This document shows, in pieces, positions 1 to 64,000 of a stretch of 64,000 nt of DNA (positions are counted from its first letter, which is position 1; each line of letters opens with the position of its first letter). The notes under the pieces are model-generated. The model was not told the origin of the DNA. It searched no databases and saw only the letters and a program-made list of their open reading frames with translations. Source of the DNA: Lophium mytilinum (Eukaryota); the NCBI GenBank assembly GCA_010093605.1, contig MU004197.1, positions 558,001-622,000 on the forward strand, written 5' to 3'. Both the position numbers and the translations under genes were made by a program.

Positions 1-91
1 AAAAGTTAGAAAGTTAGACTGCGAGTTTTAAGCATCCTATTGTCTGGAGGGCGACCTGCCTGTGGAGCCACTCCTCACAACGGCGTAAAGC

Positions 92-405
92 AAGCAAGAC
101 TGAGGCTAAAGTAGGGCAATACTCCATCTGTATGCCTGGGGATAGAAAGTTCATCTCCTTCAACTACGTAGTGGATATCGAGCTACTCTTTGACTAGCTA
201 GAAACTGACTAGCTAGGTCACCCTCACGGTGGCATTGGATAAGCAAGACTGAAGTCAATTCATGGTAATATCCGCTTTGTAAGCCTGGAAATGCGACAAT
301 CACTTCTTCAACTTATATATGTGTCGATGAGGTGAACATTGGGCTATTCTTTGACTGTCCAGCGGCCTACTAACTAGGGCGCTCCTGACGATGGCGTTAG
401 ATAGG
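92..405. repeat. Degenerate tandem repeat, two units of about 150-160 bp, with a partial third copy near 845-915
   Basis: Units start AAGCAAGACTGA at about 92 and 241 and share ...CTTCAACT... and ...GCTA(C/T)TCTTTGACT... in the same order. CTCTTTGACT recurs at about 846. Confidence 0.6.
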
Positions 406-1027
406 CAACACTAAAGCTCTAAGGACACACTTTCCTTCAAACTTTTCAATATTTCGAGGTATCATTCGCAGTAAGGTAGAAGCACACACAAAGATATGAA
501 GATGATTGCATAATTTACTACTTCCTAACAATCTTCCCCTCCAGACAATTTCGGTGCATGGTCTTGAAAAGCTATCTAGCAATACAAGAGTTACTGGATC
601 TCGAGTTACACATCACGTTCCTCAAAGAACCAGGTTGTTGTCGCTGTAAGTTAAATGATTGCTGCTCATCTTGAGCTGAAAAGCTGATTAGCCCATGATC
701 GAAAGTCGCCTGATATCCTCGTCAACCCATTTACAGTGACCAGTCAGAAGCCTATGCACACCCCTTTACCATTACATGGGGTACCCCCATAAGTGTTTAT
801 GCCTTTAAGTGCCATGTCAAGTTCCAGGCAGTGTGAATTGGACCGCTCTTTGACTTACTGTTCAGTAACTGGCTGGGCGACCCCTGGCAGCGGTGTTATA
901 TGAGCAAAATTAGAGCCAAAAAGGGATAAGTCCGCGCGCTTGGACTGCATCATATGCGTACTGTGCGAATTGATTGACAAAAACAACCGTCTATGGTCTT
1001 TCAGATATGCCCTCACCATTCCCATAT

Positions 1028-1990
1028 TCAACACCCATATCCGGGCTCGTCATGAACGGATCTGCAATCCACTAATTCACAATCTTCGTCCCCGTACTTG
1101 ACGTACCAGCACAGAGCAAAACGGCATCCTAAACGACTCAATAGACAAGCCTGGCAAGGAAACTTGCCGTCGCAGCCGATTTTGCGAACAAGGCAGTTGA
1201 TACATACGAGCTCGCGAGGAGGTGATATGGGGATGATGCTATGGGGTGAAATATCTCGCGAACTCAGCTTCGAAGCACTAGGCGTCATGGTAGGCAAAGA
1301 ATGGTCGCTGTCCTCCATGATTGAGCTTCCGCGGTGACTTGGAGGGAGTCCGAGATATCCAGGATAGTCGCTGAGAGTGAGCTTCTCTGCTTCAGTCCTC
1401 TTGATATTTGGGAGAAGCTGCTGTCTACGCTGCTCCATTTCGGCCATCTCTGTGCGGAGCTGCTCCTCGGGTTGTGAAGCCTCTGACTGCTCGCCTGGCC
1501 CCTGTGATCCTTCAGGGCGGAGTCCGAGGCGAAGAAATGGCACCTTCTCCTTTTTTGTTTTTTTCTGTGGCTTCGTTGCGTCCTTTGCCGCTCCTTTGCG
1601 CTTCAACCCCTTGGGTTGGGGTTCTATGACACTCTGTGGGGCCTTTATCTTTGCCTCTAGCACAACGCCCTTACGGGTTGAGGCAGAAGCTTCATCAACC
1701 TGGGCTTTCACGGTCCCCTGTTTCTCCGTTACCTTTCTTTCTAGCGCCACACGCCCCTGCGCCAACGCAAAGACTTCCTGGGCGAGGGTCTGGTTCTCTC
1801 GGAGAAGGGTCTTGTTGGCGCAGGCTTGTGCAGCACAACGATCTTCCAAGAGGTTGGAGATATCTTCCTTCACTTCGGTATCACTGGTTTCCTTTGAGAA
1901 GGCTAAGAGGAGCTTTTCGTTTTCGTCTTCGGGGAGTATGTAGTGACCCGTCTGGCACATCGGGCAGGGTTGGCGTCTAGGCATTTCCAT
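1028..1990 (-). CDS. Family member g1: CxxCxxxH module, coiled coil, C-terminal Zn2Cys6-like cluster and CCCH finger (about 320 aa)
   Basis: ATG at 1990 in good context, with TATAAAT upstream. N-terminus CPMCQTGH. C-terminus CINC-x6-C-DGKFP-CQAC-x6-C followed by C-x9-C-x4-C-x3-H. Confidence 0.8.
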   Translation of the reverse strand: MEMPRRQPCPMCQTGHYILPEDENEKLLLAFSKETSDTEVKEDISNLLEDRCAAQACANKTLLRENQTLAQEVFALAQGRVALERKVTEKQGTVKAQVDEASASTRKGVVLEAKIKAPQSVIEPQPKGLKRKGAAKDATKPQKKTKKEKVPFLRLGLRPEGSQGPGEQSEASQPEEQLRTEMAEMEQRRQQLLPNIKRTEAEKLTLSDYPGYLGLPPSHRGSSIMEDSDHSLPTMTPSASKLSSRDISPHSIIPISPPRELVCINCLVRKIGCDGKFPCQACLLSRLGCRFALCWYVKYGDEDCELVDCRSVHDEPGYGC

Positions 1991-2621
1991 CTTGACGGGG
2001 CAGCGCACTGTGTAGGCAAGCTTTGAGATAAGACGCGAGGGCAAAGTACGCACAAGCGCCTAAACTCCGCATTTATAGTCTTGTCTGCAGCAGTATCTTT
2101 GTTTGTTGCGAAAGTTTGTTTATATTGGGATGTATTTGGTGGGAACTGGAGGGAAATATGAGGTTAAACATGAGCCCTCAGCTTGGTCGTAATTTGACTT
2201 GTGCTTCGATGACCGCTGTGGATATAGGCTCATTCACCTTCACCAGATGATTGCCTAGCGCCATCTGCTTGCGATCAGGCAGCTTCCTGCGCAGTCTTGT
2301 CGCCGACCTGCTCCACACCCACTTCCAAACTCCCACCACTGGCGTTGAAAGCCATCCCCAGGGCTTTCTTCGTTGGCAATTGACACTCCTACTGTTCCTG
2401 ATATCCGAGCCAAGCTTGCTTTCCTCATCAGCACGTCCAATCCAGCACCGCCATCGGCACCAGTTGTGCCACAGTCCTTGGTCCGCACCCACAGCTGCAC
2501 ACTTCGCCGTGTATGAGACGCTCATCGAGTTCTCCTCGACATCCCGAAAAGTCGCTCATAACCCGCCAAGATCACTCACCGTTCTCAAGTAGCGATCGGG
2601 AAGAACGCTCCAGACGCCAAC

Positions 2622-3449
2622 ATGCCAATAAATTCATTGTACGCGGATACTCAGTGCCTGATATGCGAGGGAACGCATTTCGTAGTCACCAAACCCAACA
2701 AGATTAGGCTGCAAGATGCCATCGTCACTGTGCAGGATCCACTCAAGAGACTCGACATATCGGCCATCCTCTTCGACATCGATCGACAGCAGATATGCGA
2801 GATTGCAATGCTTCGTGCTCAAGCCGCTGCAAACATCTCAGCAAGCATCGAACAGCCCTTCCTCCGTCACATCGAGGACAAAGATCGGATGATAGAAGAG
2901 CTCAAGAGTCGACTCGCCGACCGCGATTCACAGCTCGAAAAAACCCGTCAAGCTACCGACGTGCTCGAGCGTGAGATCACCAACCTCAACGATGAGCTCG
3001 GCAACCGCGATGCAACCATTCAGCGCCTTGAAGAGAGAGTCCCCCATTTGGAAGGCCAGCTTGCCGAGGCCCGCAACTATCATGAAATGGTGATGCGTGC
3101 GAAGCATCAGCTGGCTGACGATCTGAAGAAAACAACCAACAAATTCGAGGCAAGCAAGAAGGTCATCACCATGCAGGAGAAGGGTATGTCTGAACTGAGA
3201 GCGGCGAAGCGCGTCCGAACCGAACCACTAGTCCACAAGTTGCAATGCCTGGATTGCTTTAAGACCGACCAGAGTGATTGCGATGGGTCTTCGAACTGCC
3301 AGAACTGTCAATCAGCGAACACACTGTGCACGTATCGCCTCTGCAAGCCATACCACGAGAAGTCTAGGTACAGCCACGGCAAGGGTTGTACTAAGCTTAG
3401 GTGCACCCAACTTCACGACGAGGACAGGGAGGGATACCGCTTCTCCTAG
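2622..3449 (+). CDS. Family member g2: full architecture (275 aa)
   Basis: CLICEGTH; long E/K/L/Q-rich heptad region; KRVR; CLDC-x7-C-DGSSN-CQNC-x6-C; C-x14-C-x4-C-x3-H. Confidence 0.85.
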   Translation: MPINSLYADTQCLICEGTHFVVTKPNKIRLQDAIVTVQDPLKRLDISAILFDIDRQQICEIAMLRAQAAANISASIEQPFLRHIEDKDRMIEELKSRLADRDSQLEKTRQATDVLEREITNLNDELGNRDATIQRLEERVPHLEGQLAEARNYHEMVMRAKHQLADDLKKTTNKFEASKKVITMQEKGMSELRAAKRVRTEPLVHKLQCLDCFKTDQSDCDGSSNCQNCQSANTLCTYRLCKPYHEKSRYSHGKGCTKLRCTQLHDEDREGYRFS

Positions 3450-5820
3450 GGGGATGAAGGTCAGGTCAACAAGAAGAAGATTGACACGAGTGAGGCGGCT
3501 ATTTGATCACAGTACTTTCCATTGGGACGGCAATGGCCAGGCACAAGTTCATAGCTTAATGCCCTACAGATCCAATATGCACTTTTTGCTTCTGGTGACA
3601 TATCTTACTTGATGCAATATTCCCATCACCCTAAATGTGCTTTTTCAAAGTCTAAAGAGATAAGGAACAGCCGAGATTAAGCGCATTCTTCCTTATCACG
3701 ATTGTGATAAGCCCTTAAAGATTCCACGACTTTCTGCGCCGAGGTGAAAGCCTCTGATTGGCTGCTGCCTGGCAGGCCTGGCGCTCCTGGCGTTCCTGGC
3801 GTGCACCTGGGTCCAAGCGCGGCTGAGTCATCAGCGAAGCGACGACCTATATCTTCTGCTCCTCGCCCACCGACCTGAACCTTTCTTCTTCAAGCCAACA
3901 CCAACATGCCACGGCAGGACCGTCCCGACATCAGGGATTCCCCGCCATCAGGGGAGCGCAACTGGCACGCTGCAAAAAGTGTACTGTTTACGGACACCGG
4001 CGTGCAAAACAGTTGCGGCGCAGCAGCCCACGGGACCACCATCCCAACAGGGTTTGCTGCCTCGCGGATTAGGAACCGTTGCAAATGAAGAGGAGCTAGC
4101 TTTGTCCTGTTCTACGCAGCATGAACGGGTCGGGCGCCTACCTCAAAAGAACTCTGTCAATGCAACGTACCCTCTTCCGTAAGGAGCGATTCACACGGTA
4201 CTCCTCAAAGGGTTCTCCCAGAGCAAAAGCCAATGGGTCGCTCAGTGGCATGTAGCTGCAAAAGGTACGTCGTCCTCTCTCCTCCACTAACAGTCTTCAT
4301 CGTGGACGAGTCGGGTGGTGGATTGGCACCAGCTGCGAAACGCCAGAGGGATTCGTCCCGGGGATGGTGGCGACCTTTGTTCAACCTTATGGAAGTATTC
4401 CCCTCCCATTTTCTTCTCATGACCTTCACTAACACTACTCACAGGGCTATTCGTCGCTGGATGGGAGTGGTTGGTTACTGGGTTCGTGTCGCTCTCATAG
4501 TTATAATGAATGCTGACATCTTCCTCATTTCGAGTGTCTCTTGATCGTGATCTGTGATGTAATGTCATTCTTTTGCACTGTGCTGCTATGAAGTGAGTCT
4601 TGCATTGTCTTTCTAACCTCATCGCTACTACTTGAAATCGTACATCATCACCCAGAGCAAGATTCAGCATCTGCAGGCAGGCGATTCTCGAATCACCATC
4701 AAAAATGTTTAATATCAGCCAGTCCTATGCTAACTTTCATCACCGCTACTCGTCGGTGATAAGTAGAACTTCCAACACTGACGGAGATACCAACAGCATT
4801 GGGAATTAGGCACTGGCTCTCCCCCGATGGCAGCCTCTCAACAGTCTATGGTCTGAGAAGAGGCAGCGTTAGTTCCTCCTTCGATGGAGAGAGGCGCTTT
4901 CGTCTCGTGTCGCGTTAGTTGCTACAATCTTCCGTTTCCTCAAAACCTTCTGTCTCCCTATCCCGATCCGATTCGAATCGCTCTGCGCTCGTTGAGCAAA
5001 AGCCTTGCCAACAGCAGCCAATACCCCATCTAGTGTAGTGTCAGTACGGCCGTCAGATAAGTGTTTACCTTTCCAAAACGAGTCTTCTCTGTCCTGCCGT
5101 CATCGCCAGAGTGCACGCGCGTAAACCCTCTTCTCCCTTCCTTCCTATCGCGATCAACTCCCATTGTCTGCAATTTGGAATACGCAGCCATCTACGTCTA
5201 AAGCCTTCGCATCGGTAGAGCCGCTAGCATATACATACAGCTTCTTTAGCACATCATACTAACCAAGCAGTCTCATACGCTTGGCCTCCGTTAATGGACA
5301 CTATCACAGACAACGATGGAACTGATAGCAGTGCCTTATCTCGAGTCCAAACCTGTGGGATTCATTTTAGGACATGCGAGAAAAGCAGGACCGTATGGCA
5401 AAGCGCAAAAATGCTGCCCCAAAGACGACTTCATGACTTTGAAATCTAGCTTCTGAGATAGTCTCATCTCTAGGATATTCCCGCGCAAATACTTAGCTTC
5501 TCGATGCGGCGACCAGTTTGACCTGAGTTAGAACTCGCAGGGAAAGCGATCAAGCAGGGGGGCATAAGCAGAATTACAATATAGCCACAGGTTTCATATT
5601 GAACAGTTTCCAGAAGAGCCCATATCATCATTATGCAGTGAAGGTCCCTCGATCTTCCCTTACATCGAGCACCAGCCCGAAGAAGCTAGCTACATAGTGC
5701 AGAAACCGATCAATGCAACACTAGTGCATTTTTGAAGCCCAATCGCAATCCCCGTGAATCAAGATGGTCAACTGTTCGTATGTGAAGGCTCCAATGATCG
5801 CACCAGCTAGCTTCAACTAG

Positions 5821-6600
5821 TCAAGCCGGAACCAAAACCATGCCGGCGTCCGGGTCCCTGCCTTTACGAATGTACTTGCAGAGGTTTGGCGCGCCAGACA
5901 CCACGCAGAAACTGCAAGGTCTACCTTTGTCGCATGTTCTCTTCGCTTCAAAGCAGACTGTGCAAGCGGAAGGCCGAGCGCCGCGGCGTTGACGCTTCTT
6001 GGGTGGGATAGGGCGGCGTAAGCCCGTAGGGTTGGGGGATGAGGCCTCGCCGCCTCTTGTCTTAGCAAGGAAAGTAGGTTGCTGATTGTTCCGCTGAGCC
6101 CTCCGGATCGTGTTCTCCATGATGTATTCACCTTCGGCCTTCTGGAGTCTGGTGTTCTCGCAGAGTAGCTCGCCTATTTCGCTGGTGAGGCGGGCGATTT
6201 TGATGGCATTGGCTTCAGCCTGGAGGTGCAAGTGGGCATTTTCGGTGCCACAGTCGTCTCGCTCGTGTGTAACAGTCGAGAGTTTGCGCATAGTTTCCCC
6301 TAGTCTAGGGGCTAGAGTCTCCTTCTCTTTAGCATCCATCTTATTCGTAGCCGTGGGTTTGCCGTTGAGGTCGTCGTATTGCTCGTCCAAGTTTTTAAAT
6401 TTATCCTGAAGATCCTTGCTCGTACGGTACAATTCCATAGACTTGCTCTATCCATCATTCATTCGATTCTCCAAGATCCTAAGGATCATAGTTCTATCCT
6501 CGTCTGAGAGGTCATCAGGAGTATTTAGGTGGCCCCAAAGCCGGGTGCTGTTGTGAACGCCATCGTCTGCATGGCGCAATTGACAAAGGGAGCAGTACAT
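5821..6600 (-). pseudogene. Family member g3 with an internal stop: CxxCxxxH module, coiled coil, Zn2Cys6 (no CCCH)
   Basis: ATG at 6600 reads MYCSLCQLRH...ILENRMNDG*SKSMELY, in frame with the track ORF 5821-6438. TAG at 6448-6450. C-terminus CTVC-x6-C-DKGRP-CSFC-x8-CKY. Confidence 0.75.
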
Positions 6601-7673
6601 GTGCTCCCTTGTCGCGGAGTGGTTCTAGTGGGACAGTGAGTAGAGTGAAGAAAAGAATACGATTTAGAAGTCGTGAGTGACTAGTCGGAAGTCTTATGGC
6701 TATGGGGGTCTTACCGTGGAGAGCTGGGCAAGGTTTGGAGTGTCTGAGTGGGACAACTGTCGCTGATCTCAAGGTGGTGTGTATTGGTTTTCTGGCCTTG
6801 TTCTGGAGACTGAAGTTCCCTTGATGGTTTGTCCTTGATGTCATGCTAACGGCGCGCGACGACCGCATTCACGGCTCTAGTACCAACAACGGCACTGCCT
6901 ACATGAGCTTGCTACCCGTCTTTCCCGCGGCCAACTCTATCCACCACAGCAACAGCCTCGCAAGCTAAGAAGGCTTTCTCCTACGGTCATCGCTGATGAG
7001 CCAGCAGCTGAGCTAACCTTTGCTGTATCTTACCGTAACAAGTAGCTCAGCTGGATAAGGGAATCAAAATCAGTTTGGTGAGCTTTGGACACCCTTGCTA
7101 GGGGCTAGAAATCTACCCAAAATCAAGTATAACACCTCTTGCTATGCCCATTTACAACTCTTTACTGTAGTGTCCTAACTTGCGTGATCTCCGCTTTTGA
7201 AATGCCACTGATCGTTCGAGATTTTCGACCATATCTTGTTCTTCATGCTTTCCCTGCCCATTGCTTGAGGTTTTCCGACATCGATTCTATATTCCAGGCC
7301 CTCAAATCGCCATACTAGAGCTATGGCGTTTCTCCCGCTGGCATACAAGTGAAATTCATTCAGCACAAGCCAGTATTGATAGTGAACGGTGAATGAGGGT
7401 GGCGGCTTTCGGACCTCCCCGCCTTTTATTCTGACTTAACTGAGGGTTCTCGCTCCTCGATCTTCAATCTTTCCAACCTCTTCATCGGAAACACCACACC
7501 CAACATATTCACAGAATCCGCCACACTCATACATCTCAAAGTTCCTTCACACTGCCTGACCTCCACGTAAGTATTCCACAATTGCGTACTGACCGCGGGT
7601 CTGCCCGCCGGTACATATAAGATCAGGCTCACTCAGGCAATCCAGTCGTGGCCAGTGCTGACCTCTAATTAGC

Positions 7674-8333
7674 ATGTCCGTGAACTTGGACTTCCCGAAG
7701 GTCAAATGCGAGATGTGTGGGCAGGATCACATTGATTGCACACACGAGGAAGGAAACTCTCTGATCGCTGCTATCTATTCCGAAGAGGACATCGACAAGC
7801 GACGTGCAATGAAACCGGTACTCCAGGACCTCTTTTTCCAAAAGCCCAAATGCGCGGAGCTTCTTCATAAAAAGCGAGCCCAGGACATGCATAACCAGAT
7901 CGAGGCGATTAAAAAAGCCAAACTTGACGCGGATAACCAGAACGAAGCGAGAGACAAGGTCATAAGGGACTTGAAGAACGAGATCGAGGCGACCGACAAG
8001 GTCATAAGGGACTCGAAGAAAAGGGACTTGGAGAACGAGATCGAGGCGACGAGAGACCTCGAGAAGCTTCGGCGCAAAACCGAGAGATGTCGGGAGCTAA
8101 ACCGGAAGTTAGCGGAGATTGCGGCAGCCCAGGCACAGCAGCGCCTGGACTACGACGCCTTCCAGGAAAAGGAGCGCGAGGCCGAAGAATCTGGTGATAT
8201 CCGGAAGATAGAGATGCTGGAGTGGGAGCGGCTTGCTCTCTACGAGAGGCACGACGATTTGGTGGACCAGATAGCTGCCGTTGAGGCCGATGTTCCTAGC
8301 AAGTGGGATGACGAGCTGCTCGAATCCCAGTAG
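7674..8333 (+). CDS. Family member g4: CxxCxxxH module and coiled coil only (219 aa)
   Basis: NLDFPKVKCEMCGQDHIDCT...VLQDLFFQKPKC; no C-terminal Cys cluster; TATA-like TATATAA at about 7614. Confidence 0.8.
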   Translation: MSVNLDFPKVKCEMCGQDHIDCTHEEGNSLIAAIYSEEDIDKRRAMKPVLQDLFFQKPKCAELLHKKRAQDMHNQIEAIKKAKLDADNQNEARDKVIRDLKNEIEATDKVIRDSKKRDLENEIEATRDLEKLRRKTERCRELNRKLAEIAAAQAQQRLDYDAFQEKEREAEESGDIRKIEMLEWERLALYERHDDLVDQIAAVEADVPSKWDDELLESQ

Positions 8334-8379
8334 AGCGTCAAAAGAGCGAGACGAGGATGATGGTCTATTGGGAGCATTG

Positions 8380-8606
8380 TGTCGGTGAAGTGGGTCGGGT
8401 ATCTGGAACAAACCTGCCAAGATCTTTGGACGAAATGAAACAAGGAACACTTTACTGTCAGGGAGTGGCGACGAGGGTTACCGTAGGCATGGCATCTTGT
8501 ACATACCCTCACCTTTCGTCAGACTTCTCTCTCTCTCTCTCTCTTCCTTATATCATCGTACTACAATACATCAAGTATACGGCCTAGAGCTCCTTTTTCC
8601 GTGTTA
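8380..8606 (+). mobile_element. Degenerate solo-LTR-like repeat, related to the copy at about 59.4-59.7 kb
   Basis: Begins TGTCGGTGAA. Its 3' part, GCATGGC...TCTTGTA...(CT)n...CAATACATCA...ACGGCCTA, aligns by eye with 59618-59729. Confidence 0.55.
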
Positions 8607-9543
8607 TTTGCATAGATTGGAACACTACGAAGTTTCTAGACGGACCTTGAACTCCTCTTGATATGCCGTCCCTTGTGCAATTGCAAACTGAATAGTCAGG
8701 CAATCAAATGTTTCAGGTTGACTTACTAGTATCGACACACCTTCCTCCAAATACATCCTTCCATGATGAACATTGTTCTAGGAGAGCGCTACTCGTAATC
8801 CCCCTTTTCACTATACTTAAACCCCTTCCCGCCTTATAGACTATAACATCTCTTCTTGGGCTTGGAGGATCTAGGGATTCCTCCGGTCATTTGATGATTC
8901 ACACATTTGTATCTTCATCTGCACGTGTAATTTTTCCGATTCGCGCAGCTGTACGTCAGGCCGTCCTCGAGCCGGTATAAAACGCCATCCGCAAGCCCGC
9001 ACAAGAGGCCGTACGTAAGCCTACACGTGTACTCGTACATAAAGCTGTAGAGCTATATAGAGCGGGACGTAATGGGAAGCCGGACACGCAGCCATGTCGT
9101 TTTGCTATATTGCTATCTCCTTTACCTCTGTATCTAAGAGGACGCTGGCTTCATCTGAAGCTTACCTTATAGAGGTCCCTTCTCATCAGGGCATCTGCGC
9201 TCACACAAGAGTACGAAAGGATGTCCTGAAGAGTCTGTCCAGCTTTTTAGCCAAATTAGAAAATAAGACGAGAAAATGGATGTACTATACGCCTTGCAAA
9301 ACGTGTATATTGGAGGAGCGCTCTCTCTGATCCATATGTCTTGACACCTCTGGATCATATTTGAAAAAGAGTGAATGGTGGGGCAAGGTTGCCTGCAACG
9401 TCAAGATTCACCTTTTTGGACCACCACCTGCGCCTTTATGAGCATATAAGTAGCCTATGACCCTGGGAGGTCCTTACTTACAGTTTTCCAACATCTTCCA
9501 CCTCTTCAACGCCTCCATCCCACCACCACTTACTCACCTCAAC

Positions 9544-10608
9544 ATGTTTTCCACACCCCCTGTAGAGTAAGTGCCCCTCACATAATTATTGACTACAACA
9601 GATCACCTTAGGGAAAGGCTACTGTGGCCTTTGCATACCCCGAGGCGCTTTGGTTAGTACAATACACCCATACTAACCTTCGTTAGGATGTTCCCGAATC
9701 TTGACTTTCCGCAATTCGAATGCAGCCAATGCACAAAGAGTCACTTCGACTGCACCGACGACGACAAGAACAGGCTCATAGAGGCCCTCGGGGCTGCTGA
9801 TTCTCAGACTGTGCACACTATAGCCCGATCTATAATATCGAAGATTCTACGAGACATCTCCGACCGCGACAACTGCGACAAGATCGAAACATTGACGAGG
9901 ATCAAGAAGCTCACTAGTGAGACTGAAGCAGCCAACGTCCAAATTAATAACAGCGAGAGAGTCGTTGCAGGTCTCCAGCAAGAGATAGAGAAGTTGGAGC
10001 CGCTGCTTCGCCAACTTGAAGAGAAAGAGTCGAAGACCGAAGACCTCCAGCAACAGGTGGAATTAACCAATTGTGGCTTAGCTTCACCGGTCAACGAAGA
10101 GAATGCCAATGTAGAGCGCCAGGAACTCGATACCCCGAGGGAGGGCAATGTTCTAGCTCTGCTTGGCCAAATTCGGGAGCAACAGAAAGAAATTGCTGAC
10201 CTCAAGCAAGGGATCGACGACCGCAATTGGCGTATCTTCCAGCGCGAACAGAGCATAGAGCGTCTCTCTCAGGCAACGGGTGTTGATGCGTTGACCAATC
10301 AACTTGAAGCGAAAGACGATAAAATCGAGACCCTTATGCGCGAGATTGACGAAGGGAATTCTCGGCTCCTCGTCCGCGAAAAAGAGATCAACGATCTACA
10401 GAAACAGATCAACGAGAAGGACTGCGAAAAGGATAATCTTCAGCGACAGATCGGCGCGCGGAATTCTCAAATCCTGGGTCGGGACTATGTTATAAAGGAG
10501 CTCCACGAGAAGGTGGAGCAGATGAAGAGCCGCCTTGAGGCTACTGATGTTACAACCCCTGGGATGGACAGAAAGAGGGCTCGGACTGAGGCTTCGGCTC
10601 GAGATTGA
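9544..10608 (+). CDS. Family member g5: CxxCxxxH module and long coiled coil ending in RKRAR; no zinc cluster
   Basis: Probable exon 1 at 9544-9566 and intron 9567-9686 (GTAAGT..TACTAAC..TAG), joining in frame to MFPNLDFPQFECSQCTKSHFDCT...ILRDISDRDNC. Confidence 0.8.
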
Positions 10609-11256
10609 TATGGTAAGGGAAGAATGACGGGGTGGCCAGATGCACTGACCGCTAAATGAAACGGTATGTTTGTCATGCAGTTGGAATGTCAAACACCTGC
10701 CATGAGCTTCATAGATGACACAATATATGGAACATTGAAATAATCATGTATCTTCGATTAGCGGGATTAATCATAGCGCGGGCGGCTTCTGTGAACTTCA
10801 GAATTAGTGTAAAATAGGACGTAGACAATCTTATAATGGGAGCCAGACTTCCAAATTATTCGTTGTTCGCAGCAATGATCTTCCAGTAATGATGCAAATT
10901 CATAAGATTATGAGACCGATTATGAGTCCGTCTCAGCTACCAACTGTTATAGACAAGCTGTCGTCACGTGCTGTACACGTATACTGCTAGCGATCGTGCG
11001 GCAGCGTTGCTGCGAGGTCTCGAATACTTGGTGTAAACCGTGTGTATTTGTAGAAGTGAGTGTGGAGGATAGACCTCCACACGTTGTTTGTAACTAATTA
11101 TCTGCCCCTGCTTCCTGCCTTCATTGTCCGCCAGCCCGTGCATGCCTGACATTGAGAATCTCAATTGACCTACCACAGTCTTCATATGCTGCTTCTACAC
11201 TTAACACTCCTCACTTTTCTCGCCATGCAACCCCTTTTGGTATACGTCTTCATGCC

Positions 11257-12213
11257 TTAGCTTTGCCTATCTCCATCGCCCCTCTTCCCCTGTCCCTCTT
11301 TGAATTGGTATCCCGTCTTATCCTCACCATGGAACTGGGTGCAATGTGCCCTCTTGCATCCCTTCCCGTGGCCCCAGCGCACATGCTCCTCAAACGGCCT
11401 ACAGGTTTGATAAAGGCACTCTGTCTTTGCCGTCTGGCAGTTCTGGCAATTTGATCCACCATCGCAGTCCAGCTTCGACCGAAAGCAGTGGCAGCAGCAG
11501 AGTTTACGGACGGGGGCTTCAAGCCGGGCACGCTTGTATTCTCGTAAACTCTCTAACTCTGTGTAGACCTGGCTCATACTGGCCTTCTCTTGTGTCATTG
11601 TCTTGAGTTCCTCCTCAGTGGCTTGGTTGCTCTCGTGTAGCTGATCGTATCGGCGCTTGAGCTGACGGTGATCCGTCATCCACTTCCTAACGTCGTCCGC
11701 GGTAGAGTCGTACTTGGCCTTCGACTGCTTGCGCTGCTGCTCGCACTGCTCCCGAAGGTCCTCGTTTGCAGTCTTAAGCTCTTGAATCGTCTTGTGGCGA
11801 TTGCGTAGCTGAGTTGTGTGTTTGGCTTCAACCCTCTCGGCCTCGTCTTCGAGCTCTTGGATACGGTCGTAGTACTTGCGAAGCTCGTCGTCGTGATTGG
11901 CATACTGGTGCTTGAGCTGTAGAATTTCCTGTTCCTTGGCTTCAAGTTGACGAATGTGTGATCGTTCGATTTGCTGGCGATCCTCCATAATTGCGGTACC
12001 ATTTGCCAAGTTTTGAACTCGAGCCGCCGTCTTCTCGCAGACATGGTGTTGACGGATATCCTGCAAGAGTACCACTATCTCCAGCTTCTTACGAACGTCA
12101 GGTGTTTCGATGATGGCGTCGATGAGGTTTTGATGCTCGGAGTCTCCCACGTCCCAGTGCTTTCCCTGGCATACTGGGCAGTCGGTTTTCGAGAAGTTCG
12201 GTTCAAGCGACAT
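11257..12213 (-). CDS. Family member g6: full architecture (318 aa), closest to g2
   Basis: CPVCQGKH; coiled coil; KRAR; CCHC-x6-C-DGGSN-CQNC-x6-C; C-x14-C-x4-C-x3-H with the HGKGC..CTQ.H.ED..GY.F tail shared with g2. Confidence 0.85.
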   Translation of the reverse strand: MSLEPNFSKTDCPVCQGKHWDVGDSEHQNLIDAIIETPDVRKKLEIVVLLQDIRQHHVCEKTAARVQNLANGTAIMEDRQQIERSHIRQLEAKEQEILQLKHQYANHDDELRKYYDRIQELEDEAERVEAKHTTQLRNRHKTIQELKTANEDLREQCEQQRKQSKAKYDSTADDVRKWMTDHRQLKRRYDQLHESNQATEEELKTMTQEKASMSQVYTELESLREYKRARLEAPVRKLCCCHCFRSKLDCDGGSNCQNCQTAKTECLYQTCRPFEEHVRWGHGKGCKRAHCTQFHGEDKTGYQFKEGQGKRGDGDRQS

Positions 12214-12820
12214 GTTGGTGTAGATATGGCTCCTTTGATAGCAAGGAGGAGCTTGAAGTGGCGGGGATTGCTCAAGAGAAGGTTGTGACGAGCCTGTGGA
12301 AGCTCAGGCTGCGTGTGCTAGCCTTTAGCTACTGAGTGTAAAAAATTTGCCGCTGACCTAATCTGTTCTATTCACCAACGTTTCGTGGAGTGGCAAGGTT
12401 TTCTAGGTCAGGGCGCAATTATACCGCTCTTACAACGCGACCTGTCCTCTACAATACCATCCCCAATCAGATCAACAATACAGTACCAGACCACAGATTT
12501 GGGCACGCGAAATTGTCACTGCTTGGCTCACAGATTGCTCCCCGGAGACCACTGTGAGGGGTAGCCTGGCTACTAGGCAGACAGTCATTCAAGACACAGT
12601 CCAATCTGCACTGTTTGGAACTCGGCTTCCTGTTGAATCTTCGACGTTCCGTGGGGTAACCCCAAGCAGTGGCAAACCAAACGCCAAACTCAGATACCTT
12701 CATCTCAATCTCCACTGTAAGCGCTTCTCGAGTACACAATGCCCTTTTCTCCGCTTCCGAATTCTTGCTTTTGTTTCAACGAACTCAGTTTCACGTCTTA
12801 TTCACTGACAACCTGCCAGT

Positions 12821-13583
12821 ATGGCTGACAACCTTGGAGACCCCTCGAACGCGGTTTCGATGCTGCTAAAGAGGATCGAAGAGCTTGAAATCGAGACGGC
12901 CAAGCTGAAGCGCGAGAAGGCCAGTGCCAACGCCGCGCACGAACTTATCGACGATCAGTTGGACAATCTGTACGGCGAGCAATTGGAACACAAGCGAGTG
13001 TGGGAAAAAGATACCGCCGAGAAAGAATGCCAAATTGAGGAATTGAAGGATATCATAGAGGGGGTGAAGGACGAACGGAACGACTACAGGTTCGAGGTGG
13101 AGGAGCTGACCGATGAGAACTACGTGCTGCGAAAAGATCGAGATAAACTACAGGCCGCGTTGGAAGGCAAAGATGAAGAAATCGCAGTTTTGAAGGCTCG
13201 GTTTGCCAGCAAAGATGCAACTATCGACCGGCTCGTGAAAGAAAACGCCCGACTCCAGGAGGTTGAGGATACAGACATCATGGAAGATATTATGGAGAGC
13301 ACAATTCGGAAAAGCAACTCCCAGCGAACCAACCTTCTGCCCAAGAGCCGTGACCTCCAACCCGAACTGGTCCTTTCTTTGGCAGCTCCGAAGGCGCCCA
13401 TGGCTCTTCGTCAGGACGCGCAATCCTTCAACGACACCAAGCTCCCTATCCGACACAACAAGAGAAAGCGCCCCAATCCTACGACTTGAGCTGCCTGTCT
13501 TGAAACAGGACTGTCTGCGATGGAGGCCAACCAGCAGTGCCTGCAAACAGTCTGGCAATGAGAAGGATTGCAAGTATGTCTAA
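12821..13583 (+). CDS. Family member g7: coiled-coil ORF (12821-13489) followed by a disrupted Zn2Cys6 relic (13487-13583); paralogue of g3
   Basis: ENARLQEVE..IMESTIRK matches g3 ENTRLQKAE..IMENTIRR. The stop lies at the first-Cys position, and the remaining Cys residues are spread over three frames. Confidence 0.75.
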
Positions 13584-13907
13584 GCTAAACGGCAAAGATG
13601 ATGATGATTTGGCGATTATGCTTGTTTGAAGTTGCGGAACAACGGTGCAGGGATTGGCGGATCTTAAATCCGAAGGCGAACTCGACAATCGGGCGGTGGA
13701 CTCTGGGTTGATATTGGGGATGACCGTTGTGGGGAGCTGTCTGAGTTGATACGGAAGATTTTGCGGGGGGTGAATAGATGGGATCTTGAGCGGGGAGTGG
13801 GACCTAGCATGGATGTGGCGTCTTACAGAAGAGAGATGTTTGGTTAGGAAGAGTACTTTGGTATCATTTTACGTACCCAAGTCTATATCGTGCTGGATAC
13901 TTCATCC

Positions 13908-15330
13908 TTAATCCTCGAAAATGACCTCCTGCACTGCCTCCCACAACGAGAGTACATAAGGATCTCCAAATGGGAGAATCTGAGTCATGCACACAGCCGC
14001 AACGCCCTTCTCTCGGTCCAGAGCCCAGAAGCAGTTGCTGAGCCCTGCTGCAGCTCCTCTAGGGAATCCATCCTTCTCGCACGAAGCTGCATTTGTAGCC
14101 TTTGGATTGGCCTGTAGTTGAAAGTTGAGCCCCCATCCGAAATAACCCTCCACCGGCACTGTCTTTGAGGCTGGAGGGACCATAAGGTCAGGTCGGGAAA
14201 CTTCATTAGCAAATTCAACGTGCTTTGCCATGTAGTCTGGGATCTGATTCTGGAACATCTGGTCGATGGTCTCCCGTAGCAGGACTCGTTGCTGGGTGTG
14301 AGGCGATACGCCGTTGTTGAGGATCATACTTAGTACTCGAGTGTAGTCGGCAGCTGTGCTTAGAAGACCGGCTTGTGGATGTCAGCTTTATACTTAGGAA
14401 GGCCGATCGGATCGGCGATGATCCAAAGCATTACTACTAACCCCCGGCAGATTGAAATGCGTCTTCCATCTCTGCGCGAGCTGGTCCATAGAAATGTGCT
14501 CGCGCGGCTAGATCCTTTCCTCTTTGATGGAAGATTGCCATTTTAGACCGCGTCTCTTGAGAAGGCACAAAGCTCGTGCTGGCCATTCCAAGAGGCTGGA
14601 ATATATTGGTCTTCGTAAACTCCTCTAGGCTTGTGCCTGAACGTCGTTCAATGAATATACCAACCCAGTCAATTCCAACCTGCAGCAATTTATCAGCATG
14701 GGACCGAACGTTAGACCGAGTACGGGGATATATACAGAGTACTGATGACTAGTTCCTGGCTCGTAAATCAGCGGCTGCTGAACCCCTTCTATTTTCCCTT
14801 GAAACTCGTCCTTGGTCGCATCTTTGCCGAAGTGGTGGGTCCAAAGATCTTCGTTGGTATAGAACGAATACGAAAATCCTGCAGTCTGGAGTGAACCGAA
14901 TCATCAGCTTCATATCTCTGAGTTCTCTACAGGGGTCTGCAAATCAGCCACTAACATGCGTCATCAACATCCGCAGCGTAATCCGATTCGCTTTCGGCCT
15001 TAGCTTCCCATGCTCCAAGATCTGAATATCCTTCAGCTCCGGCACGACTTCTTCTAACAGGTCTGCCGAATCCAAATCTGCTTTTCTTTGTTCCACTAGT
15101 TGCATCAGCGCAATAGCCGAGATCAATTTCGTGCATGAGGCTATCCAGAATACCGCGTCCGTTGTCATTGGCTCCTCAACACCTAGCCCGCGGATGCCCG
15201 ACGCGTTGGAGTATTTGGTGTGTCCAAGCCGGTCCACCACCTGGACGACGAGCCCGGGTACATGTTGAGGGTCTGAGGTGGCATTTTGGACCAAAGAGCT
15301 CAGACGGCTGGCGGTTGATGATGAAGACAT
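13908..15330 (-). CDS. Beta-lactamase-family serine hydrolase (family VIII esterase / LovD-like), multi-exon
   Basis: FWIASCTK (SxxK), ITLRMLMTH, GIDWVGIFIERRSG..LEEF...IFQPLGM; about three introns. Confidence 0.85.
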
Positions 15331-15704
15331 TTGTTCAGCTTTGACGTTAGGGATTGAGCATTTATTGCTGCCGGGAAACTACCCAGAGTAAATTGGAAGC
15401 AGCTTTATGAAAAGTGATATCGGCGGCGCAAACAATTGATCGGAGCTAGAACTATCTGCGAGGTGCTCGCTTGCCCAAACTTTTTGGAGCGAGCGGGGTT
15501 CTTTCGCGCTAGCGAGACCACCACAACCGTCGCGGATCAAACTCCCGATGTGCGGTGTTTCGGTGCAACCTTCGTGATAGAGCAGCTCATGTACCTCCTC
15601 GCTATTGATATCCAGTTCGACTTCAAGCTAAGAATCATGTTTCTCGTATCTATATCTTCGATATCATCCTTCCCTCTCTACCCGCATTTTGAGAAATATA
15701 TACA

Positions 15705-16830
15705 ATGACTATGACGTCTTCTGCGTGGGAAGCACAAGCATCGATATGCTGCACGATCCTTAAGAACTCTATCCCAACAGTATTTGAGCCTTCAACCGAG
15801 GAGCTACCGCCAAATGATCGTCTCAGTGTGCTAGATGTACCAGCTGAGAGCGGAAGGCTGTCGTCTAGAGAAATATAGATTACTGAGTGCGACGCAACGC
15901 ATCTCGTGGCTGAGATAGCTGCTGGCAGTTGGACCGCCGAAGAAGTCACGACAGCATATCTGAAAATGGCGACTATAGGCCAACAGCTGGTAGATTCGTC
16001 CCTAATGTAATGAACATGATCATAGTCTAACACATCCTTTAGTTGAACTTTGCAACGGAGTTCCTAGCGGATGAAGCTTTAGAATGCGCAAAATCGCTAG
16101 ATGAGTATTACAAGAACACGGGAAAGATTAAAGGGCCGCTGCATGGGGTGCCGATATCTGTCAAAGTATGTTCTCCCTAAATTCGCGGATTCAAAGCTCC
16201 CAATTCACCTGGTGGATAGCTGGTTTGTTATCTGTACAGATATTCATAACAGCTAACGATTGCCCATTAGGAGCACGTTGGTATCGGAGGCAAAATTTGT
16301 AATACTGGTTACGTCTCATGGATATCGAACATCGCTGTAGAAGATGCATTGACCATACAACTGCTTAGAAAGTCGGGCGCGGTCATTCTTCTACGTACGA
16401 ATGAACCTCAATCGTTGATGGTAAGTAGTCACTCGCATTATTGATATAACATCCGTGGTAACGAACTTTAACAGCATGGCGATACAAACAACAACATCAC
16501 TGGAATTACCTTGAACCCAACAAATCGGACTCTAAGTGCCGGAGGATCTTCAGGAGGCGAAGGCTCATGCATAGCCTTCAAAGGCTCAGCGATTGGGGTT
16601 GGTACCGACATCGGTGGCTCCATTCGCATCCCATCTTCGTTTAACGGCGTGTACGGCTTCCGTCCTACAGCGTTGAGGTTGCCTTATAAAGGTGTCCACA
16701 CCGTCGCTGGAGGCCAGGAGGCCTTGAGGTCAGTAATCGGACCATTATCGCGCAGCGTTGACGACTTGGAGTTATTTATGAGAAGCGTTTTGCAGCATGA
16801 GCCTTGGGATATCGAGGTCGGCCTTGCTCC
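15705..16830 (+). pseudogene. Amidase-signature family pseudogene (nonsense codon and 3' truncation)
   Basis: GPLHGVPISVK, GGSSGGEG and GTDIGGSIRIP motifs across four exons. In-frame TAG at 15876-15878. Homology ends just after EPWDIE. Confidence 0.8.
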
Positions 16831-17008
16831 TCTTTTGTTTTGTGTTCTTTAGATACCTTAGATTTGGATTAGGAGACGCGTTTGATAGAGCGCCTGGTAC
16901 TCTCGCTCTTGCGGAGCGGGATACCCAAACCAATGGCAAGGCGTCGGAGTACAATATGACGAGATTCTCTGGGTGCTTTTTCTGAGATGCGTGGCCATTG
17001 ATGATCTA

Positions 17009-17363
17009 CAGTGACAGGCCATAAGTCTGGGCACACCGGTTCACCACTGCTTGGTGCACCCCTATATACTTCGAAGATCCGAAGGCGATGTCAAGTTCCA
17101 AGACGTGCAGATTAGAGTGTCTTCTGACTAAGTATCTCCTTTACAGTCAGGCTTACCCCTACAGCAGTATTGCGTTGACAGGACTAAAGCTTCTTTAGCT
17201 AAACATGCGACATTAGATATGATATTAACGCAATAATGATAAGACTACCTCTTGACACGGTGGTCGCCGACTAGTGGGGCTGCCCCTTACAGTAGTGTCA
17301 AGTGCGCAACGTTGAAGCTAAGCAGTGCTAAATCTGTGTGCCCAGACTTATGGCTTAGTAGTG
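17009..17363. mobile_element. Non-autonomous TIR element (MITE), Tc1/mariner-like, 355 bp
   Basis: Perfect 19-bp inverted repeat GCCATAAGTCTGGGCACAC (17018-17036 and 17336-17354), CA...TG ends, and flanking TA at 17007-17008 and 17364-17365. Confidence 0.75.
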
Positions 17364-17689
17364 TACAGACGAGGATCTGGCCCAACTAGGGATTCAAGTA
17401 AGGCTCGCCGTGCGGTGTGTTATCGCTAGATGTGATTCTAGACTAGATGGCAGCAAGGCTATTTCTTCAACTGGATCTTGGCATCTGGTTGAACAAGCGG
17501 CAGCGGGTATGTGCGCGTGCATGCCACGTGGGTGAAGCAATCAGAGAAACATCCCCGAGGTGAGGTGAAACGCACTCGAGATCCCAACCTCAGCGCTTAC
17601 TAGTAAGGACCTGTCCTGAATAAGGGCTTAAATAGTAAATAATTTTGGCAGGTCTCCAATCAATGTATTCAGCAGCTTCCGCTCGGTCG

Positions 17690-17887
17690 CCGCCCTGGGG
17701 GTGTACGCCATACGTTGCCTGTCGCCGAGGGTTCGATTCCCGGAGTAGTCAGAGACGGACAAAATGTATTTGCACTTGATAAAAGGCTGCATGGGTTTCG
17801 TAGTGGAGGCGGCCCGATCCTGAAGTGATTCAATGGGGTCCGCTACGACAGTCAGGTTGGGGGCTGTCTGAGAGGTAAGTTTTTTTT
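17690..17887 (+). other. tRNA-derived SINE-like or Pol III-type element
   Basis: B-box GGTTCGATTCC at 17730-17740, preceded by a tRNA-Asp-like GCCTGTCGC; downstream hairpins; T8 run at 17880-17887. No complete cloverleaf. Confidence 0.4.
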
Positions 17888-18862
17888 CTTCCTTTTTACT
17901 TGGTTTCCAAGCCCTCCTAGAAAGCGAAAGGCGACAAATCTAAGGCCTTTGACTCTTTTTTAACGAAGTATAAGCAGTGGCGTGGCTAATAAATGTAGCT
18001 CCTTTGTACGCGTAGTATAATGTCTCTAGGACGTAAGAGTTAGAGTAAGGGAGTTGGTTAGAACATATCTTTTGTATAATGGACGATGTTAGTGTAGTGT
18101 ATAAAAGGGCGAGATTCTAGACTTTGTACAGCATTGGAGTAGGTGTCCAGGCCATTCGTCTGAAGTTGCACGGCTCAACGTTCCTCCACCCCGCCTGAGT
18201 CAGCTTCGAAAACGGAGTTCACTCCAGGCGTTTTATACTCCAATCCACCGCCTCGCACGCCCCATCCGACGGCACACTCCTCAACGAATTGTCCTGAGCT
18301 AGACCCGATGCACTCGTCCGCACCTCAACCAAACGTCCGCGTATCTGCTCTGCTCTGAGCCAGCCTCGGCCGCGCGTGCCAATGAGCATCCCCTCACCGC
18401 CCACGCAAGGGTGAGAGGACCCTGAGTTCAGCCCTAAACGTGTCACCACCAACGGGCTTGCATGTGACGGGAATGTCGCAATCAGCGAGCAAAGGCGAGG
18501 AATCTGAAAGAGCCGAGTTTGATTTTGAGGCAATTGACGGTGCCGCTCGTGAAAGCCCTCGATCTGCTCGGACGGCCGCAGTCAATGCCCTCGGCGAGGA
18601 CCTCCACACCGCCTGGACCCCGACCCCCGTTGCGGGAAGAAGCCGCTACCCTACCGCGTGCCGTAGAAAGTGGCTCCCATGGATCAGCCCTTGGCAAGCA
18701 CAATCAACCTCCTAGCAAAATGCGCTTACCGTCTGGCCCGCTGGGCACGCACCCCTTGTTAGCCCCAGGAGCAGAAAACTCGACATTTGTTCGAGTCTTC
18801 TGTCCTCTCCAGCTCTCTCCTCCCTCAATTCCCTCCAGTCTGCCCTGATCTCCTTCGCCAGC

Positions 18863-20296
18863 ATGCAGGACGTCAACATCTTAGAGCTGCGTCGAGCCAT
18901 TCCCGACTACTGCTTCAAAGCCTCGACCGCTCGCTCGCTGAGCTATGTAGCGCGGGACATCTTCCTGGCGGGCTCGCTCGCCTACCTCGCCCTCTACACG
19001 ATCCCCACCTACACCACCTCCTCCTCCCTCCCTCGATTCCTCGCATGGCAGCTCTACGGCTTTTGCCAGGGCCTCGTCGGCACCGGTATCTGGATTCTTG
19101 CCCACGAGTGCGGCCACGGAGCCTTTTCCGCCAGCACTCGTCTGAACAACGTGGTGGGATGGGCTCTGCATTCCTCCCTCCTCGTGCCCTTCTTCTCGTG
19201 GAAGTTCACCCACCACCAGCACCACCAGTTCACTGGCCACATGAGCAAGGACACGGCATTCGTGCCCGTCCGTGAGGAGGAGCCCATCTCCGACTTCGCT
19301 GCGGCAATGGAGAGCCTTGAGGACATGACCGAAGACGCCCCCATCGTTGCGTGCCTGCGTCTCATTTTCGCGCAGACACTCGGCTGGCCGCTCTACCTCA
19401 TCTTCCAGATCACCGCAGGCAAGGGGTCGGACATCCACAAGGGCAACCGCAAGACAACATGGTATAACAAGAGTCATTTCGCGCCGGGCGGCGTCCTCTT
19501 CACCGCCCAGCAATGGAAGTACATCTTTGCGTCTGACGTCGGGCTCGGCCTCACCTTCGCTGCGCTGTGGGTGCTCAAGGAGCGCATGGGGTGGGCGATG
19601 GTGTGGAACCTGTATGGGCTGCCGTACATGTGGGTGCACCATTGGCTCGGTAAGTTTTGCTTGTCCCTGATCTGCACCACCATCGTGGACCCTGAAAACT
19701 AACATTTCGCCAGTCGCCATCACCTACCTGCACCACACGCACGCCGACCTGCCGCACTTCGAGGCGGATTCATGGACCTTTGCAAGAGGCGCGACGTCGA
19801 CCGTCGACCGTGATATGGGCTTCATTGACCGCCACCTCTTCCACGGCATCATCGGAACTCACGTGTGCCATCATCTGTTCCCGTAAGCACCTCCCAAAGC
19901 ACAACCCCTCTACCCCTCTACCCCATACCCCATCCCCATCCACACTTTCCCCACACCCCACCTCCGCAAAGCTAACCCGTTCCCAGCCGCATCCCCTTCT
20001 ACTACGCCGAAGACGCCACCGCCGCCATCGTCCCCGTCCTCGGCGCCGCCTACCACAAAGACAGCACCCCCTTCATGCTCTCCCTGTGGCGCACCTTCAC
20101 CACCTGCCGCTGGGTAACCCCCGTCACGCTGCCCGACGGCCAGGGCACCATGCGCGTCTGGACAACCAAACGCGCCACGCCCGCCGTAGGCGCGAAGCCG
20201 AAGCCCTCAGCCTCGGGCATCTCCAACCTGAAGAAGCGACGGGAGAGCATGACCGCGTCGGCGCAGACGGTGCGGCCGGTCGTCATCAAGGGGTGA
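18863..20296 (+). CDS. Delta-12 / omega-type fatty acid desaturase (5' end uncertain, may extend upstream)
   Basis: His boxes HECGH, HHQHH and HVCHH; LRRAIPDYCF; introns at about 19649-19713 and 19883-19987. Confidence 0.9.
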
Positions 20297-21019
20297 TTGG
20301 GTGAATGGGGGCGGAAATTCATGGATTGCTCGTTTAGAAGCATGAGCGTGATGTTAAGTAGTGACCCTCGCATCGGCAAGAAAAAAGCAGCTTGGATTAG
20401 ACGGCTCGGCTTGGAATAGACGGCCTGCGCTAGAAATGACTAGAAACACACTGCGACGGGCTTTGGTTTGGTTTTTTAGCTTAGAGAGTGTGTGTATTCT
20501 AACGAATAGATGACGCAGAAGCAAGCAGCAAAAGACGGTTTGTTTTTCCCCTTCTAAATCGAGTTGATGCAGATGCGCTTTACTTTACGTACGGTACTGC
20601 GACTTTGAAATCCAAAATCGACCGAAAACACGCTTTTTTTTACCACGGCGCTTCACGAAAAGCTCTGATACTTGGTGTACTATTCTCTCTAATCTTCCTT
20701 ACTTTACTGCCTTAGGTATCTTTCCAATGCCGTCGTTGCATGATATGAGCTGGGGGTGATTGATGCGTGAAGAACGGAGCAGCGATGATCATAAACACTA
20801 CAGCACTGTTCTCATCCCATCCCAAAGCCTCGAAGAGAACCATGCTTCATATAGTAGAGTAGTAGTACCCTAACCTCTTTTCCCATGCACAGCACAACAA
20901 AAACGCCCAAAAAATCCGCTAAACGGGTATCAAACAACCACAACCCCTAAAACTACACATCCCCAAAGCCCCACGCGATGCTCCGGTCGAAACGCCGACT
21001 CCCCCCCCTCCTCCCCTCC

Positions 21020-23998
21020 TCACATAACAACACACTTATCACTCTCCTGCTGCTGGCCCTGCCCCTGCCCATTCCCCCTCCCCCCCGGATACCCCCCAGA
21101 CCCCCCAACCCCACTCGTCCGCCTCCCCGGCATCCGCCCCGTCCCTTGATTATTCGCCGGAATCTGGTCCACCAGCGTCCCGCCGACCCTTGAGCTCCTC
21201 CGCCGGCCCTGCCCCTGCCCAGGCCCTCCTCCCCGCCCCGGCCCCACCTGCGCCGCATTCGCGTGGTACGCGGAGCCCTGCGCCTGCGCGCCCTGCAAGC
21301 CGACGGGCGCGAGCGGACTGGCGGGGTGGTTTGCGGGCGGGTGGTACGGCCTAGACGTCGCCGCCTCCTCGTACGTCGGCAGGTTTTCGCCTTGCTCGTT
21401 GGTCGTCGAGACGGTAGGGCGCTGGACGCCGCCGTTGCGGCGGGGCGGGATGACGGGGGGTTGTTCGCTGTTTCCCGCGCGGCCCTGCGTGTTGCGGGCG
21501 ATAGCCTGCTCCGAGAGTTCGTTTTCGCGGCGGCGGCGGGCTTCGGTGCTGCGGCGGTGGCGGTCTTCCTCTTCCTCCTGGAGTTGGAGCGCGAGCGCGA
21601 GGTCGTGGTCTTCCTGCTCGGTGCGGGAGGCGTCAGGGGGCGGGGGCAGGGATTCGCCGGGGTGGATGACGCCGGATTGTTGTGTGGCTTGGTTGGTGCT
21701 GCGGCGGCTGGGATTGCGGGATTGCACCGTGGTCCAGGCGTTTGGGGAGGAGTCGACGTCGAGCATGCTCTGGATGTTTTGCGGGTTGTTGGAGGAGCGG
21801 GATGGGGGCTCGTTGTTGCCGACGGGGCGGAAGTCGCCCGAGAAAAGCTCGCTGTTTTGGCCGTTGATGTCGACGAGGGATTCCCAGATGATTTCGTCGT
21901 GGGAAGAGTAACCCGCATCCGTTACGAGGGTCAAGAGTTTTCCCGAGCGAGGCTCTTTATAGAGGGTTGAAAAGTGATCGTTGCGGAAAAGAATCGCAAT
22001 CTCGCCGGATTTGAGGCTATTGATCATAGTCTGGAGCCCAAAGTCTGTGAGTTGAGTGGGCCAGCGGCTCAGGAACTCTTTAATGGCGTGCACATCTTCA
22101 AACATGCGTTGCTCCTCTTGGTTCAGTCCCACAGACTGTAGCTTTGCATCTAGCTCTTCTTCTTGAAATTGAACAAGCTGAGAATCATCGTGCGTTTTTG
22201 CAATGCGGTCGAACGCAGCGTACGCGCGAGACTCGCTAGGAGGGAGCCAGCCGTGGATGAGTGGGATGTTGAAGGTCCGGTACAGCCGCATCTCGCGAGT
22301 ATCATCAAACCCCCCGGGCTGGATGCGAAGAGCGGGGTGAATGGCGGAAGAAGTAGGGGGCTTGACGAAACTCGGATTGACGTTCATGCCGGTATGGAGT
22401 GTGACTAAGAACGAGTATAACTCGCTGACATCGGGTAGTTCCTGGGCAGCACCACCTCGACGGCCAGACATCAACTCATCGAATACGGCATCTAATAGCA
22501 GGCCAAGGCTGACTTGCTCTCGGCTTCTCAGGGTCTCGATCAGCGCAGTATCCGCGGTTCCTGGCGTTGAGAGCACCAGAGCATTTACCAGCGCTAGCAG
22601 TGGGCAAGGGCCATTCAGATTCTGTGTCAATATGGGAGAGTTCCGGATTCCACGCCCATCAAACCACCGAATGTGCTTGATTTGATAGTGTTCCGTCCGT
22701 TGACGTTTCGCCCTCGATTCCGGTGTTTCTACTTCTGCTCTTCCAGAGCTACCGCCAGCTTCCGCACCGCCAATCGGACGCGGGGGCTGCGGAGGAGGAT
22801 TTTCAATCTCCTGTGATCTTCGGGGCGGCAAATCGGGGGGCACGTCATCTACATCTAGCAAACTGGCAGGCTGCTGGAATTGCTGCGGCTGTTGGGAGTG
22901 CTGCGGCTGTTGATGTTGCTGGGGCTGTCGGTATTGCTGGGGCTGCTCATATTGCTGAGGTTGCTGGTATTGCTGAGTAGCAGCTAGCCTCGAGGCCTCC
23001 TCTCCTCGATGCCAATCTTCCTCAGCATTCCGCTCCTGCTCGGCCTCTACAGCCGCTTGATGTGCCACTTCCAACTCCTTCATCTTCCTTTCCCTCTCAG
23101 CCCGCCCCCAATCTTGCTGCTCTTGCCAGGTCCTTTGCGGCGATTCCTCCTGGATGGTATCCGAGGGCAGACCATACGACCTAGAGAAGGCATCGAGGGA
23201 CGAGATATCCATGCCCGGATCGTATGCACTGGATGCAGTAGAGTCGTGTCGAGGGACAGGACTCGAAGGATTCTCGGTCGCAACAGGAATCAATGGAGGC
23301 TGGTTCGAATTAGGCGACGGTGGGTATTCACCCAACGACATCTTAGAGAAGGGATCAACAGGAGTCTTTTCGGTCGGCAGCTCGACTGGCGCCCCATATT
23401 TCTCACTCGCAGAGGGAGCATCCCCCCACGCCTGGGCACTGCTCTCACCACCAAACCCAAAATTGGTCTGGCTCTGTCCTGTGTTCTGGATTTTGAGGTA
23501 CGGATTTTGAGATTTCAGTGGTGCAGATCCTGTAGAGCTGGTGCTCACCGCTCCAAGCGAAGACGGCGGCATTGCATACTCTTGCTGTTCGTGAGGCCTC
23601 CGCATAGCTCCCTCGGCGGGACCAGCGCGAAGTGTCGAGGGCAACTCATTCGACCTTTGTGTCGATTGACCGCCACCAATCTTCAGAGCTCCAGGAAGCT
23701 CTTCTGACGCGTGGTGGTTGTCGTACTCGTCGTCTGACTTGTCCCAATCCGAGCCGTCGTCAAAGTCAGAGTTGTCGTCATCTTTTCGAGCCTGTGCCTC
23801 TCCCAGCGGCTTCAACTGGAAAGCAGGAGATTCATGAAGATTTGGTGAATACACCTCGGTATGCGACTCGGAGGAGTTCGGTAGCGCAGGAGGATCGGAG
23901 GAGGTGGGAGTTGTAGGGTATGGCGGGTTGTTTGCAGCCTGGGAGAGCGGAGCCGGGACGAGCCCTGAGCTTTCGTTTACTGGTTTCCGGAGCACCAT
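21020..23998 (-). CDS. MINDY-family (DUF544) deubiquitinase with a MIU ubiquitin-binding motif
   Basis: QNLNGPCPLLA (catalytic Cys), LIHGWL, FRNDHFST (catalytic His), LVTDAGY, and EDHDLALALQLQEEE; 992-aa ORF. Confidence 0.9.
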   Translation of the reverse strand: MVLRKPVNESSGLVPAPLSQAANNPPYPTTPTSSDPPALPNSSESHTEVYSPNLHESPAFQLKPLGEAQARKDDDNSDFDDGSDWDKSDDEYDNHHASEELPGALKIGGGQSTQRSNELPSTLRAGPAEGAMRRPHEQQEYAMPPSSLGAVSTSSTGSAPLKSQNPYLKIQNTGQSQTNFGFGGESSAQAWGDAPSASEKYGAPVELPTEKTPVDPFSKMSLGEYPPSPNSNQPPLIPVATENPSSPVPRHDSTASSAYDPGMDISSLDAFSRSYGLPSDTIQEESPQRTWQEQQDWGRAERERKMKELEVAHQAAVEAEQERNAEEDWHRGEEASRLAATQQYQQPQQYEQPQQYRQPQQHQQPQHSQQPQQFQQPASLLDVDDVPPDLPPRRSQEIENPPPQPPRPIGGAEAGGSSGRAEVETPESRAKRQRTEHYQIKHIRWFDGRGIRNSPILTQNLNGPCPLLALVNALVLSTPGTADTALIETLRSREQVSLGLLLDAVFDELMSGRRGGAAQELPDVSELYSFLVTLHTGMNVNPSFVKPPTSSAIHPALRIQPGGFDDTREMRLYRTFNIPLIHGWLPPSESRAYAAFDRIAKTHDDSQLVQFQEEELDAKLQSVGLNQEEQRMFEDVHAIKEFLSRWPTQLTDFGLQTMINSLKSGEIAILFRNDHFSTLYKEPRSGKLLTLVTDAGYSSHDEIIWESLVDINGQNSELFSGDFRPVGNNEPPSRSSNNPQNIQSMLDVDSSPNAWTTVQSRNPSRRSTNQATQQSGVIHPGESLPPPPDASRTEQEDHDLALALQLQEEEEDRHRRSTEARRRRENELSEQAIARNTQGRAGNSEQPPVIPPRRNGGVQRPTVSTTNEQGENLPTYEEAATSRPYHPPANHPASPLAPVGLQGAQAQGSAYHANAAQVGPGRGGGPGQGQGRRRSSRVGGTLVDQIPANNQGTGRMPGRRTSGVGGSGGYPGGRGNGQGQGQQQESDKCVVM

Positions 23999-24550
23999 GG
24001 CCGCTGTGTGTGTATGGGTATCAATATGAAAGTAGGTATTATATTAAAGAGTGGGTAGAAGTTGAGGTGGTGAATGCGGGCGGAGGACACGCCGTGCTAG
24101 CAAGCTGTTTGCCAATCTGGGGAGGCGCAGTTCAATCGACGTCAGCGTGGTGGGGATCGCGGTGTGAATGAACGAGGTTCGGAGGCAGACTGCGGGAAGT
24201 GTTTGAGGTTGTGAGTAAGCCTTGGGGCAATATGCTTGCGCGGCCTCTTGTATAGCATAGCAGGGTGAGCATTGGAGTAGGTTAATAAGTAGGTCGGCAA
24301 TGACGACGCAGTGGCTGGTGAAGTGGCGGAGAGCACGCCCCACTCGAGGATTCTTCGACTGTCTCTGCTCAAGACGGCTGCAGTCGCGAACTCTGTGAAA
24401 CAATAGCGAAAACACACTGCGCATTCCAGCCGCGACATTCTTAGCTGTCGCATTGCCTTCACCTTTTTCAAATCTATCCTAGGCCCCCACCCCTCATGAA
24501 GCGGCCCGTATAGCTCCAAGAATCCTGCATACTTTGCACCAGGCCGCGCA

Positions 24551-26464
24551 ATGCACTCCTACATTCGGCCAAACACGTACATCGTCCTCCGCCTGCCCTC
24601 GGGGATCCTGAAGCTGCTGGAGATCATCCCAAATACGTATGTGGACTAGTTGGAGTGAGCATCCACTGACCTCCCGTTGCTGAGTGCTGCGCGAACAATC
24701 TCTGATCATGCGCGCAGGAATATATCAATAGGGAAATTTGGCACTTTCCAGGCAAATTCATTACTCGGGCGCCCATACTACCTCACATTTGAAATTCTCG
24801 ATAAAGAAGAAGGAAATTCAAACTCGGAACTGCGAGTCGTCCCTCCCGCAGAACTTCATGCAAGCTCCCTCACCACGGCCGAAGATGACACGCCAGCCGA
24901 GTCGACGGACGAGCCTGCAGAAGGTGGGGCGGAGTTTGACATCGTGGGGGATAATGGTGAAATCATAATGCAGAGTAACCGCTTGACGATAGATGACCCG
25001 TCACGGCAGACTTTGACTATGGAAGAGATCGAGGAGCTCAAAAAAGCTGGCACTGGGTCCGGCAAGGAGATAATAGCCAGGATCATGAAGTCGCATCAGG
25101 CTATAGACGAAAAAACGCCCTTCTCGCTAGCCAAATATACTCTGCGGAAGTCGAGAAAATATTTGCGCAGATTTACTGTGTTCCCAGCAGATGTCAACAT
25201 GCTCTCGGAATATGTCCTAGACAAAGAAGCTCATAGGATTATGGAGCTGCGAGAAGAGAATCTGGGTCTCATCAATAGCTGGTCTAACATCCATTGCGCC
25301 GAGTCGAATACTATAATACCCTCGTCATGCGGGAAAGGGATGATTGGGGGTGGCCGGTGGCTGGTCGTAGATGACACAGGAGGACTCCTTGTGGCGTCTT
25401 TGGCTGAGAGAATGGGTCTCCTCTACCAAGAAGAACCAGAAGACGATGACTCTGGGAAGGAGGAGAAAGACATCGAATGTAAGCCTACGGAAGAGTCCGC
25501 ATCGAATAGTATACCGCAGGGAGATGCCATGGATGTGGACGCTCCAGCAAAGTCAATCTCGGAGACAGCAAACCCAGAGCCACCAGAAATATCGAGAGAG
25601 TCGAATACAGCCACATCAGAAGCCACCCCTTCAAAACCTCGAACACCACGGGCTGTACACATACCACCTATGTCCGCCCAAACCAACACCTTAACCATCG
25701 TCCACAGCAACGCCCAACCAAACCTCGGGTACCTCAAATACTTCTCCTACGACGCCACCGCCTCAAACCCCGAACACCCTCTCCACACCCACCTCAAGAC
25801 CCTCACATGGCTCCAAATGCTCTACCCAGACGACGACCCCGGCTACAAAGAGCCCGAAACCATCTCGGACGATCTCCTCTCAACCATGAAATCAAGTAAA
25901 CGCGGCACCTACTTCCGCAAACGCAGGCGCTGGGAACGCGTCAAGCGCGTGGTGCAAGAAACCCGCGCCGGCGGCTTCGACGGCCTCGTCGTCGCGAGCG
26001 TCATGGAGCCCGCTACTGTCCTCCGAGCCTGCGTTCCTTTGCTGAAAGGCGGCGCAACTGTGACCGTCTATAGCGCGAACGTAGAACCGCTCGTCGAGCT
26101 CTGCGATTTCTATAGCAAAGAACGCCGCACGGCTTTCGTGTCGCGGCAGAACAACGACGCGGTAGAGCAGGGCCAGGATGCGAATGGCAGCACAGCTCCA
26201 CAGGGGCCTGATGAGGCGATCGATCCGGATTTTCCTGTGAACCCGACGCTTCTTCTCGCGCCTAGCTTGCAGACTGCTAGAGCGCGGCAGTATCAGGTCC
26301 TCCCAGGCCGCACGCACCCGCTCATGACGAGCAGAGGTGGGGCAGAGGGCTTCCTCTTTACGGCGACGAGAGTGTTGCCTGTCAGCGGGAAGGTAGAGGC
26401 GAGGGGGGCGTTTCGTGCCGGTAAGAAAAGGAAGGTTCAAGTAGAGCCCGAAAAAGGAGGTTGA
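24551..26464 (+). CDS. TRM6: tRNA (adenine-58-N1) methyltransferase non-catalytic subunit
   Basis: Exon 1 MHSYIRPNTYIVLRLPSG, then ISIGKFGTF, QTLTMEEIEELKK, KTPFSLAKY, YQVLPGRTHPLMTSRGGAEG (Gcd10/Trm6 motifs). Confidence 0.9.
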
Positions 26465-27200
26465 GGCGGCGAGATTGTGGCGAAGTGCTGTTTATGCAAT
26501 TTGGGGTTGGAAAATCTGCATCGAGAGGTAGCTTTCGCTTAGGGGCTACCAACGCCCGAGATGCCTCAGCTATCTATCTGAACCTTTTTGATTTTCGTTT
26601 GCTCAAAGTGCAAAGAAGCTTCAAGCATGCCAAGCTACTGCTTTTCCACACCATTCATCTGATTCTGTGTACTCTTGCTTGCCGCTGTCTGAGGTGCCCT
26701 GACCGGTCTTAAAACACTGGAAATATATCTCTTTCAGGGTTTTGAAAGTATGTTAGGGTGCTTCGGACGGCGGCAGCACACTGCCCAAGTGTACACCTTC
26801 AAGTGCCTGATTGAGGTTGACTCAATTCGTCATGTTTCTGCTGCTGTTTGATACCGTCTGAAGTACTCTGACCCGTTATGAAGCATCGAGAAACGATGTG
26901 CTATCTTACGCAGTTTAAATTAGATGGGGATTAATATCAAAGGGGATCTAGGAGAGACTTCGGGAAAGAAGGTGTAGACTTTCGTAGCACTGAAGAGTAT
27001 CGAAATGCTTTAAAAAGATGCAACTTGAGCAACAGCATGAATTCTATCAATACCCACGACTACCTCCGTAGTCCTCGCTTCGTTATGGCAACCAAGCAAG
27101 ACCGTTTACACAAGCATCACCAACCCGCTCCAACCTATCAGCACACCCTGAGTTCACTCCCTCCGAAGCTCTCATCAGAATCGCTGCGAACTCGCCAGCC

Positions 27201-28060
27201 CTACTCCTCCTTCGCCCCGCCCCTCCCCGCCTTCTCCGCCGCCTCAACACTCTTCTTATCCGTCTTGATCTCGCCCCCCTGCATCGCGCCCATAATCCCG
27301 CCCGCTGCCTTCCAGGGCCGCTTCAGGTCGCCCGTGGCGCTCTGGCCCAGCAGGTGCACCTTGACCAGGTTGCCCTCGAAGGCGCCCTTGAGCGGGATGA
27401 TGCTCTGGATCATGAGCGGGTTGGTGTACTTAAAGTAGAAGTGCATGACGGCCATCATGCCGACGCCCATCAGCTGCGCCTTGTAGAGTGCCTTCAGCTG
27501 CGACAAGTCGTAGGCGTGCACGGTCGTGTTGACGGGCTTGGGGTCTTCGCCGCTGCCCATGGGCGCGGGCTCGACGTATTTGAGCATGGTCATGTCTGAG
27601 GGGAGTTGGTGTTAGTTTGGGTTTTCTGTTTGATGGTGTGGGGGTTTTTAAAGGCCGCGCGTAAGGTAGGCGGGAATGCGACGGAGTTGGGGGTGATAAG
27701 GCGGGAGTGCCGGGGTGAGGTTGAGAGAGGGGGGACATACCTCTCTTCTTGTTTATCTGGCTCTGCACATAGAGGTATATGCCTGCAATGAGGATGTTCG
27801 AGACGACGTATAGCGCGCGCACGCCATTGAGCACGTTGGGGTCCTCAAAATTGATCTTTTTCGAGAGCTGCATAAAGCCCCTGCGGTCCGATTAGCACCA
27901 GTCTCATTCTCTGTGGATCCCGAAGTATGGTAATTGGGGCGCTCGGGGCGGGAGGCATACAAGATAATGACCAAGTTCGTCCTGCGAGTTACGTTAGTTT
28001 TGGACAACATAGAGTTGGTTTGCGCGGGCGGACTTACACCTGGGGATTGAGTGCCATCAT
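27201..28060 (-). CDS. PHO88: Pho88/Snd3 family membrane protein, multi-exon
   Basis: MALNPQV / NLVIIL / MQLSKKINFEDPNVL / YVEPAPMGSGE..TTVHAYD..MHFYFKYTNPLMIQSIIP..GDLKRPWK. Confidence 0.9.
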
Positions 28061-28263
28061 GACCGCGGTTGCCTGGGTTCTTCTGGGAAGATGGAGAGGA
28101 TGCGATTGCTTGAGTGCAGATGTGAGAGAAGAAGAGAGGCGCGGTGGTGATGAAAATGAGAGGCAGGGTTGCGGAACTCTGTAAGAGGACACATGGGGCA
28201 CCTTCCCGACCGGGTTTTGATCCGCCGTGAGCGGAGGGGCGGACTTGGCGCAGACTTCTACGC

Positions 28264-28381
28264 TGTGGGCCATTTAGGCGGGACCTCGGGTCCGCCTAAA
28301 CTGCCCATGGTTATGCCCATGGAAACTACTCCGTAGCTAGCTAGACCAATACACAATCTACCCACGAGAACAAAGGCCACA
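28264..28381 (+). repeat. 5' LTR (118 bp)
   Basis: TGTGG...CCACA termini; differs from 45465-45582 at three positions. Confidence 0.95.
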
Positions 28382-28384
28382 CTT

Positions 28385-28402
28385 TAGGGGCCCAACCGCG
28401 AT
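28385..28402 (+). promoter_or_regulatory. Primer-binding site, probably for tRNA-Pro
   Basis: TAGGGGCCCAACCGCGAT starts 3 nt after the LTR. Its reverse complement reads AT-CGCGG-TTGGGCC-C-C(T)A, i.e. T-stem, acceptor strand, C discriminator and CCA with one RIP-type change. Confidence 0.6.
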
Positions 28403-30444
28403 ACCTAGACAATTAGACGGCCTAGCACTAATAATAAACCTATATAGATAAATATAATACGGGTGGCATTAGGCTATAAAGAAAGAGATATCTTAAGGCC
28501 TTTAAGGTAGCGATTTTTTTTTATACGGTATTAAGGGTGTCCGGGTTCTAGTAAGAGTAAGAAAGGCTAGGCTATATAAATTAAAGGCTCGCACGGAAGT
28601 AATATAGATACAATAATAGAAGTATCTTACTAGAACTAATAACTAGGTCTATATTAAACTAATTCTATTATATTATTAACTATAGATCTTATTAATATAC
28701 TAAAATAGAAAGTAGTCTACGCTAGTATTATTTTAATAGAAGTAATACTAATAGTACTATAGATAGGAGTAATAGTAAGATTACTAAAGAATGCACTATC
28801 TATAGGGAAAGTAACTATAATAATATAGTAGAAGGGGTGCAAATATTTACTATATAACTCCCCCTCTCTAGCTCTTCTATACTACTTCCCTAATAATAAT
28901 AATTAACTTTTTCTCTACTATCTATAGTGTAGATAATTAACTTACTACTAAGTTCTAATAACTTAATTAAGGAAATTATTATAGTATAGTATTATATAGT
29001 ATAAGAATAAACTCTATAGTATACTCTTAATCTTCTTATATAGCTTAATAAAGTATAGTAATTAATAGCTTATATAGCTATTTCTACTATATTCTAATAA
29101 GGCGGTTACTAGAACTATATCCGGCCACCTAGCTAAGCTATAGATAGTAAGAGGTAGTACTTTTAGTACTCTTATTACTCTTAGTATGCAGATTCTAATA
29201 CCTAATAGAATAGAGGCACTAGATCTACTAACCCGTTTCTTATATAAATAGTAACTATCTACTAGGGGAAGAATTCTTTCTAAGTCCCGGTCTTTAATAG
29301 TAAAGTAGATAAAAATATTAATATATAGGTGCTTCTTATTAAAGTATACTTTAGTTAGAAGTAATATAAATTTAATAATAAGTTCTAGTAATCTTCTATC
29401 TTAGCTTTCTTATTAGTCTTCTATATAGATAGTAATACTATATAATACGCTAATTATCTTAACCTAATAGTACTACTAAATGCTAACCTAGTTAAGATAG
29501 CCCTTTATAAGAGATTTCCTTCTAAATATAGAAAGGACTTAGAAAGTAAAGCGTATAATAATCTAGTAACTCTTACTTAAGGGGATTAGGCATTAGATAA
29601 GTATATTAAAGACGCTAGAGAAATTAAGAAATTTATTTCTAATAAAATAAACTAATATTTTAATAACTCCTTTCTAAGAGGTTTAAAAAATAGAAATATT
29701 TAACTAGTAGTAGCTCTATTCTTTATAAGGGACCCTACTATAAACTATAAAGTTCTAGTAAACCTTATTACTTTAGTTACTTATATTAAAGGCATTATAC
29801 TATCTATAAATAAGAAGGCTACTAAAGTAGCTAGTCTAGATTCTATATAATAAGCTATAATAAAGTTCTTAGAAACGCAAAATAGAGCTATAGAGAAGAT
29901 ATTAGACCGCCTAGAATCTTTAACTATAGATAGTAAAAAAATATTCTTAAATAATATAAAGTAGTAGATAGAAGCGTAAATAAATTAGAATATAAATACC
30001 TATCGCCCTCTAATAACTAGAACCCTATAGAATAGCACTATAAATACTATAGTTAATAATTAGGTATTATAGCTATTAGATAACTAAGTTCTTACCTTAT
30101 ACTATATATATAGAGATATAAACTACTAGAGAAAAGGTAGTTATTAAAAGTAGGCTCTACTAGAATAGAATTAATAATACTTATAGAAAAGAGCTAGAAG
30201 TATTAGAGTAGTAAGAAGGGCGACTAATCTATATTAGTAGTAGCTAAACCTCTAAAAGAAAGGTTAAAGCTAGTAACCTTATAACTAGTAGTTATAGAAT
30301 ATATATAGACCTCTAATTCTAAATAGAAACCTATATTAGTAGTAGAGATACTAGTAGTAAAAGTACTAGCTAATAATAGCGCTATACTAGTAGTAGTAAG
30401 CTCTACTAGTAGCGGCGCACTTTATATAACCCTAGCAGTAATAA

Positions 30445-30575
30445 TTAATATACTAATAACTAAGTTACTAGCAACTAACTTACTAATAACTAACTTACTA
30501 ATAACTAACTTACTAATAGCTAACTTACTAATAGCCGACTTACTAGTAAATAACTTACTAATAATCTACTTATAG
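30445..30575 (+). repeat. 15-bp tandem repeat inside the Gypsy gag-protease region
   Basis: About seven copies of ACTAACTTACTAATA-like units. Confidence 0.75.
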
Positions 30576-33500
30576 CTAGCAGTAATAATAGTAGAAGTAA
30601 AGTAAGCTACTAATCTAGGTAGATACTTAGACGCCGGGCGATAGAAATATAATAATATCTAACCTAGTTAAAGTAGGCCTGGCGTTATTAGGGCTTCTAG
30701 CAAACCTAATAGCCGGAGTATTTAAGATAGCTGCTAAGAGGCGTAAGAATACTATAGAATAACCTATAGCTAATAGAGATACCTATAATAAGACTATAGA
30801 AGATTACACGCGTAATATATTAAAGCGCAAGAAATATCTAGTTAACCCTCTACTAGAAGCTTATATTATAGAAATAAAAGATAAAATATATATTAATGTA
30901 TTATTAATAATTAGTAATTAGGCTATCTTATTACTATTTATAAATCTTCTTAACCTATTACTATTACTTAGGGCGGAGCTTTAGGCGCGCCTAGTAATTT
31001 AGTAGAAGATGCTAGTCTTATAAGCTAATTAGTATAGAGATAATTCTATAGGTTAGCCTCTATAGAGTAGTAATTAGGGAGTATATATAGCTATAGTATT
31101 TTTACTATTAATAGTACTACTATATAGACCTATAATTCTTTAATATTACTTTATAAGGTTAAAGATTTAACCTTATAGAGTTAATGCATTATTTAAGCTA
31201 GTTAAGTTACTTATAGATAGAGGCTCTAGAGTTAACTTAATACTAGTAAAAATATAGAAATAGCTTAACTTAGCTATATAGAAGAACGTATTATTAGTTA
31301 TTACTATAGTAACTAGTATATACTAGAAACTTATAGAATTTATATACTTTTCTATTATAGTATTAGAAGTATAAAGAAATAATACTGCGTTTATTATAGA
31401 TAGAGACACTATATACTCTATCTTACTTAGCTAACTATAGCTAAAGTTAGTCTTTATAGTTAAATACTATATATAAGACTAGTATACTATCTAGAATAAT
31501 AAAATATAAGTACCTATTATATTAGAGACTATAACGCTAAAGTTACCTATATAAACGCTAAGAGTTTACTTAAATCTACTTATAGTAAGTATTAATATAA
31601 ATTTTAATAAAGATACCTTAAACGCGTTATAACTAAGTCTATAAGTAGCCTAGGAAATTATAGATTTACTACTATAGGGAAAAGCTATCCGCTATTAAGT
31701 TGCCTTAGAACTAATAGCGGGGATTATATAAGGAATAGTAATTTATTAGGCGCTGTGCATAATACTAAGTATATAGCGCTAGATACTAAATACTATATAG
31801 AGTTAGGAAATAGTTAGCCCTTAGATAATAAAGTAAGATAATAAGTAAGGTAAGTAGCGGCGAATTACGTATTAAGAGTAGAAGAAGAGATAGAGTAAGT
31901 AGAGGAAGATAAGAACTTACTATCTATAGGAGAATTACTAGAGATTCGGCCGGAAGATATATAAGTAACTAGAGGAGTAAAATATAATAGCGGGTTACTA
32001 TCTATATAATATAAGGGAGTAGAAAACTAGTTTAATTACCCTTTATACTATAATTTCTATTAGTAATACCTAAAAGAACTATAGCGTATAGATAACTAGT
32101 ATATTTAAATAGTACTATCTATAGTATTTATAGAAGTAGTTAAGTAAGCCTAGAATATTAGATTATAGAATAATAAGAAGTTACTAATATTAGAATCTTA
32201 AAACCTATATATACGGGCAATAGTATTAGATAAAATATTACTACTAGGTAATAAATAGATAGTAGTAGATGCGTATATAGTACCTAAAGCTAAGCTAAAG
32301 ATAAATAAGAAGTAACTAACTTAGAGGGAGAAGCAAGAGTTTAGAAATAAACTATTAGGCTTTTTTACTAGTAGGAGGCCTAAATAGTATTAAAGAGAGT
32401 TACTAGATAGAGCGGACTTATAGAAAGTAATTAAGTAGCTAGATAACTAGAGCATAATTAGAGACCTTACTAAGACCTAGAAGAAGAAAAAAGTAGTATA
32501 CCGCCTACTATAGATATAGTACGATGCTTTTATTATAGATATTTAGAATATAGAATTAATAGACCTTATTTAATATTAGATACTAACTTATAGGCCGCTA
32601 CTAAGAGTATCTAAGGCACTACTATATATAAAAGAGGAGATTAATTATATAGATAAAATGCTGCTAGCTCTTAAAAGGGTAGAAATCTTATATAGGGTAA
32701 ATTTACTATATTACGCAAGGTCTTAGTTTCTAAGGAAATTTAATAATAAACTTAGAATAGTATACGCTTTTATTACGCTTAATAACGCAATAATTAAGGC
32801 TAACTACCCTCTAAGAAGAATTAAGCTAATACTATAAGAAATAGTATAGAAGAAACTAACGCATTTTTTCTAAGTAGATAGGTTAAATAGATATTAGGCA
32901 GTTAGACTTTATTATAAGCACGCGTATAAGATAGGCTTTTATACTAACTAAGGCTAATTCTACTATATAAGAATAGCGCAGGGCTTAATAGAAGCTATAG
33001 AAATATATATAAGACTTAAGAATTTAGTTATAGGCCTAATTCTAGACCTAGCGCTAGAGCTAGCACTTTTTAAAGCTATACTATAGGTTTTCTTTAGCTA
33101 CTTTATAGATAATAACTAGGGCGGAGCGCCTAGCTTTATAGACTTATTTAATTTCTTACATTACTATTACTTTCTAAGAATAATTTAGGCAAAGATATTA
33201 CTTAACCTAGTAAAGTTAAGATTCTTTTATAGTAAAGTTAAAGTCTTAGGGTATAATATTACTATATAGGGTATTAGGCTAGTAGAGAATAAGTTAAAGG
33301 CGTTTTAAGACTAGCTAACTTCTAATAGTCTAGAAGCGCTTATAAACTTTATTAATACTATTAGGTTTCTTAAGGCTTTTATTCCCGGGAGAGCAGACTT
33401 AGTAGTAAAGCTAAAAGACTTAATTTAGAAAGAGGTATTTAAGAAAGTTATTAAGAAATAGAATATTACTAAGAAGAGAATTATAGGGTTTAACTTTATA

Positions 33501-34711
33501 GTAGAATATTATAAAGTCTTTTAGTATATTAAGAATTAGATCTATACTAATATTAATACAGGCCTAGATATAGACTATTAGTTTTATCTAGCTTATAACG
33601 CATCTAATATAGGTACGGAAGAATTTCTCTTTTAATTAAAAAGTTAGCTATTAGAAATAATCGCCGTTATAGATAGTATAGAGGAGATATTACCTATCTT
33701 ATTCTACTTATATATATTTATACTAACTAAAAGAAAATACTCTACTATAGAAAGAGAAGCCCTAGCGGCACTAAAGTATCTCTAGAAATATATATTAATT
33801 ATCTAAGAAAGCCCTTATAAAATAATGCTATATACTAATTATAAGGCCTTAGTATTAATTCTTAGAAATAAAGATATAAATAGCAGGCTAGTATAGTAGT
33901 AAGTAAAGTTTATAGAATTTAACTTTTATATTAACTATATCCCGGAATAAAATCTTATAGTTATAGATGGCCTTTTAAGATTAAAGTTAGCGCCTAGCTA
34001 TTAGCTTAGTAATAGACTAAGAGATTTTACCTTACTAGTACTTATAGTTATTATAGCACTAGTAGATTCTATTATAGATAGTAATGCTAGCGTATAAATA
34101 CTAGATATAGTAACTAAAGATCTTTATAGGTTAAGTAAAGAGTAGTATAAGATATAGAAGAAGTAGCTAGTAGAAGAATAGTATTAAGATATTATAGTCT
34201 ATAAGATAACTAAACGGGTTTCTAAAGGCAGTGCCCTAGTAATATTATACTATAAGGTTACTAAGAGATTAGCAGCTTAAATTATCTTATTATTAAAGCT
34301 GCTATAACTTTACTATAAGAAGCGTAATAGGCTAATAATAATATACCTTTTTAAGTTCTAGGTATAAGAAGCTATTAGAGCATACTATAATCTAGTAGAG
34401 TATTTTACTAAAGATATTACTATATAAAAGATTAGGTAATAATTCTTCTAGCCTATAAGGTATAAGGACGTTTATAAGTTTTATTAGAAGTATTTATTCT
34501 ACTAGTTTCTTAGACCTCTTAAGCTATTATAATAAGTCTTACTAGTTATCTACATTTAGCCGCTAGACCTTCTAGCTATTAATTATATTAGCCTATTTTC
34601 CCTCTTAGGTTCTAATAGCGAGTAGTATATTATTATAGCTATAGACTACTTTAGTAGATAGTTATAGATAATAGTAGTACTAAATATAACCTTACTTATA
34701 ACGCTTAAGTT

Positions 34712-37700
34712 AAAATATAATATAATTAAATTCGCAGTACCTTAGAAATATAACCTAAGAAGGGCCCCTAGGGGCTACTTAAGGCCCTATAAATATTTAT
34801 ACGCAGTATTAGAGCTCTATAAGCTATGCTAGCGGTGTTATAGTAGAATTACGCATTACAACCCCTATTATGCAGCATTATTAATAATAATAATAATAAT
34901 AATAACACTACTAATAACACTAATAATAACTCTAAAACTAAACCTACTAACTAAAGACTAAGTAGAATATCTACGCTAACATCTAAGCGCTTATTAAAGA
35001 AGCCTATAGTATATAGGACTCCCTATAGAATAAGCCTATATTCTCTAACCCTAAGATAAATAACGCCCTTAAGTACCTCTAGAACTTTACCGGGCGCGTA
35101 CTAGCTAGCCTCTTGGGTACTATAGAGGACCTATAATAAACACTATAGAGGAAGATAATAAAGATAATAGAGAAAATATAGAAGGGTGTATAGGCGCTAT
35201 CTATATAAGAAACAACCTACGCAGCAGTAATAGCAGCAGGAAGAAATAGTAAGACTATAGAAAATAGAGAGTATATAATATAGACTACCTATAAAATTAC
35301 TATATATATTAAGGATAAAAAGAAACGCACTATAATAAATAAGAACTTAAATATAACTATTACCTATAAGCTCTAAGTAGTAGAAGAGCCTAATATAATA
35401 AAGATCTATAGCATTAGAAAGCTTTAAAGCGGAGACGTAAAGGCCTATATACTAGACGCAACCGCTAAGAAAGCCCTATTAAAGAAGAAGAAATAGATAA
35501 AGGTTCTAGGTAAAATAGTATAAATCTAACTACCTAAGGTTCTCCTAGAGGTGCACGGAGTATCTAAAGAGATAGACCTAGAGGACCTAATGCTATAAAG
35601 TAGTATTATATAAGATAATAAGATACTATACCTAGGCCTAGCTATATATAAGATTACGTAGAAGCACCTAAATTAGATCTAGGCTATTAGAAATAACCCT
35701 AAATAGCGCGCCTTATTAGCTATAGTTACTATAGGTATAGAGGTAATAGTAAATAAGATTATAGATAGCGGGCTAGCATAGAATAGATATATACTAGAGG
35801 CTATAAAGTATAAGGTAGGCTTTATAGCTACCTAATGCTTCTAATGCTAGGGCTATAGGCACATTACTAGATACTATAAGAAGAAGGCGGTATATACAGT
35901 ATGCGCAGGAGCTTATAATATAAGATAATGCACAGAGGAGAGTATTAGAAAGTACACTAACTATAAAAGAAGCTACCTATTATATAGTGCAGCATGCACT
36001 ATAAGGAAAAATACTTAACTAAAAGCTAATATAAAGAGGTAGGTAGTACTAACCTACTATAGAGCTAATAATAGCCCTAATAATAATACTAATAATACGC
36101 CGGGTATAGTAATATTCTAATTTATAATAGAATTATAAGCTCTTAACGCGGCGAGTAGAAAGAGGAAGGCCACTAAGAATAGTAATACACTAGACGGTAG
36201 CACCCTAAGAAGAGTAGAACGCCCCCCTATATCTACTATATTTACCGCATATAAGAACCTAAAATAACTAAAGATAAATAGAGTACTATAGTCTACCTAT
36301 ACTATATAGACTACCTAATTAATATATACTTTCTATTTAATATAGCAGCCTAACTATAATAACCTATAGCCTTACTATAATAGCCCGCAGCCTTTCTATA
36401 AAACCCCGCAGCCTACCTATAAAATGCTATACTACTCTTAGATAATAACCTACGGCGATAACACTAGACTATCGCAATTTAATATAACTTAGGTGCTATC
36501 TACCTAGAAAGAAGAGGTAGCAAGCTATTAGCTCTATGCTAAGGCTAGCCGGGCCGTAATAAATAACTCTAAAGACTTTATAGATACCTAATATTAGGGT
36601 AATCTAATATACTTACTATTATATAGTATAATGTTAATAAGAGCTAAGAGACCTAAAGGGAGTTTCTTAAGAAGGTAGAGGCGGCCTAGCCCTAGCTATT
36701 AGTGCTAGCTATATAAGAACTATAGAAGAATACCTAGAAATACATCTTACTATATATAAAATTATACTACCTACTATATAGAGAAAGCCTAAAAGCTAGA
36801 ATATATATATATATTAATAAGTGCCTAAACCTAGACTAATAGACTATAGAGTACTACTTACTAGACCTTATTACCCTCTCCCTCTAGGCCGGGGGAGAGA
36901 ATATTTAAATTTATAATATCTATAACCTAAAGCTATATAGAATTATAGCTATACTACCTTCTATACTATATAAGAAGGTAGAGTATATACTTATAGATAA
37001 TATAAACCTATACTACCTATTCTAGGGAGGAATATAGGTAATTAGTGCAGAAGAGTAAGCTAAGGAGCTTATTTACATTATAATAGAAGCAGGCCTAACC
37101 CTAGCTATAGAGGAGGGCATAGAAATATAGGTAAGAGAAATATAGTAGACTATAATTAACCTTATATTTATATCTAAATAGCTAATAGAATATATAATAT
37201 TCTATATAGTTTAAGAGAAGTAGAACTATTACTTAGACTACCGCTCTATATATATAGAATTTAATATTATACTACTACTAGTAACTAAATAGCCCCTACG
37301 CCGGCTATAGAAGAATGTTATATAGAAGAACGTATAGAAGTACCTTATAGCCTAGCTAGTTAAGCTAGAAAACTAGAATAACCCCCTAGATAATAAAGAA
37401 GAAGAAGACCTAAATAACTTTATATATATTCTCTACTAACTTATTAAAATTACTATTAACGCTATAGTACTAATAGCACGGCCCTTATAGCATGCATTAC
37501 TATCCTAGACTAAGAAGTACTTAGAGGAGGTATATAAGACTAGGCGGGCGTATAGAATATAGCGCTTATTACACTTTATAGAGGACTAGATATTATACTA
37601 GGTCTAGTATAACTATAAGAAAAGAGCTATATAGAAAGAGAGTACTAAGGTATAGTACTATATAGTAGAGAAGGTAATAAATAACTCTAAAGGGGTATAG

Positions 37701-40700
37701 AAACTAGCTAAATAGGGCCGTATAGTTAGAAAGGAATTAAGGCCCCCTCCTTAATTTCCCCCCCTCTTCTAGCTAGGTAACCCTACCCTATATATAGATA
37801 ATAAGATAAAAGTATATATACTTACTAAATAGTTCTTTCTACTACTAGTAGAAGCTAACCTATTTAACCTAGAAGGGTTCTAATACCTGGAACTATATAC
37901 TACCTCTATAGAAGTTACTATAGAAGACGTACTCTTAGCACTAATAGAAATTACGCTAGATAAGGCTTCTAGAATTATAGGAATTATAAATAGATTCCTA
38001 AAGAAGTGCGAGATATAACTAGTACTAGTACTTGCCTGCTTTTTTATAAAGTACCTATATAGAGAATACTATCCCCGCCCGTTTAAAGAATTAATTATAG
38101 TAGTTCTACATAAACCCTAGAAAGCGTTTTATATAATAGCAAAAGCCTATAGGCTTATTACGCTACTAGAAATAATAGGTAAGCTATTTAAACGTATTAT
38201 AGCTAAGAGGCTTTCTAAGATAGTAGAGGAAAAAAGCATACTACTACCTAGCTAAATAAGGGTACGGCCGGAACGCTCTATATAGATAGCACTTAAACTT
38301 CTTATAGAATAAATCTATACTATATAGAAAGGAAATCTATAGCTTATAGTATTACTTCTTAGCCTAGATATATTAGAAGCGTTTAATTAAGTCTTATATA
38401 AATAAATAATATATAACCTATAGGTCTAGAGTATACTAGAGTAGATAATAAGGTTTACTAGGTCCTTTCTATAAGACTATATAACTAGGCTCTCTATAGA
38501 AAGCTATATAGTAGAACTAATTATAGTTACTATAGGTATTCCGCAGGGCTTCTCCCTATTACCTATTCTCTTCCTCTTCTTTACTAGTATACTACTACTA
38601 ACTCTTTAGAATAGTAATATAACAGCCTATAGGTTTATAGATAATATAAACATCCTTATATATAGTAGAACTATAGAGGTAAACTACAGGGCTATTAAGA
38701 GAGCCTATAATAGATGCATAGAATAGGTAAGAAAGTACGGCGTAGTATTTATACTAGATAAATATTACCTAATATACTTTATAAGAGCCTATAAAGGAGT
38801 TAACCTAAGAGCTATAGTTAATATATAAGGCTTTACAGAGGGCCCTATAATAGACCTAAGAGTACTAGAAGTATAGATAGACTTAAAGCTTAAATAGGGC
38901 CTATATATTAGCATTATAAAGAATAAAGCTATAACCTAGATAGGGGCACTTACGCGGCTTATAGTATCTATCTAGGGCGCTAGCTTTAGAAAAGCACGCC
39001 TAATATACTTAGTAGTAGTCCAGCCTGCTATTATATATAGATGCACTACCTAGTATACTATACTAGGCATGCCGGAGTAGCTTAGTAAGATAAAGATTAA
39101 GTAGCTTAAAATAACCTAGAACTAATACCTCTAGAGGATCTTAGGGGCCTATAAGACTATAAGCACTATAGTACTAGAATATAAAATATTATACCTACTA
39201 TTCTAGCTAAAACTAGAGGAACTTATAGTAGCTTACGCGGACTATACGCGTAAAGGGCCAGCACGCTAGTATATTAAAATAGTATGCAGTAATATATAAT
39301 AGGAAATCTATACCTACTATAGGCTACTTATAAGGCTAAAGTATAGCTCTAGCTACTATAATATACTCTATAACCTTATAGTAAAGGCTATAAGGTTATA
39401 TACTAGGTATAAAGATAAATTAGATAAAGCCTATAAGCGCTTAAGGCGATTTATAATTAAATATAAATATAAAGAAAGGTAGAAGAAGGTATAGAAGTCC
39501 TTTTATAAAATAAAATAGCGCGGGCTACTAACACTAGCCCTTAATACTAAATAGAGTAAATAATAGGAGACTATATATAAAGGGCTTATAAAGGTTAAAA
39601 GTACTATTCTTATAAACCTATAAATAAAGTATATAGGGCTTAATAGATACCTGCACTATATACGGGTGCTAGGCTACCTAATACTAGCCTACCCTTGCAG
39701 GTACAGCCTCTAATTACCGCGCTATATAGTAATAAACTATAAGAGGTATATAGAGGGTAGAGGTAAACTATTTAAGAAAGTAAAGACTTAGATGTATAAG
39801 GAAATATATAAAAGTAAAAAGGGACCTAAGGTAGTAGCTAGGTAGTTTCTATAGAAAATAGACCTGCTACCCTACCTCTTAATAGCGAGAGAGATAGAAA
39901 GAAAGTAGACCTAGCCCTCCCGCTTAATACTATAGCCCTACTATTACCTATAGCCTTACTATAACTAATAGCCTTACTATAACTAATAGCCTTACTATTA
40001 CTAATAGCCTTACTATTACCTATAGCCTTACTATTATCTATAGCCTTACTATTACCTATAGTTTTACTATTACCTATAGCCTTGCTATTACCCCCAACCA
40101 TACTATAGCGGGCCTTAGCGCCCCCTCTTAACTAGTACTTAGTATAGATAGTTAGCTTTAGGTCTCTACTATATACCCTACAATATATACTTTCTATATA
40201 CTTTCTATCCCTTATAGCCCTTCTATTTCTAAATAGCCTACCTACTTTATAATAGTATATATACGCGGCTCCCTTTCTTCTACTATTAGTTAGTTATACT
40301 ATAAGGGCTTATACTTACTATAAGTAGCTATATACTTTCTAATTATAGACTATAAACTATATACTCTATACTTTTAGCCCTTTTATAGCTATTAGCTATA
40401 CTATAGAGGCTTATATATACTACTATAGCTATAAACCCTATATAGCTACTTATAGCCCTTCTACTTTTATAGCCTACCTATAAACTATATACTTTCTATA
40501 TACCTCTACTATATACTACCTATATACCGCGCAGCCTTTCTATCTCTAATAGCCTATACAGCCACTATTTATTTTACCTTATTACCTTAGATAAAGGCCC
40601 CGCAAGCGCACTACTTGCACGCGGGCCCTTACGCTAATTCTATACTAGCCTCGCATCTAGATTCCACTCGGCCCGAACCTAGAAGAATAATAATAAACCT

Positions 40701-40951
40701 TCCTAGATAGATATAGAAAGACGCATCTTAATAGCTTATTCTATAGTAGTTCTTATAGACCTACTATATATCCCCTATAGTAAAATATAAAGGAGAAGGG
40801 CGCCTAACGCTAGATATAATAGAGGATAAGGTTTTTACCTAAATACTGCCCGGCAGCAAATAGTTTCCCCTTATAAATTAGCCTAGATAGAATAGCTATA
40901 TAGACCCTAACAGGAGCTATACTAGCGTAATAGAATTTAATAATAATAATA
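34712..40951 (+). mobile_element. RIP-inactivated LINE (Tad1-like) nested in the Gypsy integrase
   Basis: 14-bp TSD ATAACGCTTAAGTT (34698-34711 and 40952-40965); (TAA)n tail. ORF1 CCHC relic CF*C*GYRH (about 35836). ORF2 endonuclease NIYN (about 36915), RT YRLITLLE (about 38148), GIPQG (about 38534) and FIDN (about 38634). Confidence 0.9.
39930..40092 (+). repeat. 18-bp tandem repeat in the LINE 3' region
   Basis: About nine copies of TATAGCCTTACTATTACC-like units; they produce the track ORF 39838-40101. Confidence 0.85.
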
Positions 40952-43900
40952 ATAACGCTTAAGTTTATTTTATTAATAGTAGTAATTTTTAGTTAGATAA
41001 GAGCTATATACTCTAATAATAGTAAATACTTTATTAGTAGTAAATTCCTAGCAGCCCTAGAGAAATATAAGGTAAAGCATTTTAAAGCGCCTACTAGCTA
41101 TTCTTTATCTATTAGCCTTATAGAATAATATATTTAGTTAATACTATAAGAACTTAGATCTATAATATAGAAAAATACCGGCTTAATTTAGAACTAGCTA
41201 CTATACCTATAGATAGTAGTACTAGTAATTAACTATAGGTAGATAAAGATATATAGATTCTCGCCCTATAAACTACTACTTAGTATTAAACTACTACTAC
41301 TATAGAAGCTAGCTAATCTACCTAGAAATAAGGCTATATAATAAATAGATACTCTAGAAATATAAGTCTAGAAGAATCTAGAACTAGCTATAAATCTAAA
41401 GATTATAATTAAGAAGCACTAGTTTATAAATAGGCTAGCTAAACTAGATAAAATTAGAACTTAAGCGCTAAACTAAAGGCTCTACTCCGCGTTAAAGCGC
41501 GCTAAGAAGAATAATAAGAGGTAGTAAGTTCTAGTTATAAAAGATACTATTCTACTTAAAAGGCTATAGCAGGATAATTAAAAGAGCTATAAGCTAGAAC
41601 TAAGATAGAAAGAACTCTATCTACTAGATTAACTTATATTTAGAGGCTAGTTAGAATAGCTAAAGAATATATATACTATAAAAGAGATTAAGAGATATTA
41701 CCTTAATAATATAAAGAGATTTACTATCTAGCAAGAGAAAAGAAATTTAGTAGAATAGAAAATAGTAGCGGAGGTTAATAACTAGATCTAAAGGGATATA
41801 TATTAATATATAATAGATTTATAGAAGGCTAAAAAGAAGTATATAGAAATAAGTATATAGATAGAGCTCTAAAAATAACTAATACTAACTATAAAGAAAA
41901 TAAGGATAGTTATTAAGTAGGCTTTTTAAAATAGATATACTAAAGAACTAAGAGAAAAGGCGGCTCTATAAAAGGTAGGTAAACTAAGAGAATACTAGAA
42001 GAATAGAGTAATTAATCTTATAGTCTTCTTTAGTATAAATTAAATATAACTAGCTATAGTATTCTATAGTAAATATGCATTTATAGTGCAGGTAAGTATA
42101 ATAGATAGTATTATTAGGGAACTAAAAAGTAGAGCCTATTTAAGTATTTAGTATGCATATTAGTTAGATTACTCCCTAATATAAGAAGTAAATATTATTA
42201 TTAGTAAAACTTTAGGCGCGTTAGAAGATTTATAATATATAGAGAATAAATAAATACTACCTATATAGTTAAGAATAGTAAATAAATAAAAGCTATCTAT
42301 ATAAAGTTTAGTAGTTAAAGCGTAAGACTATTTATATAAAGCTCTAATAGTAAAAGAATAAGACTTATAGTATAAATTACTAGTTAAGAGAAATAGTTAC
42401 TACCTATATAATTTAGGGTGTTAATAATATTTAATCTACGCTTTTTATTTTTAATAGATCTAGAATACTTATATATTAATACTACCCGTATAATTTCTAG
42501 TAGTAAAGAATTAACTCTAGTAAGATAATAAAGCCTAAATATATATATAATATAATTAGTATATATATACTAGAGAGCCCTTATAGTAGAAATACTACTA
42601 AACGCTAGGCATTGCGTAAAGATATAGTAGTAGTAGAATAGATTAGCCCGTATATAAATAGTATTACTTTCTTTACCTTATAGATTTATATTACTTCCTT
42701 ATTATATAATAATATAAGATTATAAATAAAGAGAATAGGGATTCTAATTAGAATACTAAATACTAGTAAAAATTAATATATAGATAGTAGTATGGGTTAC
42801 ATAGTACTAGCTAAAAGCTAGCCTTTAACTATACCTAGATTCTCTATATATAGTAAAAGAGACTAATTATACTTATAATAAAGTTAAATATTCTAAATAA
42901 TACTTCTTATATATAATACGCCGGCTAAAAGTTAACTCTAACCTAGTCCGCCTTACTACCTTACTTAGACTTTAATATATCTATAAACCTTAAATCTAGA
43001 CCTTTAAGCTATATTCTCTATAACTTTAACCTCTTACTACTTTAATAACTCTTTTTATAATTAATTATCTATTAATTACTACTAGTTAGGCGTGCTAGAA
43101 CGGCTATAGTATCTAGCGGGACTAATTAATCTACCCGGAATCCTTCTCTAAAAAGACCGGCGGGACAGCCCTTAGAATAGAAGTACCTTACTTAAAAGAT
43201 AGAGAGATATAGCTATAGATAGAAAGGCCTAGGCGCTAATTAACCTAGGTTAGATAGAATAGATAGTAATAGATAATAAAGTATAAGCGGCCTTTAAGAT
43301 ATATAATCTAAAGCTATAAGAATAAGTTATAGCTACTAGGGAGAAAGCTTAGGCAGCTGTAGAAAAAGTATAAGGCATGGCGAAGAAATAGAAGAATATA
43401 AGAAAGGTAGAATTAATCTAAGAATTAACTATAGCTAGAGGAGTAATAGGTAAGTTTAAGATTAATAGTTAGAAGTTAAAGGTTAAGAAAGCTCTCTAGT
43501 AGTATAGACTTAGAATTAAGCTTATAGTAGATTACTATAGGGTTAGAGTTCTAGAATCTATATACTTAAAAGCTAGTAAGAAAGCTAGAGAAAGTAAGAA
43601 CCTTAAGCTAGAAAAGGAGGAGCTTAAGAAAGAGGTAATACTACTAGCAGCTAGTAAAAAGAAGATAGTTAAGAAATCTAAGGCTATTACTTCTACTATT
43701 CTAGCTAAGAGAAAGTTTAAGAGTAAAGAATAAGTAGAAGAACTAGAAGATAATAATATAGATTAAGATATAGATAAGCTAATACTATAGAATAATAATA
43801 GACTAGAGAGTGCGGCTACTAAAAGTAGTAAAGCTCTAAAGCTAAAGAAATTAAAGCCTCTATTAAATAATGCCCTATTTAAAATCTTTAAGAATATTAG

Positions 43901-45450
43901 CCTAGGTAGTAAGTAATATAAGATAGTACTAGATATCTTTAAAATTAGGGGGAGAATTAATAAAGCTTAGAGGATTCTTATATTTAGAAAGAAAGAGAAG
44001 AGCGTTAGTAGTATAAATAGTAAGAGAGTAAAGCTACGCCCGGATTCTAAAGATAATAATAATAATAGAATAGAGAAGCTTAAAAAGTAGAATAAAAAGA
44101 AAAATTAGCCCTTTAAGCTTTTAGAAAAAAGGCTACTATTACTTATATAAGTCCCTAATAATAATATCCTTATATATTATAACTTCTTAACGCAACTAAT
44201 AGTATTTACTACCTAAGGGAAGCCTTAGAAGCAACTACCTAAGAAAATAGTAGATAAGTATGCTTTTAATAGTAGCAAGTTTATAAAGAAGAAAGAATTT
44301 AAGTTTTCTAAGTATAGCTAGGCGCAGTTTATTTAGTAAGGTATTATAGGTGGTAACTTTAATCTAAATAAAGGTATAAAAAGGAATAAGTCTTAAGAGA
44401 AGGTTATCTAAGATAAATAGAAATAACTCCTTTCTAAGCGTATAGAGTTTAAAGTATAGAAGCTTAAGTTTACTTAAACCTTTACTAAATAGTTAAATAA
44501 TAAGAATATAAAGTATAAGAAGGCTTCTATAGCGCGTATTTTTATTTACTAAAGGGAAATAGAGGCTATTAAGGATAAACTTAAGAATACTAAGAAGCGT
44601 GTAGATAAAGTAGAGTAGAAATAGCTTACTATCTATAGAAATCTTAGAATAGTAAGTAGAAGGGCTAATAAGTTAAAGGGCATCTTTAATAGCCTCTTTA
44701 ATTACCCCTTCTACTATATTATAGAGAAAGATTACGTATTACCTCTAAGTAAGAAATTAGAACTACTTAAGGTAGCTTTACTACTAGTAGTTACTATAGA
44801 TAGTATAGTTTCTAGAGATAGTATAATATTAGAGCTAGTATTACTACTAGTAGCAGCTATAAATAGTAGTATTATAGGCCTTAATACTCTATAGACTTTA
44901 ATAGTACTAGTAATAGTATATAGATTCTTAAGAGTTAATAAGGTTAAGAAATTAAAACTACTAGTCTTTTATAGCTCTTAAGAGTTCTATAGAAGTAATA
45001 TTAATTATTCTTAATTTCTATTACTAAAGTTAGATACTATAGATAGTACCTAAGAGAAGCTTAATAATAGCGCTTACTTTAATATAGCTATTAAGAATAT
45101 AGAATTACCTAAAATTTAAGAGTAGAAAGAGAAAGTTAACCCTTCTTAAAAGTAGAAGAAGTAAGGCCTTTAAGAAGTAACTATATAGAAGTATTAATTA
45201 TTACTATTAAGAGAAGAATAGATAGTTACTAGAAGTTATAGATGGATTTCTTTATAGTAGGTTCTTTTAATTTCTTTTTAGAGGGGGATAGAGGATAACT
45301 AAAGTTATAGCTTTTTAATTACTATAGTATTAGAATTATAGATAGTAGGCTTTAGAGTTTATAGATAGTAGTTATTATTTCTATTAGGGAGTTAATAGTA
45401 AGGGCTTATAGGCTTTCTATTTTATCTATTTAGGCATTAGGTTTCTTTAT

Positions 45451-45464
45451 AGAGGGGGATAGGA
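45451..45464 (+). promoter_or_regulatory. Polypurine tract
   Basis: AGAGGGGGATAGGA immediately before the 3' LTR. Confidence 0.8.
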
Positions 45465-45582
45465 TGTGGGCCATTTAGGCGGGACCTTGGGTCCGCCTAA
45501 ACTGCCCATGGTTATGCCCATGGAAACTACTCCGTAGCTAGCTAGACTAATACACAATCTACCCACGAGAACGAAGGCCACA
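45465..45582 (+). repeat. 3' LTR (118 bp)
   Basis: Direct repeat of 28264-28381, followed by TSD ACGC. Confidence 0.95.
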
Positions 45583-46229
45583 ACGCCACCAGAGTCGACT
45601 TCGATTCACTTCTTCAGCCTCGCCAACTCAGCCTTAGTGCAGTACTGTACAATGTCACGGGGATCAATAGCCATAGACGAAGACTTAGAGCTATTGGCAA
45701 AGAAGCAACTCTGATCAGTCATTCATTCATCCGCTTCTGAGCTGCAACCGTGGCAATGCATTCACTAGACATCCTTGCTTACCGCCATTAGAGGTACCCC
45801 CCCGCATTCTGGAGGTTCTGATAAGAAGCTAAGCTTCCGAAATCTTGAATCTGTGAGCTTCATATTGCGATAGTCGGGGATGGATACACCAATTTTAAAG
45901 TGTAAGAATGATGGCCTAGGTCCGGACTTAGTGGATTTATTGACCTGGACTGGCTATTAGGAGCAGTTTATGGAGTCTTATACGATGAAAAAGGATGCGA
46001 CGAATAAGAGGCTTGGCTGCTAGTACGAAGTACAGTGGTAGACTGTGACTTGAAGCACGAGAATTCTCTAGTCAGGAAGCATCTTCTCGTAGCATGGCCG
46101 CTTCATTGGCTCCAGGATCGCGAGCTGTGCCGCCATTGCTGTGCCGCTTGGCAAAAGGAGGCATCCATATTCTCTTCCTTACTAGCATGTCTCTCATCCG
46201 CGCTTCTTATGTATATTCACAGCACATCA

Positions 46230-47036
46230 ATGCTCTGGCACGGGCTCCTCGTAGCAATACTCACCATTTCCGCATCATCAATGTCCCTCAACTTCCACCG
46301 ATATGACGCAAGTACTATGCCGTTTCTTCAAGACCGTCTGATCGTAGACAGTCATCCTTCAAAACTGGGCGGTTCCGCAATAGAGTACGATCTAGGTCCA
46401 TGGGGGTGTCTCTATGCTCTTTGGGCATACCCAATCGATAGGCCGTCCGATCACGCCGTCCACATACGGACGACAGTCCCTGCTCTGGTCACCTATATCT
46501 TAGGGCCTACATGGCGCTCTCATCTGGAGGAAGCAGGCGGCAAGCAACTGAAACGGCCCGACCATAACTGGACACAAGAAGACGAAGACTCGCTGGCGAA
46601 ACGCATGCTTCGTGCCGGCGGTGGATACCTAAACATCAGACACATAGGCGGACATATTTACGATCTTGACGATTTGTCCAAGCATGATTGGGCAATGGGA
46701 ATAGGAGCAAGCCAGAAGTATGTGTTTGGCTGGCCTGGTGATGGGGGGGTTTGGGTACTGGCGTTGCCGTTGCGGTTGAGGGAACAGAGCAAGACGAGAG
46801 ATGAGCGCGGTGCATGGTCTGACATGGAAGAGAGCCGCGCGATGCGCAGTGGCGACGCCATTACGTGGGCGACCTTTTGCCATGGTGGTGTCTATCTAGA
46901 GAGCTTGAAGGATGTTGAGACGATGGAGGAATACTGTGAGAGATTGAAGGAGCTAGGTGCACGGTTCTATGCTGATCCCAGCGAAAGTGCAGAGGCACAA
47001 TATGCATCCATTGACAGCCTCACAACCCTAGTATAG
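46230..47036 (+). CDS. Hypothetical protein, possibly secreted
   Basis: Long open frame; the likely start MLWHGLLVAILTISASS resembles a signal peptide; no motif recognised. Confidence 0.6.
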   Translation: MLWHGLLVAILTISASSMSLNFHRYDASTMPFLQDRLIVDSHPSKLGGSAIEYDLGPWGCLYALWAYPIDRPSDHAVHIRTTVPALVTYILGPTWRSHLEEAGGKQLKRPDHNWTQEDEDSLAKRMLRAGGGYLNIRHIGGHIYDLDDLSKHDWAMGIGASQKYVFGWPGDGGVWVLALPLRLREQSKTRDERGAWSDMEESRAMRSGDAITWATFCHGGVYLESLKDVETMEEYCERLKELGARFYADPSESAEAQYASIDSLTTLV

Positions 47037-47631
47037 TCTCGCTACTTCAATCTTGACGGTGGCTATCTGCACATACATCGCTCTCCATGCTAGCATCCAC
47101 GCCGGGCCAAGAATGCGTCAGCCCCATAAGGCATGCCAGGCCCAAGCAGCAATACGAGGATGCCTAGAATTATGTCGTGGGACTGTAGTAACACATGATA
47201 CAATACTAGGCCATAGGGCTGGCTGGGCACACGGATATCACTGCTTGAGTTTGCGGCTTCTGCCAGCTAATCGCCAGCGTCAGGGGCGGCCCCAGGGTGA
47301 ATTTCTCTTCGTCAAGAGCACGCTCAGATCAGGCCAGATCAGGCGGTCCGGAACTTGACATGCGACCTACGTTGTGAATAGCCCACGGGGGCACCCCTGA
47401 CGGTGGTATCGCGTGAGCAAAACTCAAGCCAAACAGTGATGATTCCGAGTGTCCAGACTTATGGCCGCATTATACCACACATCATCAGCAAACGCTCATC
47501 GATTTGTCTATGGGATTTTGCTCATCCATAACCCCTATCGCAGCCAGCAAACAAAGCGACATAGTATAATGATCACAGCCGCCGGCATTATGAACGATCC
47601 CAAGATTTCCGCGCTTTGCCCAAATACTCCA

Positions 47632-49846
<2,215 letters not shown>

Positions 49847-51744
49847 TGCGCCCGCTCTATGACGAAGCTACCCCGGAACCGATGGGTTCTGGATAAGAGG
49901 CTCGAGGCTCGAATTACAAAGACGGAGAATTCGGGAAGGAGTGCTGGTGCTGCTGGAGAAGGTGAGGGCGGTCTGGTCAGATGTTTCGAGGGCGTTGTTG
50001 TGAGGAAAGTGTGGGCGTAGTGGGGTTGGCGGCAGGATCAATTGGGCATATCAAGTCGCGCGCTGGGCTCCAGGGTTTGTAACGGTGACGTCCACAGAAG
50101 CTAGCTAGGAGCACAGTAGCACAGTAGCTGGCAGACAGGCGGAAAACAAAGCGTCGCGGGGTGAAGGACAGCGAGGGCGGCCGGCGGACGCAACGGTATT
50201 TATTCACAGCAGCGCAGATGCAGCTGGGCCCGTGTATCACTAAGCCTGCCTCGAGTCTTGCAAAGCTCCTAGCACATCCCAAGCAGCCGGAGCCACCAGT
50301 GCCACCCAAGTCACGATGTCCCGCTGAGGAAGCCTTTGCTAACGCCGAAACGCCCGACCCCACCAACGCACTGTCGCACTGCTTGCGATGCCACTCCCAA
50401 AATTCCCGACCTACCTACCGCGTCGCCTCTCGTGCGCTGGAGCGTGTCCCAACTGGCGCAGACGCAAGAACAGCCTGTCACCTCTGGGCCGGCGTTTGAG
50501 TATCCAACTTGTCAGACGTCGAGGCTCGGCGAGCTGTGCGCTACTGCAACCCTCCCACCAGGTCAGCGAGGCCGCCAGCTCCCACCGCCGATGAATGCCC
50601 CGATGCGCGGAACAGTAGGGAGCGCTGGAGAAACCATTGATACCCCCGATTAGCAAGCATGGGGAGCCGTGCCTATGCGGCCCACGATGCTCTAATCATC
50701 CGTGCCGAAGTAGAAAGGGACATGCATTTCCGGATGCCGTGCCTGAGATGCTCTCCATCATGCCTATAGGTCATTTGGACAGTCAGAAATCTGGGGATTC
50801 AAGCCTCAACGCTCCTATTCGTGCTTCCCCGCGTTGACCAGGGCCTAGAATGAATGCCTTTGAAACTTCCGGCGATCCTCAGGCACCCGGCGTGAATTGT
50901 CGTGAACCGAGACGGGCCAGTTTTCGTAGAAGCTGGTGGTTAGCAACAAAGCAGACAAGATCCAATCAGCGAGTGGAGGCAGTTGACTTGACTCCCGAAC
51001 GAAAGGCTGAAAATCGCTAGGAGCGGGACTTGGATATACAAGAAGCCAGCTTTACCAAACTCATGGACTGCCTTTAATACTACAATTTGTTGTTTTGAAG
51101 CATGCCTAGAGAGCTGGGAATGCGCCAGAGCGTCTGCCATTGATATGGTGCCGAAGAATGCCGTAACATCCGCCGTGAGGCTCACACTAATGGAGAAATC
51201 GGACATTGTGATAGTGGAAGCATGCTGCATGAGCGTCGTTTCAAGTAATTATGAGGTCGTGACGATGAAAAATGCAATCGAATTGATCTATATGAGGGGC
51301 TGATGAGGATTTGAGGCGCAAGACGAGAGATTGGTGATGGTCCACGCAGGCTCGGGGTCACAAAAAGTGAGACTCCGACGGTCAATGCGTTTCTGTTCAA
51401 GAATGACTTTTCGCGTATCCTTTTGTTGATAATTTACTTAGAAACTCGCAGTGTATGTAGAGCTAAGGGGTATGATTAAACGAAGCTAGTACGAAAATTA
51501 TTAGTCTATTCGTCGCTGTTCTAGACGTGTTTACGTATGGTTTTTTGGGTCAGTGCGTCGAGTCTCACTTTTTGTGACCCCGAGCCTGCCACGACGCGAG
51601 GGTCGTGGCTTGGCGCGCTAGCCCAGTCTAGGGTTTTACGCGACCCTTCGATTCCACACTCCAATTTCAAAACGGCAACGGCGAACCCACCTCCATTCCA
51701 GCAACCACCAAGACGACAACCCACGATCCCTTCAAATCGTCACA

Positions 51745-52568
51745 ATGCCGGAGGCAGGTCACAGACTGTGAGTGTACTCCCTTCCAACCCAGAGACGGCC
51801 GCTTGCAAGACTTTCAACATTTTGCGACGTCCTGGCAGCATTCCCAATGAACTCTCCGCTGACGTATCCTCTCATCTAGTTACGTGAAGGGGTGAGTTCC
51901 ATCTTCCCGTATCCCCTCAATGAGAATCCTTCCCGGTGTTCCTGGCGTCCGACGACCCAAATCTCGATTTGTTGTGGTGGAGCATACAATTTGCTGGGAC
52001 CGCACACACGGCTACAACAACATAATCCAAGGGCACCATCGACACGACCGCGACCGCGCAATTCGAGTAGACAGGCGATATCCAGAGCGAAGCTGACAAT
52101 GTCACAGCAAGCACCTCAGCTACACCCGAGGAAAGAGGAACACCAGCCCTGGCACTTCGTTGCTGAAGCTCGAGGGTGTGGATGACACAAACGCTGCCCG
52201 CTTCTACTGTAAAAGATGCCTATATCCAAAAAGTTTTTCGAGTGAAATGCTGACTCTTCGAAGGCGGAAAGCGCGTCGCGTACGTCTACCGCGCACAGAG
52301 GGAAAAGCAAGGCACCAAGATAAGGGTCATCTGGTACGCTATCCCCCAATTCTGCAAGCACCCAGCACACGCAGCATACGATCCCTCAATCTCTTTCAGC
52401 ACACAGCTATAACGCACGTTCCCGCGCACAAACTAACAATTCTACAGGGGCAAGGTCCAGCGTCCTCATGGCAACTCCGGTGTGGTCCGCGCGAAGTTCA
52501 GGTCCAATCTCCCCCCGAAGAGCTTCGGTGCGTCTGTGAGGGTCATGTTGTATCCGTCTTCGATATAG
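51745..52568 (+). CDS. RPL33: 60S ribosomal protein eL33 (L35a), five exons including a 12-nt microexon
   Basis: Spliced protein [17 protein letters not shown]...LLKLEGV...[10 protein letters not shown]...[33 protein letters not shown]. Confidence 0.92.
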
Positions 52569-53684
52569 GCAATTTTCTTCGGTCGATGATGGTGACGGCG
52601 GTCCGATGATTGGTGATGGAGGCGGGCGAGAGGTCGATGTGGGTCCCTCGAAAAGCTCAACCAGCTGGGAAGTGGAAGTTTGGTGGCTACAATATCATGC
52701 ATGCTCTGGTTCACAAAAACGGCATGCTCTCTCGGAAATGGAGTCGATTCTTTTCCACACAAACAAGAAACTTAATGGACTTGTTCCTCTCAAACCTCCC
52801 TCTAGTCTTCTGATCCGTGATCCAATATCTATCTCCTTTGTCAAAGCAGTGGAAATCGGACTACCGGCTCACCAATCTGATGTCAACCAATTGGGGTACT
52901 CCATGCGGTGGTGTCGTTCGCGCAAGAGATTCACACCGGAGCAGAGAAATAGCCGCTCAAACTTATGATCTACCACTGTCACAGCTAGGGGGTTCGGTGT
53001 AGAGGCCAACGCAGTGGAATTCAGACTACCGGCTAATCGGCCTTGACGGCTACAATATACCATTTGGGGTGCTCCTGATACTAATATCATTCGAGCAAGA
53101 GAGCTGCCCAGCTGCACAAATATAGCCGCCCAGACTTATAGCCTATGCTATCGCACTGCTCTTACTTCACTCTTGCTTGCTTGACACCACTGTGAGAGGT
53201 GCCCCGGCTATTTATTGGCTACGTCAAAAGATCAGGCAAAAGATCAGGCAAAAAGCGTCACAGTCGAGTAGTTCTACTTTGTCCAAGGCGGCCCGGAGAG
53301 CTATCAAGCTTACCAAAGTTGGTATTCCACGAAAAATAATAGCATACTGGAGAACCTCAAACGGTGCTAAATAAGTGTACATGAGCACGGGAATAGTGTA
53401 TATATACTATGCCTCGAGGATTCATAGACTGCCACTCTATATAAACACTCAATTACTGCGCTGTCTCATAGACGTGGATTCGTGATAGCAGAAACCGTCG
53501 TAGCTCCCAGTTCCTGCCTCAGGCACCCAACCACCCCCACATTATAGATCCCTGTTTACCGGTCGATCCCCGGTCTCAATCTTGCATAATTTTTAAATTT
53601 TGTGCTGTCGCAAAGACTCCTCCAATACTTTCTCAACAATCCACAACTACCATCTTTCGCGTTCCCGACCTATAGCCTACAAAC

Positions 53685-54284
53685 ATGCGCGCAAAGCCCA
53701 ACATCGTCGTCACCGGCACGCCCGGCGTAGGCAAAACGACCCACGCCGAGCTCCTCGCGCGCAACACCGGCCTCAAGCACCTCAGCATCAACGACATTGT
53801 CAAAAGCGAGAAATGCCACGAGGGATGGGATGATGAGCTAGAGACATGGATTGTCGACGAAGACAAGGTCTGTTCCCCACATTACCTAACCCCTCCCTAA
53901 TTATCTTCGCTAACTGGTCTCTCGCAATTGCAGCTCCTCGACACCCTCGAAGACCTTGTCGCTCCCGGAGGCCAGATTCTCGATTGGCACGCCTGCGACC
54001 TCTTCCCCGCGCGATGGGTGGATCTCGTGGTGGTTGTACGCTGCGACAGCACGATCTTGTATGATCGGTTGACGGCGCGGGGCTACAAGGGCAAGAAGCT
54101 GGAGGAGAATATGGATGCGGAGATCATGCAGGTGCTGCTTGAGGAGGCGCGGGAGAGCTATGAGGAGGAGATAGTGGTGGAGTTGAAGAGCGACACCGCG
54201 GAGGAGGTAGAGGGGAATGTGGAGAGGATTGAGGCGTGGATTGCGCAGTGGACGAAGGATCGGGAGGATGAGGAAGAGAATTAG
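53685..54284 (+). CDS. FAP7: Adenylate kinase 6 / Fap7
   Basis: P-loop GTPGVGKT, DWHACDLFP, LYDRLTARGY..KKLEENMDAEI; one intron at about 53868-53933. Confidence 0.92.
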
Positions 54285-54401
54285 AACGGGGCAGGCATTG
54301 AGCAGGATGGGTCAAGACAAATGGAAACGCTGTTGGATTTGGGATTGGAGATGGGACATCTCCAAGTCTATGTGAAAATGGGATATCATGAAGGAAACAG
54401 G

Positions 54402-55214
54402 TTACGATGCTGCGACATGGCCCGCTAGCCAGTCCTTCAGCTTGTCGAGCGCCTTGCCGCGGTGCGAGATCTTGTTCTTCTCCGCCTTGTCCATCTCTGC
54501 GTATGTCTTGCCTTCGTACTCGAAGCAAGAGTCCCAGCCTTTGCGAGTATCAGCGTCACAAATCGAAACCGCACGGAAAAGATTGGACATACCGAAGACC
54601 GTTGGACCTCTCGTTGCTACTAGTTTGCCGTCTGTCCTACCTTGGAAGACGATTGGCTCCGCGTCAGGGCCTTCGCAGTAGGCAAAGGTGCAGACTGCCT
54701 GAGTCGATTTGTTTTCGAAGCCGTCCAGCATTTTGTGTAGGTTTTGAGGCCCGAGGGCTAGCATGAACCATTTGCTACGAGCTGTTAGTTTGGTCTTAGA
54801 AAAGTCGCATGGAACTGAGTTCTAGCTGAGAGCTTGGAAGGCGTACATATACGGGCCCGGCAAGTCGTTCATGGCCTTGAAGCAGAGGGAAGTGTCTTCG
54901 ACGAGGACAGGGCCTTGGATCTGTGTAGCTTGTTAGCTATCTAGACTTGCAATTATACCTAAACAGAAGAAAGTCACATGACCCATCTCAGCTTGCCCAC
55001 AGATTGATGATTGCACAAGTTGGTGACCTACCAAAAGAGCAGCCCTCTTGCATTTGTCGATCGTGACCTCCTCCACTGTACCTTGGATCTCCACCAAATC
55101 CAAGTTTTGATTTCGGAGCTCGATTGAGTCACCGAGAATGGCTCTCACTTCAGCGAGCTTATTAGCATTGCCTGTGATGAAGTTGAGGTGCTTGGGAATC
55201 GTCGTTGGCGCCAT
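54402..55214 (-). CDS. HAM1: Inosine triphosphate pyrophosphatase (Ham1 family), multi-exon
   Basis: [44 protein letters not shown]. Confidence 0.93.
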
Positions 55215-55910
55215 GTTGACTGTTTCTGATGCAGGAGAATTTGGCGATTTGAAACAGCTCAAAAGGATGATAGTGGGGTTGTAGATTCTTTGCTCTTTCC
55301 GTGTCAAAAGGGCTCTTATATCTCTAGGATTGGATTTGTAAATAATCTTTCGAGTCGACTGTTTATTCCGCGTATATTGTAAGCAATTGGGTGAGTGACA
55401 GGCCTTCAATTCGTGTGGAGTGTTATGTGCATCAGATAGACTTATTACAGCAGTCGTCCCGCCCTCCGAAGACGGACGAGGGGGTCTTGGCGCGCATAGG
55501 AGACTTCAGCTGTGGCTGAGCTTATATTTGCTGATGCCATTCACACCCTTTTCCATCCTGGCAATTGCTCTGTGTATAGAAAAACTGCAGAGCTAGCCAA
55601 AGACTGAGTGGCCCATCCCTAAGCGTGCTCTTTCTGAGGACTTAGCGCTTTTCTCGAATATTGCCGTGGCTGCGTCTGTCACACCCTTTCTTTGAACGCA
55701 ACACTTGTTTCGCTGACGCCAGCGCGGGAATATCGACATTTCCACAAGTATTCCACTCTGTAGCTAAGACTCTGGCTCGATGGAATAGGTAATCAGAGTC
55801 GTTCCCTTCTCCTCAACCTCATCCCGGGTCTGAGTCTGCCCAGTCCGCCGAAGTCAGCAATACAGTCTATGGATTAGCCTCTCCGGCTGTTTCTTCCTCC
55901 TAAATTCATC

Positions 55911-57841
55911 ATGGTTTCTGCACGCAGCATCTTCTATGGCGTAAACGCGTCCAATGCAATCATAAAGCAAGGCTTCATCCCGTCATGCTGGCTTCTTCTC
56001 ACCTCTCCGTTCATCCTTCTCATAGTGCGATTTCTTAGGGTTGACATATCACCGCTTTCGATCATTCCAGAAGCCTGGAGATCATTGGAATTCATCCCTC
56101 AGGCTGTCTTCGCCTTTGTCGTTGTTGGTCTTTCGACGAGGATCCTCAGCGGCAGGGCGCCGAGATCTAACGAATTCGCGCGGCGCGTACCTGCAGTTCC
56201 ATACTGGATGCCATGGACGAAGAACCTGGAGCCGTATCTGTTATCTGATTATGGGTTTCTTCGGAGCGTCAGGTAAATAGCTCATGCTCTTCAATTATAT
56301 AGATTTTGGGTTGAGGAACGAGCTAACATGATACAGAGACTCCACCATCGACGGCATTTTCTCTTATAATCTGGCCGGAACAGTGCATCATGCCTTACTT
56401 TATCAATCTTTATCCAAGGCTGTGCTCTCACAGTCGACCTCAACCTCAGACGCGGAGACTGATGTGTGGACTATATCGCAAAATGCGCTGGCGATGCCAC
56501 AATCGGCCAAGACCCAGTATCTCAAAGCTCGTTTTGCCCTGAATAACGCATTCAAGACGGAGTTAGTGGATCAGAACAATAGGCAAGAGCTCACGAAGGA
56601 GTCTGTGAGCTCGTTGCAGTACACCCTTCCCGATCTTACCACGTTCAACTCAAGCATAGTGGATCAGATGCCGTGGGAGCGTGTAAGCGACTTGGACATA
56701 TTAGAAGACATGGAGGACACAGTCGAGACTAACCTGATGTTCGTCAACTCATTTGCATCTTCAGTTCTCTTCAGTACGCCTGAATACTAACGACCTTTGC
56801 AGGTCCTTGATCAATGAGTCCCTCTCGCCAGCAGCTCTGAACCCCATCACAGGCTCCACATTCCCAGAAAGCAACCAACTGCTTTTCGTGGATCTTTCAA
56901 CATTCTCAACTTACTTCTACGCCCTCGCGACTGGCCTTCCCCGTTTCTTCCCACTTCGTGGTTTGACACCAGCCTACCTGTCCCGCAACCGCCTCCTCCA
57001 GGCCCTCACTATCCACCACGAATCTCTCTCGTCTGGCTCCATCTCCACTGACGCCGACGCTGAGGCTCCCACCCCTCTCTCCCAGCTCGACGCTGTCATG
57101 TCGACTCACGACCTCCCCCCACCCGCCCGCGCAGCCGCTACACTTGGCTTCCTCAACCAGCTCGTTTCCTCTACCATCCCCCTTGCATTCTGGACCCTCC
57201 TCCGAATCCACGCGCAGGAGTCTCCGACTCTCCTCCCCGAGCTTCTTGCCGAAACGAAAGACTACGCGAAAGCGACGCAACCACCACCAATCCATCCCTC
57301 CTTCCCGAGCCCGACAAGCCTCACGTTTTCCACGACGCTGGCCTCGAAGTGCCCGCTTCTCACATCTTGTGTTCTCGAAACCCTACGCCTTTACGCCACG
57401 CCATCCTCCTCAAAACTCGTCACCAAAGATCTCTCCATCTCCGAAGAAAAGGAAGACGCCGTAGCTGGGGGCCTGCCTACTACCTGGCTTCTGAAAGCTG
57501 GCGATATCGTCGAGATTGGCGCGAGTGCTTGGCTGCGGAATACGGATCCTCGGCTACATCTTGACCCAAAGGCGTGGAAGCCGGAGCGTTTTGTGAACTC
57601 TTCGACGACGCTGGACGAGGCCATTGAGAGCCTGGTCGGGGAGGAAGAGGTCCTGCGGTGGGCTGTTGAGATAGTGATGGCGTTCGTGGCGGGCTTTATA
57701 CAGCTCTGGGTACTCGAGCCAAAAGGCGGAAAGGAGAAGAAGTGGAAGCTGCCGGGGGAGAGGGCGGGGAGCGTGATGGCGGTGCCACGAGGGGATATTA
57801 GGGTTCGGATACGCAAGAGGGAGATCAAGGTCACGAAATAG
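55911..57841 (+). CDS. Cytochrome P450-fold protein lacking the heme-binding Cys motif; three exons
   Basis: N-terminal hydrophobic segments, VPYWMPW, CPLLTSCVLETLRLY (ExxR), WKPERF; no FxxGxxxCxG; introns at about 56273-56336 and 56738-56803. Confidence 0.75.
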
Positions 57842-58346
57842 GTTGGTTGAGCGGGATATAGTAGCGGGCTTCGATTTTGGCATACCGGCCTTTTCATTTC
57901 GACTTAGCTACGGAAAGATTCTAAAGCACCCCAAACAGTGGCAAGTAGGCTCACTATTTACGTATGATATGTCTCTTAATCAAGCTCTCCGGGACTTTAC
58001 GAGTTATCGGACCTTTGAGGATACGCTCAAGCATCGATGTCCATTGCATCTATATCATTTCAATGGGCCCTTGTCCTTTTTAAAGAGCCCTTTCTGGGCT
58101 GATCCATCCCTCCAAAGCAGTGCCCACTAGTATACTGCTGCTTGGGGTGTCCCTCTTTCCTTCACTCTATAGCTTCACTTATTCACTTTCACTTCACTTA
58201 ATTCTCACTCCAGTCTACCTATATAAGAGTAAGTCCCATTTACTTTTCATTCTTCGGCCAAACTCATCATCGCACATCGACCTGCAAACTCCAAAGCCGA
58301 ATTCACGTCTCACTCTCACTCTAAATCTCAATCTCACCTCTCAACA

Positions 58347-58997
58347 ATGGCCGACCTCAACCTCCCTTCCGCGCCCTCTCACCCGGACTTCCCCCCCGGC
58401 GGACGTAAGATACCCTAATCTAAGAAGTGACAGACAGCATAACTGATAGAAATTTTAGCTCATCTCCACCCCGAGTACCTGGAGACACAGCACTGCGTCA
58501 ACTGCGGCATGCCGCACTACATCCTCGGCCCCAACCACGCCGATCTCCTCTGGCTCTCCCTGGAGACGGGTGAGGAGGAAGCCCCCGCCAAGCGCCGCCT
58601 AGTCTGTGAGATCCTGCGGGACAACGTCGCGAAGAAGGACTGCGAGCAGCAGATGAGCGCCAATCTCGCGCAGGCGCAGCAGCGCAATGTCGTGCACCTG
58701 CAGCAGCAGCTTGCGCAGGTGCAGGCGGAGCTCGAGCAGCTCAAGAAGCTCGCGCCGCTGGCGGCTGCGCAGCTGGGCAAGGCCCTCGATCCCGCTGCTG
58801 CGCGTGTGCTGGAGTGCCTCCACTGCTTCAAGAAGCATCTAGTTTGTGATGGTGGAATGCCCTGCTCGGAGTGTGTGGTGTTTGGACAGACCTGCCGCTA
58901 CAAGAAGTGCTATAAGTTCCATAATGTTATGCACGGCACTGTGTGCGAGAACCCGGGCTGCAGGATGGTGCATGCGGAGTTGGGGTTTGGGGCTTAG
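58347..58997 (+). CDS. Family member g8: compact full-architecture paralogue (about 198 aa, two exons)
   Basis: Exon 1 at 58347-58404 and intron 58405-58458 give ...QHCVNCGMPHY...ILRDNVAKKDC, a short coiled coil, CLHC-x6-C-DGGMP-CSEC-x6-C, then C-x11-C-x4-C-x3-H. TATA at about 58219. Confidence 0.85.
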
Positions 58998-59389
58998 TGG
59001 TGGGTGGATAGGGTGAGGTGCTTGGGTGAGGTCTTGGGGTGAGGTTTTGGGGTGGTTTCTCGGTTTCTGGTAGATATATCTTATACTATAGTCTAAAGCA
59101 CGTCTGTCTTCCTTACTAGGTAACTAGTTAGGCTGGACAAAGTGCTATAGGGCTTTGCTATTGAATGGCAGACTGGTTTCTCTTCTCTCTTACGCTTAAG
59201 ACCTTATATGCTGCAAACTTGGTTATACATGCTTAAGCTTATAGCCGAGACCTACTACCTGTTAGAATTATGCTAATATAGAGCTTACTATATTAGAGTT
59301 TTAGCAATTCAAAGTTTAATCTTATGGGTGTGCTTTCCCCTTACTTACAGTACTAGGATACAAGATTGGGCAACCGGATATAGCACTCA

Positions 59390-59729
59390 AAAGGTTTCAC
59401 TCTTGATTGCTCGATGACACCGTGGAGGGTGGACTAGCCAGCATATTTGACCACAGTTTCCACTCTTGATTGTTCCATACCACCGTGGGGAGTAGCCCAA
59501 CCAGCAAGTTTTCGGCCACGGGTTCCTCTCTTGACCGCTCAACACCACCGTACCGGGAGTCCTGCTTTCTTTTGGGGCGGCAGTTTTTAGGGAGTAGCTG
59601 TGAGGGCTACGGCAAGCGCATGGCGCCTCTTGTAAATATCCTTACCTTCCTCTAGAGCTCTCTCTCTCTGCTACATTATTATTACCCAATACATCACGAA
59701 CACGGCCTACGGCTCCCTGTTCAGCGACA
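59390..59729 (+). mobile_element. Degenerate LTR-like repeat with three internal units of about 65 bp
   Basis: CTCTTGA...CACCGT repeated at about 59395, 59458 and 59523; ends TTCAGCGACA; 3' part matches 8488-8606. Confidence 0.55.
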
Positions 59730-60904
59730 GTTCGTTTCGTAAGCCCCTTGAAAATGCTTTTCTTTTGTTCCGACTCCTCCATTGCACGCCATGAAGTCAT
59801 CGATAAAGAGACTAAAGATTCACTTGGCGTGTTACTAGATTACCATTTGCACTACCGGTAAGTCGACATCGAGGTATATTACGATGAACGAGGATATGTT
59901 CTTGTGTGGCCAGCCTGTTGTATGGTAAGACACAATGCTGTATGCTGTTGAACAAGCAAGCTGAAATAGGCTACTAAGGAAAGGCTGAGATGGTTGTCGA
60001 TGTAAGATTTTCCGGAGGGTAAAAGGTAGAAACGCTATATGTGAATACTCCGAGAACGAGAATGCTAACCTAAAGGATCCCTTTCACATTCTATGGAGAT
60101 ACCCCCGTATGCAGAGAAGAATCCAGAGACCCTGCTAGAATTGTCCACGCGGAACGGTCTCGCGATATCCTTCACGCGGTCGTAAAGCTCGCCCTTGTCT
60201 TCGTACTGAATCCATTCGCATATAAGCGGTGATTTAAAGCCAGTCTAATCTGCAAGTTTCTCTAAGCTATGGGCTCCCAGTCGTCTAATGCCCAGCTCAA
60301 TCCGACTCCTAGACCATTGCAACTGCGAGGCATCGGTGCCTCAAATCTTGCTCGCTCGTTACCACTTTCAGGAGAAGCCTAGTCAGCAGTATTCGACCAG
60401 CCAAAAGGAAACCCAATTGACTCTATCTTGACCTTAACAGCAGAGTTAATGCGTTATGAGCTTGCCATAACTTAATACCTCAAGCAGCGGTAAACCAATA
60501 TCGGCAGACTTATGTCCATTCGCGTCCCCCTGAATTCACCACTTTCCTAGCGCCAAATGCTCACTGACCTCAATCTCGCGCAAAACACCGGACGAAAGCT
60601 CGTAGAACGTCGTGGAAACTGGCCGAACAATCCACTGTCCTCCAGCGGCTGCTGCCTAACGGCCAGGTGAAGTGTCACCGCCCCTTTCTGCCGCCAGATT
60701 TGTCGCCAAGGCGCTAGTGTAAAGTCTGCCCACCGTTCCTATAAAACGCCGCCTCGCCCACCTCAAACGAAGACTTTTCACTCACCTCTTCTTCAACACC
60801 TCCTCCGCTCCCTGCTGGTTCCCTCACCTTTCGTCATCACACTGTCCATCTTCCCTCGTCTTTCTCTCCACCCCTTTGCTCCACTTCACCTCTGGATATT
60901 TGGC

Positions 60905-61220
60905 ATCTCGGCCAGGGGAGTGCCGGGACAGGCGCTTACCTGGCGGCTAACACGGCGTTACCACTTGATGGACGCCGTGGCGAGGAAACCCGGACACATT
61001 CGAAGCGGCTAGGTCGGGCGCCCAGGGAGTCTCCGTGCAGGTCATTGCCTGGCGGCTTAACACGGGCGGACCACTTGATGGCGTCTGTGACGAGGAAACC
61101 CGGTCGAATCCCGTCGACAAAAATGGCCTCTCGGGGGCCTGGGGAGTTTCCGTGGCAGGGTCTTTACCTGGCGGTCAACACATCGCGACCACTTGATGGG
61201 CGGCGTGACGAGGAAAGGTG
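60905..61220. repeat. GC-rich tandem repeat, three units of about 110-120 bp
   Basis: CCTGGCGG..AACAC..ACCACTTGATGG..GTG(G/A)CGAGGAAA at about 60939, 61048 and 61167. Confidence 0.8.
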
Positions 61221-62188
61221 GTCGATGGGGGAGGATGGGAACTTTTCGACGCAGGCGGTACCGACCGTAGGACGACTTTGGGACAGGCACTGGCAGGGCA
61301 GGCTGCTTCCATCAGGAAGAGGAGGACCATGGGACAGCTCAATGGCAGGGCGGGCTGGTTCCATTAGAAAGAGGGGGCATTGGTTGTCTAGCTTTACGCT
61401 GGACACTGAAGTCTCCTCCTTGAGCTCCGGCTTAGGATTTCGTAGATAGCTAACTTGAATATGAACCATGCTCTCACTGCCTACTGCTGCTTATGTGCCT
61501 GTGCATCCTGAAGACTGCCGGAAGGTTGTTGGCCTTCGCGACGTTCAATAGTGATAGTGTTGACATTGACATTGAAGGACGTGACGAGAAGAACTCACAG
61601 CTCCACCCCTGTATTCTCCTAGTTCCCTGACTCATATACTCCGATACGGGCCTCTTACAATACGTACTCCCAGCCTGTATGCTTGTTTTGATGGCGTTCC
61701 TACTCTTCCAGCCAGCAGCCGCCACGCCCCGTTCCACGCGTTCCAGTCAGAGTCGTGGCAAGCCCGTCCTTGGCTTACTTGCGGCATTAGTCTCCATCAG
61801 CAAGCCGTCCACCGACAAAGATCGATACCTGTGTCCTCCTACATTGAGACTCCCGGGGTCCGTCGAACGAAGCCACAGCTCTGCTCTGTCCCCGCCCCCT
61901 CTTGCGCGCGCGACACCACCGTGGGGAGCAGCTCAGTCATCCGCCAGTTAGGCAGTCTAAATGTAGCTCGATTTCCACGATGTGAAAGTTTACGTGGAAG
62001 CCTCCGCTGTTGAATCTGAGATGTGTTTCGACTACCTACATACTGCTGCTCACATGCTCGTGGATCTTTGACATTACAAATATCGTGACATTGATGGCTG
62101 ACTCGACTCATTACGACGTCATTGGATATATACTCACAACGTCCGAAGGGTTCTTCAAACGCTTGCCAAACCGATAGACCATCCCACC

Positions 62189-63714
62189 TCACGCCTTGCC
62201 CGTGGCAACACCTTCCATAGCCGGGCTTCCACCAGCAAGTCTGTTCTTGCTAACCACCCTCAGACCACCGATCAACATAGCCGCAGCCAGCGTAGCCAGG
62301 ATAACAGCCAGAGTAACAAAAGCGCCAATTACACCACCTACTGCAGCCGAGATGCCTCCGTGGCCACCGCTGCTCTTCGCGGCCGCGCTAGGAGTAGCAC
62401 TAGAAGGAGCATAAGCAGCACAAGTCCCCGTAGTGTTACCGCACTTGGTGCACCAATCCTGCGTCGTCGTAACCGCGAATTTGGAGAGCGAGTCCGCAAA
62501 GCTGTTCCACGAGATAGCCAGATCCTTGCCGCCAAACAGCGGGTACGCGATTGGCTCGCTGGAATTCGAGGCCGTGCCGTTGTGGAAGGAGAAGCGGACC
62601 TGCATGTCGCTGGTTGCCGGGAAGCCCCCCGATGGAACCGTAGCTTCAGTGAAGAGCTCGAAGACCATGGACGACGAGTAGTCGGGCACGCCCATGAAGT
62701 CTGGGTTGGCGGCTGGGAGACTGGCGAGGCCGAAGAAGGAGAGGAAGGAGGCGTAGGCGCCGAATTGGATGCCGAGTTTGTTGGACGAAAGGCCGCTGGA
62801 GCCCGAGGTGATGGTGCTGTTCATGTATTTGAGGACCTCGCCGGCAAGCTGCATGCCGGTCATGGAGCGCATGTCGTCCGAGGCGTTGTAGGCTAGGCCC
62901 CATTCGTGCGCGTCGGCGAGAGTGCGGGTTTGGAGGAGGACATCGGGCGTGAGGGTTGCGTTGGATGGGATGGAGGCGTTGTGGATTTCGGCCACGTTAA
63001 TGAGGTCGTAGACTGGCGATGTTAGCAAGGTTGGCCTCGGCTTCATAGAGAATTGCGAGAGGAAACGGAAATCTAGCTTCTGCAAGACTTACCAATATAA
63101 GCGTTCTTGAATGATACAGTGCTGGCGGCAAATGTAGCATTGACAACAGGGACCAAATCGTCATAGAAGCCTTTGGTGCTGTTCAACAGCTGGGTGTACT
63201 CGCTGCTGGTGAAGTAGTTGTTCGAGCTCAACTTCGCGTTTTCGCACCCTGATGCATCCTGGAGCCAGCCACTGTCCTCACTCCCGGAGCCTTGCGCGAC
63301 TGCGTTGACGGGGATTAACTGATAGCCATTCATTGGGGTCTGGACTTTGCTGCCATTGGACAGCGTTTGCACGCCCACGTCCTCTCCAACCGGAGGATAC
63401 AGCCCCTGGAGGAAGCCCATGGCAGAGTTCTGCAGCACATTGTCGACTGGCGCTGTGACTGAGATCTGGGAGAGCTTGACAACGTCCGAGTTCAACTTGT
63501 AGATCTTCGAGGTCTGGTTGGACAGGAAGCGCGAGCGGTAGTATTGGCCGGAGGTATAGACCTGGTCATAGCCCAGGGAGGTCAGATTCGCGGGCGGGAG
63601 AGACTTTGGCGTACGGTCACCATGACGGTGGAAGATGTAAGCTCCTAGGAGTGTTTCTGCAGCTTCTGCAGAGGATAGAAGCGCGAGCGTGGGGAAGACA
63701 ATGGAGAAATGCAT
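62189..63714 (-). CDS. Histidine acid phosphatase with signal peptide and C-terminal TM helix
   Basis: RHGDRTP (RHGxRxP), N-terminal signal sequence, intron at about 63025-63090, C-terminal GGVIGAFVTLAVIL. Confidence 0.9.
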
Positions 63715-64000
63715 GATGGAGCTTCTCAATTGACGTCCAGAAGAGCAATTAGAGCTTCTGATAGAATTGAGGATGGTCTGTGAAGAAAGAACAGAGAGCA
63801 GAAGACTAGAAAAGGCATGCGGTGCGGGGATGGGTGAGGTTTATCTACGTGTGGCCTCGTCCGGTACAGAAAAAGAGCTCGTGTCGAACGAACCATTGGC
63901 CGAAGGTGGGGCACACGAAGGGCTAAGCTGTTAGGGAAACCCTCGCCGGCACTGTTATCTATTCCATGCAACCATGCCGCTTATTGGCTGAGGTGTTGTT

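What the first reader, a model, noticed from the sequence alone, without database searches (positions are those of the whole stretch)
1028..13583. Cluster of seven divergent paralogues of an unrecognised zinc-module / coiled-coil / Zn2Cys6-CCCH family
Seen in sequence: g1-g7 fill 12.5 kb and no other gene could be identified among them. Six carry an N-terminal CxxCxxxH motif and all have a heptad-like coiled coil. Three (g1, g2, g6) end in Zn2Cys6 plus CCCH, g3 in Zn2Cys6 alone, and g7 in a decayed Zn2Cys6. Established: Gal4-type clusters are usually N-terminal in larger transcription factors with a middle homology region, which is absent here. Inference: this is a fast-evolving, birth-and-death family of small nucleic-acid-binding adaptors that may oligomerise through the coiled coil. 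That pattern is typical of genetic conflict (TE silencing, meiotic drive, non-self recognition) or sexual-stage regulators, but the sequence alone does not show the function. This is the best candidate in the window for an undescribed system.
Basis: partly seen in the sequence, partly recalled or inferred. Interest (0 to 1): 0.9.

Follow-up and report, generated by a model that had tools for sequence, protein, structure and literature searches.

The report
Clustered atypical fungal zinc-cluster coiled-coil proteins
A wood-inhabiting ascomycete carries a tight cluster of small, uncharacterised genes for proteins built as a zinc-stapled cap, a coiled-coil rod and a Gal4-like zinc cluster with an extra zinc site at the tail; they are probably dimeric nuclear nucleic-acid binders, an unusual arrangement of known parts and not a new kind of system.

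Summary
Profiles built only from sequences outside the seven-gene cluster find the N-terminal C-x2-C-x3-H...C module in g1, g2, g4, g5 and g6 (E 2e-15 to 2e-6; g3 marginal, 0.05). They find the C-terminal module in g1, g2, g3 and g6 (E 1e-22 to 1e-5), and in no other ORF of the window except an eighth copy, g8, at 58347-58997.

Four copies are complete (g1, g2, g6, g8). Two have no C-terminal head (g4, g5). Two are decayed (g3, g7).

The first half of the head is a true Gal4-type Zn2Cys6 domain (PUT3 E 1e-6; predicted fold rmsd 0.7-1.3 A). The "CCCH" half and the N-terminal module match no Pfam or PDB family. A homodimer model of g8 gives a parallel in-register coiled coil (score 0.56, best control 0.01). 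Contigs of one public run that behaves like RNA cover g6 and a spliced g7.

A tool names the genome Lophium mytilinum. Relatives are database "hypothetical proteins" only, and four literature searches found no description.

Best reading: dimeric nuclear Zn2Cys6-type binders with inverted architecture and no regulatory middle region. Genetic conflict and fast evolution are not shown. This is a new variant of a known kind, of moderate interest.

The parts
1028..1990 (-). g1, 320 aa, complete architecture: N-terminal C2HC module, short heptad stretch, long basic/Pro-Ser-rich middle, Zn2Cys6 (1124-1204) plus CCCH-like site (1052-1111)
   Evidence: N 2.3e-6, C 7.5e-16; Pfam Zn_clus 1.4e-6. The public model P0008 splices the head out.
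2622..3449 (+). g2, 275 aa, complete architecture; identical to library protein P0002
   Evidence: N 1.4e-11, C 1.2e-22; 34% identical to g6 (E 3e-47) and 41% to P0001
5821..6438 (-). g3 main ORF, 205 aa: coiled coil, basic patch PPKKRQRRGARP, Zn2Cys6 (5878-5964), no CCCH-like half
   Evidence: C 1.4e-5; Pfam Zn_clus 1.8e-3, below cut-off. The public model P0010 starts at an internal Met.
6448..6600 (-). g3 severed N-terminal piece (MYCSLCQLRH...) ending in an in-frame TAG at 6448-6450
   Evidence: N-module HMM E 0.052
7674..8333 (+). g4, 219 aa: N-terminal C2HC module and coiled coil, no C-terminal zinc head
   Evidence: N 1.7e-8; C-module 0.7, no match
9688..10608 (+). g5, 306 aa: N-terminal C2HC module and long coiled coil. 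It stops 5 codons after the RKRARTE motif that precedes the zinc cluster in g2, g6 and P0001
   Evidence: N 2e-12; C-module 0.8; strongest heptad signal
11257..12213 (-). g6, 318 aa, complete architecture; an unspliced contig of run X1 covers 11046-12293
   Evidence: N 2e-15, C 2.9e-22
12717..12819 (+). 103-nt GT..AG intron in the 5' leader of g7, ending just before the ATG at 12821
   Evidence: joint 12716/12820 in one contig of run X1
12821..13489 (+). g7, 222 aa: MADNL start, zinc motif of the N-module missing, coiled coil, basic patch NKRKRPNP, then stop
   Evidence: g3-g7 BLASTP E 0.017; covered by the spliced contig
13489..13583 (+). decayed Zn2Cys6 of g7: out of frame with the ORF, TGA where the second Cys should be, and a further frame change before the last Cys pair
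   Evidence: read
58347..58997 (+). g8, eighth copy, 198 aa, complete architecture; exon 1 58347-58404, intron 58405-58458 (GTAAGA...TAG), exon 2 58459-58997
   Evidence: equals public model P0009; homodimer model
3987..4531 (.). unassigned abundant transcript-like contig inside the cluster; not a family member
   Evidence: 545-nt contig, depth 685; no Rfam family; no convincing ORF; no fold signal

Best explanation
g1-g8 belong to a lineage-restricted family of small nuclear proteins.

Proposed build. Each chain forms a parallel two-stranded coiled-coil rod of variable length. The rod starts with a zinc-stapled cap: C-x2-C-x3-H in a beta hairpin, with the fourth ligand, a Cys, about 40 residues later in the first helix of the rod. 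After a short basic, NLS-like linker the rod ends in a compact head of about 60 residues with nine Cys and one His. The head is a Gal4-type Zn2Cys6 binuclear cluster followed directly by a third, CCCH-spaced zinc site.

Proposed action. The dimer presents two such heads side by side and binds nucleic acid, most likely two DNA half-sites as Gal4-type dimers do. The topology is inverted (coil before cluster), and there is no middle homology region or recognisable activation domain. I therefore expect them to act as repressors, competitors or tethers, with partners recruited through the cap or the rod.

History. The cluster arose by old local duplications followed by domain loss and decay. Copies that keep the rod but lack the head (g4, g5, g7) could pair with complete copies and blunt them.

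Shown: paralogy, Zn2Cys6 identity and the state of each gene.
Supported by models only: the folds and the dimer.
Inferred: nuclear location, DNA binding, regulatory role and heterodimers.
For: 1. Family and ligands. Among 7 full-length members, 14 of the 22 invariant columns are Cys or His, at 24-33% overall identity. Among 10 members, 10 of the 13 invariant columns are the head's nine Cys and one His.

2. Zn2Cys6 identity.
- A profile of 11 heads hits PDB Zn2Cys6 domains: PUT3 1e-6, Pho7 7e-5, HAP1 6e-4; 7 sequences at E<=1e-3; 23 of the 24 listed are zinc-cluster proteins.
- Pfam Zn_clus matches 8 of 11 heads.
- The AlphaFold model has pLDDT 83. It superposes on PUT3 at 0.7-1.3 A over 30-36 columns. 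All 10 chains with Z>=2 of 48,161 are Zn2Cys6 proteins.
- Spacing is C-x2-C-x6/7-C-x5-C-x2-C-x6-C.

3. Base-contact position. The residue three before the third Cys contacts the CGG guanine. It is Lys in Gal4, Ppr1, Hap1, Leu3 and AlcR, His in Put3 and Asn in Pho7 (PMC6265462, passages read). By Cys register in A3 the same position is K, R, H, Q or N in 10 of 11 heads. The five window heads read K (g1), Q (g2), K (g3), K (g6) and H (g8).

4. Dimer. g8 x2 scored 0.56; the best of 3 controls scored 0.01.
- Contacts are in register (104:104, 111:111, 72:72) over residues 51-125, with a 3-4 spacing.
- The runs agree in at least 61% of contacts and partner pLDDT is at least 69.
- The mark was reached by 21 of 30 proteins solved as pairs of one chain and by 0 of 23 solved as single chains.
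- On eukaryotes it was reached by 17 of 29, but by only 1 of the 7 with no older solved relative, and by 0 of 30 single chains.
- The alignment I supplied was not used.

5. Cap. The AlphaFold model has pLDDT 89: hairpin 8-11/18-21, helix 24-36, helix 40-69. C12, C15 and H19 are invariant and C59 is present in 9 of 10 rows.

6. Basic patch just before the head: KRVRTE (g2), KRARLE (g6), RKRARTE (g5), KRKRPNP (g7), KKRQRRGARP (g3).

7. Transcription. One public run behaves like RNA: its cover is patchy and it holds a GT..AG joint. It has a contig over all of g6 and a spliced contig over g7.
Against: - No binding, localisation or phenotype data exist.
- The Lys just before the third Cys contacts a phosphate in Pho7 (Lys301), and PUT3 also has Lys at that position in the alignment. 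It is absent in 11 of 11 heads and is Asp in 5. One head (P0006) has Gly at the base-contact position.
- g2 and g6 heads fail Pfam Zn_clus even at E<=1.
- The CCCH-spaced half matches no Pfam CCCH model (0 of 11). Its only structural matches to CCCH fingers are noise (probability 0.02-0.03).
- g8, P0005 and P0007 lack the basic patch.
- The promoters of the copies share no motif and show no CGG-Nx-CCG excess.
- The dimer pass may reflect the general ease of modelling coiled coils, and the tool warns that eukaryote passes may come from memory.
- Contigs show neither strand nor level, and run X1 is RNA only by behaviour.
Confidence: 0.5

Rival explanations
1. Structural or adaptor coiled-coil proteins. 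The zinc modules serve protein-protein contacts or folding only, and the family does not bind nucleic acid sequence-specifically. In this reading it resembles coiled-coil adaptors with terminal zinc fingers.
For: Rod length varies widely (about 75 residues in g8, more than 200 in g5). Head-less copies g4 and g5 keep intact ORFs with conserved caps. The phosphate-contacting Lys before the third Cys is lost in 11 of 11 heads. The promoters share no motif.
Against: The head is a significant Zn2Cys6 match, and 10 of 11 heads keep a donor side chain at the base-contact position. A basic NLS-like patch sits next to the head in most copies. Every solved Zn2Cys6 protein that matched is a transcription factor or a subunit of a chromatin or centromere complex.
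Confidence: 0.2
2. RNA-binding post-transcriptional regulators. The CCCH-spaced site is the working surface and the Zn2Cys6 part is a scaffold.
For: The C-x6-14-C-x4-C-x3-H spacing is invariant in 10 of the 11 aligned heads; g3 lacks it. UniRef labels P0006 'C3H1-type'. The conserved H-x-E-x-G-[YF] tail follows the site.
Against: 0 of 11 heads match any Pfam CCCH model at E<=10. Matches to MBNL1 and CPSF30 fingers have probability 0.02-0.03. The g3/g7 branch does without this half.
Confidence: 0.1
3. One reading: a genetic-conflict or sexual-stage system (TE silencing, drive, non-self recognition) evolving by rapid birth and death.
For: Tandem clustering; at least 10 copies apparently on one scaffold; two decayed and two truncated copies; a 17-kb RIP-like block lies between the cluster and g8.
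Against: No toxin, nuclease, NLR, HET or TE-derived domain lies in or beside the cluster. Paralogues are deeply diverged and free of RIP signature, which does not indicate recent turnover. A relative exists in another order, in Lophiostoma. No population or cross data exist.
Confidence: 0.08
4. Mostly dead DNA: the ORFs are decaying relics without function.
For: g3 and g7 carry disabling lesions. The public model of g1 splices its head out. g6's own sequence did not come back from two protein libraries.
Against: All 14 ligand residues are kept in g1, g2, g6 and g8 despite 24-33% identity. The ORFs are long and open. Contigs cover g6 and g7.
Confidence: 0.03

Closest known systems
Gal4/Put3/Ppr1-type Zn2Cys6 binuclear-cluster transcription factors (Pfam PF00172)
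   Same: Six-Cys spacing, significant profile match and predicted fold of the first half of the head. A donor side chain at the CGG-contact position in 10 of 11 heads. Dimerisation through a coiled coil.
   Different: The cluster is at the C-terminus, after the coiled coil. Canonical factors have an N-terminal cluster, then coil, middle homology region and acidic activator (PMC4025492, passages). No Fungal_trans domain is found. Proteins are only 198-320 aa. A third zinc site is fused to the cluster. The Lys before the third Cys is lost.
Ume6 of Saccharomyces cerevisiae
   Same: The Zn2Cys6 cluster is at the C-terminus. I saw this only as the title of Anderson et al. 1995 in the reference list of PMC2447501.
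   Different: From recall, not tested here: Ume6 is a large protein without a coiled coil before the cluster, without an N-terminal C2HC cap and without a CCCH-spaced extension.
CCCH (C3H1) zinc fingers of the tristetraprolin / CPSF30 / MBNL kind
   Same: Ligand order C...C...C-x3-H. UniRef labels P0006 'C3H1-type'.
   Different: Spacing is C-x6-14-C-x4-C-x3-H. No Pfam CCCH model matches any of the 11 heads. Structural matches are at noise level. The first Cys lies only 4 residues after the last Cys of the Zn2Cys6, so the two form one compact unit (pLDDT 86-94 over residues 11-70).
Coiled-coil adaptors with terminal zinc fingers (NEMO/optineurin type) and head-less dominant-negative partners such as Id proteins: recalled analogies only
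   Same: A dimeric rod with small zinc modules at the ends, and paralogues that keep the dimerisation part but lack the binding head.
   Different: No sequence or fold relation was found. These are functional analogies from memory, not tested.

Membership tests
Zn2Cys6 binuclear cluster domain (PF00172) | Six Cys with spacing C-x2-C-x6-C-x5-12-C-x2-C-x6-8-C (range recalled) | tested here: met
   C-x2-C-x6/7-C-x5-C-x2-C-x6-C (x8 in g3) in 11 of 11 aligned heads, with seven invariant columns (six Cys and one Asp).
Zn2Cys6 binuclear cluster domain (PF00172) | Significant sequence-profile match | tested here: met
   Family profile against PDB: PUT3 1e-6, Pho7 7e-5, HAP1 6e-4. Pfam Zn_clus matches 8 of 11 heads at E<=10, best 8.7e-8. 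Among the full window proteins only g1 passes the Pfam cut-off; g3 is below it and g2 and g6 have no hit.
Zn2Cys6 binuclear cluster domain (PF00172) | Two-helix binuclear-cluster fold | tested here: met
   Prediction only. pLDDT 83, helices 10-15 and 26-31. Rmsd 0.7-1.3 A to PUT3 over 30-36 columns, Foldseek probability 0.99-1.0 but E 0.05-0.09. 10 of 10 chains with Z>=2 are Zn2Cys6, best Z 3.6.
Zn2Cys6 binuclear cluster domain (PF00172) | Base-contacting side chain three residues before the third Cys | tested here: met
   K, R, H, Q or N in 10 of 11 heads and Gly in P0006. Reference residues come from PMC6265462. Actual DNA binding cannot be tested with these tools.
Canonical zinc-cluster transcription factor architecture | N-terminal cluster followed by linker and coiled coil | tested here: not met
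   The cluster lies in the last 60-90 residues, after the coiled coil.
Canonical zinc-cluster transcription factor architecture | Middle homology region (Fungal_trans PF04082 or Fungal_trans_2 PF11951) | tested here: not met
   No hit in any of the 7 proteins at E<=1. The proteins are too short to hold one.
CCCH / C3H1 zinc finger | C-x(4-15)-C-x(4-6)-C-x3-H spacing (range recalled) | tested here: met
   C-x6-14-C-x4-C-x3-H in 10 of 11 heads; g3 lacks it.
CCCH / C3H1 zinc finger | Match to a curated CCCH profile | tested here: not met
   0 of 11 heads match any Pfam CCCH model at E<=10. The only support is the UniRef label 'C3H1-type' on P0006.
CCCH / C3H1 zinc finger | CCCH finger fold | tested here: inconclusive
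   MBNL1, CPSF30 and Yth1 appear at Foldseek E 2.4-5.2, probability 0.02-0.04. None appears in the wide search.
Any described family for the N-terminal C2HC cap | Profile or fold match | tested here: inconclusive
   Pfam: no family in more than 1 of 10 modules. PDB profile: best E 0.051, to an unrelated tautomerase. Foldseek best E 1.0. Wide search best Z 6.0, all generic long helices.

The most novel reading that the evidence does not exclude
The head of about 60 residues is a new composite three-zinc nucleic-acid-binding domain: Zn2Cys6 welded to a CCCH-spaced site. The N-terminal C-x2-C-x3-H...C cap is a new zinc fold that staples the start of a coiled coil. The clustered paralogues form a combinatorial homo- and heterodimer network, in which head-less copies (g4, g5, g7, and possibly a spliced form of g1) act as natural dominant-negative partners of the complete copies.
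Probability: 0.2. Interest if true: 0.6.

Novelty: new variant of a known kind. Interest (0 to 1): 0.42.

Why it matters
Zinc-cluster proteins are the largest fungal-specific class of transcription factors, and nearly all that have been studied share one layout. This family turns that layout around, drops the regulatory middle region, adds two further zinc modules and sits in a tandem cluster with naturally head-less members. That would widen what a Zn2Cys6 domain is known to be used for. It would also offer a compact natural system for studying how half-site geometry depends on which side of the cluster the dimerising coil lies.

The family also exposes annotation gaps. One member's conserved head is spliced out in the public model. 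Another member, covered by a transcript-like contig, did not come back from two large protein libraries.

The scope is limited so far: relatives are named in two Dothideomycete species, and there are no functional data.

Tried and rejected
- Whole-genome search: no genome is held for this window, so copy number outside the window rests on library hits alone.
- The search for homologous proteins: 0 hits with g6, 1 with the full-length alignment and 5 with the head alignment. The word index reaches this family poorly.
For P0005 and P0006 it returned only generic Zn_clus clusters at TM 0.20-0.30.
The g2/g6/P0001 alignment gave 2 loci that match 17 residues only. I read L002, which encodes a bacterial ATPase-like ORF, so that match is spurious; L001 was not read.
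- Sequencing runs: no RNA holder listed. One run, X1, is 'RNA?' by guess.
- The laid run left g1-g5 uncovered. That is no evidence on their expression.
- Shared promoter words and CGG-Nx-CCG sites in the five upstream regions: 0 shared 7- to 10-mers, as in shuffles, and 3 sites, all in one region.
- Remnants of a zinc head downstream of g4 and g5: none by pattern or HMM.
- An intron that would rescue the stop in g3: none found by eye.
- RIP as the cause of decay in g3 and g7: the gene indices are normal.
- Transcript at 3987-4531: no Rfam family, fold z-scores -1.13 and 0.14, no convincing ORF.
- Earlier findings of this scan: nothing held.
- Literature: searches found no paper on this architecture, and search 56 on the species found none on these genes. 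The review by MacPherson et al., asked for under a recalled id, is not held.

Full report
WHAT IS THERE

The window is from a filamentous ascomycete. Its genes need spliceosomal introns. A 17-kb block (28.5-45.5 kb) has 29% GC and strong RIP-like dinucleotide indices: TpA/ApT 1.83 and (CpA+TpG)/(ApC+GpT) 0.16, against 0.73-0.75 and 1.23-1.26 in the flanks (the usual thresholds are recalled). A protein search named g1's public model "hypothetical protein BU16DRAFT_543656 [Lophium mytilinum]".

- g1: 1028-1990 (-)
- g2: 2622-3449 (+)
- g3: 5821-6438 (-)
- g4: 7674-8333 (+)
- g5: 9688-10608 (+)
- g6: 11257-12213 (-)
- g7: 12821-13489 (+)

IS IT MORE THAN CHANCE?

I built HMMs of the N-terminal and C-terminal modules only from sequences outside the seven-gene cluster: the eighth copy plus library proteins. 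I ran them against all 1818 six-frame ORFs of the window.
- N-module: g6 2e-15, g5 2e-12, g2 1.4e-11, g4 1.7e-8, g1 2.3e-6, and the upstream piece of g3 at 0.052. The next ORF scores 1.8.
- C-module: g2 1.2e-22, g6 2.9e-22, g1 7.5e-16, g3 1.4e-5. The next scores 0.7.

BLASTP with a proteome-sized database setting links g2-g6 (3e-47), g4-g5 (8e-8), g1-g8 (3e-6), g1-g6 (9e-6) and g6-g8 (7e-6). It links g3-g7 only weakly (0.017).

Among seven full-length members that are 24-33% identical, 14 of the 22 invariant columns are Cys or His. So the paralogy and the motifs are real.

GENE BY GENE

- Complete copies: g1, g2, g6 and an eighth copy, g8. It has exon 1 at 58347-58404, a 54-nt GTAAGA...TAG intron, and exon 2 at 58459-58997. 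Its translation equals public model P0009.
- g4 has cap and coil but no head.
- g5 also lacks the head. It stops five codons after the RKRARTE motif that immediately precedes the zinc cluster in g2, g6 and P0001. This looks like truncation of a once complete gene. No head remnant lies downstream of g4 or g5.
- g3 has its CxxCxxxH on a separate piece (6451-6600), cut off by an in-frame TAG at 6448-6450. I saw no usable intron around it. Its head has the Zn2Cys6 but not the second half.
- g7 starts MADNL... like g8. It lacks the zinc motif of the cap and ends before a Zn2Cys6 remnant (13489-13583). The remnant lies in two other frames and has TGA where the second Cys should be.
- The gene bodies show no RIP signature.

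THE HEAD

In 10 of the 11 aligned heads the pattern is C-x2-C-x6/7-C-D-G-x3-C-x2-C-x6-C-x4-C-x6-14-C-x4-C-x3-H-x-E-x1-3-G-[YF]. g3 has only the Zn2Cys6 part, with x8 before its last Cys.

First half:
- A profile of the 11 heads matches solved Zn2Cys6 domains: PUT3 1e-6, Pho7 7e-5, HAP1 6e-4, then LEU3, LAC9, GAL4, Cep3, RSC3/30 and PPR1. Of the 24 sequences listed, 23 are zinc-cluster proteins. The matches cover only the first half of the head (profile positions 5-47).
- Pfam Zn_clus matches 8 of 11 heads. Among the full window proteins only g1 passes the curated cut-off, and g2 and g6 give no hit.
- The AlphaFold model (pLDDT 83) superposes on PUT3 at 0.7-1.3 A.
- In a search of 48,161 representative chains, all 10 with Z>=2 are Zn2Cys6 proteins, though Z is at most 3.6.

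Contact residues. According to the Pho7 structure paper (PMC6265462, passages read), the only base-contacting side chain of Gal4 is Lys18. The equivalent is Asn299 in Pho7, His in Put3, and Lys in Ppr1, Hap1, Leu3 and AlcR. This is the residue three before the third Cys. In the family this position is K, R, H, Q or N in 10 of 11 heads, and it differs between paralogues: K in g1, g3 and g6, Q in g2, H in g8. That is compatible with CGG-like recognition and diversified specificity. Against it, the Lys directly before the third Cys is missing in 11 of 11 heads and is Asp in 5. That Lys is a phosphate contact in Pho7.

Second half. It has CCCH order and permissive CCCH spacing, but it matches no Pfam CCCH model (0 of 11), and its structural matches to CCCH fingers are at noise level. 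Its first Cys lies four residues after the last Cys of the cluster, and the whole unit is modelled confidently as one body. I therefore call it a CCCH-spaced third zinc site, not a proven C3H1 finger.

THE CAP

C12, C15, H19, L30 and L50 are invariant, and C59 is present in 9 of 10 rows; the g3 row ends before it. AlphaFold (pLDDT 89) gives a zinc-knuckle hairpin, a short helix and a long helix that runs on into the rod.

No Pfam family, no PDB sequence (best E 0.051) and no solved fold (Foldseek best E 1.0; wide search best Z 6.0, all generic helices) resembles it specifically. A missing match does not prove a new fold.

THE ROD

Pfam gives only sub-threshold hits to many coiled-coil families. 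A crude heptad-register score is far above its shuffles for g5 and g6, above the shuffle mean for all copies, and short in g1 and g8.

A homodimer prediction for g8 scored 0.56 against a best control of 0.01.
- Contacts are in register, with a 3-4 spacing, from residue 51 to 125.
- The runs agree in at least 61% of contacts, and partner pLDDT is at least 69.
- The tool's mark was reached by 21 of 30 proteins solved as pairs of one chain and by 0 of 23 solved as single chains.
- On eukaryotes it was reached by 17 of 29, but by only 1 of the 7 without an older solved relative, and by 0 of 30 single chains.
- The alignment I supplied was not used.

This supports a parallel dimer but does not show it.

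EXPRESSION

One public run (coded X1) is labelled RNA only by guess. It covers only five pieces of the 12.8 kb that were laid, and it holds a 103-nt GT..AG joint (12716/12820), so it behaves like RNA.
- One contig spans 11046-12293, which is all of g6, unspliced.
- Another spans 12392-12716 plus 12820 onwards, which is g7 with an intron in its leader. It runs on into the convergent neighbouring gene.
- Contigs show neither strand nor level.
It has no Rfam match, no convincing ORF and no fold signal.

RELATIVES

phmmer with g6 against 1.84 billion representatives found 7 proteins at E<=1e-3:
- P0001: 2.7e-50; 41% identical to g2 over the full length.
- g2 itself.
- P0003 to P0007.

All of them share the head, and P0001, P0005 and P0007 also share the cap.

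Names given by the tools:
- P0005 and P0007 are further Lophium mytilinum hypothetical proteins. They sit on a contig of the same length (1,605,038 bp) as the one carrying g1, g3 and g8. The genome therefore has at least ten members, apparently on one scaffold.
- P0006 is from Lophiostoma macrostomum, a different order.
- The sources of P0001, P0003 and P0004 could not be looked up.

The census is shallow.

HOW IT PROBABLY WORKS

Shown: a paralogous family, a genuine Zn2Cys6 domain at the C-terminus, and four complete, two head-less and two decayed copies.

Supported by models: a zinc-stapled cap, a parallel dimeric rod and a compact three-zinc head.

Inferred:
- Nuclear location, from the basic patch next to the head in g2, g3, g5, g6 and g7.
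- Binding of two DNA half-sites by the paired heads, with a geometry different from Gal4 because the coil lies on the other side of the cluster.
- A role as repressor, competitor or tether, since there is no middle homology region or evident activation domain (canonical layout from PMC4025492).
- Possible poisoning of complete copies by head-less ones.

I give this reading about 0.5. The rivals are: adaptor without nucleic-acid binding (0.2), RNA binder (0.1), conflict system (0.08) and relics (0.03).

COMPARISON AND NOVELTY

The head's first half is a member of the Zn2Cys6 domain family. The proteins are not canonical zinc-cluster transcription factors, because the position of the cluster and the middle region were tested and not met.

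The closest known case of a C-terminal cluster is Ume6. I saw this only as a title in a reference list.

Four literature searches and one on the species found no description. Databases hold only "hypothetical" or domain-level names.

I rate this a new variant of a known kind. The architecture is unusual and two of its modules are undescribed, but the distribution known so far is narrow and there is no functional evidence.

Noticed in passing
window 58347-58997 (+): An eighth, complete family member (198 aa, one 54-nt intron) lies 45 kb from the cluster, beyond the AT-rich block and next to a cytochrome-P450-like gene. It equals public model P0009.
   Followed up: yes
window 3987-4531: A 545-nt unspliced contig with the highest depth of the laid run (685) lies between g2 and g3. 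It has no Rfam family, no convincing ORF (longest 103 aa, low plausibility) and fold z-scores of -1.13 and 0.14. It may be a non-coding or small-peptide transcript.
   Followed up: partly
window 1028-1210 (-): The public model of g1 (P0008, 291 aa) removes the conserved zinc head through two predicted introns with good donors (GTATGT, GTACGT) and ends in an unrelated tail. The unspliced ORF keeps all ten head ligands (C-module E 7.5e-16). Either the model is wrong or a head-less isoform exists. No read cover was available to decide.
   Followed up: partly
window 11257-12213 (-): g6's own sequence came back from neither protein library searched with it, although g1, g2, g3 and g8 models are held there and a contig covers g6. 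It may be missing from the public gene set.
   Followed up: no
window 28500-45500: A 17-kb block with 29% GC and extreme RIP-like indices (TpA/ApT 1.83, (CpA+TpG)/(ApC+GpT) 0.16), presumably mutated transposons, separates the cluster side from the g8 side. The family genes themselves show no such bias.
   Followed up: partly
window 1991-2621, 6601-7673, 12214-12820: Six of the seven clustered genes sit in three head-to-head pairs (g1/g2, g3/g4, g6/g7) with intergenic regions of 0.6-1.1 kb. Each pair combines different subtypes. No shared sequence word was found in these regions.
   Followed up: partly
window 5116-5309 and 5424-5586: Two short low-depth contigs (depth 4.1 and 2.7) of the same run lie between the unassigned transcript and g3. 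Their origin was not examined.
   Followed up: no
window 13908-15378 (-), 18716-19702 (+), 21020-24043 (-), 24659-26464 (+), 47772-49449 (-), 55878-57841 (+), 62189-63840 (-): By eye, the flanking ORFs look like ordinary genes: beta-lactamase-like, fatty-acid desaturase-like, a long Gln/Pro-rich protein, a tRNA methyltransferase subunit-like gene, glucose-6-phosphate dehydrogenase, a P450 and a histidine acid phosphatase. None was run against a library. No secondary-metabolite or transposon gene is evident beside the cluster.
   Followed up: no
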